From assembly GCA_951406725.2 (NCBI GenBank), contig OX597823.1:100812001-100876000 (forward strand): a stretch of 64,000 nucleotides of DNA, written 5' to 3'. Below, piece after piece: positions 1 to 64,000 of this stretch. Numbering within the stretch: the first letter of the stretch is position 1; each line of letters begins with the position of its first letter. Under the pieces are notes generated by a model. That model did not search any database, was not told the origin of the DNA, and saw only the letters and a program-made list of their open reading frames with translations. The translations under genes and the position numbers were made by a program. This DNA is from Octopus vulgaris (lineage: Eukaryota).

Positions 1-1165
1 TGTGTACATCTGTACTTATGTGTGTGTATGTGTGCAGGTGTATGTAAAATAATATCCATTACTCCAATGAATGGACTTCATTCCCATTGTTCCGAATTCA
101 TTTGACCCACAAAAATAAAAAAAAAAAAGTACGGAATTGAGTGTTTGAAGTTCAGAAACATCAACAGATTAACTACAATGGATAAACCCATTGACACAGC
201 TCCAATAAAATGAATAACTCGGTTCTGAGAATCGTATGTGTGTAAAAACAACTACACGTGTGTAAAAACAGCCTTATAAGGTTCAAATGTCCATATAAGG
301 AGAAAAAAGTCGGTTCTTGTTGCTGAGATTAATCGATATACGTACAGCTGTTTGCTCCGCCCAATCTCCATTATTCACACAAATATAGAGAACCTAGATT
401 TACATGTTCACATAGGAATTCTTGCAAACCTGAATGACAAATGGTAAAAGCCATTGAAGATGGCTGGAAACAGAGAGTGAGGGGGGGCATATGTGCGTGT
501 GTGTATATGAGTGCAAGTGTGTGTGTCAGGACTGGGGGGGGGTTTAAAGAGAAAGAAATAATGAAAGTAAAGATATATAAAGGTAAACGAAAGTAATAAA
601 GGGAAAATGAGAGAGAGAGAGAGAAGGAGGAAGAATAAGGAAAGCGTGAAAGAGGAATGAGAAAGCGGGAGAAAGAAAATGAGTGACGAAGAGAGAACAA
701 GAAGCATTGAGTGCGTCCTTATGTGCGTGCGGGTGTTCATGTATAAAGGTAGAAAATATAAAGAAAATGTGTGCATGTGTGCCTGCGGGCATGTCTATCT
801 CTTTCTCTCTCTCTCTCTCTCGGCGAATATCTCCCCCTCCCTCCCCCTCTCTCTCTATCGATCTGTCTATTTGTCTGCATCAATTTGATAGACAACAGAA
901 AAGCCAAAATAAATAATAAACATCAAAATTCAACCTGAGAAGTGGCAGACGAACAAAAAATGGTTCGTAATAAATGTTTAAAATTTTGGCCCAAAGCCGT
1001 CTTTTTATGCCTGTGTGTGTGTGGAGGGGGGGGCAGCGATCCCAGTACTTGACAAGTATTTTATTTTACCAACCCCAAAAGAATAAAAGACTAGGCTGAC
1101 TGCATCAGTTTTTAATAATGCTACCAAAAGTTAATTCTAAGAAATTAAAAGGTGCAATCACAGTG

Positions 1166-1366
1166 ATAATAATGGTTTGAAATTTCGACACAAGGCCAGC
1201 AGTTTTAGGGGCAAAAGGGCTTAGTCGATTACATCAACCTTGTTTTATCAACAAGGATGAAAGGTAAAGTTGACTGCAGCAGAATTTGAACTCAGAATGT
1301 AATTAGAAGAAATATCATGAATCATTTTGTCCGATGCTCAAACGATTCTGCCAGCTCACTGCCTTA
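1166..1366 (-). mobile_element. tRNA-derived SINE with (ATT)n tail (common octopus-type family); further copies at ~960-1110, 2010-2193, 31360-31540, 32640-32856, 32910-33130 (-) and ~30868-31010 (+)
   Basis: Minus strand reads AAGGCAGTGAGCTGGCAGAATCGTT...TTCTGAGTTCAAATTC (A/B-box-like). The shared body aaggatgaaaggcaaagttgac...aatttgaactcagaa recurs at all listed sites. Confidence 0.75.
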
Positions 1367-1368
1367 AA

Positions 1369-1404
<36 letters not shown>

Positions 1405-1408
<4 letters not shown>

Positions 1409-1956
1409 GCCCTGATGCAGTACCAGGCAGTGGCTCTCATGGCTTCTGATCTTAACTGATTGGAAGTGTTATCATGTACATTGTTTTGTCTTGGTATAAA
1501 AGATGGGCTACAGCAAATATTCTGCTCAATACCACAGATTTGCTTGTCAGTTGTTTGACCTTAACCAGTTGAGCATGTCCCTTAGTGGCTGACGATATGT
1601 GCATCTCTGATCACGAGCAGACGTAGTGGGGGAGCATCATGTGTTGAGAGGGATTCTTTGGGGTTTGAATAGTTCACCTCTGGAAACATGGGTGGTTCTT
1701 TCAACATCCTTAAACAACCCTTATTCAGGGACCGTTTGAGCGGGATGGGCTACTCAACCTGAAGAAAATTCTAACTGGGCCCCATCTGCAAGGTCATGTG
1801 CTGTTTATCTTGATATGAGATCACCATGTCGCGCACATATGGTTGTGATGCATGTGCCTGGTGTACCTTTATCAGACGGGTAGTCATGATGGGTATATTG
1901 GGCTTCGTATATTTTACCCCAGTGTCACTTTGATGGCATGAACTGCTCTCTCACTC

Positions 1957-1958
<2 letters not shown>
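1405..1958. repeat. ~550-bp unclassified non-coding insert sitting inside an (AAT)n tract
   Basis: Complex sequence bounded on both sides by (AAT)n (1369-1404 and 1957-1992); no ORF. Interspersed-repeat nature is inferred from context. Confidence 0.4.
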
Positions 1959-1994
<36 letters not shown>

Positions 1995-3529
1995 TGATGA
2001 TGATGATGATGCTTGAAATTTTGGCCCAAGGCCAGCAGTTTTAGTGGAAGGAGGATAGTTGCTTACATCAACCCCACCATTTGACTGGTACTTTATTTTA
2101 TTGACCCCAAAGGATGAAAGGCAAAATAAACATCAACAAAAATTGAACTCAGAATGCTCCAAAGCAATTTTTCTGATGCCAAATCACTGCCTTAATAATG
2201 ATAATAATAATGCTGATCAGGAATTTTTCAAAAGGAGGGCACAAGGTCAGAAGGGAATATAATTCCAGGAGAAAAGGGCATATTAACATTATTTAGAAGG
2301 GTGCACTTCTTTTCTTGAGGGGTGAGGAGCACTAGCCCCTGAGGTCCCCCCTTGGGTCCACCCCTGGTGATGATGATGATGATGATGATGATTTCTTTTA
2401 CTGGCCATAGTAGTGGGCAGCCCACCTAGAGTAATTTGGGATTCCTTCCCCACAAAAGGTCCAGGATTACTCTGTTATCTCCAATAAATTTGACAAGCAT
2501 ATAAAAATTGTAAAAAAGAAACATAAGAGAAAAAGTTAAACATTTTTTTCATGAATGACAAAATGTCTTGAGTAATAAAGTAACATTGAATTGTAGAAGT
2601 TTTGTGTAAATGTCGAGAAAAACTGGAACAAATGAATTAACTGCTAAGATGTAATTATCTTAATGAATTTCTAACTTGAGAATTATTGTTATTATTAACC
2701 TCATCAACTAGATGGTAAGTTCCATCCCTGCCACAAAGTCATGGTTGGTTAAACAAAAAGGACAAGCATAGACGCACATGAGTGGATGTACCACATTGTA
2801 TTTATGTGCATTCCATATGTGCTGCATAGGATGCCAAGATGTCAAAGGATAGACCCGTTTCCTTTGGGAGTCATAAAAGGCAACCAAAAGAGATTGAAGA
2901 AGGATTTGCACTCCATAAATCTTCACCAACAAACAGGCCCATGGGTTGGAGGGGTTATTGCCTGAGTGGAGCAAAAGTTTCATCTGCCAGGATTAATCGG
3001 GAATCACCAACAAGTGGCAGATGCAACAACATGCTGTTACAGTACATGCACCTATACAATTACACAATGTGCATGTTATTAGACAATGAAAAGCAGTTGG
3101 GAAAGGAACTGTCTACTTCATTTTGTGCACAATATGCTTTTGTTTCCAATGTGAACCTGTTTAATTTGTTGTTTCAAAAGATTATTTTGAAAACCATAAA
3201 GTTTAGAGAAATTAATTTGTTGCACTGGGTCGATTCTCTATGTTACAAATTAGGTACAGAGACTAGAAACTGTAGTCATAGGAAGCAAAAAACACAATCC
3301 TTTCTACTCAAACAAGCACCACAAGAAATTTTGTCTTTCACTCTAATCCTACTAAATAAACATTCAAGGAATTTTTATTCCTTAAATTTTTGCTCCTTAA
3401 ATTCTTAATATTCAGCTATCATTTTTGTTTATTATTTGTATTTCTATTCATTTGTATATGTTAAGTAAGATTGTATTGAAGATATAGAGTATATAAGAGG
3501 TAGGAGTAGTGAAAAATGTTGAGAAATCC

Positions 3530-3624
3530 AGACCTGAAGATTGGAAGTATGTCGATTAAGTATTGAAATTAGATATCTTGTATCTAACCAATACCGACAT
3601 ACTTTCATGAAACACATGTAGGCT
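3530..3624 (+). ncRNA. Type I hammerhead ribozyme motif with long stem II (Penelope pLTR-type)
   Basis: agac-CTGAAGA (3534-3540), stem II tggaagtatgtcg/cgacatactttca with an inner hairpin, GAAA (3609-3612), cacatg, TA, ggct. Confidence 0.75.
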
Positions 3625-3756
3625 TATAAATGGAAAATATGGGATTCAGAATAGATATAGCTAGTATGAGATTTAATATTTAATATTTTATGGAGTGGTC
3701 GGGTATAAAATATTTCAGTGTTGATTGAGTTGAAGGTGGTTCTGTCTCTAAAACTA

Positions 3757-3801
<45 letters not shown>

Positions 3802-3853
3802 TATTATATATACATACTATTATATATACATACTATTATATATATATACTATT

Positions 3854-4158
3854 GTATCACCGTGACCGACCAGGCTATCAGATGTTGCTACACATCGCTG
3901 GTCACAATGCGCTTCGCATTGTTTTAGCCTTCAAATGACGCCACCCCACTGGCTAAGTGAGCAGGCCAACAGAAGAAAGAGTGAGGAAAGTTGTGGCGAA
4001 AGAGTACAGCAGGGATCGCCACCACGCCCTGCCGGAGTCACGTGGAACTTCAGGTGTTTTTGCTCAATAAACACTCACAACACCCGGTCTGGGAATCGAA
4101 ACCGCGATCCTACAACCGCGAGTCCGCTGCCTTAACCACTGGGCCATTGTGCCTCCAC
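3854..4158 (-). mobile_element. tRNA(Arg)-like SINE (OR-type octopus SINE)
   Basis: Minus strand: GGAGGCACAATGGCCCAGTGGTTAAGGCAGCGGACTCGCGGTTGTAGGATCGCGGTTTCGATTCCC (A box, TCG anticodon-like loop, B box), then ~230 nt of tRNA-unrelated body. Inserted in (TA)n. Confidence 0.8.
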
Positions 4159-4193
4159 ATATACTATTATATATATACTATCATATATATAAA

Positions 4194-5005
4194 CTAGCAG
4201 TATTGCCCGGCTCGTGCGCTCGTGCATCCTATGCACACGCGAATTAAGCTAAACTTGGATGAAGTTCAATCAAAATTCAATTATTTTGGTTTAAAAATCA
4301 AGCATTTAATGCCCTCTATTTTTGTGCTTACGTGTTCCATTTCCTCAATAGAAAGTACGTAGAAGCGTTTCATAAATTTTTGTTCATCAAGTAATTGCAT
4401 TGTTGAATTATTCTTTTAGATCAGTATTTCTCAACGGGGATTTCAGGGGAGAGTTTCAGGGAGTCGCTGGCGATGTATCGTGATGATCAAAAATCCAGCC
4501 TGCTAAAATTTGGTTAAAGTGATTCAAACTGCAGACTCAATGCAAAATAGTCACATTTAATTCAAAGCGTTAAAAATGTTATGAAAACAATTGGTATATG
4601 TTCACAAAGTCCAAACGATTAATACGAAAAAACCCTCCAGGCTACATCCCGAAAATTCATTTCTTTGCCGAATTTCTACAATGTTTATGGCGATTCATTT
4701 TTATATCTTGATTTTTTACTTTTCATGCAATTTACGCAAGCTTGCACGCGTGTTGAACATAGTTCACGTCAAACAGCTGACTGAGTAAAGTTCACTATTC
4801 AATGCATGGGATAAGGCCTAAACAAACACATTATCGATTTTTGCACTTGCGAGATGAATTTCGGAACAGAAATAGCGCAGTTCAATTTTCATTCGCCTAA
4901 ACTTTAAGTGACCCATTTTTGGTGGTTCTACGATTTGTTGGCTAGGAAGAGATGTGCCGGGAAGTTAAATATACAGACACACAAGTTGAGTTTTATATAT
5001 ATAGA
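4194..5005 (-). mobile_element. Non-autonomous Helitron
   Basis: On the minus strand it starts TCTATATATATAAAA and ends GC-rich hairpin + CTAG. Termini match the copies at 10451 and 17709. Confidence 0.7.
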
Positions 5006-5081
5006 TATACTATAATATATATACTATATATATATATACTATTATATATATATTATTATTATATATATATATACTATTATA

Positions 5082-5149
<68 letters not shown>

Positions 5150-5317
5150 TATTATATATATATATATATACTATTATATATATATTATTATGATATCCTA
5201 TAGTGGGTTACACTCCTAACCCCTATCTCACTTTGTACTATTATATATATATATATATACTCTTATATATATACATATATATATATATTTTTTTCTCTCC
5301 TTGTTTCTTCTGTGTCC

Positions 5318-5353
5318 CTTTCTGTAGAAGAGCGTACGCTCGAAACGTAAAAG
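5318..5353 (+). ncRNA. Minimal type I hammerhead motif with variant core, in a ~150-bp island within (TA)n
   Basis: cttt-CTGTAGA-a-gagc(gtac)gctc-GAAA-cg-TA-aaag; stems I and II pair perfectly. Confidence 0.65.
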
Positions 5354-5438
5354 ACTTTTTCTATTCCTGAGCGTTATACAAATACATCTGTTTTTTGTAC
5401 ACCACCTGTCTCTGTCTTTTATTTTTTTCGTAAACTCT

Positions 5439-5485
<47 letters not shown>

Positions 5486-5492
5486 TACTATT

Positions 5493-5534
<42 letters not shown>

Positions 5535-5639
5535 TTAAATTGAATAAGGGTAGAAATTGATATTAATCAATTAAAACCAGTGGCCTAGTATATTTTTAAA
5601 AATCCGAAGATTAAAAATATTTTTTACATACAAAATTTG

Positions 5640-6504
5640 ATCCACCGGAACTCAGCCATTGCGGACAATGCCAAATTCAATATTTTGATGGCAGACCTCG
5701 TCAGAATAATGCGAAATGTGTCTTCATGTGTGAGCCTACAGAGCTAAAGAGACACATACATTTCATTCACCGCATGCAGTTCTCAGGTTACAGCCATGAA
5801 GAAAGGATCAGAGTATACAAAGGAGCCATGAAGAAATTTGATACTATCTTATGTAATGATAGGAATGGGATTTACCCACTCTACATGAGCAAGTCATGGA
5901 ACACTATAGAAAGGACAAAGAAGAAAATAGGGAAGGCCAGCTCTTGGTATGATAGCCATAAATACCAGAGTGTCATGTTTGTCGACACCACCCCTAGAGG
6001 TGAACTGGCGTACCACTTTAGAAGGACCCTAGACAAACTTAAGCTAAGGATTAAGGTTGTTGAAAAGCCAGGCAACCCTATCAAATCCATAATCGGTAGA
6101 ACTTACCCTTTTAGTAGAACCTCCTGTACAGATAGGTACTGTACTGTGTGTAGATTTAGTCCACAAACAAACTGTAAAGCCAGAAATGTAGTCTGTATAA
6201 GATGTATACAGGGATGATGCAGTAACAAGATAACAACATACGTAGGGGAAACAGCACGAAGCATAGGAGAGCGGGTAAATGACATTGGAGAGAACTTAAG
6301 GAAGGAAAGAGCTTGTCGATTCTGTACCAACATGCCGAGCAGGAACACGGGGGCTCAATCAACAACATAGAAGTTAAAATCTTGTCCACGCATAGAACAG
6401 ATGCAACAATCAGACAAATTACGGAAGCTACACACATAATAGAAGATAAACCTAGCCTAAATAGGAAACTGGAATGGAACACTAGCACACACCACAACAT
6501 ATGA
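5640..6504 (+). pseudogene. Penelope-like element, 3' part: RT thumb/linker plus GIY-YIG endonuclease, frameshifted
   Basis: Frames give IHRNSAI..NILMADLVRIMRN, MQFSGYSHEER, VKVVEKPG-like IKVVEKPG, C..C..C linker, and NVV...YVGETARSIGER..QHAEQEH..RQITEATHI...LN (GIY-YIG signature). Confidence 0.85.
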
Positions 6505-6671
6505 CAGAAGAGGATCCCCATAAACTGGTTACAATATAAACAAAACCAAAAACATAATAAATAAAATACACAGATAAATAAACAAATAGAAATAAATAAC
6601 TATATAGGTTTTTTTTTTAATTTAAAAGATTTTTAAAAAAAATTTTCTTTTTTTAAAAAATTTTTTAAATG

Positions 6672-6708
<37 letters not shown>

Positions 6709-7020
6709 GTTATTACTAGTATTGTTGTTATACATACATACAAGCATACGTAATAATAATAATGATAATAATAGTAATAATAAGTGGATGTAAACAAGAA
6801 CAAAATAAAAAAAAAAAGAATAAACAAAAACAAATTACACGGACGTATATAAACAGAAGATACAAATATTACAGGCAATCCCCCCCACACACATACACAC
6901 TATCTAAACATAGATACACATAGAGATATACGCATGTGCAAATGAAGACTCATACAATAAAAATACAAAATGGCTGACAGTTAGTAAGAAGAGAACACAA
7001 ATAAGAAAGAAGAAAGCAAA

Positions 7021-7065
7021 GGACCACTGATGTGGTCACAGGAGTGTGACGAAAGAACTCTGGCC
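7021..7065 (+). ncRNA. Hammerhead motif in the pLTR of the upstream Penelope element
   Basis: ggacca-CTGATGT-g-gtcac(aggagt)gtgac-GAAA-gaac-TC-tggcc; one core mismatch (A9>T). Lies ~520 nt after the GIY-YIG stop. Confidence 0.65.
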
Positions 7066-7166
7066 GAAATAAGATTAAGATTAATGTAAAAAATAAATAA
7101 CACTGAAGCAAATATATAGTGCGTGTGTTTTTATTGGCTAAACTGGCAAAATGACTATTCCGAAAT

Positions 7167-7224
<58 letters not shown>

Positions 7225-7232
<8 letters not shown>

Positions 7233-7667
7233 AGTGAATTGAAGAAATGGAGTTGAACGAAGATTGAACAGAAATCGTTTTATTGCATTCTACACGTGTT
7301 TCGAAAGGCACAATTTACCAAATTCCGATTGAATAAGGAGACCATATTGTGTCTTTGTCTTCAGGATTTCCTATTTCTTCCTGAAGAGAAAGACACAATA
7401 TGGTCTCCTTATTCAATCGGAATTTGGTAAATTGTGCCTTTCGAAACACGTGTAGAATGCAATAAAACGATTTCTGTTCAATCTTCGTTCAACTCCATTT
7501 CTTCAATTCACTAATAATATTAAAATTCAATTATCCGCACCAACGCACGGTTGCAACACCATATGGTTGTACCTCCAACCGTGCTGTCTTCTGCTGGGAT
7601 TTTTGCTACCAAGGTATCGGTTAAACTTTTGATTAATCTGCAACAAGATTATTCATCTTTCTATTTC

Positions 7668-7670
<3 letters not shown>
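7225..7670 (+). mobile_element. Non-coding Penelope-type remnant: 142-bp inverted repeat with a hammerhead on each arm, plus a unique 3' extension
   Basis: Arms 7225-7366 and 7379-7520 differ at one position. + strand: ttc-CTGAAGA-gaaagacacaat...attgtgcctttc-GAAA-cacgtg-TA-gaa (7378-7457). Flanked by (TA)n. Confidence 0.8.
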
Positions 7671-7704
<34 letters not shown>

Positions 7705-7708
<4 letters not shown>

Positions 7709-7784
7709 CATTTCCCAATGCGCGGTGTCACTATGTCTCTCTCTCTCTCTCGCTATGTGGTGTCGGTTCTCCCTCTGTTTTCAT

Positions 7785-7825
<41 letters not shown>

Positions 7826-8155
7826 ATATATCTCACCTTCACTTGCTTCCACAGGCTTAGCCAATACCGCAGGATGAAAAACATCAAGCTAAGTTCCCGA
7901 CCTGTTTCCTCTTTTCATTGTTTTTGCAAGCCTTATTATTATTGTATCACCATCTAATAGCGTTATCGTTGTCTTTCGTCTCAAATGCTAGCTGAAGCAT
8001 AAAAACTTTCACTCACAAAAACTTATTCACACCACCGCAAAGCATTTCATCTCAATCCTGTCTTCTTTCTGCCGCCTAAAACCTCATTTCCCAATGCGCG
8101 GTGTCACTATGTCTCTCTCTCTCTCTCGCTATGTGGTGTCGGTTCTCCCTCTGTT

Positions 8156-8209
<54 letters not shown>

Positions 8210-9225
8210 ATATATCTCACCTTCACTCGCTTCCACAGGCTTAGCCAATACCGCAGGATGAAAAACATCAAGCTAAGTTCCTGACCTGTTTCCTCTTTTC
8301 ATTGTTTTTGCAAGCTTTATTATTATTGTATCCCCATCTAATAGCGTTATCGTTGTCTTTCATCTCAAATGCTAGCTGAAGCATAAAAACTTTCACTCAC
8401 AAAAACTTATTCACATCACCGCAAAGCATTTCATCTCAATCCTGTCTTCTTTCTGCCGCCTAAAACCTCATTTCCCAATGCGCGGTGTCACTATGTCTCT
8501 CTCTCTCTCTCTCGCTATGTGGTGTCGGTTCTCCCTCTGTTTTCACTGTCTCTCTCTCTCTCTCTCTCGGTATATATCTCACCTTCACTCGCTTCCACAG
8601 GCTTAGCCAATACCGCAGGATGAAAAACATCAAGCTAAGTTCCCGACCTGTTTCCTCTTTTCATTGTTTTGCAAGCCTTATTATTATTGTATCCCCATCT
8701 AATAGCGTTATCGTTGTCTTTTGTCTCAAATGCTAGCTGAAGCATAAAAACTTTCACTCACAAAAACTTATTCACACCACCGCAAAGCATTTCATCTCAA
8801 TCCTGTCTTCTTTCTGCCGCCTAAAACCTCATTTCCCAATGCGCGGTGTCACTATGTCTCTCTCTCTCTCTCGCTATGTGGTGTCGGTTCTCCCTCTGTT
8901 TTCACTGTCTCTCTCTCTCTCTCTCTCTCTCAGTATATATCTCACCTTCACTCGCTTCCACAGGCTTAGCCAATACCGCAGGATGAAAAACATCAAGCTA
9001 AGTTCCCGACCTGTTTCCTCTTTTCATTGTTTTTGCAAGCCTTATTATTATTGTATCCCCATCTAATAGCGTTATCGTTGTCTTTTGTCTCAAATGCTAG
9101 CTGAAGCATAAAAACTTTCACTCACAAAAACTTATTCACACCACCGCAAAGCATTTAATCTCAATCCTGTCTTCTTTCTGCCGCCTAAAACCTCATCTTC
9201 TCCCAAAAACCTCATCTTCTCCCAA
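7705..9225. repeat. Tandem array of four ~360-385-bp units, each with two internal (CT)n tracts
   Basis: Unit start acctcatttcccaatgcgcgg at 7705, 8081, 8465 and 8826, with a partial restart at ~9190. Confidence 0.95.
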
Positions 9226-9669
9226 TGCGCGGTGCGCCCGCCCTCCCACCCCCACCACCTATACCGGTGAACACTGTTCTCACCATCTACACCGGATACT
9301 CCCTCTTATGTTTCTCTATCTGTCTAACTATTTATCAAATTTCTCTATCTATCTAATTTCTCTATCTATCTATCTATCTATCTATCTTCATTCGTCTAAA
9401 ATCAAACTTCGTATCTTCGCGGTGCACCCGCCCTGCCCACCCCCACCACCAATACCGGATATCTCTATATTTTGCTCCATCTATACCGGATGTCGCTTCT
9501 CCCACCACCATTATAGGTGTCTACTCTTCGAACCCCCTCTTCAATACGCTATTTCACCATGCATTACCCCTCTCTCGATATCCTACGTTCTACTTGCCTA
9601 GAACCTGTCATCATTTCTCTGAACCACCCCTCCCCACTGGTACTCCCCTATATTTCTGCACCCCCACCC

Positions 9670-9915
9670 CACATAAAAAGCACCATCCGAACGTGGCCGA
9701 TGCCAGACCCCTCTGGCACCTGTGCAGGTGGCACGTAAAAAACACCCACTACACTCGCGGAGTGGTTGGCGTTAGGAAGGGCATCCAGCTGTAGAAACAC
9801 TGCCAGACTAGACTGGAGCCTGGGGCAGTCCCGAACTCCCCGGACCCCGGTCGAAACCGTCCAACCCGTGCTAGCGCGGAAAACGGACGTTAAACGATGA
9901 TGATGATGATGATGA
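9670..9915 (+). mobile_element. RTE-LINE 3' end / RTE-derived short element with (GAT)n tail; more copies at ~10056-10245, 25230-25662, 42580-42737 (+) and 21042-21352, 47715-47965, 59263-59500, 62763-62810 (-)
   Basis: Shared ggagtggttggcgttaggaagggcatccagc...ccaacccatgctagcatggaaagcggacgttaaacgatgatgat. The same tail ends the RTE copy at 28580-30047. Confidence 0.85.
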
Positions 9916-9966
9916 TATACTATTATATATATATACTATTATATATATATATATACTCTTATATAC

Positions 9967-10014
<48 letters not shown>

Positions 10015-10275
10015 GTGTGTGTGATTGTGTATAGAAGAGTATATTAATGAAGACAGGTAGCACGTAAAAAGCACCCACTACACTCACGGAGTGGTTGGCG
10101 TTAGGAAGGGCATCCAGCCGTAGAAACACTGCCAGATCTGACTGGGCCTGACGAAGCCTTCCAGCTTCACAGACCCCAGTTGAACCGTCCAACCCATGCT
10201 AGCATGGAAAGCGGACGAAAATGATGATGATGATGATGATGATATATAATGAAGACAAGGTTGGAATTCCTTTTA

Positions 10276-10401
<126 letters not shown>

Positions 10402-10450
10402 GACATATATAATGAAGACAAGGTTGGAATTCCTTTTATTAATATATATA

Positions 10451-10963
10451 TCTATATATATAAAACTGTAGTTATGTGAGTGTCTGTCCCCTTCGATTTA
10501 GATTCCTAACTACTCCCACATTTTGCGGTACAGTTTAACCAAATTCTGGTATCTTATAGTCGTGATTCATATCGAGCCCGTCTGTGTATTAGTGCGCGTC
10601 TACGATGAGTCTACGATTTTAAAAATAATTTAACATAATTTTTTATTCCATTTTAATGCATAATTTTTCGTGTGTCGATGGCGGCGGAGTTGGCGTCCAT
10701 GGTCACACTTGCACCTGTTTGCTTCTCCCTCTTCTTCCCTCCCTCGTGAAGCTGTGGGGAAGGGAGTGTAAGGAAATCAACGTTGTAAAGCGCTGTCAAG
10801 GAGACCAGCGTTCTTTTAGAACAACGACTTCATGGCTTGAAGACACCAAAACAGAAATGGCTAAGAAAGCCCGAATTGGCATCTATAAGGGAAGTAACTC
10901 TCTAAAAATGCTTATATAGTTATTTCCCTTACAAACCCGAGCAACGCCGGGCGATACTGCTAG
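10451..10963 (+). mobile_element. Non-autonomous Helitron
   Basis: 5' TC, 3' hairpin cccgagcaacgccggg followed by CTAG; inserted at A|T within (TA)n. Confidence 0.85.
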
Positions 10964-10995
<32 letters not shown>

Positions 10996-10996
10996 T

Positions 10997-11149
<153 letters not shown>

Positions 11150-11159
11150 TATACATATA

Positions 11160-12110
11160 ACTCTATAAGATGCACCAAGTGTAAGCTATGGACACATAAG
11201 AGGTGCAGCAATGTCAAAGGAAGGCTAACTAGGAAGATGGTTTTTGTATGTGGCAGATGCTCAGGAACAATAAACACTGAAAATGCGCTGAGACCAACTT
11301 CTGTCACTTTCCAGGGAGAAAAACTAGAAATAGTTGATAGCTTCCATTACCTAGGTGACCAAGTCAGCAGCGGGGGCAAGTGTGCTGAAAGTGTAACTGC
11401 TAGAGTAAGAATAGCTTGGGCAAAGTTCAGAGAGCTCTTACCTCTGCTGGTGACAAAAGGCCTCTCACTCAGAGTATAAGGCAGACTGTATGACGTGTGT
11501 GTACGAACAGCCATGCTACATGGCAGTGAAACATGGGCCGTGTCTGTTGAGGATACGCGTAAGCTCGCAAGAAATGAAGCCAGTATGCTCCGATGGATGT
11601 GTAATGTCAGTACTCATACTCGACAGAGTGTAAGTACCTTGAGAGAAAAGCTGAACCTAAGAAGCATCAGATGTGGTGTGCAAGAGAGACGTTTGCGCTT
11701 GTATGGCATGTGGTGAGAATAGATGAAGATAGTTGTGTGAAAAAGTGCCACACCCTAGCGGTTGAGGGAACCTGTGGAAGAGGCAGACCCAGGAAAACCT
11801 GGGACGAGGTGGTGAAGCACGACCTTCGAACTTTAGGTCTCACTGAGGAAATGGCTAGAGTCCGAGACCTCTGGAAGTATGCTGTGTGCGAGAAGACCCG
11901 GCAGGACAAGTGAGACCATAACCCGTGGCCTTCTACATGGGATGTAGCCAGCCCACTTATGCATACCTTCCCTTCTTGGAACACAAAACTCTACTTGTGA
12001 AGATGTGTTGAGGCAAGTGAGAATCAGAATCAGAATCAGAATCGAAATTGATCAATGGAAATTGCAGCTGAGTTACCAGTGCCGGTGGCACGTAAGAGAA
12101 CCATCCGAAT
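11160..12110 (+). pseudogene. RTE-clade LINE, 5'-truncated (RT C-terminus and part of 3' UTR)
   Basis: [14 protein letters not shown]...[16 protein letters not shown]...MLHGSETW...[16 protein letters not shown], with stop and frameshift. Confidence 0.9.
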
Positions 12111-12217
12111 AGTATACATATATGTATACTATTATATATATATATATTTACATACATATATATATACTACTATATATATATATATACACATATATATATA
12201 CATACATATATATATAC

Positions 12218-12256
<39 letters not shown>

Positions 12257-12377
12257 TATATATACTATTATATTTTAAAAATAGGATAAAATTTTAATAA
12301 GAAATCTTAACAAGAAATTATCCTGAAAAACCTAAAAGAAAAAAACTGTAAATTTTTTTCTTTGAAAATATTTAATT

Positions 12378-12744
12378 ATATTGTATAGATGGCATTATTA
12401 CACATAAATGCCACACGCTAGGAGTGACTCTTAAAGTCATAACTACCAAATATAAACACACTGCACCGAATGCAATTCCCAAAGCGAGTCATTCAAAATC
12501 AGAATTTAGCTCCATATCACCTGTGATTCCGCAATTAACACATTATACGCGTCCCTTGCTCTTCAGTGAAACGAATCCAAAATATATCATAAATAAACAA
12601 AAGCATCATACCATGTGGACAACCGTCGCCGTCATCGTAGCATAAGGAAATGTTTACCCAATGTGTTTATATTTGGTAGTTATGACTCTAAGAGTCCCTC
12701 CTAGTGTGTGGCATTTATGTGTAATAATGCCCTCTATACAATAT
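12378..12744. mobile_element. MITE-like element with ~80-bp terminal inverted repeats
   Basis: 12378-12460 (atattgtatagatggcattattacacataaatgccacac...aaatataaacaca) is the near-reverse-complement of 12662-12744. Confidence 0.75.
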
Positions 12745-12829
12745 GGAAACAAACTGGAAACAAATTGAGAAAGAGATCCTCAAACAAAACTGGCCTAAAT
12801 GGCTCTCCTCGCCAGACATCGACGTGAAA

Positions 12830-14790
12830 CATTATGAACAGTAGTGGTCCCAGGACAGTGCCCTGCGGAACACCGCTCACTATTTGCGTCTTTCAGAAAG
12901 TCATGAAGCCATTCTCCCAGTTTTCCAACTATGTTGAGATCACACAGTTTGTGACATATCATTCCATGATTGACTTTATCAAAGGCCTTTGCAAAGTCGA
13001 GATATATCACTTCCACATTTGAGTGGTTGAGCAGCCGTTTCAGCACCCAGTCATAGTGTTGTAGGAGCTGAGTTAAACAGCTTCTCCCTGGTCAGAAACC
13101 ATGTTGGGTGTCGGGCAGCAAGTCATTTTCTTCAAGGAAGGTGATCAGTTTCCTTCTGACTATTCGTTCCATGACCTTGCTGATGTGTGAGGTCAGAGAG
13201 ATAGATCTGTAGTTCTTGGCCTCCGCTCTGCTACCTCCTTTATGAATGGGGCATATTTTACCTTCCTTCAGTTTTCTTGGAAGTTTGCCAGCTGCAAGGA
13301 AGCTCTGAAAGAGGAACTGCAGTGGTCTTGCTAGGACTCTCTTACATGCTTTTAGGAGGATTGCCGGGAATCCATCGGGGCCAGTAGCTGAGTCTGTTTT
13401 CATTTCATCTATAGCCTTTATTACATCGTCTTCCTTTATATCGATGTAATCTATCGTCGCCGCCTCTGATTTTATATCTGCAGTGGTAAAGAAGTCAGTT
13501 GGATTGGTGATTTGGAGATGCCCAAGGGGTGGAGGGAAAACACTCTTGAATTTCTCATTCAGTATTTCACTTACCCTCATTGGTTTTCCTGTAAGTGTGC
13601 CATCCTTTTCAAGGAGTGGCCCTATTCTACAGTGCACCGTAGCTGTTTCTTTGGCATACCTGTAGAAAGCTCTGGGGTTAGATTTTATGTTGTCTATAGC
13701 CCAGGCTTCTTTGTCTGCTCTTTCCTTTTCATGGGAGAGTTGCAGACATTTTTCAATTTCCAACAGTTTTATTTTTAGGCGGGACTTTTCACTGCTTTCA
13801 ATCTGTTTGTTTAGGCGATTTGAAATTTTTGTACACCGTCTCATTAAAATTTTCCTCTCTCTGGGGATTTTGTTCTTGTGTACAGTGGCCTTTCTCTCTG
13901 GGACACATTTGTAGCACATGGCTTGCATTACAGACATGAATTGTTGAAGTTTCACGTCGATGTCTGGCGAGGAGAGACATTTAGGCCAGTTTTGTTTGAG
14001 GATCTCTTTCTCAATTTGTTTCCAGTTTGCATTATGGTAGTTCAAGCTGGAAAGATTCTGAGGGTTTCTTGTAGGCTGCATGTCCGTGTTCTCTTTTGGC
14101 CCGTACATGGTCAGCTCTACCATGTTGTGATCCGAGAGTAGTGTCGGTGTCACTTTCACATTATGGATGAGATCCATGTCATTTGTGAAGCAGAGATCCA
14201 GTGTGTTACCTGCCCTGGTTGGTTGGAGTATTACTTGCTCCATGTACAGGGTGTTGATGAGGTTCAGGAGGGACCTCGCCTGTCCTCGTTCACATCTTGT
14301 CATTCCTGGGAGAGAAAGGCCCTCGGGCCATCTGACATTGGGTAGATTGAAGTCTCCCATAAGAAGTACACTTATGTGTTGTTCTAATGTGATTAGAACT
14401 TCTATTTTTATAAGGCAGTCTTCAAACTTGCCCACATGGCTTGGGGAATCTGGAGGGCGATATGTAGCACACACAACTACATCAAGTTGCCTTATATGTA
14501 CAATTAGTGTGTCACACACCGAGTTTGAGTATGACAAGAGGACCTGGGGTGTGAGGTCCTCATGGATGTACATAGCAACTCCTCGATGACTCCTTTCTTT
14601 TCTGTCGGTCTGTAGCACAACATACTGTGGTATGTGTAACTCCGCATCTGCTATGTCCGGTTTCAGGTGTGTTTCCGTAAGTGCTATGCATAAGGCTTGA
14701 TTGCATGCAACAAAGTCTCTCAAGAACGGGATTTTTGTCCTGTTACTGAGTGTTTGCAGTCCTCTGATGTTCAGGAGGAGCATCGAGGTG
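12830..14790 (-). pseudogene. CR1/L2-group LINE ORF2, inverted segment (APE endonuclease plus N-terminal half of RT)
   Basis: LLNIRGL, ALTETHL, YRPP, LMGDFN, LDLCFTN, SDHN (APE); GPDGFP, NYRSISLTS, QHGF, YLDFAKAFDKVNH (RT). Confidence 0.92.
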
Positions 14791-14796
14791 AGGTGT

Positions 14797-15990
14797 ATGT
14801 TGGGAAACTGGGAGAATGGCTTCATGACTTTCTGAAAGATAGAAGTCAGGTGGTAGTAGCCAATGGGGCCACTTCCATTAACACGCAAATAGTGAGCGGT
14901 GTTCTGCAGGGCACTGTTTGGGGACCACTACTGTTCATAATGGCCCTCTCAGACATGCCCTCAGCCACACAGAGAGCCACGATCACAAGTTATGCAGATG
15001 ATACAAAAGTTTCACAGGCAATAGAGAACCCTGAGGACACTAAACGCTTGCAATGTGAGCTGGACAAAATATACAAGTGGGCTGAAAAGAATAGCATGCA
15101 GTTCAATGCTGAAAAGTTTCAAGCTTTATACTATCAGCATGCAAAACTAAATGTAATACCCAATGAATACACTGGACCCGGAGGATTTGCAATCCCAGAG
15201 GCACAATCAGTGCGTGACCTGGGTATTTACATGAGTGATGACGCAACCTTTCGTGTACATGTTGCTAAATTGGCAATGAAATGTAGACGACTGGCCGGAT
15301 GGATTCTCAGAACCTTTAGAACAAGAGAACAAGAAACCATGATGGTCCTCTGGAGGACACTTGTCCTAAGCCACTTTGACTATTGCTCTCAGTTATGGTC
15401 ACCATCCAGCGTCAAGTTGATCACAGAACTTGAGGCGATCCAACGTAGCTACACGAAGAAGATAGCCTCTATGCAGAATATAAGCTACTGGGAAAGACTC
15501 AATAGATTAAAACTATATTCCTTGGAGCGTAGGCGGGAAAGATATGCCATAATATACATCTGGAAGATCCTGGAAGGACCTGTCCCAAACTTTGGCATCG
15601 AGAGTTACACAAATGCCAGAACTGGGCGCCACTGCGTGGTGCCTAGGACTCCAAATTTGCCATCAAGATGTAGGACAAGATATTGTGATAGCCTGGGCTT
15701 CTGAGGCCCACAGCTCTTCAATATCCTCCCGAAGAACCTAAGAGACATGCATGAGGTGGATGCAGATGTCTTTAAAATGAAACTGGATCTCTTCCTGTCA
15801 GGTATCCCAGATGAACCAACTTCACGGCAGGAGGTGCAGATGAGGGCAGCTGCATCGAACTCTCTCATGCACCAAATGGCAGTTGCTAAAAAGCTTTCAT
15901 GAAGTAAAACCATGTAGCAACACCAAATGGCGGTGCCCCAGCATGGCCGCAGCTCATGAGCTGAAAATAGAATCAATCAATCAATCAATC
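14797..15990 (+). pseudogene. Same LINE, sense 3' segment (rest of RT, 3' UTR, (AATC)n tail)
   Basis: VGKLGEWLHDFLKDR..SGVLQGTVWGPLLF..YADDTK..VRDLGI..SLERRRERY; ends in a stem-loop plus (aatc)n. Confidence 0.92.
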
Positions 15991-17708
<1,718 letters not shown>

Positions 17709-18001
17709 CTAGCAGTATCGCCCGGCGTTGCTCGGGTTTGTAAGGGAAATAACTATATAAGCATTTTTAGAGAGTTATAGCCAAAAAATAGCAAAAAAAT
17801 GCATTAAAATGGAAAAATATGATGGTAAATTTTTTTTAAATCGTAGACTCATCGTAGACGCGCGCTAATACCCAGAAGGGCTGATATGAATCACGACTAT
17901 AAGATACCCGCTTTTGGTTAAACTGCACCGCAAAATGTGGGAGTAGTTACAAATCTAAATCGTAGGAGACAGACACACAACTTCCCTTTTATATTTAAAG
18001 A
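17709..18001 (-). mobile_element. Non-autonomous Helitron, shorter relative of the 10451-10963 copy
   Basis: ctagcagtatcgcccggcgttgctcgggtttgtaagggaaataactatataagc is the reverse complement of the 3' end of the 10451 copy; it lacks the central ~200 bp. Confidence 0.85.
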
Positions 18002-18179
18002 TATAAGCCACGTAGTTATATACACATACTTAGTTATATACACATTCTTAAAAGAAAATGTTATTTTGAACACAACATTTATAAAGAAGAAAATATTTTT
18101 TGGTTTTTCTTTTAAACGGATGCATACATTTATTAATAACTATATATAAGTGTCGTCTGTTTATACATAAACACTGTTT

Positions 18180-19046
18180 CATACTGCAAGCTCGGCTCGC
18201 CAATTAATACTACCAAAATTTAACGACAGAAAGTAAAATAAAAACCAATTTACCTTCTCTGTATTATCATAGCAATTCGACCGTCCGTGTGTCTTTGCAA
18301 ATGTGTTGGAATGAGAAGTGAGTTGTGTTTTGGCGCCTTTTTACTAATAACAAACACACACGTGTTTGTATGTAGTTGTTTGAAACGTTTGTGTTTGTCA
18401 CTGTCATATATGTATGTGTATGCGTGTGTGTGAGGAATGACACACACACACTCACGCACGCACACATGTACATCAATGCTTTCGGAGTGAAATGTTAAAA
18501 TATTGAGTTTTCTCGAATTTTGTCTTAATTGGGGGTAAAATTGAAAGAAATTTTGTATGGCATGACCCAATGGAAGTACTTTGAAAAATCATGGGTAAAC
18601 TCTAATTGAGGAAATTGTGTGAGGAGTAAATCGTTATGTATTTATTTGTTTCTGTTTGCTGTGTTTTTTTTTTAGTAGTGGTTTAAGGTACACTTCTCTC
18701 GTTTTATCGAAATAGTTTCACTTTAATCGTTGCAAACTTGCAAAGAAAAAGTCGTAGAAATTAGAGTGATAGCTTGAGTGAATCAGATCGCTCCCTTTTT
18801 GTGTGTGTGTGTGTGTGCGTGTGCTATAGCCCACACTAAGAAAAGCACTTGACTCACACACCACAATGTGAGTTTTCTCTAAATTTTACTTAATTGGGGT
18901 TGAAATTTTAAAAACTGGACCTGGCACGACCCGATGCATTCTACTCTTAAAAATGCTAGGTAAATTGTAATTGAAGAAATCCTATATTGTAGATTTCTAT
19001 AAGAGACAAAGGGAGGCAGATAAAATCTGCCTTTTATAATAAGAGA
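18180..19046 (-). mobile_element. Probable Helitron-like element of another family, with a diverged internal direct repeat (18500-18615 vs 18868-18985)
   Basis: Minus-strand start A|TCTCTTATTATAAAAGGCAG resembles Helitron 5' ends; the 3' CTAG terminus was not located. Confidence 0.4.
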
Positions 19047-19084
19047 TATACATTTTTCTTTTTTCCAGTTTCAGCTAATATATA

Positions 19085-19178
<94 letters not shown>

Positions 19179-19364
19179 ATACTACAAAATTAGAAAATGG
19201 AGAAACATACTTAAATCAATAAAACATCAACTATCAGATGATACCCAATCAATACTTTATTACACCATTACATATCAGTAAAGGCATTATACAAAATATA
19301 CAGTAAATGTAAATAGACAAAGAGATATAAATAAAATTTCAAATATAATATGTAATTAAATCAT

Positions 19365-19476
19365 ATCTGACAGCTGTTACGGCAGCAAGGGCAGTCATGC
19401 CTCATTTAACCTATAAGCCATAAAGGCAGGTATAAATGAGGCATTAACAAGGATGCCCCACGGCCTCTTCAGAGAA
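19365..19476 (-). ncRNA. Hammerhead motif with long stem II, core mutated (GAAA>GTAA)
   Basis: Minus strand: ttct-CTGAAGA-ggc...atgcctcattt/aaatgaggcat...gcc-GTAA-cagctg-TC-agat, within an AT-rich pLTR-like region (~19180-20450). Confidence 0.6.
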
Positions 19477-20450
19477 TTAAATTTGTTATAATTGTGAAAA
19501 AATTATTTTTCCATATACATATAAATATAAAAATATAAAAATGTAAAATATAAAAACTTATGCATAAACTTCATAATGCTACACTTATATAATATAATAC
19601 TCATTGGTACAATAATGCAAGGTAAACAAAACAAAATAAAACAAAATATATATCAGTGTATATATTAATATTAATAAGCACAGTTATTATACATATTTGG
19701 CTAATAGTTTTAAAAAACTAACACATAGGGAGATGAAAAATAATAATTAAAACCATGGTTCAGTTCATAAAATTATAAAGCTATAAAAGTCAATAAAAAT
19801 TACTATTAATATTAATAATAATAATAATAATAATAATAGATACAGTTATGTTTGCACCAAGTCCATCCTTTCAAGATCGAAATAACTATGAGTTTAGAAA
19901 TTCTGACCACTAGGTAATGATTATTTAGATTAATTCGATTGGCTAGTAGTTTGAAATTTAAATCACAAAAGAAATTTTACGGTTAGTTAGTCAAGGAACG
20001 CCAATATTCACATGCGCATCCACAGATCAATCACACATACATACATAATTATATGTATACACACACACATACACTTATACACATACATAACCACAAGCAA
20101 CAACTAGCACATAGATAAACAAATAGGGGAGCAACTATGCTGCCATTTAGTCTTTCAAAATTATAACTATGCCTCAAATAACAAAAAAGATCCACTCATG
20201 CATTTCCATAAAATATTTATTTTAAAGATATATATATTTTTAAATATCAGTATGTTACGATGTCAGATACTATTTCATTGGGTAACTTAAAATTTATAAC
20301 ACCGGTTTATTGCATAGTAAACATACCGGTTATTAGATTTACCGTAAGTTTGTTATGATTCCAAGTACGCTAAGTTGTAAAATATATATTAATTTATATA
20401 TTATAAATATATCTCTTTTTTACTTAATAAATTCAATGGCATAATATACC

Positions 20451-20704
<254 letters not shown>

Positions 20705-20715
20705 GTATGTATATA

Positions 20716-21008
20716 TAAATTGATCAAAATAAAAACATGATGCCAAGGATTCAGCGGTACATATGTTTCGGGCCTTTATTAGACAGATTTATAACAATGC
20801 ATAATGTATGTCTGTGGCCTTCTGTGGTCACAGACATACATTATGCATTGTTATAAATCTGTCTAATAAAGGCCTGAAACATATGTACCGCTGAATCCTT
20901 GGCATCATGTTTTTATTTTGATCAATTTACTCCACCACCTACACCACCAAACGGTATACACAGGTGCTTATAATTATCAAGTACTCACCCCGAATTTCTG
21001 TACTCAAC

Positions 21009-21012
<4 letters not shown>
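20716..21012 (+). mobile_element. Penelope-type palindrome (~104-bp arms) carrying the 3' half of a hammerhead, plus a 3' extension
   Basis: Arms 20716-20819 and 20826-20929; GAAA-catatg-TA at 20876-20887; flanked by (TA)n. Confidence 0.7.
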
Positions 21013-21045
<33 letters not shown>

Positions 21046-21352
21046 TCATCATCATCATCACCGTTTAGCGTCTGTTTTCCATGCTAGCATGGGTTGGACG
21101 GTTCAACTGGGGTCTGTGAAGCCAGAAGGCTTCATCAGGCCCAGTGAGATCTGGCAGAGTTTCTACAGCTGGATGCCCTTCCTAACGCCAACCACTCCGT
21201 GAGTGTTGTGGGTGCTTTTTCCGTGCCACCCGCACAGGTGCCAGACAGAGCTGCCAAACGGCCATGAATGGATGGTGCTTTTTATGTGCCAGGCGAGGCT
21301 GGCAACGGACACGAACAGATGCTGCTTTTTACGTGCCACTTGCACGAGGCCA

Positions 21353-21404
<52 letters not shown>

Positions 21405-21407
<3 letters not shown>

Positions 21408-21968
21408 CACTTTTTTATCCAAGGGGAAGCAATAGGAGCAACAACCACAGGAACACCACAAAATTCAAAGATAGACCAAACACATGCAAATCTTATATAC
21501 TAGTTTATATCTATACAGTCCGACATATTAGAAATTAAAAAATTCAGTAATATATAAGTATCATATACTTATCATATACATATACAAATAAAAATATAAA
21601 TACAAATATAAATAAATATACATGTAAATTTTGCATATAACATGCTTAAAACAGTTTTAAGCGTGTTATATGCAAAATTTATATTTATATTTATTTTTAT
21701 ATTTATATTTTTTAGATTTATATTTGTATTTATATTTTTATTTGTATATGATACTTATATATTACTGAATTTTTAAATTTCTAATATGTCGGACTGTATA
21801 GATATAAACTAGTATATAAGATTTGCATGTGTATGGTCTATCTTTGAATTTTGTGGTGTTCCTGTGGTTGTTGCTCCTATTGTCTCCACTTGGATAAAAA
21901 AGTGTATACAGCTCATTGGAGCACTTCTATTTCCAGTCCGTTGTATATCTTGAGTGTTGTTACTCAAG
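21405..21968. repeat. ~250-bp-arm palindrome centred at 21653 with a short right-hand extension
   Basis: atacactttttt...gcttaaaac-a-gttttaagc...aaaaaagtgtat; flanked by (TA)n; no hammerhead core seen. Confidence 0.85.
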
Positions 21969-22029
<61 letters not shown>

Positions 22030-22148
22030 TTATACATACATACATATAGTAGTAGTAACAGAAAAGAGGAATTTCGATTATCCCCATCTAGTGGGTAGTA
22101 ATGTATATAAGAAATTAAAAGATATAAAAAATCTTGCACAACAAAATA

Positions 22149-22188
<40 letters not shown>

Positions 22189-22191
<3 letters not shown>

Positions 22192-22951
22192 TCATCATCA
22201 TCATTTAGCGTCCGCTTTCAATGCTAGCATGGGTTGGACGGTTCAACTGGGGTCTGTGAAGCCAGAAGGTTGCATCAGGCCCAGTCTGATCTGGCAGTGT
22301 TTGTAAGGCTGGATGCCCTACCTAACGCCAACCACTCCGTGAGTGTAGTGGGTGCTTTTTATGTGCCACCCGTACAGGTGCCAGACGGAGCTGGCAAACG
22401 GCCACGGACGGATGGTGCTTTTTACGTGCCACCGGCACGGGGGCCAGGCGAGGCTGGCAATGTCCATGATCGGATGTTGCTTTTACATGCCACCGGCACG
22501 GGGGCCAGGCGAGGCTGGCAATGGCCACGAATGGATGGTGCTTTTTACGTGCCACTGGCACGGAGGCCAGTCGGGGTGGCGCAGGCAACGGCCACGATCG
22601 GATGGTTCGCTTACTGGCACTGGTATCACAGCTGCAATTTCCATTGATGTTGATCGGCTTCGATTTTGGTTCTGCTTTCTGATATCTGATTTGATTTGGT
22701 TTGATTTTGATTTTGATTTTCACTTGCCTCAATGGGTCTTCACAAGTGGAGTTTTGTGTCCCAAGAAGGAAAGGTATGTATAAGTCGACTGGCTACATAC
22801 CAGGTAGAGGCCACGGATTATGGTCTCACTAGTCTTGCCGGGTCTTCTCACGCACAGCATACTTCCATAGGTCTCGGTCTCTAGTTATTTCCTTGGTGAG
22901 ACCTAAAGTTCGAAGGTCGTGCTTCACCACCTCGTCCCAGGTTTTCCTGGG
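22189..22951 (-). mobile_element. RTE-LINE 3' fragment; a similar copy lies at 37420-38265 (-)
   Basis: [19 protein letters not shown]..., 3' UTR with ~60-bp subrepeats (ggtgctttttacgtgccaccggcacg) and a (CAT)n tail on the + strand. Confidence 0.88.
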
Positions 22952-23013
22952 TCTATATATATATAAATAAATATATACATATATATATATATATAAATAT
23001 ATATCTATATATC

Positions 23014-23109
<96 letters not shown>

Positions 23110-23483
23110 AATATATACATATATAAATATATGTATATATACTATTATATACATGACCCGACAAATCAAGTGAATTCATGGCTCTCAGGATGGCCTGCTA
23201 TGCTAACCTTGGATCATAGGATGATCCACTGTGCTTGAGGAGACCTATTGAGTCAAGTGCATCAGCATTAAAATCAAAATCAAATGGAAATTGTAGTTGT
23301 GCCATGCAGAGAGAAAAACAGCCAGATGGAGGAAAATTCTTCATATATAGAGAAGATCCAAAAATTAAATTGCAGAAGACAAAAAGAGAAACGAATACTT
23401 AATGAAGCTAGCCAGGAATCATGAAGTGGCACATAATGTTGACTCTTGGAATATTTTTGTTTAAGATGTTGAATTTGTGTATA

Positions 23484-23567
23484 TTCACCTGAAGAAAACG
23501 TTTGTTATCACATGATGTAATAACTCTATTCATCAATAAATGTCTCATTTGAAACAGCTGAAGTGAA
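23484..23567 (+). ncRNA. Hammerhead motif with long stem II, cleavage triplet mutated
   Basis: ttcac-CTGAAGA-...-GAAA(23551)-cagctg-AA-gtgaa; 5-bp stem I intact. Confidence 0.65.
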
Positions 23568-23869
23568 CGAACCAATTCCCATGTTATTTGTTTTATTATT
23601 CACTTTACTCATAACCTGCAATTAGCGTGGATCTGAAATCTGTTAAGTGCAGTGTGTGCTCCTAGGTACAGCCTTGAGAATTGTGGTTTATCATGTTGGC
23701 TGCTTGTGATCGTATATACAATTGAAATTTTAATCCGTCCATACATCAGTATGTACATATACGTTCATACTGTTTTTGTTTTGTACATGATTGCCATTTC
23801 TTTGATCCAAACTGTGTGCTTTACTATTTGGATACCTGATTCACTTGAATCTTGAACTCATATACATAG

Positions 23870-24560
23870 TAGAAGAAAACACATAGTTCTCCATTTCTCA
23901 TCCGGCTGCAACCATCAGCTGAGCACCATGATTCAACAAGATTTCGGCCCATCAGGCTCAGTATCTCTCTACACAGTGGGCTTGCAACAGCTGGACGTAT
24001 TGCATTGCATCCCACTCATGACAGTTCTGCGGCCTTATCCACATTCATAAACCTCCTGGTGATCCAAGCACTACCCTCAACTGCTTTCTCCCTACATTCC
24101 TTGATGGTCTTCCTCACAGTAGACACACTAGCCATCTTTAGAAACCTTCTGAGAGAAGCTGCTGGGAAACCCCTGCAGTTGGCCTCAAACGCAACCAGCA
24201 CGCAGATGTAACCCTTCTCCTGAATCTCAGCTACCAGCTCTTCATAACCTAACAGTTTCCACTCATGGGCCTCAGCTATACTCTCCTCCAATGGCACAGT
24301 AAGCTCTCCAAGGACCACACGTCTCTGACCCTCATCTACCAAAAGTAGGTTGGGACAGAGTGCTGACACAACAATGCTTTCAGGCAATGGCTTGTTCACA
24401 AACACCTCCCATTTTCTGTCTTCGCCCTCACACCTTGCTTCACAAATGCTGTCATGTGTCTCTTGCAACAAAGTTTAACAAGAAATTATGTCTAAATGTA
24501 TACAGTCCAGACTGGAGTGCTTTTGGGCAAGCTTACAACATGTGTTTGAGGCTAAGTTAA
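23870..24560 (-). pseudogene. Restriction-like-endonuclease LINE C-terminus (HERO/R2-group-like)
   Basis: HDSI...PNLLLVDE...LGELTVPLEE...YEELVAE...FEANCRGFPAASL matches the RHD / PD..ELTVP.EE pattern. Confidence 0.75.
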
Positions 24561-25914
24561 GGGGACACAAACAAACCAACACTAATTGTCAAGTGGTGGC
24601 TGAGCAAACACATAAACACACACATACATATGAAGGCAATCTTTATCTCCAACTCAATGTAGATATATTGTTAGAGCACCAAGCACTGCATTATACTTTG
24701 AGATGACCTGTCATGTGGGCACATGGTGCAAGCATCAGGTTTATTATATTGCTGGTGGATGAGAAGCAAGTGCTTTGGGCATTGGGATACCTTCATTTGA
24801 AATAGTTTGCAAAACTATAATAAAACTAATTTTTGAACAGAAAGAAATAGTCCAGGAAAATTTATTTAAAATATTTATCTTCTCTTACACACCTTAAAAT
24901 TATAGTTAACATCTTTAACAAAGAAAAAAACTGAAATAAAAAAGATCTCTCATGAACTTGTCTGTTAATTGGTGTGAAGGTGTTATATAAATGAATCCTT
25001 GTTTATCTTTTTCAAGCAAACTCGTTTTTATAAAATTGAAATAACACAGAAGAAATGACCAAATAAGGTAAACTAAAAATAAGTAAATATTAGTAAACTG
25101 GACTGTGCCAAATGCATTTTGACCATTTAGGTGAGTTGACAGTCTTTCGTTATTTAACTAAGATGTTTTAAACAAACACAGCTTAAGTTTCTCTTTCATT
25201 CGGGTTCTGGTATAGAATATTTCAATATTTGAACGAGTGTGATCATTGATAGAGTGGCTAACCGGCTTCCATGCCAGTGGCACATAAAAGGCACCATTCG
25301 AGTGTGATCGTTACCAGCATCGCCTTACTGGTACTTGTGCCCGTGCTAGTAGGGTGCCAAGAGCACCATCCGAGAGTGATCGCTGCCAGAGCAGCGAACT
25401 GGCTTCTGTGCCTGTGGCACGTAAAAGGGTACCATTCAAGTGTGATCATTACCAACGTCACCTTACTGGCACCTGTGCCGGTAGTACGTAAAAAGCACCC
25501 ATACGGAGTGGTTGGCGTTAGGAAGGGCATCAAACTGTAGAAACTCTGCCAGATCAAGAGTGGAGCCTGGTGCAGCCATCTGGTTCACCAGCCCTCAGTC
25601 AAAATCGTCCAACTTATGCTAGCATGGAAAGCGGACGTTAACCAATGATGATGATGATGATGAACTTGATAAGAATGTTGTGAGAAGAGATTCATGGAAA
25701 TACTTTCAATGATTTTACAGACTAAAGAATGTCTCAATATTTCAAAAATAAGTTACAGCCAAAGCTGAGAGATTAAGAAGTTTACATCCTAACAACAAAA
25801 TCTCAAGTTCAGTCTTACAGCATGGCACCTTGAGCAAGTTTTTTCTGCTACAACCCTAGCTCAACTTAAGCCTTGCAAGTGGATTTGGTAGAAATAAACT
25901 GAAAGAAACCCATC

Positions 25915-25952
<38 letters not shown>

Positions 25953-26121
25953 TTATGCATGCATGTATGTATAGGACAACAGGCAAATTTGTGAAATGTT
26001 CCATACATTTTAAGGTGCAGGTGTGGCTGTGTGGTAAGAAGCTTGCTTCCCAGTGATATGGTTCTGAGTTCAGTCCCACTGCGTGGCACCTTGGGCAAGT
26101 GTCTTCTACTATAGCTTCAAG

Positions 26122-27050
26122 CTAACCAAAGGCTTTCTCTGCGTTGACAAAAGCCAGGTATAGGGGTTCATTTTTGAGTAAATATTTCTCCTGAAGTTGC
26201 CAAACCAGGAATATAGCACAAGTTGTGTTCCTGCCTGGTACAAATCTGAACTGCATCTTATCTACACTAACTCTCTTCCTAATTAGTTGAGCTATGACCC
26301 TTTCAGTGACTTCCATCACCTGCTCTAGCAATTTGATGCTTCTGTAATTATTCCTGTCTAAGGTGTCACCTTTACCTTTGTAGCAGTTAACTACAATATT
26401 GCTACACCAATCATTGGGTATGACTCCTTTGGGCACAACCTGATTCTCTCCCTATACAGGTGACAAAGCTATATCCTACCCTGCCAAATATTTTAAGCAT
26501 CTCAGTGGTGATTCCTGATGGGCCAGGGGCTTCTCTTTCTTCATATCCTTGATTGCTTTATCAACCAAGCTACTGTCGATATGGATATCTGGTCCCTCAG
26601 CTAGGTCAACATTTGACAGACTCTTCTCTCATTCATTCTCAACATTTAGCAGCCTTTCATGATGGTGTTTTCAAGCCTCTTTCTTTGCAGAATCATTAAA
26701 TGCATGTGAACCATCATCCACAGTCACAGTTCTCTCCTATGACATCATCATTTTCTCTCACACACTCTCTTGCAATCTGAAACATAGGCAGAATATAGGC
26801 AAAGTTCTTCTTTTCTGCTTCTTCGCTGACTAGATATATCTGTCTCTTGGCTTCCCTTCTGGTTATCTGATACAGTTCCCTGCTACCCTCACACTTCCAG
26901 TACTTCCAAACCTGTTTCTTTGCTCTAATGGCTTTGTCTACAACATCATTCCACCACCATATTGCTCTAGGTCTGGATGGGACTTGGCACCAGCTGCAGA
27001 TTTGGTCTGTGGCACTCAGCAAACTGTCCTGCAGGAATTCCCCGTGGCCC
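26122..27050 (-). pseudogene. RTE LINE internal fragment (pre-RT and RT N-terminus)
   Basis: WWWNDVVDKAIRAKK; IPNDW..YKGKGD..NYRSIKLL..MQFRF..YLAFVNAEKAF. Confidence 0.85.
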
Positions 27051-28168
27051 TCTATGTTACAAATATGGATGGATGGATGGATGGATAGAGTGATAAATTG
27101 AGATTGATAGACAGACAGATAGATAAATAGATAAAAATAGGTGAACAAACAAAACATAAAAAAGATATGTTGAGTTAGATTTGAGACAGATGGACAAGCA
27201 GCCAGACAAACAGGTGGACAAACAGATACATAAACAGAAATATTGAGTACGATAGATTTATAGACAGACATACATACAGACAGACGGACGGACGGACGGA
27301 TGGATGGACGGATGGACGGATGGACAGATGGATGGATGGATGGATGGATAGACAGATAGATGGATAGAAGGCACAGGCAAATAGATGGATAGATACCTTT
27401 ACATGTGTCTTACATACCAAATGAACCTTTTCTACTTATCATCCACCAAAATCTTTTTCAACAAGGTGAAAGCAAAAGTAAAACTTCTTATTTATCTATT
27501 TATTTATATATATTTATGTTTATTTATTTATCTACATATACAGATAATGGTTGGGGTGTGGTGGGAATTGAAGTAGCTTTTGTTTGTTGTAGGTTTTTAT
27601 CTCTTAGACTTAATAGAGCCTATAAAAATACAAATGCAGCTGGTAATATGACTAGGATCATGTTATAAGTCAGATTATTTGGGAGAAAACAAGGCAAATG
27701 AAATAGGAGAAAGAAAAAGAAAGTGGAGAAAGAGAGAGAGAGGGTGGTGAGGAAGAAGAAGAGAGGGAGAAAGAGAGAAGAGGAACAAAGAGAAAAGAAA
27801 GACAGAGAGAAAAGAAAGAGAGTGTGTGACAAGGAACTGTGCAAAACCCAACAGCTCTCAACTCGAAATGGCTAATTAAATTTCTAAATTTAGGGACTGT
27901 TCTTGTGAGGTGCTGAACCAAGTGTGCTGCTGACAGTGATGAAAGTGATGGAGGTGGTGGTGACGATGATGTTGAAGTTGGGGTAGGGGCTGATCAAAGT
28001 GGGATCTGAGGGAGGTCAACCTTTGTAATGAGGATTGGGGAGAATGAGAGAAACTAATAAAACAACTCTGGCAAAATTCTTCTATGATAGCAATGATAAT
28101 GGTGATGATGGCGAAGGGGATGATGCTGTTGATAAATATGAAGAGGCTGATGTGTGTGTTTGTGTGTG

Positions 28169-28206
<38 letters not shown>

Positions 28207-28209
28207 CAT

Positions 28210-28348
28210 TATTATTCTTTAACAAGTGTAGTGTTGATAGTGACTTCGAAGTTTTGGCCTGCTTAGCCTTTATTGGATAGTCTAATGAAGATTAAGTAGG
28301 TTGAAACTTCGAAGTCACTGTCAAAACTATTCCTGTTAAAGAATAATA
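28210..28348. ncRNA. Degenerate inverted pair of hammerhead motifs
   Basis: + strand: gatagt-CTAATGA-...-GAAA-cttcgaag-TC-actgtc (28276-28322). The left arm is its diverged reverse complement. Confidence 0.65.
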
Positions 28349-28579
28349 AATTTGTAATCTACAAAAATTGAGTAATCCTACAATATAATGTAAAATTATT
28401 TTGCTATAACTTGACATAAAAACAAACATCAATGTGTGTGTGTGTGCATGTGGGTGTGTACCCTTATCTTGACATCATATGATAGTTGTAAATAAGCATC
28501 ATCATCATCATAGAAGCAAGGTTGTTTGTTTCCAGTCTTCTGTGGAAAACATTGTAGAAATGGCCCTGCTTGATCTGTT

Positions 28580-30047
28580 GAAAAGGCGTAGGTAGAAACT
28601 CTATAAGATGTACCCAGTGTAAGCTATGGACACATAAGAGGTGCAGCAATATCAAAGGAAGGCTAACTGGGAGGATAGTTTTTGTATGTGGCAGATGCTC
28701 AGGAGCAATAAACACTGAAAATGTGCAGAAAACAACTTCCGCCACATTCCAGGGAGAAAAACTAGAGGTAGTTGATAGCTTCCGTTACCTAGGTGACCAA
28801 GTCAGTAGCGGGAGAAGGTGCGCTGAAAGTGTAGCTGCTAGAATAAGAATAGCCTGGGCTAAGTTTAGAGAGCTCTTACCTCTGCTGGTGACAAAGGGCC
28901 TATTGCTCAGAGTAAAAGGTAGACTGTATGACACATGTGTACAAACAGCCATGCTATATGGCAGTGAAACATGGGCCGTGACTGCTGAGGACATGCGTAA
29001 GCTCACAAGGAATGAAGCCAGTGTGCTCTGCAGGATGTGTAATGTCAGTGTGCATACTCGACAGAGTGTAAGTAACTTGAGAGAAAAGTTGGACCTAAGA
29101 AGCATCAGATGTGGTGTGCAAGAGAGACGACTGCATTGGTATGGTCATCTGGTGAGAATGGATGAGGATAGCTGTGTGAAAAAGTGCCACACCCTAGCGG
29201 TTGAGGGAACCTGTGGAAGAGGTAAACCCAGGAAGACCTGGGATGAGGTGGTGAAACACGACCTTCAAACATTACACCTCACCGAGACAATGAATAGTGA
29301 CCAAGACCTTTGGAAATATGCAGTGCTTGAGAAGACTCTGCAAGCCAAGTGAGACCATAATCCATGGCCTAAGCCAGGGGTGTAACCAGCCCACTTATGC
29401 GTAGCTTTCCTACATTGGACACTAAACTCTGCTTGCAAAGACCTGTTGAGGCAAGTGAAATCGAAATCAAATCAAATTCACAAATTTGATGACTGGCATC
29501 CATGCCAGTGGAGCACTAAGTGCACCATCCGAGTGTGATCACTGCCAGAGCAGCAGACCAGCTTCTGTGCTGGTGGCACATAAAAAGCACCATTCAAATG
29601 TGATCATTACCAGCGTCGCCTTACTGGCTCTTGTGCTGGTGGCACATGAAAAATATTCGAGCAAGGTCATTGCCAGTGCCACTGGACTGGCACCTGTGCA
29701 GGTGGCACATTAAAAGCACCATTTGAGTGTCGCTGTTGCCAGACCGCTTCACTGGCCTTTGTGCTGGTGGCACATAAATGCACCCACTACACTCTCAGAA
29801 TGGTTGGCGTTAGGAAGGGCATCCAGCTGTAGAAACTCTGCTAGATCAGATTGGAGCCTGGTGCAGCCATCTGGTTCGCCAGTCCTCAGTCAAATCATCC
29901 AACCCATGTTAGCAAATGATGATGATGATGACTTGGAAAAAGGTAAGGGTTGCTGACAGGAATGGCATATGGTTGTAGAAAACCTTACCCAACAATTCTG
30001 TCAGACCCATGCAATCATGGAAAAGTGGACATTAAACGATGATGATG
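28580..30047 (+). pseudogene. RTE-clade LINE 3' portion with full 3' UTR
   Basis: 209-aa ORF 28723-29352 (FRYLGDQV..MLYGSETW..RRLHWYGH), homologous to 11160-12110. Confidence 0.9.
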
Positions 30048-31594
30048 ACTTTTGTTCCCTCTGTTTTGAGCAGAAACTAATGGCACCATCAGCTTTCATT
30101 TCTTGAATGTAATGAAAATGGCACCACCAAATCCAGCCTTAATTCCTAAAATGCTGGTATGAGATAAGTCAACTTTACTCATCCTTGAAAAAAAATGTAC
30201 CTCACTTGTTTAGTCTAGTCACAAGAAATTGCCATTTTAAGTCAGACATCAGTTTTCTAGTTTATCTCCACTTACCATTCATGGTGCCAGTTTATTTCCA
30301 GATAACTTATAAGGAATGAGGTGAGGAGGTTACATAAAATAAAAAAATAAAATGAATTAAAATAAAATCAAATACAATATGTAAAATAAAGATAAAATCT
30401 TTTTTAAACTTTTCTTTTTTTTCAGAGTAGTAAAAAAATATTTCTTTTGCCATCTGCTTTCAGGGCTAGCTTTTGGTGAGTCAATCCCAAATATCTATCT
30501 CCACCACCACCACCATCACCACTACTACTACCACCACCGCCCCCACCACCATCACAAATACCATCACAACCACCATCACTATATCTAGCTTGCAGACTAT
30601 CTTGTGCAACACATTTCTAACCTAGCCACTATTGCCATCACTTCAGACAACACAGAGACCACCACCACCACCACTCTACCACCGCTGCTGCCACCATCAT
30701 TCTACTGCTGCTGTTTCTGCTACCACTGCTTCCCCCACCACTGCCACCACCACCTGCAAAACACATTCACTGTCATCACAACACCATCTTTCTTGCCATT
30801 ACCTCTCACTACCATTCTTTAGTTCTCCTCTACATAAACCATCCTACCATTACAACCTGCAAATTAGCAGAGTTGTTACAGCATAGGATAAAATGCTTTA
30901 CAGTGTTTGTTTTGACCGTTGGTGCTCCGGGTTCAGATCTCATTGAGATCAACTTCATCTTTCATAATTTTAGGAATGATAAAAAACGTCCCAATCCAAG
31001 ATACTGGATTGGTGGGACTCTAAGAATATTTGATTGGATGCCTTATGGTATTTGTCTCAGAACTTTGTGAACTGAGTTCAAATGCCACCATGGCCTACTT
31101 GGGTGATAGACTTCATCACCTGACACCTTCGCCAAGTCTTCAACTTGAAAATACTTAGATTCCTCCCTCCCATCAGTCTTAAAGACACTGTACAGGGCTG
31201 TAGGAAGGGGACTAGCTGATACCATTGACTCCAATACTTGTCTGGTATTTATTTGATCAATCCTTCCCACCAAAGATTCCATGATGGAATTTGAACTCAG
31301 AATGTATAGTGCCAGAATAAGTGCTGTTAAGTATGTTGTTCTCTGAGCTAAAATGATAATCCTTTCCCAAATCAGCACAAGGCCTGCAAGTTTGGTGGGG
31401 TGAGTGTGGGTGTGAAGTGTAGTTGGTTGCATTGCCTCCAGTACTTGACTGGTACTTTTGAACTCAGAATGTAAAGACAGACAAAATGCTGTTAAGCATC
31501 TTGCCTGGAGTGGTAATGATTCTGCCAGCTTGCTGTCTTTAATAATAATGATAATAATAATGATGATGATGATGATGATGATAATGATGATAGA

Positions 31595-32625
31595 AGAATG
31601 ATGCAGGTAGAACTGTGCTATAAGACTTCCATAGTAACAATGAACAAGTACTTATCTAGTACAGAGAACTGGATGCTGTGGCTTGTGTGCAAACACGAAA
31701 GCAGCAAAAAAATCACATTCTATTGTCAAGGAAGCTTGCAAATTCACAAGGGAACTTGGCATTAACCCTGAATTAGATGAAGAACTTGAAACCACTACCA
31801 CGAAAAAAGCAAAACGGATCAAACAGACTGCAAAAAAGAATGGGCAGAAACAAATTGAGGAACAGTGGAACCAGAAGCCTCTGCATGGACAGCATATACT
31901 TCGAAGCTGAAATGCTGATGTAGACTAAGCAACAACCTAACAGTAGCTGAGAAGTTCAGAACTGAAAGCAGAAACTGAAGGTTTCATATTGGTGGCACAA
32001 GATCAAAGCTTGCTTACCAAAAACTACCAGGTTATACATTGGAAAACATGTAAACACTACAAAACCATCACTCCTGCTTACTGGTATGAACATCATCCTG
32101 AGCCAGTCGTTGAAGGTAAAAATGTCACCATCCTCTGGGATTTTCCAGTCAACACCGATAGAATGATCCAGGCTAATCAACCAGACATAGTCATTAAAGA
32201 CACTGAAGAAAATACTTGTAGACTAATACATGTAAGTTTTCCCACTGGTAAAAATATATCTGTGAAGGAAATTGACAAATTAAGTAAATATAAAAACCTG
32301 GAAATTGAAATACAAAAAATGTAGAATCTTAAAGCCAGAACTGTTCCTGTTATTGAGGGTGCCCTTGGTATGATAAGAAAGGGATGTCAGAAACATCTAG
32401 ATAATATCCCAGATGAACCATGTCTTAGAGAAATCCAAAAGGTTGGACTGACAAGCACGACCCATATCCTTAGAAAAACCCTTTTCATGTAATACAACAC
32501 ATATAAAATATTTCACTCCTGCCCCTGCAACTTTCCCTCCTCAAGCTTTCAGTCAATCTATAACATATCTTATCCTTCACTTGTCCCAGGATGCTGGATG
32601 TGTCTCAGTGAGTGATTAAAAGTAA
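31595..32625 (+). pseudogene. R4/Dong-like RLE LINE 3' fragment
   Basis: WNQKPLHGQ..LKAETEGFILVAQDQSLLT..ILWDFPVNTDRMIQANQPDIV..K..KY; ends in (TAA)n. Confidence 0.8.
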
Positions 32626-33609
32626 ATAATAATAATGATAATTCTTTTTACTAAAGGCACAAGCCCTGAAATTTTTGGGGAAGGGACTAGTTGATAACAT
32701 CGACCCCAGTGTTTCACTGGTACTTAATTTATTGATCTTATAAGGATGAAAGGCAAAGTTGACCTTGGTGGAATTTAAACTCAGAACATAAAGATGGACA
32801 AAACAATGCTAAGTATTTTAGCCCAGCATGCTAATGATTCTGCCAGCTCGTCACGTTAATAATAACAATGATAATAATAATAATGATGATGATGATAATA
32901 ATAATAATAATAATCCTTTCTACTATAGGCACAAGGCCTGGATTTTGTGGGATGAGGGGGGGGGGCAGTTGATCACATCGACCCCAGTACTCAACTGGTA
33001 CTTAATTGACCCTGAAAGGATAAAACACAAAGCTGACCTTGGTAGAATTTGAACTCAGAATGTAGCGACAGACGAAATGCCTCTAAGCATTTTTCCCAGT
33101 GTGCTAATGACTCTGCCAGCTTACTGCCTTAATAATAACAACAACAACAATAATAATAAAGCCTTATATGGAATAGCATGAAATGCTGGAGAACAGAATT
33201 GACAACAGGGAATCAAGTATTAGAAGAGATGGAAATCAAGAGAGGTATCTTCCAGGGGGACAGCATGACCCCATTGATCTTTATGCTGGGAGTGATACCC
33301 TTGAATGAAAATCTACAGAAAACAAAGTTGGGGTCTGATCTGGGAAGAGGTAAGGGAAAACTGAATCGTTTCCTCATGGACGATTTGAAGCTATTAACAA
33401 AAACTGAAGCAAAACTGGACAGCCTAGTCCAATCTGTGCAGATTTTCTCCAATGATATTAAAATGGTGTTAGGACTCTCAAAATGTGCTATGATGGTGAT
33501 GAGACAAGGAAAGCTTTTCAGAACAGAAAGCATAAGATAGCCAAGTGGTGGAAATATGAAGGAAATTCAACCTCAGTCCAGCTATAAATACCTGGGAATA
33601 CTTGAGGTA

Positions 33610-34901
33610 CGAGGGGCGTTCAATAAGTAATGCCCCTGACCCACTTCCCATAGCAGTAGAGCAACGAAACGTGGCACAGTTATTAGTCTTTTTCTACATA
33701 GGAACCACCCAGAGTTACGCATTTCTCACATCGTTTGATGCAGCTCTGAAGACCGTTTTTGTAGAAGACCCCAGCTTGATCCTCCAACCACGACGTGACT
33801 TCAGAAATCAAGGCTGCATCATCTGGGAAACGCTTTCCTTTCAAAAACAACTTCATGGCTGGGAAGAGGTGAAAATCAGAGGGTGCAAGGTCAGGAGAGT
33901 AGGGGGGATAGGGGATGAGTTCATAGCTGCACGCCTGTGCTTCTGATCTGGCGACACGCGAGTTGTGAACCGGAGCGTTGTCCTGCAAGAGGAGGATGCC
34001 TTTGCTGATCTTGCCCCGCCTCTTGATTTTGATAGCTTCTCTTAATTTCCTCAAAAGTGAAGCATAATAGGCTCCTGTAATTGTGGCACCCTTTGCCAGG
34101 AAATCTGTCATCAGTACTCCGTCCTGGTCCCAGAAGATTGTGAGCATGACCTTGCCAACGGAAGGCTGCACCCTTGCCTTCTTTGGAGGAGGTGAGTCAC
34201 GGTGTGTCCACTGCATTGACTGGGCTTTGGTCTCTGGATCATAGTGATGGACCCAGGTTTCATCCTGTGTAATCAGTCTTTTGAAAAATTTTGACTCATC
34301 TTCTTGGCACATCTCCAAATTCATCCTCGAGCAATCGACACGTTCTTGCTTCTGGAAAGATGTGAGCAACCTGGGAATCCATCTGGCAGACACCTTTTGC
34401 ATATGCAAATGGTCATGAATGATAGTTTCCACAGACCCAGTACTAATCTTGACCTCATGGGCTATTTGGCGAATAGTTATGCGTCGATCTTCCAAAATGG
34501 CAGCCTCAACATGACGGACAGATGCCTCATCAATGGCAGAAGGGGGCGACCAGATCTGGGAGCTGTTTCCACAGAGTTCCGACCATGTTTGAATTCACGA
34601 TGCCAGCGTTTTACAAGGTCATATGATGGGGCATCATCCCCATAAGTTACTTTCATTTCATCAAAAGTCTCCCGTGGTGTGCGTTCTTTCAAATACAAAA
34701 ACCGGATCACTGCTCGACACTCAACAGGCTCCATTTCACACTTGACTCAGTTCAAACACTTGTAAATCAGAAACCACAATTAGTCCAGAGCTGTAATTTG
34801 TCACTTAATCTATAAAGATATAAATAATTGTACATGCAAAATTTCAGCTAGATCAAATAACTGCAAGTGGGTCAGAAGCATTACTTATTGAACGCCCCTC
34901 G
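33610..34901 (-). mobile_element. Complete mariner DNA transposon
   Basis: TIRs cgaggggcgttcaataagtaatgc / gcattacttattgaacgcccctcg, TA duplicated on both sides, 1292 bp. Confidence 0.96.
33683..34734 (-). pseudogene. Mariner D,D34D transposase with one frameshift near 34500-34545
   Basis: HTH N-terminus; ARWIPRLL, ITQDETWVHHY, LQDNAPVH, YSPDLAPSDFHLF. Confidence 0.93.
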
Positions 34902-36675
34902 TAGATGGAATCAAACACAATGACATGAAGGAAAAGACAAAAAGAGAGTACCTGCGGTGAGTGAGAGAAACATTGGCTTCAAAGCTGAATGCCAGAAACA
35001 TAATTTCAGCAATAAACTCGGGTGCAGTCACAGCAGTTCGGTATGGCACTGGAATCCTGAAGTGAACCGAGGAGGAACTAAAAGAGATGGCAGAGGAAGT
35101 CAAGAAAGCTTCTAATGATGCATGGTGCCCATCATCCATGTGCGGACACTGATTGCCTATACATGAAGAAAGCAAATGGAGGAAGGGGACTGATAAGTGT
35201 GGAAGACTGTGTACGTATCGAACTAAATGAGATACCTAGCCTAAAGTAAAGAAACCTTGCTAGAGACATCTGGTAGCAAGGGAATATTGAAGGCAGAGAA
35301 AAAAGGAAAAACAAAGGAAGAAGTGCAAAAAGGACATGAAGAAGAATTATGCAAGAAGGGACTACACAATCAATTCCATGCAGCCACAACAGAAGTTGCT
35401 GGAAAAAAATGGTAGGACTGGCTGGTGAAAGGAACACTAGAAAAAGAGACCAAAAGCACTACACTGACAGCACAAGATCAAGCTTTGGCTGCAAACTGGA
35501 GGGTGAACTTTAAGAACGAGCAAGTGAGTCCACTGTGCCGCATCTGAATAGAGTAGATAAAACCACAGCCCATATCACAAACAAATGCCCTAAACTTGCC
35601 CCAAACCATTACAAGTTGTGGTGACATGATCAGCAGTGAAAGTGCTACATTGGAAACTGTGTGAAAAGTGGGGGCTAGAGAGAGGCAAGACATGGTATGA
35701 AAAACAAACTGGAGACAGAGTGTCGGAGTCAGACACTAGCAAAATCCTCTGGGATTTCCCAATCGAAACAGATTAGGTGCTAAAGCATAACAGACTGGAC
35801 CTGCTGGTGGTGGATAAGATGCACCACATATGCTATATAGTTGATGTTGTATGTCCCTTTGACCTACAAGTAGTCAAGAAGGAAAGCAAAAGGAAAGATA
35901 AATACAACTCTCTTAAGTATGAAATAGTCTGGCTATGGAAAATGAAGAAGGTGAAGATAGAGCTAATTATTGTTGGGTCCTTGGGAACAGTATCAGAAGG
36001 CATCAAGAGGGAATATAAAGGAAATTGAAGTAGAATGCCTGATAGAACTGTTACAAGAGGTTTGCCTCCTTGGCATGGCCAGAATAATCAGCAAAGAATT
36101 AGATAGCTGAAAAGAATGGATAGCATGGTACCGTAACTTGCAGGTAGCAAGCCTGCTACACATGCAAGACTCCAGAAGCTCCAACAAAACCTGTGATAAA
36201 GAGAAATAATAATATGAGCTTACAGCTTGACAAGAAGTGTTTTTGGTGAGAATTATGAAGACCCAACAGCTATCTAATGTGGTGATGATGTTGGGTGATC
36301 CCTTATTCAACATTTGGCTGTCTGTGATCCAGTACACTCCAAACCATTGTTATTTCCAAATTTGTTTGTGTGTTCTGAGTTAGTTTGAAGAAATGTTTGT
36401 CCATGCAATTGTGGCCTTGTATTTTCACCTTAAATTGCGAGTTTGGTGATTAGAGAAACTTAATTCTAAATTGATCTGTTTACAAACTCATGTTACTAAT
36501 TGGGATGATCTTTAACAGATGGAGAAGTTGGGTGGGGTGATAGTGTCATAACTTGGTATTGAGAGATGATGATAACGTAAAAATGATAACATTACTTGTA
36601 AATTGCCTCATCTATGAAGAACAAGGTTGTCTGTTACATTGATCAGTTTATTTAGTTATATCATGTTTTTCTGAA

Positions 36676-37005
36676 GGTGTATGGTTCAGTGGTTACAATG
36701 TCAGGCTCACAATCATGAAGTAGTGAGTTTGATTCCTGGATCTGGCTGCATGTTGTGTTCTTAAGCAAGACACTCAATTTCATGTTGCTCCATTTCACTC
36801 AGTCGTAGAAATGAGTTGCAACGTCACTGGTGCCAAGCTGTATCAGCCTTTCCCTTTCCCTTGTATAACATCGGTGGCATGGAGAGGAGAAGCTAGTGTG
36901 TAGGGGTGATTGCTGGCCCTCCATAAACAACTTTGCATGGACTTGTGCCTTGGAGGGGAACTTTCTAGGTGCAATCCCATGGTCATTGACTAAAGGGGGT
37001 TTTAC
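36676..37005 (+). mobile_element. tRNA-derived SINE with CORE-like domain
   Basis: TGGTTCAGTGG (A box)...GAGTTTGATTCC (B box) followed by tgtgttcttaagcaagacactc. Confidence 0.6.
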
Positions 37006-38279
37006 CCTATTGTGTTTTTGTGACCAATGTTGTTGTTGTTCACATGTTTACAATGGACTGATCACAGTTCAACATAAGAATAAAGGCAACAGTGATGTGA
37101 GGGAAAATCTGTATGACAGCAACAACTATCATGAGATATTACTGTTTAGAAATACTGGTTTAACTGCCTTTTTTCACCAATTTGTATCTGTGTGTGTGTG
37201 TGATGGTGATATTTTCTTTCTCTTATTTTTTGCTATTTTTTAGTGATGGAAAACAGGGATTAAAGAAATCCAGGTAAATACCTCAGGAAGTATCACATGT
37301 GATGTATGTATATATATGTATACATACATATATATATATATATGTGTATATATGTGTATGTGTGTGTGTATATATATATATATATACATTATATATATCT
37401 GTGTGTGTGTGTGTGTGGACATCATCATCATCATCATTTAACATCCGCTTTCCATGCTGGCATGGGTTGGATGATTTAACTGGGGTCTGGCAAGCCAAGA
37501 GGCTGCATCAGGCTCCAATCTGATCTGGCAATGTTTCTACAGCTGGATGCCCTTCCTAATGCCAACCACTCTGAGAGTGTAATAGGTGCTTTTTATGTGC
37601 CACTGGCACAGGAGCCAGTTGGGGCGAGGGGGCTGGCATCGACCATGTTTGGATGGTGCTTTTTAGATGTCACCGACACAGGAGCCAGTCAGGCAGCACT
37701 GGCATCGGCCATGTTCAAATGGTGCTTTTTACGTGCCACCAGCACAGTTGCTATTCGGGGCGAGGGGGCTGGCATCAACCATGTTTAAATGGTGCTTTTT
37801 ACATGCTACTGGAATGGGGAGTCAGTCAGGTGGCACTGGCAACAACCCACACATGAGTGGTACTTATTGCGTGCTACCAGCATGAGAGCCAGTCAGGTGG
37901 CACTGGCATCAACCACAACTACAATTTCCATTTGATTTTGTTTTGATTTTGATTTTGATGTACTTGACTCAAGAGGTCTCCTCAAGCACAGCATGTCGCC
38001 TGACAATCCAAAGGTACTTTTTTAAGTGGGCTGGTTATGTGACACTAGTGTAGGCTATGGCTGTGATCTCACTTTACTTGCTGGGCTTTTCTCAGTCACA
38101 GCATATCTCCAGAGGTCTCGGTCTTTTGTCATTGCCTCTGTGAGGCCCAACATTCGAAGGTCATGCTTCACCACCTCATCCCATGTTTTCCTGGGTCCCC
38201 ATCTACCACAGGTTCCTGCCACTGTTTGGGAGTGACACTTCTTCATACAGCTCTCCTCATCCATCTGTAGTACATATAC

Positions 38280-38319
<40 letters not shown>

Positions 38320-38555
38320 GCAAAAGTGTTGTAAGTCAACAATATTGCTTTTTCAGAAACTGAAAAAATAATTTCACCATTTCATAGCAAAACTGTTGTA
38401 CTACACTTTAACAATTTTTGATATCTTTGGATCTGAAGCAGTTGGAGATATGATAGAACCGGCTGTTGCAAGTAAAAATAAATATTGCAAAAAAGTATTT
38501 GCCGAAATTTGGACTTACAACAGTTTAACATAATAGCAATGATATGTGTGTATGT

Positions 38556-38778
38556 ATTCTATTTGTTTCAGTCATTTGACTGTGGCCATCCTGGAGCACC
38601 ACCTTTAGTCAAACAAATCGACCCCAGGACTTATTCTTTGTAAGCCCAGTACTTATTCTATCAGTCTCTTTTGCTGAACTGCTAAGTTACGGGAAGGTAA
38701 ACACACCAACATTGATTGTCAAGCGATGGTAGAGGGACAAGCACAGACATGCAAACATATACATATATATATATATAT

Positions 38779-38866
<88 letters not shown>

Positions 38867-39026
38867 GTAGATAGATATAGATATAGATATGATAGGCTTT
38901 CAGTTTCCATCTACCAAATCCACTCACAAGGCTTTGGTCGGCCTGGGGCTATAGTAGAAGACACTTAGTCAAGGTGCCACGCAGTGGGACTGAACCCGGA
39001 TCTATGTGGTTTGTATGCAAGCTACT
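38556..39026 (-). mobile_element. tRNA/CORE-type SINE with internal microsatellite and LINE-derived tail; other copies ~25760-25950, 26013-26135, 61232-61575 (+), 24560-24640 (-)
   Basis: GGGTTCAGTCCC B box, ggcaccttgggcaagtgtctt-like CORE segment, tail ggtgctccaggatggccacagtcaaatgactgaaac. Confidence 0.8.
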
Positions 39027-41608
39027 TTATTTCAATAAATTTGTCATGTAGGCATAATACAGAGGGGACAAACAAGGACAAACATAGAATGGTGAAGTAG
39101 CTTAAAGCGTTATTATAAATCGATTAAAAATATGAAAAATTAAAAAATAAAATAAAATAAAATACATTGCGCTATGCAATGTGACACCGAAGGAAAGGCA
39201 TCAGACATCAGGGTAGGGCCTTTGCTTTTCTTCCAAGGCTCCACTTACTTGGTGCCAATCACTCCCAGCTTTCTTACTACAGGCTTCCATCTCTTCTCAA
39301 ATTTCTCACGTGACAGATACCTCTTCTCCAGCCTGATCTTGCTACTGAGGTGGTAACTAAAAAAGTTGACCCCTGGCCAGATATAAAGGTACCCGTCACA
39401 ATCCCTTTCACACGTGTCTTCCATACCGTTTCTTTTAAAATGGCTACCACACAGTAACAACAGGCCTTCCTTTCCCCCGCTAAGGGAAGAAAGCGGCACA
39501 ATCTCAATGATAGCTGTACTCTTCCCATCGATGACATCAGTTGTTCTGTGAAAACTATCAGTCCCGATAATTACGGACATCCCACGAATGTGTGCAAGAT
39601 GGTTTCCCTGTCCTGCCCACACCTCGGACATGTCGGCGAGATGGCACTTACATGCCTTAACAGCTTATCATGAACTGGTAACGCCACAGGGAAGCACTGC
39701 CAAGCCAGGGCTTTCTAGTAATTATCCAGATACCCCGGCCTGAACATTCTCCTGAACAGGTTGATCATAGCCAGGGTCTCCCCCAAGGCGTTTTCAGACA
39801 TGAATCCCACTAACCTGCTATAAAAATCCACTATGGAACTTCTGTTGCCAGCATTGCCCACCTGAAAAAGTAGCTGTAGTGCCTGACGGCACTCCAATTG
39901 CCGATCCCACAGCCCAGGTCTCTGCTTGATCCATGTACCAATGTCTGTTAAGGACGTTAACCTAGGAAGGTAGAACCGGACGTGCGGTGACCACACCTGT
40001 TCTCCATCCAGGAGAAGCCAGAGGTGACTCAGCCTTAATGTGAATTTTCACATCCTCAGCCAAGGCATCCCTAGCCCACCCTTTAGTCTGACAGCAGACA
40101 GAGCACTTCACAAGAGGCTTTCCTCCTTTCCACAGAAAGCAGAAAAGGATTCTCTCCCACTTGTTCAGCCACAAATCAGAGCAAGGCACCACAGTCAGAC
40201 AGTAGGTGATAACATCTGCACCCCCTCTGCCTTCCCTAGCAAGGATAACGCCCACCCAGACCAGGTCTGGGTTAGAGCAGTCACCTTACTGGCTACCTCA
40301 GTACAATTTTTCTTGATCTGGAGATCTGGTCCAAACCAGACTCCAAGCAGCTCAACAGGACCTTCGGTCCAACGTCCTATGACGTTGTTGGATGTCATTG
40401 GCTTGCCTCTCCAGGTGCCGAGTTGGAAACCGACCGACTTTTCCTTGTTAATATTTGCTCCTGCCACCACCTCGTAACTTTTGATGGCCTCTTCCACCAC
40501 TGGAAGCTGGCTCTCATCCGCCACGATGGAGATGTCATCCACATACGTCGTAGCTCCACCTCTGCACTACAGATCCTTCGGTGGCCTCCTAGTGCTTCCA
40601 ACTTCCGCAGCATTGGCTCAAGAGCCAGTAAATACAAAAGCGGAGACAGGGGCACCCCTGATGTACTGAGCGTTTGATCCTGAATGGTTTCGAGAAGAAT
40701 CCATTCACTTTGACCGCAGACTCGATGTCGCTGTACAAAGCAGCAATCCAACTGTAGAAGGTCGGGCCTAGGCCAGCCTTCTCGAGGACTGCCACCAAGT
40801 ACCAATGGTCAACCCTATCAAACACTTTAGACTGGTCTAAATGTACCAGTGCCCCTCGTGCGCCAGAAAGATTCCCCACCCTAAGGTGTAGCATAGAAGA
40901 TGGAGATTGTTGTGGATCGACTTGCCTGGGATGGAACAAGTTTGTGCCCACCCTACAAGTCTGTCCATGACCCACGCCAACCTTTTTGCTAACACCTTGG
41001 CCAAAATCTTTAACTCTGTGCTTAGCAGAGTTATGGGCTGAAAGTTACTAATCTCATTCCCCTTGCTTGAGTCCTTTCTGATCAGCATCATCTCCTCTCA
41101 GCTTGCAGACTTGGGAATTCTCCCATTCTGCTGCCAATTGGTGTAAACGCAGGCCAGCAGGTGCCCGAACAAGTCTGGCATACTCTTATAGAATTCATAG
41201 GGCAGACTATCAAGACCCAGTGACTTCTCCCCAAGGCATTCGTCTAGCACCTTGATCACTTCCTTGGCTGTGATTGGCCCTTCACAGCACTCAGCCTCCC
41301 AGGCCAAGAGATGCAGGCTGCCAGACAAGAAGTCCCTAAGGGCCTCACCATGATCCCGAACAACTCGGCAAAGTGCTTGTATAGCGCCTCACCCATCTCG
41401 TCCTGACCTAATTGTGGCATCATTGCCATGCTGGGTTTCTACTGTACGGGCCCATCCAGCAACATTAATTCCCTCACAGCCCAATGCTCGCACTTTAGCC
41501 CGGACTCTACATCCCTCGTGTTTGACTTTGAGGTGACGGTCCAAGGCAATTCTTGCTGCCAAAATGTGGGATGCAGAGCCCAAACTCAACACCTCCTCTA
41601 AGTCCTTC
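39027..41608 (-). pseudogene. Tx1/L1-clade LINE ORF2 (RT to C-terminus, 3' UTR), heavily disrupted
   Basis: GLDSLPYEFYK, NFQPITLLSTELKILAKVLAKRL, LDQSKVFDRVDH, SVHQGCP/LSPLLYLLALEP, DDIS, LLGVWFG; A-rich 3' end. Confidence 0.88.
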
Positions 41609-41609
41609 T

Positions 41610-41854
41610 TTATTTACATTCGACGGATATTTGTCCTCATCTTGTTTGTTGTTAACACAGCGTTTCGGCTGATATACCCTCCAGCCTTCTTCAGGTGTCT
41701 TGGGGAAATTTAAAACCTGGGTTCTCATTCCTAAGGTATTCTTTGATGTTATTATTATTATTATTGTTCAGGTCACTGCTTGGAATCGAACTCGGAATCT
41801 TGAGGTTAGTAGCCTGCGCTCTTAACCACTACGCCATATGCCCACGGGCATATG
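41610..41854 (-). mobile_element. tRNA-headed SINE-like element ending in a minimal hammerhead ribozyme
   Basis: Minus strand: GGGCATA-TGGCGTAGTGG-TTAAGAGCGC...GAGTTCGATTCC...(AAT)n...gacac-CTGAAGA-aggctg(..)cagcc-GAAA-cg-CT-gtgtt. A short inverted copy of the 5' end lies at 41846-41854. Confidence 0.85.
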
Positions 41855-42042
41855 TAGGTTTTTACTGCATTCTAAACGCTTTGCAATGTTTGTTTTTGAA
41901 AGTAGTGGTTTTCTGATTGCAGCCCTGCCGTGAAATCCGGCTTTGTGCTGCTCCCGGTGAACATTTTTTGTGGAAACTGGGTTCTCAAAGGTGGTCATTA
42001 AGCTCTGCAGTAATTTTGGGAGCTGTACTTTTGGGATCCTTG
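41855..42042 (-). pseudogene. Tc1-family transposase fragment
   Basis: STAPKITAELNDH/ENPVSTKNVHREQHKAGFHGRAAIRKPLLSKTNIAKRLE. Confidence 0.75.
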
Positions 42043-44488
42043 ATTGACCAATATGGGTGGATTGTAGTCTATAAGGGAAGCAGTGATTAAATACCTGCCT
42101 TTGTGTGTAGGACAGCTCGGCTGAGGATAATATATCAGGGCTGTTAGTTGGTAGTGGCTTGAAGTTCATTTACAAGACGTTCTTCTTGGTGAAGTACATG
42201 TTGTGTCTCATGGAGATAGGATTGGCAATTGTGAGTTCTAGGTGAGTAATAAGTAGCCTTCCTTACTCACAATTATGTGAGTGTATGCTTATGTCCCCTT
42301 GACTCGACATGATAGTTGTAAATGAGAGCTACTGTTATTTAAGTTTGGTTGTTCATTCCAGTCTTTCATGAAAAAGACAACCTGCTAAAGGGGAACATTA
42401 CTTTGCTTGCTAACAGTTGAAGTTTGATGTTAGGCATTGAACCATAGAAAATCTGTCAGACCCATGCAAGCATGGTAATATGGAATGTTGAAACAATGAA
42501 AATGAGACTGACTGAAATGAGGCAGAAATGTGAAAAATGAAGTTCACCTTTTCATGATCATTTTTCAAAATGAAATACACTGTTGGAGTGGTTGGCATTA
42601 GGAAAGGCATCCAGCCGTAGAAACCATGCCAGATCAGATTGGAACCTGATGCAGCTCCCCAGCTTAGCAATTTTCAGTCAAACCATCCAACCCATGTCAG
42701 CATGGAAAACTGACATTAAATGAAGATGATGATGATGTCCAGGTGTTTCATTTTATCTTAGAAAACAAGTTCAAATGGATTCATTAAAATACTTAAGTTC
42801 TTCCTTATTAACATGGTGTTTGAACATATAATAAAACTGTACTTGAAATCATGATTGAAGATTTTAATTTAAATATAACCATGTTAGTTCTTTTGATATC
42901 AACCTACCTGAGAGCGCTCCTCACTCCATTACACAAACTTCTGGTTCTAAAGTGATTTAAATTAAAATCTTCCATCAAAATTTCATTTTAATTTATGCTT
43001 CAAACACTAGATTAATAACGACAAAGTTATTTTACCGAATTCTTTATTATTTTAAAAACTCAACCGAAACAAAGTATATTTCAACAAGAATATGGTCACT
43101 AAAGGGTTAAAGCAAGAATTGTTGTATACAGAATCAAAGGTGGTCTCAGTCAAGTTTGTCTCAAAAGAGTTAAATGGACAGTCAATTAATTTTACAAATG
43201 AAACTGCTGAGAAACCCTCAGGTAAATGAGTTCTTTTTTTTTACCTATTGGGTCTGGAGAAAAAGGAAAGGCTCATGGCCTTTGCAGACTTTCTTAGACC
43301 AGTGAGAATGATGCCATTAATGTTCCTCATGAATCTTTCTAAGTCAATACTTATGAGGAAGACTGGGAATAGTAGTTAGTGTGAGGCCTGGTAGAAATGG
43401 ACATAAGAGTGATCAGATGAGGAGGAGAGACTAGTGGAAGCAGAGTGTCTGAGTGAAAGAGGTGTGAGCACAGGCTGCTTTAAGGAACAAAGACAGCATA
43501 CTTGTGAATGAGAGGTTGAAGTGCGTCAATGAGTGATTTATATGTCAATCAGTTGAATGGTTTTTTCTGGATGGAGTTTATGATGTTTGTGTGTAACAGC
43601 AGCCACAGATCATCAAAGCTGTGAAAGCAATCCTCTAAACCTCTCTTAAACCACGTACCGCAATCATAAAATCAGGAAGGACATACGGAATACTGTAGCC
43701 CTGCATATACAATGTCTACAAAAAAGCAGATTGGTCATAACTGGAACAAGGTCTGACTATGATTAATCATGTTTAATCATAGTCAGAAACACACACGTCC
43801 ATAAACCCACAAAATCAAACCAATGAGCAAGACTGTGCATGGTGGCTTAACTTGTCTAAAATAGCAGAATAATCTTCCTCAAATCACAGTTTGTATGTTT
43901 ATTTTTCCATATTAACATGGATTAGATTAATATATATTATCAAGACATAGGATGAAGTGGTGAGGCATGACCTTTGAATGTTGGGCCTCACAAAGGCAAT
44001 GACAAGCGACCAAGACCTCTAGTGCAGTGGTTCCCAACCAATTTTTGGCCATGCCCCACTGAATCATTTCTAAAATCCTGATGCACCCACCCCTTGTGAT
44101 ATCTAATTTTTGTTATTCAAAATTTTACTACTATTCACTTGGAAGAAGCTTAAAAGGCTATTAATTTGGTCTCTAAACAAGCTTCCAAAGAACATGGCAT
44201 TCATGAAAGAGAAAAATAAAGAAAAGCGGAAGGGCAGTTAAATAAATAAAGTTTCAAAAACATTGTGGAGGACACCCTCGAGCCAGAGAAGTGGACTGTT
44301 CCACTACAAATAAATAATTGACAGACATAACGAGTGGGGAAACCAGCAAGCTAATTTATGTGGGTCGTATTGCACATTGTTATATACTTTTGAAGGTCTC
44401 CCGTTGGGGTGAGCCTATGATTTGGATTGTTGAATTTGTTTTATTACTGTTGCTGTTTTTGCCTGCGGCAAGTGGAGGGAAGGGAGAA

Positions 44489-45550
44489 ATGGAATGGGAA
44501 CTAGTTCCAGCGCTTGCCGGCAGTTATGTTTCGGCAGCTGGAAGGGATGTGGTTGCAGATGCGCTGGAGGTGCAGGAGGTGGAAATCAAGCGGAGGAGGC
44601 TGGAGAGGAGTGCAACAGGTTGGTTCAAAGGGAGGGAGCTGGTTTGGGGCTGGCCCCACCAGAAGAATTAACAACCAGCATAGCAAAGCAAATGGTGGTC
44701 TGCAGAACACTGTCTGCGACAGTGAGGAGGGTTGAAGTGGAAGCAGTGGAAGAGTGTCTGAAGGAGATGGGAAACCTGACAACATTATGGACAGGAGGGG
44801 AAAGGTGTGACATAGTGGAGGTGGGGTTCGCTAGCAAGTGGGAGGTGATGGGTTGCTCCACTGTGACACTCAGGACGCAGCAGTGGGTGCTCTTGCCAAC
44901 TTACCATGCCAAGGGGGTTGCTGGAGTGAGGATGGGTAGGGTGCCCCTGGAGGTCAGGGAAGCATGGCGGGTGGCAGCCATTTTGCATGAAATGGAGGAG
45001 GATGTGGAAATTTTGAAGGTGACGAGGACAAGGCGGGTGAACCAGATGGGGTTGTGGCCTTGAAGTGGCCTTCCAGGTGGGACTGGAAGATCTGCATGAA
45101 GTTGCTGAGGAGGTGGTTTTGCCAGATGATGTGGGATTGAGAGTGGTGGTGGAGGGTGGACCTCCAGCCTGTTACTGGTGCAGGTAGAGGGGACACATGG
45201 GGGTGGGGTGCCCCCAGAAAGGCATTAAAGGTGAGGAAGAGCAACAGGAGCAGAGTGCTGAAGTGGTGGCCCTGATAGATTAGGAGTGCTCAGAGGAGGC
45301 GGAGGAGGCATTTGTGGTGGTGGCCAGAGAGGAAGAAAAGGAATGTGTGAACTCAGCACCAAAGAGCCCACTAAAGAAAAGGAAGGAGAGTAGAGTGGAA
45401 TGTGCAGAAGCAACACGACACGAGCCTCCAACAGTACCACCAACAAAGAAAAGTGAAAGGGAAAATACCATAGAGAACCAAATTCCACCGCAGGAACAAA
45501 CAATCCAAAGATCTGCAAAGAAAAATCACCAAATTCAAATTGGTGATTAG
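44489..45550 (+). pseudogene. LINE ORF1-like CCHC zinc-knuckle protein inside the 5' LTR
   Basis: GSYVSAA..VEECLK..WVLLPTY..VRMGRVPLEV..ILKVTRT, then CYWCR*RGHMGVGCP (~45169-45215); frameshifted. Confidence 0.7.
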
Positions 45551-46085
45551 AATCAAACTACCAGTAGAACACTACCCAGAGAGTACGAAGGCAATTGTGA
45601 TAGAAAAGGTACGAAAAATTGAAAGATCTGTTTGGAAACAAGGTGGAATTTTTTGAACTACCACCAGTCATAGATTATAAAGACTTATTACCATATATAA
45701 AATAGTAAACCGTAAGTAAACTGTTTTAATTTCAAAAGACTGTACACACGATGTAGAAAGAAAAAAAAGGAAAAAAAAAGAGAAAACTGATATAAAATCT
45801 TACATTGAAATATTTAAATGGTACTGCTTGAGAGTGGGGCTCATGCAGCCATTTCATCCTCATTAATTATTATTCATCCCTCATTCATTGTTTTATGGTT
45901 TTTGTCCCCACTGTGGTGTTTTGCCTGTCCTTGTGCCATCCCCCCTCTGTGTTGTGGCATGTGTGCCAAATAGAGAAAACAAGTTAGCAAGGCACACCGT
46001 TTGGCCACTCATGTAGTCTGGGCCAGTTGAGCTGATGTACGTCGTCACAACACCACACAGAACAGTGTTGAACAAGACCCAACAG

Positions 46086-46095
46086 TGGCGACAAG
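46086..46095 (+). promoter_or_regulatory. Primer-binding site (tRNA-Ser(GCU)-like), repeated at 46149 and 46186
   Basis: TGGCGACAAG one base after the LTR end; the complement of the tRNA-Ser 3' end is TGGCGACGAG. Confidence 0.6.
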
Positions 46096-46506
46096 AATTT
46101 GAACTACATGCAGTGGAAAATGTAAAAAATCCTAACACTTTGTAAAAGTGGTGACAAGAATTTGAAAACATGCAAGACACAACAGTGGCGACAAGTTTTC
46201 GAACATACGCGGGATACAACAATGATTGCAGAATACAAAGAAAAATTTGATGATGAATTAAAAATTAAAGCAGAGAAATGTTTACAATATTACACGGAGA
46301 CGAAAAAAAAATAGTGCAACAGATGTTAAGAAACGTGTAGGAAAAGAATATGAAAACAAAAATGCGCGGGAAGCAATGGGAGTGGATGGAGAGAGGACTT
46401 CAGAATATTCACAAGATCCAAGTTTTTCCCTCATAACTTTTAGGAAAATGGTTTTTAAATGAAATGGATCTTTTCGGTTTGAATGGCAGTTTTTTAAAAT
46501 AATTTC

Positions 46507-47142
46507 GGCGAACTTTCGTTTGTCGTAGCACACGTTTCCGTCGATTTCCTCCGTCGATTGTCGATTTCCTCCGTCGATTGTCGATTTCCTCCGTCGATTT
46601 CCGTAAAAAATGTAAACACTGAATCGGCCATACATACATACATACATACATACATACATACATACATACATACATACATACATACATACACACACACATA
46701 CATACACACACACACATACATAGATACATACACACACACACATACATGCAGACATACATATACACATACACCGAGTAAAAAATTACACTGAATCGGCCAT
46801 ACATACACACACATACATAGATACATACACACACACACATACATATACACATACACCGAGTAAAAAATTTCAGTTATCTCTCTCTTTCAAACATTACTCT
46901 CTCTGTCTCTTCGCACACACTAACAGAAGCACTTCACTTACACAACATACTGTCTGTCTCCCACACCCCATCAAACACACACACGGGGACTTCAAAAAGA
47001 AATTCCCTCGTCATAAAATCGCTTCCTCTTAGTCTCTTTCGCTCTCATTACTTCAAATATTCCCGCAAAGTCATATGTAAAAGAATAAAAGTTTTTTACG
47101 GAAATCGACGGAAACATGTGCTACGACAAATGAAACATCGCC
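46507..47142. mobile_element. Nested MITE
   Basis: TIR ggcgaactttcgtttgtcgtagcac / gtgctacgacaaatgaaacatcgcc; 8-bp TSD ataatttc; 19-bp subterminal repeats. Confidence 0.88.
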
Positions 47143-47209
47143 ATAATTTCTATGTAACTAAACACTTTTAAACTTCGTATACTGGTAGAATGTGTTTATA
47201 AAACATCTT

Positions 47210-47599
47210 GGATCTTTTCGGTTTGAATGGCAGTTTTTTCTAGCGGTGTCGTATGAAATTGTCACCTATAATTATGATCTATTGCATTTCAATCTATTTT
47301 AGGGTTAGGGTTAGGGTATCTTTTTTTCTTCACAAATGTAAATAAACCTAATCTGTTTCTTAAACGAGGGACATATTCATACGGCACAGAATGTTTTTTA
47401 TCTCAAATACGTTAGTGATTGGTTGAAATTGCAGAAATTGAAGAAAAAAACAACAAATATCTTATAAACTATAGAATTTTCTCAATAAAGCCGAGAGAAA
47501 AAGATGTTTTATAAACACATTCTACCAGTATACGAAGTTTAAAATTTTTTAGTTACCTAGAAATTATGTTAAAAACTGCTGTTCAAACCAAAAAGACCC
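47210..47599. mobile_element. Nested MITE of the same family as its host, containing (TTAGGG)n
   Basis: TIR ggatcttttcggtttgaa / ttcaaaccaaaaagaccc; TSD aacatctt. Confidence 0.88.
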
Positions 47600-47634
47600 A
47601 ACATCTTTTTCTCTTGGCTTTCTTGAGAAAATTC

Positions 47635-48690
47635 GGATCTTTTCCTTTTGAACGGCACATGTCAACACAATTTCTAGTTAACTAAACACTTTAAAACTTT
47701 GTATACTGGTAGAATCATCATCATCATCATCGTTTAATGTCCGTTTTCCGCGCTAGCATGGGTTGGACAGTTCGACCGGGGTCTGGGAAGCCAGGGGCTG
47801 CACCAGGCTCCAGTCTGATCTGGCAGTGTTTCTACAGCTGGATGCCCTTCCTAACGCCAACCACTCCGCGAGTGTAGTGGGTGCTTTTCCCGTACCACCG
47901 GCACGGTGCCAGGGGAGTCTGGCAGCGGCCACAATCGGTTGGTGCTTTTAACATGCCACCGGCCCGTGTCAAAATAAAACATTTTTTTCTCTTGGCTTTC
48001 TTGAGAAAATTGTAATTTGTTTGTTTAACGTAGTTTAATTTTTCGAATTTTAACCAATGAATCGCCTCTATTGAGCTAAAATCATTTGCTGCGTCTAAAA
48101 CTGAGACAACATCCTGTCACTAACCCTAACCCTCACCCTCACCCTAACCCTAAATTTTAGCCTTTCGTTTTTTTTTTCTTAATTGTTAAATTAATTTAAT
48201 TGTTACGCGTGTGTCTAAAATTATTCGTTTTGTTTTTGTTTTGAGTTTTTTCTTTCGTTTTAGCCTTTCGTTATGTATACGTACAGATAGCGTGTGTATA
48301 AAATTATAGAATTATTTTGTTTGTTAATTGTTTAAATTATTTTCCATTGCTTTCGTTTTTTTTTTCTTAATTGTTATCCTTAAATTAATTTAACAATTAA
48401 GAAAAAAAAAAACGAAAGGCTAAAATTTAGGGTTAGGGTGAGGGTTAGGGTTAGTGACAGGATGTTGTCTCAGTTTTAGACGCAGCAAATGATTTTAGCT
48501 TAATTAGAGGCAATTGACTGGTTAAAATTCGAAAAATTAAACTATGTTAAACAAACGAATTACAATTTTATCAAGAAAGCCAAGAGAATAAAATGTTTTA
48601 TTTTGACACATTCAACCAGTATACGAAGTTTTAAAGTGTTTAGTTAACTAGAAATTGTGTTGACATGTGCCATTCAAAAGGAAAAGATCC
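47635..48690. mobile_element. Nested fold-back MITE with telomere-like hexamers on both arms and an RTE tail inserted at 47715-47965
   Basis: TIR ggatct(t)ttttccttttgaa / ttcaaaaggaaaagatcc; TSD gaaaattc; (CCCTAA)n at 48120-48152 and (TTAGGG)n at 48427-48454. Confidence 0.88.
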
Positions 48691-49811
48691 GAAAATTCTG
48701 TAGTATGTAAGATATTTTCTTCAATTTTGGTAATTTCAACCAATCAATGACGTCTATTGAGGTGAAAACATTATCTGCCGTAAAATCTTCTGGCGGTGAA
48801 ATATGAAAATGTCCCTTGTTTAAGAAACAGATTGGGTTTATTTACATTTCTGAAGAAAAAAAAGATACCCCTCCCCCCACCCCTAACCTACACCTAACCG
48901 TAACCCAACCGCTAACTCTAACCCTAAAACAGATTGAAATGCAATAGATCAATACTAGGGTCATAATTATGGGTGGACACTAAGGAGGGAACGGTTTTGT
49001 TATCCAGCTCTGTTTACGAGTGACCCCTCAGTTTATGGCCACAGGGTATCTTTTTTCTCATAAAATAACAGCGACATTTTCATATAACGCTGCCATAAAA
49101 TGTTACGGCAGAAATCGTTTTCACCTCAATAGACGTCATTGGTTGGGTGAAATTGCCGAAATGCAAGAAATTAAAGACCAAATATCTTACAAACTATAGA
49201 ATTTCCTCAATAAATGCAAGAGAAAAAGATGTTTTATAAACATATTCTACCAGTATACGGTTTAAAATTTTTTAGTTACATAGAAATTATTTTTAAAAAT
49301 TGCCGTTCAAACCGAAAAGATCCAATGAAATTTTATATAAATACCTTTCAAACGACATACATTATAGTTATAAAGAAATTTGAGGGTAAAATCTTTTCCG
49401 AATGGGTGGCGAGACGACTTCGGAAAATTCACAAGATCCGAGGTTTTCGCCCATAACTTTGAGGAAAATAAATATCTTTGATCAATATAAAGATCCTCAC
49501 CCGTTAACGAAAAAAAGAAGAAGAAAAAACCCCCAGTCTGCTGGGTGTTAACAACTGTGTAAAAAACGAATATTAAAAAAAATTATTGCGCAAACGAACC
49601 TGGGGTGGGGAGAGGACTTTCGGAAAATTCACAAGATCCATCATAACTTTCATGAAAATGGATATATATATATATATATAAAACCGCAACACCCTCCCCT
49701 CCCAATTCTACGGTCTTGGCCTTCAAGCAGGCTATCCACATGCTGGGGTTTCCCGAAAATCCGCCCAGGGCTGTTAAACGGAAAATTCTATTTTACAAAA
49801 CTATTTTTTAC

Positions 49812-50269
49812 ATTATTTACATTTGACGGATATTTGTCCTCATCTTGTTTGTTGTTAACACAATGTTTCAACTGATATATCCTCCAGCTTTCATCAGATG
49901 TCTGGGGGAAATTTCAAACCTTGGTTCTCATTCCTAGGGTATTTTTCCATGTTGTTGTTGTTGTTATTATTATTATTATCATTATTATTATTCATGTCAC
50001 TGCTTGGAATCGAACTCGGAATCTTGGGGTTAGCATCCCGCGCTCTTAACCCCAAGATTCCGAGTTCGATTCCAGGCAGTGACCTGAATAATAATATTGA
50101 AAAATACCCTAGGAATGAGAACCCAGGTTCGAAATTTCCCCAAGACACCTGATGAAGGCTGGAGGGTATATCAGCCGAAACGTTGTGTTAACAACAAACA
50201 AGATGAGGACAAATATCCGCCAAATGTAAATAATGTACATAATTCTTCATCTCTTAAATATAGAATTGT
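49812..50269. mobile_element. Head-to-head dimer of the tRNA-headed hammerhead element
   Basis: Left arm on - and right arm on +, joined near 50047; 15-bp TSD aaaactattttttac (49797-49811 and 50270-50284). Confidence 0.85.
50144..50189 (+). ncRNA. Minimal type I hammerhead ribozyme with intact core (mirror copy on - strand at ~49857-49902)
   Basis: gacac-CTGATGA-a-ggctg(gagggtatat)cagcc-GAAA-cg-TT-gtgtt; palindromic AACGTT in place of stem III. Confidence 0.85.
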
Positions 50270-50716
50270 AAAACTATTTTTTACCATAAATAACCGCCCA
50301 CCTATAATAATGGGTAGTAATATGGAAATAAAATATTTCACCTAGGAAAAACAAAGATATTCTCAAAAAGCATGTTTATTTTATAGAATTCCACTGAACT
50401 TCTATCGTTTCGGTTATCAGATATATAGACATAAAGAAACTGAAACAGCCTGAAAAGAAGTAGCATATCAAAAAATATTCTGAAGTTAACAATGGATCTA
50501 TTAGGAAATATTGAAAATTAAACTGTTGAAAACATGAATAGAAGCCTCGTATGAACAAATAATGTCCTTGGTCATTTATGCTAGAATAATAACCGAATAG
50601 TTTCAAGTTAAATATCACGAATTTCTTCATTTGTTGCTTGGCCATAATATCAGAGCAAATTTCACTTATCTGTGTCTCATTTTCCTCTTCACTTTTGTCA
50701 TGTGCATTATTTTACC

Positions 50717-53700
50717 TCAAAGCCAGACAAAACATCCTCTGAGTGTGATTTGAAGAGTCTTATGTGCTACAGTCTGGCCACGAGCTGCAATTCCATATCG
50801 TTCAAAAGCACGCTTTATTGTGTTTTTTTTAAAATTCAAAGTGGCAACAGCTTGAGTCACAAGGTTCGCTATCTCTTGATAAGAAGGCTTTTTGCGATAT
50901 CCTTTATTTGTATACGCCTTTTTGCCATTTGAAAACCAGTTCTCCCATTCAGCACGAAGGGCTTTCTTCAAAGGACCAATAATTGATACATCTAACGGCT
51001 GCAAGTAAGATGTTGTTTTAGAAGGTATAAGTTTGAGAATTGTAGTCCTACGTTTGAACACTTCTAGGAGCTCTGTTTTCTTGTGCACTGAGTATTCATC
51101 CACCATGAATACGTCGACTCAGAGATATTGCTTGGGCTGAATTCAAAAATCTGGATTCGACTGCAGCTTTTGAGGTGTACAAAACACAACGAGACCGAGC
51201 CGTGAAAATCGAAAAGAAAGAACGCTTCAGTTATGAATACAAAATCGCGGCAAATGCCAGTAGCAATCCAAAAACCTTCTTTGCCCATGTCCAGCGGAAT
51301 TCCCGCTTGAACAACCAGATTGCAACGTTGGTAGACTCAACAGGCGTATCGATTGAGGACCCTTATCAACAGAGTCAATTATTTGCCGAGGCTTTTTCAA
51401 CTATTTTCAAACAAGATGATGGTCGTGAACCCCCTCCATTTGATAGATCGGTACCTCCAATGCTTCGATTGGTCATCACGCGGGACGAAGTCAAACGTGT
51501 TATTCAAGGCCTCGATGTCAACAAGGGTCACGGCCCTGACGGCATACACCCACGGGTTATCAAAGCGTTGGCTCCGGTCATCTGCGAGCCCTTAACGCGA
51601 CAATTCAATATGTCATTGGCGACGGGTGTTATACCTGCAGACTGGAGAACAGCGATAATCTGCCCAATTTTCAAGAAAGGGAGCCGCGAAGTCCCGCTTA
51701 ACTACCGACCGGTTTCCCTTACATCAATAATCAGCAAGATGTTCGAAACCATCCTTAAGAAAAGTATGATGCTCCACCTCCTAAACACAGCCTCTATCTC
51801 TGATTCCCAACACGGCTTCGTGAGAGATCATGCTTGACCAACTTACTAGTAATGGAAGAATTGGTGACGCGCATCCTCGATGATAGTGATGCTGTTGACA
51901 TCGTTTTACTGGACTTTGCCAAAGCTTTTGACTCGGTAAACCACCGCCTATTACTTGTCAAGCTTCAAGCATATAGTTTCCATCCGGATATTGTACGATG
52001 GGTTGGTGCCTTCCTCTCAGATCGCTCCTTCCAAGTCCAAGTTAATGGTTCGCGGTCCGACGTCTCCAGTGCGAGCAGTGGCGTGCCTCAAGGTTCAGTG
52101 CTTGGACCCTTGTTATTCTTAGTCTTCATAAATGACTTGCCCGACGACCTCACGCAACACATCCTTCTATTTGCCGACGATATCAAACTGGTCGCTCCTC
52201 GCGGTAATATAGAGGATCTTCGTCGATGCCTCCACCAAATTTGGAAGTGGTCTAACGATTGGGACCTGTGTCTGAACGTGTCAAAGTGCTGTCATCTGCC
52301 TGTCGGCTCTACTCCTGCAACTCAACTTGATTTCGAGCCGGGTCGTCTGCTGCTGGAGAGGACCGATCAGGTAAAGGACCTAGGTATCTTGGTGGATTCC
52401 TCCTTTTCGCCTTCGGCCCAGTACGTCCATGCTGCCAACAAAGCACGCGGAATTCTGTTCTTGATTCGACGGTCATTCGGAATGCTCACAGCAGCCATAT
52501 TCCTACCACTCTATGTCACGCTGGTGAGACCCATATTGGAGTATGGGATTCAAGCCTCTTCTCCTTATCTCCTCAAAGACATACAGCATCTCGAAAGAGT
52601 CCAGAAGCTGGCTACCCGCATGGTTCATGGTCTCAAAAATTTGTCCTACGAAGAAAGGCTGAAGACGCTCGACCTTTATTCTCTTGAAAAACGCCGCCGC
52701 CGTAGTGATCTCATTCTCGCCCACAACATCATAAGCGGAAAGTGTAACCTCTCGAAAGAGCTGTTCTTCACTCCTGCTCCAGAGCGTCGGCTGCGGGGTC
52801 ATTCCGAAAAGCTCTACCTGCGACGATTTCATCTCAATCGAAGGAGAGGAGCTTTCTCCGTCCGGGTTGCGGATCCGTGGAACAAGCTGCCAGACGAGAT
52901 GGTAAAGATGCCGACGACCGCTTTGTTCAAAGCCTCCCTGGACCTCAAGTGGCCTGAACTCTTTACATGAACACCACCCTGTACTTAACTCCATGTCCCC
53001 CTACATGGCCTTGCTATTTGCTTTTGAGCCAAATTAACTAACTAACTAACTAACCATTAGCACTGAATTCTGAGCATGGAATAGTTGTGCTGTTCTCTGC
53101 CCAAACACTTTGTCAGCCCACAGCTGCCTGAGTTCATATGTGATTGATCCCTTGTTGGAGACTGTTACGGAAATATTCTTCGGGACCTTAATTTTATGCA
53201 CGTTTTTCAATTCTTTAAGGATAATCATTGTTTTCAATACCTTTCCTGCAGCTTTAAACACACAACACAGCAGTAAAACGAGCTTTGGTAGCACCACAGT
53301 GGCTAGCATCTACATTTTTATTGCCAACAAAGTCTATGGTTGTTGAACTCAACATGTCAATGTATACAGCTGTTTCATCCATATTATAAATCTGGTCAGC
53401 ATCCTTATCTGCTGTTAATATAGGAATGCTATCTAGATCGTCACTGGCGATTTGTGCCTTTACTCCAAGTGTTTTATTGCCTGCTTGACCAACATGTGTA
53501 ATCTTTCTCACAGTTTATTCCGTTTCATGAAATTGAAAATCCATTTATCAGAACATCTTATGCTGTTCACTTCCATTTCAAATCTTTTTACTAATTGAAA
53601 AGTATATTCCTGTAAACGACGATAATTTACGATTATATCGTTTGCACGCTGAACAACAATCCACTGTAAGTGTTCAAGCTCTAGGTCTCCATGTGCTGGT

Positions 53701-53903
53701 CTTCTACCTCCACAAATTGCTCTGCGCCCCCTCTTGTCTGACATTGATTAACTCAGTTTCTTTTGTGCACCATTCTCTCTCAGTCGTTTTCTGACACAGC
53801 AGATAAATTGCCAGAATGTTTTTTCACTCGTTTAATAGCACTCAATTTTTCAGATCGTATATGATCGTTGAACACGTCTTCATATATTTTCTTTTGACTC
53901 CAT
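50717..53903 (-). pseudogene. pogo/Tigger-type transposase (CENP-B HTH plus DDE_1), split by a CR1 LINE
   Basis: LELEHLQWI..CSDKWIFNFMKRNKL..IYNMDET..SVLMV|DEYSVH..TSYLQPLDVSI. Confidence 0.85.
51107..53052 (+). mobile_element. 5'-truncated CR1-clade LINE, RT nearly intact (one frameshift near 51825), (CTAA)n tail
   Basis: GPDGIHP, NYRPVSLTS, QHGF, LDFAKAFDSVNH, GVPQGSVLGPLLF, FADDIKL, RGHSEKL; TSD accat (51102-51106 and 53053-53057). Confidence 0.93.
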
Positions 53904-54061
53904 TATTGGGAATAAAAACCTTTTGAATTTATCTTCAGAGGTAAAACAAGAACGATAACTCTGTTTCAACTTTTAACCGCAAATCAACGCCCATGCGTGA
54001 TCGAAAAAACCCACTACTAGAAATAACAGCCAAATCTCACAAAACTGCGATAACATAATAT

Positions 54062-54995
54062 TGTTACGAACCTGCCGTCGCTCAACTCGAACTCGAGACC
54101 CCAAGTCGAGCGACGACGACGACCACGCTCAGTCAAACGGAAATCCACCACAGAAAGCGGCAATTGACAGCCAGAACGCAAGCCAGAAACCAGAGACAAC
54201 AACAACAGGAAGAGAGAGACAGTGGAAGGCAGTTGCTTACATTTACAACAGTTTATACAATTGTTACAACATCAATCAAAACGTAATACATTGCAGATAC
54301 ATTAAAGAAAAACATTTAATAAATCGTACAAAGTTAAAAAGAAAAACAATAATCAATGCATGCACAATACACGACGTCCGAAAATAATCCAATTTAAATG
54401 TTCAACGCAATACAGAGTTCGAAAACAGTCCAAATTAAAGTCTTTCTCTTCTCTTCAACAATTCTTTGTACATTTCAATAGATTACAGTTTATGTCACAA
54501 TGTTCTTTTCCCTTCTCTTTTTACAGTTCTTTTTGACACAATGTTCTTTTTCCTTTTTTTTTAACACAGTTCACAAGTTCTTTTCTCTTTTCGTTTAACG
54601 CACATCACCATCCAAAATTCAACAACAAAAACATAAACATTACCGCACGTTCCGAGTCTACAACAATTTCAGCTCCTACTACAACAATCTAGCCTTCTCG
54701 CCGTAATCTCCCTCACTTCCTCTCGCTTGACAAGTCCTCAATCCTATCTTCCTGTCCCTCTCGCCTCTTGCCAACTGTCATCTCTGCATCGACTCCTCTC
54801 GCTAACTAACTAACCCCAGCTCGCCACATTTTAAAGGGTGGTAGATTTACTTTTTTTTCTCAACCTTGCTTGACCGGATAAGGGTCAGAGGTACTTTCTA
54901 TCCTCATTAATTTCCCTTACCGGTGACAAGACAAAGCCCCATAACTTGTTTCGCCAGTCCATCTGGCACCAGCCAGCAGAAACTGGGTCATAACA
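54062..54995. mobile_element. Probable solo LTR
   Basis: Ends tgttacga...tcataaca (TG..CA with short inverted repeat), non-coding; TSD not found. Confidence 0.55.
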
Positions 54996-55857
54996 CTTTT
55001 TCTTCAACTGACCTCGTATCAATATGAAAGAAACATGTAATGAATCTACTCACTTTTCTGCAAAGATTTCTTTCAGAGTAATTTCCCGCAGTAATATAAC
55101 TAGTAATTCATGTGAAATTAAAGTGTTCATTTTTTTTTTCTTTGCTTTGAAAGTTTCCAAAAATATGAGTGCAGAAATAATAGCAAGCTCTTTTGCAAAA
55201 AGGAAAAGGAAAAATAGCAAAGAAATACTGTGACAAACGCAAAACATCGTGGAACTGAAAATGGGCAGATTGATTACATATTTCATAATAATACAAGTCC
55301 GAGGAAGTATTTCAGTCAGGTCGCTCATGTGTTCGTACGGCTGCTGGTAAGAATGTGGAATACATAGAGAAGAAGAAGAAGAAAAAGAAGAAGAAATAAT
55401 TGCCGATGGATGTGTGTCGGAAAACTCTATGTAATAATTTAATGCCTCTGTGATGAGAAATTGAAAAAAAAAGGAATTTGTTCTGTGCAATAGATAGAAT
55501 TGAAAAAAAAAAAAATTGTTGATAGATGTATATCGGAGAACTCTATGAAATAATTAATTTCTCGGCGATCTTCTCTGTGATAGGAGGGAGGAAAAAAATA
55601 TGCTGTGTATAGAAAAAAAATCTCAAAGTGGGGCGGTGGAGGACAGCCCCGAGTCAGAGAAGCGGGTTGTTTCACTACAAATAGTTAACAGACATAACGA
55701 GTGGGGCAGTCGATAGCATATTTTTTTCTTCCTGTTCGGTTTAATCATCTTTGATCCCTGTTAGACGTGAGTCGCATTGTTAATTATCTGTTGAAGGTTT
55801 CCCGTAAGGGTGAACCTCATTGTTGAATTGTTGTTGCCGTTTTTTTTTGGGGGGGGG

Positions 55858-56794
55858 GGCATAACTACAGATTCCTTCCCCCACCGACTTTGGATGATCA
55901 TAACTTTCAGAAGAATGGATATTTTTTAATGAAATTTTCTACGAATATGTGTTATATCATGTAGATTCCGAATATACAAAACCTTTGGGGGAAAGTCTTT
56001 TCGGAGGTGGGGAAATTTCGGAAAATTCACCGGCATCCACTTACAAGAAAATAGATATTTTTTAATGAAATTTTCTACAAATTTACCTCGGACTATGTAG
56101 ATTCCGAGAACATAGGAATTTGTGGGGAAAACAATTGGGGGTTACTTTTGAGGACCGTTCCACACTCGGGTGTGTTTCAGTCCATATTTGTTTCTTTTTC
56201 TCCGTTTTATGCGTTTGTGCATCCGTAGATTTCTACTGAAGCAGCCGGCAATGATGCTGTCACAAGAAAACTCGTTATGCTAAAAATACCAGCTAAAGGT
56301 CTAAACGTTTCTAAAAGAAAGACATTGAATAGAATAATTCCCCGTTTGAACTCTTTTAATTACATATAAATGTGTGTGAGGACTAGAAATCTACGGATGC
56401 ACAAACGCACAAAACGGAGAAAATGAAACAAATATGAACGACTTGTTCCGAATCACCCCAGAGTGTGGAACGGTCCTCAAAAGTAACCCCCAATTGTTTT
56501 CCCCTCAAATTCCTATGTTCTCGGAATCTACATAGTCCGAGGTATATTTGTAGAAAATTTCATTAAAAAATATCTATTTTCTTGGAAGTTAAGACGAATT
56601 GAAGTGGACACCAGTGAATTTTCCGAATTTCCCCACCCACTCCTAAAATATTTTCCCCCCAAAAGTTTTGTATATTCAGAATCTACATGTTATAACACAT
56701 ATTCGTAGAAAATTTCATTAAAAGATATCCATTTTCCTGAAAGTTATGATCATCCAAAGTCGGGGGGGGGGGGGCAGGAATCTGTAGTTATGCC
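55858..56794. mobile_element. Fold-back element (~380-400-bp arms) inserted in the 3' LTR
   Basis: ggcataactacagattcc...ggaatctgtagttatgcc; arms ~55858-56238 and ~56384-56794; absent from the 5' LTR. Confidence 0.88.
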
Positions 56795-56866
56795 GTTTTC
56801 TTTGGCTTATAAGTTTATATTTGTTTTCTTCCCCATTCATGAGTGAAGTAGAAGAAAAAAGAAGAA

Positions 56867-57940
56867 TGGAGTGCGAACCAGTTCCAGCTGGCAGCTATGC
56901 TTCAGCCACTGGAAGAAGAAGTTTAACTGCAGACGTATTACAGGTTCGAGAAGTTAAAATGGAGTGAAAGAAGTTCAAGGAGTTCAACAGAATGATCGAG
57001 AAGGAAGGGATCAGTTTGAGGTTGACCTCGCCGGAAAATTTAACAGCTAGCATGACGAAGCAGACAGTGGTATATAGAATGCTGTCCATGTCAACGCAAA
57101 AGATAGAAATAGCCATAGTAGAGGCCATAGAGGAATGCTTGAAGGCAGTAAAAAGCCTCACAACATTCTACACCAGAGGGAGAAGATACAGCCCAATGGA
57201 GGTAAGGTTTGCTAGCGAACAAGAAGCGATAAACCACTCCACTGTGGCGCTAAGGACAGCAGAGTGGGTACTTCTGCCAACTTACTGTGGCAAATGAGTG
57301 ACCAGGGTAAGGATTGGCAGAATACCTCTGGAGATTGAGGAGGCATGGCTGGTAGCAGCCATGTATAATATGGAGGAAGATGCAAAAGTTTTAAAAGTAA
57401 CGAGAACGAAAGAGGTAAATTGGTGGAGATACAGTCTCGAAGTGGCCATCCAAATCAGTTTACAAGACAAGATAGCAGAGGAGGTGATACTGCGGGGGGA
57501 CATGAGATAGAGTGTAGTGGTGGAGGAAAGACCTCTAACTTGTTATCAGTGTGGAGAGAGGGGACACATGACAGCAAGGTGTCCCCAGAAAGACGATACA
57601 GGTGAAGAGGAACAGCGAGAAGTGTTTGGAGAAGGTGGAGGAGAAATATACGGTGGTAAATAGGAAGACGTTGACTCCTCACCGAAGAGCCCATTAAAGA
57701 AAAGTAAACAGGAAGAGACACAGCAAAAGATTGCAACAACATCAAAAAGGGAAGCCAACATGAAAAATCAAGTGGGACTGCAGGAAAAAGTAACCAAAAT
57801 AGAACCGAAAAATAAATGGCATATAGTGACATATGCAAGAAGCACGGAGATTGAAAAGAAAATAATGAAAATGAAGTCGGGAATAAGGGTGAAACTATCA
57901 ACAGAATTATTACCCAGTGAGTACCAAGGCAATTGATATC
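56867..57940 (+). pseudogene. LINE ORF1-like CCHC zinc-knuckle protein inside the 3' LTR
   Basis: GSYASAT..IEECLK..WVLLPTYCGK*VTRVRIGRIPLEIEE..VVVEERPLTCYQCGERGHMTARCP (C-X2-C-X4-H-X4-C at 57541-57582); several stops. Confidence 0.75.
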
Positions 57941-58476
57941 GACAAGGAGAGATGTGAAAGATTGAGAGAATTATTTGGAAAAAAGATAGACCCAATGGGA
58001 GTACGCGTGGGGTTTAATGACTTGCCGCCAGTAATAGACTATGAGGATCTCATTGCCTTACATAAAATGGTAAAAAAAAAGTAAATGGTTGAAACACAGA
58101 TGCAAAAAGAAAAATGATATAAAAATGTTAAACTAAAACATTTAAATGATACTGCTTGCGAGTGGGGAGCATGCAGCCATATCATCTTCATTTATTTATT
58201 GTTCATTCATCATTCATTCGTTTTGTGTCTCTACTGTGGTGTTCTATCTTTCCTTGTGCTGTCCCCTCTGTGTATAAGCCTGAGTGCTTAAATAAAGTAA
58301 ATAGTTGGCGAGGCACACCGTTCGGTCACTCATGCAATCTGGGCCAGTCAGGTTGACGACAAAGTACATCATCATAATACCACACAGAACAGTGTCGAGC
58401 AACACACAACAAACATATAATAGAGAACTGAAATGCAGAAATATAAAATATTTGAATATAAAATACGTAAACTAAG

Positions 58477-60368
58477 TTAGTGAGATGCTTGTGCTTCATG
58501 CCTGCTACAAAGAGATTTTATATTAGGCACCAATTTCGTCTCAAGTCTCCTTGTTTAGTGATATCCAACCGATTTCTTTTCTTCAATAACAAATCATTTA
58601 CAGCACTAAAGCCACATTCAGCTAAATATGAAGATCGGAATGGTAACAACAATTTTCTTGCAAAGTTGGTTGAGTTTGGGTATTTGGTTTCTGTCTCATC
58701 ACAAAGCCATGACATCACTCCTTTTATATTGAATAAAGTTTTCACTGACTCATCATTTTCTATTTCCGAGAGTTCTTCTTGGTACTCTATCGAAACATCA
58801 GATATATCCACTAGCATTGGCTGCATCACCCATGTTGGAAAATCAATTTGTTTTAAATCAGAAAATCTTTCAAATCAGAGGCCAATGTTTACAGATTATC
58901 CACAAAGACAAGTACAGCAGTATCAGTCACCTTACATTTTCTTAGCCAATGAAACTGGTCAAAAATATTTTTTGACATACCTCAATGAATGTAACAAAGC
59001 CAAATATCTTCGTCTTTGCATCAATAAGAGTTTTAAATAACTCACAAATGCTTTACCATCAATGGTTAGCAGATGCTTCATTTCAGGCTTGTCACTTAAA
59101 ATGTCACTAACAACATCAAATAGTTCCATAAGTCTTTTCAAGTAATTCCCCTTTGAGAGCCACCTTACCTCAGTGTGAGATAAAAGTCTCACATAGTCTG
59201 CATTTTCACAAAACTGCCTGAAAAGACGTTCACATTTGGCATTAGCAGCTTTGATAGCATTGATCATCATCATCATCATCATTTAGGGTTGGACGGTTCA
59301 ACTGGGGTCTGTGAAGCTGGAAGGCTTCGTCAGGCCCAGTCAGATCTGGCAGTGTTTCTACGGCTGGATGCCCTTCCTAACGCCAACCACTCCGTGAGTG
59401 TAGTGGGTACTTTTTACGTGCCACCTGCACAGGTGCCAGACAGAGCTGGCAAACGGCCACGAATGGATGGTGCTTTTACGTGTCACCGGCACGGGGCCAG
59501 AACTGATTTTAGTACCTCATTGAGAACAGGAGACATATTTTTGAATACTAAGTTCTCTCTATGATAACAGTGCACAAAAAGCTTTTCTGGGTTCTCATCT
59601 TTCATCAATTTTAAGCAGCCTTTTTTCTTGCCCATCTTAACAAGAGCAGCACCTGCAGCACAAGATGATATGTTCTCTATTGGTATATTGTTGACATCCA
59701 AGTAATTTTTTAGCCTATCATATTCATATCAGTGGCGGTAGTGGTGGATTCTAATGATTCGCAGAATATCATTTCATCAACAAATTCACCATATCAATAT
59801 ATCTTGCATAGGTTAGCAATACAACCTCGCTGTCTCTTGATTCATCTATTTGTAATGAGAATTTTTTTGATTTCAGCTTTTCAACAAGTTGTGTTTCAAT
59901 ATTTTCCCTCATTTCATCTATTCTTTTACTAACAATATTGTTACTGAGTGGCATGACTTGAATAACTTTGTCATCTTTTTCCAGGACTGTTTTAAAAAAA
60001 TGCTGATATTGATGGTTTAATTAAATCCTCTCCAATAGTATGATTGTTTTCACATTTAGCAATGAGTAATGAAATTTTATAACTAGCCTCAAGAGTACGA
60101 CGGGCGTTAACAGATTGTGTAATAAACAGAGACATTATTGTTGTTCTTTTTGCAAACTTCTCCTTCAAAGACTTAAAGTAATTCAAATCTGAGCTTACAT
60201 ACGCACTGTTTCGTTTTCAAATGCAACTCAAGACGATTTGATTTCATTGATTTGATGGTCAAGCATTATTGGCATAAGAGGCAGAAAGGTGACCATTTAT
60301 TGTGGATAGTGGGTATAAATCCAAATTTTGAAATATTGACAAACTTTTTTTTTACTTGCACTACTCAT
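58477..60368 (-). pseudogene. hAT transposase (ZBED5/Buster/Charlie-like), disrupted
   Basis: BED finger (FCLLCQ..HLKTK), HTIGEDLIKP, PLSNNIVSKRI, FSLQIDES, LFVHC..HRENL, HTEVRWLSKG, SSYLAECGFS, C-terminal AQASH*. Confidence 0.9.
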
Positions 60369-60547
60369 TTTATATATTTCTTCAAAAGGATTGCAGTATA
60401 AACTTTTGGAAAATATGCTCAAAAAGAAACAAAAAATATTTCGTGAAACTTCTCAGCTGCACAAGCCTTTCTATCAATGATGTGAAATTTTCTTACCTTT
60501 TTGCTGAATTCATAAACTCAAAATGACTTGTTAATTTTCATCTCTTT

Positions 60548-60589
<42 letters not shown>

Positions 60590-62104
60590 AAAGAGATGAA
60601 AATACACACACACATCTGTGTGTGTATTACCAGTACCATAAATCTCTATCTATCTGTGTTTCTCTCTCTGTGCCTTTTTCTCTTCTTTCACTGACTCCTT
60701 ACCTTTGCTCCATTTCAACTCATTTTCACATTCCATTTTTCTTGTGTACCAAGATTTTTATCACCAGAGACAAAAGAATCACTGCCCACACACATATTTC
60801 TCCATAGGGAATTAAGATGGCATTGCTTTCAGTATTGACCAACTGATCAGCATGGACGAACACACCCACTCTCTCTCTCTCTCTCCCTCTCAGAGACACA
60901 TATGCTTTTGTAAATACCTCCACTATATTGAAGGAAATAATCTATTCCCTCTTTAGTGGACACTTTAGAGACAAACAGATCTTCAAATTTAGAGACATCA
61001 GATCTTTGAAGATCTGATGGCTCTAAAGTGTTCAAAATTTGATAAAATTGTCCACAAAAGAACTTTTTTTTTAATGACTCATTCTCAAATGCCCCACATT
61101 GGCTCTAGAAATATGCTGTGCTTGAGAAGTCCCAGCAAACCAAGTGAGATTGTGGCTGTGGCCAATGCCAGTGTCACATAACTAACCCATTTCAAAGCAC
61201 ATTCCAGTCGTCATGCTGTGCTTATGAACAATGACATGGCTGTGTGGTTATGCAGCTAACTTTGCAACCATGTGTTCAAGCCTGCTGCACACCACCTTGG
61301 GCAAGTGCTTTCTGCTACAGCCCCAAGCTGACCAATGTCTAGTGACCGAATTTCATAGAAAGAAACTCTGTGAAAGCCTGCTGCATATGTGTGTCTTTCT
61401 GCCTGTGTTTGTCCCCCACCATTACACTGTTTGTTCATTGACATCTCCAGAACAGGTTCAGGAAACGTGACCAACCAAACAGATACCACACTTAAAACAA
61501 GCATCAATCTGTTAGACTGAAGCTCTCTTTAAGGTGGGAGCCCAGCATGGCCACTGTCCAACGACTGAAAAAGAAAATTGAAAAAGCAAAAAACAATCTG
61601 ATAAATTCTTAAAATTTATTTTCTGATAAACTTTTTTTTGTTTCTTTGTTTTATATTAACATATGCAGTGCATTATTCAGTTTCAATCCTCTGACAAGTC
61701 CATTCACAGAATTTAATTTATTAAATAATAGGCATGCGTGATATACAGTTCATTATTGGCACTTAGGTAACAGAAAAATCCATTCCGTAGAACAGAAAAC
61801 TCAAAATATCAGATCAACTTTTTTACACTTTTACTTGTTTTAATATTATTATTATCAATATTATTATTATATTACACAATTTTTTTTGTGTATTTTTTTT
61901 TCAACTTTTAATTTTTACATTTGTATAAAAATATCTAGCTCTCTTTGTCTTCAGTACATAATAATAAATAAGATGAAGAGAGTCAGGAAAATTTATCTCA
62001 AAGATAATTAACACTTATATCTGTGTTACTTCAAGAAATTTTCTTGAATACAGTTCACACACACCACACACACACAAAGGTGTGTATATATATATGTATG
62101 TATA

Positions 62105-62138
<34 letters not shown>

Positions 62139-62139
62139 C

Positions 62140-62192
<53 letters not shown>

Positions 62193-62297
62193 TATACATA
62201 TATATATACATATATATATACATATATATATACATATATATACATATATATATATACATATATATACATATATATATATATATATACATATATATAC

Positions 62298-62406
<109 letters not shown>

Positions 62407-62445
62407 CATATATATATATACATATATATATACATATATATATAC

Positions 62446-62535
<90 letters not shown>

Positions 62536-62553
62536 ACATATATATATATATAC

Positions 62554-62677
<124 letters not shown>

Positions 62678-62680
62678 GTA

Positions 62681-62765
<85 letters not shown>

Positions 62766-63352
62766 TCATCATCATTTAGCGTCCGCTTTCCATGCTAGCA
62801 TGGTTGGACATATATATATATATATATGTGTATATAAATATATATATGTATATATATGTGTGTATATATATACATATATATGTGTGTGTGTCTAATTCAA
62901 ATCTTTGTTTTATTATAAAATGTTTCTTCTTGTTTCATTGTGACAATTAAAGAAGAATATTAGAAACCAATTTTGTATGTTTTTTCTTTGTTTTGTGTCT
63001 TAAATAAACATCAAATAGATTTATTTACAATGCAAAATAATAATACTAGATTAAAATCTTACAAAAATATGTAGAAAGAAATTATGGTGACTATATATGT
63101 GTGTATTGCAAAGTTGCTGGTGTGTCTGCTAATAAAACACATTTAAACATTATGTAATTTATGTTATAATTTAAAAAAATTAGGAACTGATTCTTCAGTT
63201 TTATTCTGATCCTGTGTATGTTTGTGCTTGTGCGTGTATTTGTATATGCATATATATATCATCATCTTTCAACATCCATTTTGCATGCTGACATGGATTG
63301 GACGTACATATAAATGCATGTATAATTAAATATACACACATACACACACACA

Positions 63353-63388
<36 letters not shown>

Positions 63389-63908
63389 CACACATACAAA
63401 CATATAAATATGCACACACCTACACAAAAAGTTTGTGTGCAGCAGTGTATATGCACACTACAGAAGCTAACAGTGCATAAATAAATAATAAATAAATAAA
63501 TCTTTTTTTCAAACATAGGGAAAAAAATCTAAAATCACAATCTTGGGTATTAAACAGAAATTAGTAAATTATCCCCCAAGAACAAGAAAATATTAGTGCA
63601 AGAGTCAGACCCAGATTACTGTCCAGAATATAGAGACTGGTAGTAATCAGAAAGATGTGGACCAGAAATGGAATGGAATGGCTTCTGATAGAATTTTAGT
63701 TTTAGGTTAGATAACTGTATTCAGCAAAACCCACCACTAACTTTTCCACCTCAAATCTGTCAGTCTTCATATGTGTTGGGGTAACTAATCATAATCTAGC
63801 TTTAGCTGGCCCCTGACCTCCACTCAGCATTAAACATCAGCATCAGATTTCTCTGTCTCTTTCAGGTAAAAAAAAAAGATATCATTTTGAAACATCTGCA
63901 AACATTAC

Positions 63909-63964
<56 letters not shown>

Positions 63965-64000
63965 ACGCGCGCGCACACATATACAGCATATCCTGCATGT

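Follow-up and report, generated by a model that had tools for sequence, protein, structure and literature searches.

Two different ORF1-only LINE derivatives, likely inserted independently, occupy the two LTRs of a TRIM in Octopus vulgaris

A 64,000-nt stretch of the Octopus vulgaris genome (contig OX597823.1, positions 100,812,001–100,876,000; hereafter the window) raises the question of how a reading frame came to lie in both LTRs of a single element. A sequence-only reading had described two collinear ∼1.8-kb direct repeats as the LTRs of a 14-kb non-autonomous element, into which an ORF1-only LINE derivative had been captured and then propagated. There is indeed a non-autonomous LTR element within a hAT transposon, but its 14 kb are due to later nested insertions, and the ORFs are not part of its LTRs. 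With a probability of roughly 88%, each LTR of this short element (a TRIM) holds a different ORF1-only non-LTR element, E1 and E2. Each of the two probably arrived separately by target-primed reverse transcription, with the ORF2 enzyme supplied by an L1/Tx1-type LINE resident in the genome. The features are collected in Table 1.

Table 1. Layout of the nested insertions in the window
Feature	Position	Strand	Remarks
Decayed hAT DNA transposon, 3' end, left flank	44026..44258	-	Joins right flank in empty alleles L170, L172, L173
Left 5-bp TSD, AACAT	44259..44263	.	
TRIM 5' LTR, upstream (U3-side) half	44264..44339	+	Matches empty 170-bp LTR family; 87% to same half of repeat 2
TATA-like ATAAATA in upstream half of 5' LTR	44310	+	
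E1 left target duplication, decayed	44340..44353	+	9/14 match to right copy (read from sequence); family target CAGTCNGCGAGG
E1, ORF1-only non-LTR element	44354..45980	+	T-rich 5' UTR; frameshifted ORF1 ∼44492–45715; 3' UTR; decayed AATAAA at 45968
E1 A>G hypermutated stretch	∼44440–45340		
E1 right target duplication (45981–45994) and downstream (U5-side) half of 5' LTR	45981..46084	+	Ends CAACA
PBS-like motif, three copies	46085..46200	+	Same motif behind empty 5' LTRs
Nested palindromic MITE-like repeats, microsatellites, SINE-like repeat (47714–47966)	46320..50243	.	Self-BLAST; class names by resemblance
DDE_1 (pogo/Tigger-type) DNA transposon, split by LINE	50270..54005	-	PF03184 E=8e-11; halves adjoin in L350–L354
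LINE RT, 5'-truncated, presumably CR1/L2-like	51109..53050	+	RVT_1 E=7e-24
TRIM 3' internal region up to PPT (55625)	55250..55636	+	93% to paralog L176 over 167 nt; matches empty TRIMs
TRIM 3' LTR, upstream half	55637..55706	+	
E2 left target duplication, decayed	55707..55720	+	5/14 match to right copy; weak
E2, ORF1-only non-LTR element of a subfamily other than E1's	55721..58301	+	ORF1 ∼56866–58080 with stops and frameshift; AATAAAG at 58291
Palindromic MITE-like insertion within E2 5' UTR	55858..56794	.	80% self-inverted over 976 nt
E2 right target duplication (58302–58315) and downstream half of 3' LTR	58302..58411	+	Ends CAACA
Right 5-bp TSD, AACAT	58412..58416	.	
hAT transposase C-terminal region, right flank	58417..59260	-	Dimer_Tnp_hAT E=0.0014 (below curated cut-off); paralogs 77–83% by BLAST

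The outer element is a TRIM with LTRs of ∼170–190 bp, sitting in a hAT transposon. Its family is abundant, with lengths of 0.7–1.3 kb and LTRs of 150–190 bp, and the window repeats contain LTR sequence only in ∼76 bp at their start (87% identical between repeats) and ∼105 bp at their end (81%). Most of the earlier structural observations hold. The TG..CA outer ends are present, the window copy being one TGT short of paralogous LTRs, which begin TGTTGTGG; a PBS-like motif, GTGG(C/T)GACAAG, follows the first repeat at 46085, 46148, and 46185, and a PPT precedes the second. A tRNA pattern search for the primer of this motif gave no match. The AACAT duplication is a true TSD rather than a chance match, since three empty hAT alleles hold a single AACAT-type copy with the flanks rejoined across the site; exact 5-bp TSDs also occur at TRIM loci L035, L040, and L185, with TG..CA ends. 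Between the repeats gag-pol is absent, as had been noted, and the interior consists of the DDE_1 transposon, the LINE, the SINE-like repeat, and palindromic MITE-like nests.

An LTR without an insert is both the ancestral condition and the usual one. The proposed scoring of solo and paired copies yielded, at 12 other hAT loci, three empty sites, seven ORF-free solo LTRs, one TRIM with a single filled LTR, and one uninformative case. Six empty paired TRIMs measure 0.74–1.26 kb, have a longest ATG ORF of at most 119 aa, and carry a PPT of the AAAGGGGGAG type, and all 40 scored matches to an empty-LTR query (264 candidates) run across the insertion site. No autonomous LTR partner was identified among 10 LTR loci extended to 4.5–9.9 kb, the gag-pol scan covering those with a second LTR. 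The TRIM would have entered an ancestral hAT, which then multiplied with the TRIM aboard.

The decayed ORF in each insert shows the features originally reported for it: SYVSA at 44522 in E1 and SYASA at 56893 in E2, an RRM-like region, and a single CCHC knuckle, at 45170 in E1, where a stop interrupts it, and at 57541 in E2. Pfam recognizes only zf-CCHC on ORF1, and the predicted model of an intact relative has two RRM-like folds and the CCHC. As the sequence-only reading had supposed, the ORF is the ORF1 (RRM–RRM–CCHC, ZCCHC3-like) of an ORF1-only LINE derivative; it is not a Gag. HAL1 proper, a derivative of mammalian L1 with a Transposase_22 ORF1, was rejected as a classification, the ORF1p not being of type II (coiled coil, one RRM, CTD).

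The family of such elements is large, its unit of ∼1.6–1.8 kb having an AATAAA tail and a ∼13–17-bp target duplication. The 37 units bounded by TSDs span 1.35–2.17 kb, with a median of 1.8 kb, and in them ORF1 is followed by the 3' tail without an intervening ORF2. A TSD score of at least 9 was reached by 37 of 72 elements versus 4 of 216 shuffles, a convincing TSD being absent from the other 35, and exact junctions of tail and target numbered 15 versus 0 for the reversed pattern. In E1 and E2 themselves, the two copies of the target duplication have diverged (Table 1). The suggested comparison among copies gave a median ORF1 dN/dS of 0.24 (range 0.12–0.31) in 10 pairs, for frames picked for being open, with 78 of 91 pairs saturated and about 4 of 14 rows without a tail check as ORF1-only; these ratios indicate that the family's ORF1 is under purifying selection. 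The protein may be kept since it helps its own RNA in cis.

E1 and E2 belong to different subfamilies. The window repeats are 64% identical over the ORF part and the two inserts ∼68% (67% once A/G columns are removed), as compared to 81–87% for the LTR halves; moreover, a clade uniting E1 and E2 is rejected (p-AU 5.8e-6, 60 copies), and the nearest copy of E2, 86% identical, is located elsewhere. The second repeat (55637–58411) is also 2.8 kb rather than ∼1.8 kb long, owing to the palindromic insert in E2. A single capture of an ORF1-only LINE into an LTR, followed by spread of the enlarged element as a LARD-like chimera, would fit the filling of both window LTRs at the same position, and for Helenus/Ajax, excerpts of PMC10886601 propose that a TRIM LTR took up an insertion. 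LTR replication, however, makes both LTRs identical, yet these inserts are only 64–68% alike and non-sister, with A>G hypermutation in E1 only. Furthermore, one LTR is empty in four of five filled paired TRIMs (the 3' LTR being filled in L014 and L179, the 5' LTR in L176 and L185), and hAT paralogs have empty LTRs at the same junction, all of which makes a single capture very improbable. Two independent site-specific insertions can pass for a pair of long LTRs with ORFs and so mislead the annotation of repeats.

Still less credible is an assignment of the ORF to a DIRS/Ngaro or Gypsy Gag, which the sequence-only reading had named as its possible refutation, or of the unit to a Penelope-like element with pseudo-LTRs. 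Tandem and inverted copies do exist, and hammerhead-like motifs lie behind some inserts, CTGATGA..GAAAC immediately following the TSD in eight loci (background 0.003 per 100 nt; fold z = 0.9). A Penelope pLTR is a candidate target of some subfamilies, and these eight loci gave no Rfam hammerhead match and no Penelope RT. Lying outside the TSD, the motif is part of the target. The RRM–RRM–CCHC fold, the AATAAA ends with TSDs, and the position of homologous ORFs directly before an APE–RT–zfRVT ORF2 in intact LINEs likewise argue against both assignments.

Those intact LINEs of the octopus genome are of L1/Tx1 type, their ORF1 matching that of the ORF1-only family with E of 1e-19 to 1e-28, and their ORF2 comprising Exo_endo_phos, RVT_1, and zf-RVT domains, with human L1 ORF2p as its best PDB match (E=3.5e-66). 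An L1-group ORF2 (APE, RT, zf-RVT) combined with an RRM/CCHC ORF1 agrees with the Tx1 clade, and a type I ORF1 is consistent with Tx1 (PMC5203782); the probable partner is an L1/Tx1-type LINE, as judged by its domains. The last 57–66 nt of the ORF1-only tail are shared at 86–89% by 3 of 20 autonomous copies (L329, L330, and L332). These are 5'-truncated, and full-length relatives have an ORF1 only ∼29–35% identical to the ORF1-only query; a branch (96/94) splits 14 ORF1-only-type frames from 19 autonomous ORF1s, and no direct parent of the lineage was found among the autonomous copies compared. Autonomous 3' ends occur at repeated targets, with long TSDs in intact copies, a Tx1-like target preference; among 30 such ends, one lies at the TRIM site and four at the target of the ORF1-only element L030. 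The partner's endonuclease would set the target, and swaps of 3' tails would let the ORF1-only lineage change partner and target.

Insertion is likely to occur ∼30 nt after probable promoters of other transposons. After inspection of the data the targets were sorted by eye into 14 classes, 7 of which have a strict TATAWA 27–37 nt before the insertion point, against 0.35 expected and 0 at four other offsets. The other seven lack it, the window's TRIM family having only TAAATA in most copies; some sites are ∼45 nt downstream, and upstream of the young intact LINEs L131–L150 no clear TATA pattern was seen by eye. The targets may be transcription start regions, which would let the insert use the promoter of the transposon around it.

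This positional pattern permits a different account of targeting, which we consider possible but rather unlikely: at TATA promoters, ORF1p would link the integration machinery to TBP or to the pre-initiation complex of Pol II, in the manner proposed for TRE5-A ORF1p at tRNA genes, and retention of ORF1 would thereby be explained. Besides the TATA enrichment across target classes and the conservation of ORF1, relatives of E2 (81–86%) in three unrelated targets speak for it, each lying ∼31–32 nt past a TATA-like box (L026 in the window's TRIM family, L078, and L030); in addition, TRE5-A ORF1 binds TBP in vitro and the ORF1-only TRE5-A.2 keeps its targeting, according to excerpts of PMC5391098. 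Yet, the offset depends on the subfamily (27–46 nt), one target has two fixed sites side by side, and autonomous and ORF1-only copies share an exact target despite ORF1s ∼30% identical, which points to the endonuclease. None of the insertions seen was recognised as lying at the promoter of a host gene.

E1 further differs from other copies in an excess of G, with A>G at 99 of 287 sites versus T>C at 4 of 113, falling to background after ∼45340. By 5' neighbour, the A>G counts are 18/22 for T, 37/79 for A, 10/32 for C, and 6/62 for G, as compared to 4–9% in 13 other copies; 5' G is depleted (p=1e-4), and 3' G enrichment has p=0.06 over the whole element and 0.35 in the core. The order T>A>C>G agrees with the ADAR preference for 5' neighbours (PMC5663115). 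From this pattern, E1 likely bears the mark of octopus RNA editing of the ADAR type; its RNA template would have been hyper-edited before reverse transcription. Inverted copies are present at L098 and L110. The excess of G could instead come from a mistake in the assembly, from GC-biased conversion, or from a G-rich subfamily outside the sample, in that the best relative of E1 is ∼70% identical among 40 scored of 666 candidates, so the yardstick for A>G is other subfamilies, and that no dsRNA partner for E1 was identified. Such origins are improbable given the strand specificity and abrupt end of the changes, their ADAR-like neighbour order, the match of contigs from four runs in four studies to E1 (0–4 differences per piece), and a second copy with the same pattern (L110:6551–8300; A>G 182 versus G>A 31 against L242).

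Read as editing, these genomic copies would mean that retrotransposon RNA is a substrate of ADAR in the germ line of cephalopods and that RNA, once edited, can return to DNA, which is open to a genome-wide test in an animal whose editing is known to be very extensive. A broader proposal, which we advance tentatively and think doubtful as a whole, is of a long-lived, promoter-less ORF1-only octopus lineage whose conserved ORF1p would read the Pol II TATA/TBP complex and guide a Tx1 enzyme, taken from a partner, to where transcription of other retrotransposons starts; such a lineage would be to Pol II what TRE5 is to Pol III, and a hyperparasite stealing and disabling rival promoters, with ∼2 in 100 copies as fossils of germ-line ADAR hyper-editing. 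An ORF1-only lineage homing to one position in many unrelated transposons offers a natural setting in which to study the retention of ORF1 by non-autonomous LINEs, and to learn whether the endonuclease or factors bound at promoters choose the target.

A LARD (large retrotransposon derivative) has a long, non-coding-looking interior between direct repeats, as does the window element; unlike a LARD, it owes its length to nested insertions unrelated to it, and the long "LTRs" are composites. Both LARD and an LTR with a captured ORF were rejected as classifications, the repeats not being sister copies that include a captured segment (68%, p-AU 5.8e-6). The host element instead resembles TRIMs, including Helenus/Ajax as described in excerpts of PMC10886601, in its two short LTRs, PBS, PPT, TSD, lack of protein, and size of ∼1 kb. 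It differs from these in that the insert in its LTR was not carried along as the TRIM spread, and no small-RNA-derived sequence was seen in the LTR.

Among ORF1-only non-autonomous LINEs, excerpts of PMC5753468 and PMC5786205 describe HAL1 (half-L1), HeT-A, and Ag-Sponge, of the L1, Jockey, and CR1 clades, and no Tx1-type case. The octopus element is like these in coding only ORF1p, in its LINE-type 3' tail, and in taking ORF2 from a partner, and unlike them in its RRM–RRM–CCHC ORF1 and its site specificity within other transposons. Such targets, including LTR retrotransposons, are preferred by the L1-group LINEs Tx1L, Tx1-Mar, Tx1-8_Crp, and Tx1-4_AMi, and the non-autonomous SINEU has the same target as target-specific Tx1-clade LINEs (PMC4494074, in part); in contrast to this set, the octopus passenger codes a conserved ORF1, and its many unrelated targets are alike in position, ∼30 nt past a TATA-like box. 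TRE5-A.2 of Dictyostelium is, as excerpted from PMC5391098, likewise ORF1-only, mobilised in trans, and position-specific beside a promoter. Whereas TRE5 elements insert ∼47 bp upstream of Pol III tRNA genes, the octopus element, as read from its insertion sites, lands shortly after probable Pol II TATA boxes in other transposons.

The element inserted in the hAT transposon is a miniature LTR element (TRIM) into which an ORF1-only, site-specific derivative of a LINE has inserted on two occasions, once in the 5' LTR (insert E1) and once in the 3' LTR (insert E2). Much of the sequence-only reading stands: the AACAT target duplication (TSD) flanks the element, PBS-like and PPT-like motifs are present where it placed them, each repeat holds a decayed ORF with an SYxSA motif and one CCHC knuckle, and gag-pol is absent between the repeats, where the interior holds palindromic nests and a DDE_1 transposon that a LINE has split. 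The two repeats that it called collinear are both present, but their identity over 1.6 kb is just 64%, and they are unequal because a palindromic insert sits in the second. Its conclusion, an LTR element propagated as a LARD-like chimera with the ORF in its LTRs, is not supported. No tRNA genes were found in the window, and a tRNA-Ser pattern for the PBS primer gave 0 matches; assignment of the PBS to a tRNA was dropped. Further features of the window and of other loci in the genome (L-numbers) are collected in the table.

Locations of the features discussed, as positions in the window, within a locus or on a contig
Feature	Location	Strand	Remarks
Flanking hAT	window 44026-44258 / 58417-59260		
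AACAT copies	window 44259 and 58412		flank the TRIM
TRIM	window 44264-58411		
E1	window 44354-45980		in 5' LTR
A>G changes of E1	window ~44440-45340		region of concentration
Missing segment in E1	window 44467-44469		38 nt
Repeat 2	window 55637-58411		3' LTR plus insert
E2	window 55721-58301		in 3' LTR
Palindromic insert	window 55858-56794		in repeat 2
TG..CA-bounded segment	window 54062-54826	-	~765 bp, solo-LTR-like; no second copy among loci compared
LINE ORF2 remnant	window 39260-41607	-	L1/Tx1-like, 44% to L140 ORF2
LINE ORF2 remnant	window 12879-13841	-	
Second hypermutated copy	L110:6551-8300		
Divergent ORF1-only-looking copy	L137:7187-8431		
Divergent ORF1-only-looking copy	L177:6732-7298		stacked between two copies at same TRIM site
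Inverted 3'-end duplication	L098:6925-7599 / 8869-9542		676 bp, 98% identical; flanks intact ORF1-only copy
Head-to-tail L1/Tx1-type LINE array	G000:C2:73046133-73068136		~5.4-kb period; other clusters occur
Tandem tRNA-Cys(GCA) genes	L329 (G000:C12:25258000-25264900)		13 genes, ~155-bp spacing; ~2 kb from truncated L1/Tx1-type LINE

The TRIM is best seen at locus L014, where an empty 170-bp 5' LTR and a PBS precede ~650 bp of interior, and an ORF unit lying between two copies of CAGTC.GCGAGGTA splits the 3' LTR. Of 264 candidates retrieved with the empty LTR, 40 were scored, and all 40 matches span the insertion site. Six paired empty elements measure 0.74-1.26 kb, with PBS and PPT and a longest ORF of at most 119 aa, and exact 5-bp TSDs occur in L035, L040 and L185; this short-LTR host element is a TRIM as defined in PMC10886601. 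No autonomous LTR partner was identified among the extended LTR loci. One LTR is empty in four of five filled paired TRIMs (L014, L179, L176 and L185), and such one-sided fills rule out a hijack of LTR strand transfer, in which the insert is copied into both LTRs.

The order of events is fixed by an allelic series in which 12 further loci of the flanking hAT were compared: three have an empty site with a single AACAT-type motif, seven an ORF-free solo LTR at the window's junction, and one (L176) the whole TRIM with the 5' LTR alone filled, while one is uninformative. Since TRIM or solo LTR thus occupies one site in 8 of the 12, the hAT appears to have multiplied carrying the TRIM as a passenger. 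Between the window and L176, hAT flank and TRIM interior are 93% identical and the inserts 66-69%; between the window's own repeats, identity is 87% and 81% for the two halves of the LTR and 68% for the ORFs. The closest copy to E2, at 86% identity, lies on a different chromosome, and a tree of 60 copies, built after removing the columns of E1's candidate edits, rejects an E1+E2 clade (p-AU 5.8e-6). The alternative that an ORF was captured into an LTR and the enlarged element then spread fails, because LTR replication would leave both LTRs alike, whereas these inserts are 68% alike and not sisters.

The insert family is large, as 13,900 first-look candidates for its open frame indicate; 143 of these were scored and gave 144 matches, a figure that takes in fragments as well as autonomous relatives and should not be read as a copy number. 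Target duplications score at least 9 in 37 of 72 ORF1 units with both ends placed (shuffles, 4/216); the other 35 have no convincing duplication, and those of the window have decayed (E1 9/14, E2 5/14). The 37 bounded units measure 1.35-2.17 kb, which leaves no room for ORF2. A protein search with the ORF (7999 candidates of near lengths scored) gave just two named homologues, both from Octopus bimaculoides; a profile search gave 1205 unnamed matches. For the intact L098 copy, the predicted model (432 aa, mean pLDDT 75, from a 20-row alignment) shows a pair of RRM-like domains and a CCHC knuckle, together with a charged linker and an alpha/beta domain at the C-terminus. ESM Atlas gives ZCCHC3-type clusters at 0.90 for the insert ORF1, and a fold search on the model, with middling Z-scores (best 8.6), supports RRM-like folds and no named family. 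The modelled architecture is that of an ORF1 of type I, for which PMC5203782 gives a summary. A branch (96/94) separates fourteen open frames of the ORF1-only type, with dN/dS of 0.12-0.31 (10 unsaturated mid-distance pairs of 91), from 19 autonomous ORF1s; both results are favoured by the choice of frames, which were picked for openness and found by the family query. A second, more divergent ORF1-only-looking type in L137 and L177 groups outside the main ORF1-only rows, a hint that such elements arose more than once.

Intact ORF2s of ~1130 aa, retrieved by a zf-RVT search, have Exo_endo_phos, RVT_1 and zf-RVT domains (best match human L1 ORF2p, E=3.5e-66), and the ORF1s upstream of them show homology with the inserts at E 1e-19 to 1e-28. 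Full-length relatives are ~29-35% identical in ORF1 to the ORF1-only query, and no direct parent LINE was found among the loci extended. Out of 30 autonomous 3' ends related to the LINE L193, one lies at the site of the window's TRIM and four at the target of the ORF1-only copy L030; in 3 of 20 extended loci the last 57-66 nt are common with the ORF1-only tail at 86-89%. We infer that an old ORF1-only lineage adopts the tails of its current partners, a habit that we liken to that of SINEs. The full-length LINE L187 was rejected as partner: it lies within an ORF1-only 3' UTR, and its relatives insert at different targets. Several LINEs in the head-to-tail arrays have an open ORF2 of 1140 aa and were therefore probably active recently.

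The exact junction of tail and target occurs 15 times in the genome and the reversed pattern 0 times, and unlike subfamilies are stacked in tandem at one site. Among other subfamilies the targets are various LTR-like repeats, a SINE-like repeat at its 5' end, and repeats in which a minimal hammerhead-like motif (CTGATGA..GAAAC) follows just downstream. One subfamily inserts at the extreme 5' end of an abundant SINE-like repeat in L009, L100, L253 and L290, and ORF1-only inserts lie a few bases upstream of the hammerhead-like motif in L096, L097, L098, L102, L110, L242, L264 and L295; the intact LINE L135 has a motif of this type in its downstream flank. An Rfam scan of six loci gave microsatellite-driven matches only and no hammerhead, and the motif showed no significant MFE fold (a second folded sequence lacked it). 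Of 14 target classes, 7 have a strict TATAWA at 27-37 nt ahead of the duplication, where shuffles predict 0.35 and four other offsets give 0; 9 of 14 have a relaxed motif that includes TAAATA of the window's TRIM, the classes and the relaxed motif having been set after the data were seen. Promoter homing by the ORF1-only elements is likely. The simplest reading of the targeting would be endonuclease-set sequence specificity plus selection for promoter-supplying sites at start regions; PMC4494074 considers co-transcription with the target in the cases of R2 and SINEU. A tether between ORF1p and TBP, on the model put forward for TRE5-A (PMC5391098), could instead set the targeting, though we consider this rather unlikely.

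None of the other copies, in a set of 118 distinct ones, is as rich in G as E1 (0.40 vs 0.276 +/- 0.022). When E1 is scored against per-column majorities, 99 of 287 sites with A show A>G, and 4 of 113 with T show T>C. By 5' neighbour, A>G is found at 18/22 sites after T, 37/79 after A, 10/32 after C and 6/62 after G, compared with 8, 9, 5 and 4% in 13 other copies pooled; 3' G enrichment is not significant in E1. This 5' context matches that of ADAR, for which a U/A preference and G depletion are reviewed in PMC5663115, a source that also notes very high editing in cephalopods. The L110 copy has the same pattern, which brings to two, out of 118 ORF1-only copies, those with A>G hypermutation on the sense strand. 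E1 is matched, at 0-4 differences per piece, by contigs of four runs from four studies with four organism labels, so it is no assembly error. No RNA entry was listed as containing E1, which bears on its expression neither way. All four runs contain a 38-nt segment missing from the window, whose assembly therefore carries a deletion allele or an error in the E1 5' UTR. Contig joints that bypass the insert probably derive from empty LTRs elsewhere; they are not scored as an empty allele. We infer from these substitutions that E1 RNA was hyper-edited before reverse transcription, and ADAR-edited genomic copies are likely. The inverted duplication at L098 could form dsRNA.

A term search of the main text of the 2026 Octopus vulgaris repeat annotation (PMC13282606), which describes active L1-Tx1 families, returned no HAL1, ORF1 or nested. 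In the largely open-access literature searched, neither an ORF1-only derivative of Tx1 in octopus nor A-to-I-edited retrocopies in cephalopod DNA are described; the family may already stand in Repbase or Dfam. ORF1-only LINEs are on record from the L1, Jockey and CR1 clades (PMC5753468, PMC5786205), as are Tx1 elements that prefer other transposons, LTR elements included (PMC4494074). Beyond these known kinds, the octopus family would add likely promoter homing and likely ADAR-edited genomic copies, both of which are testable.
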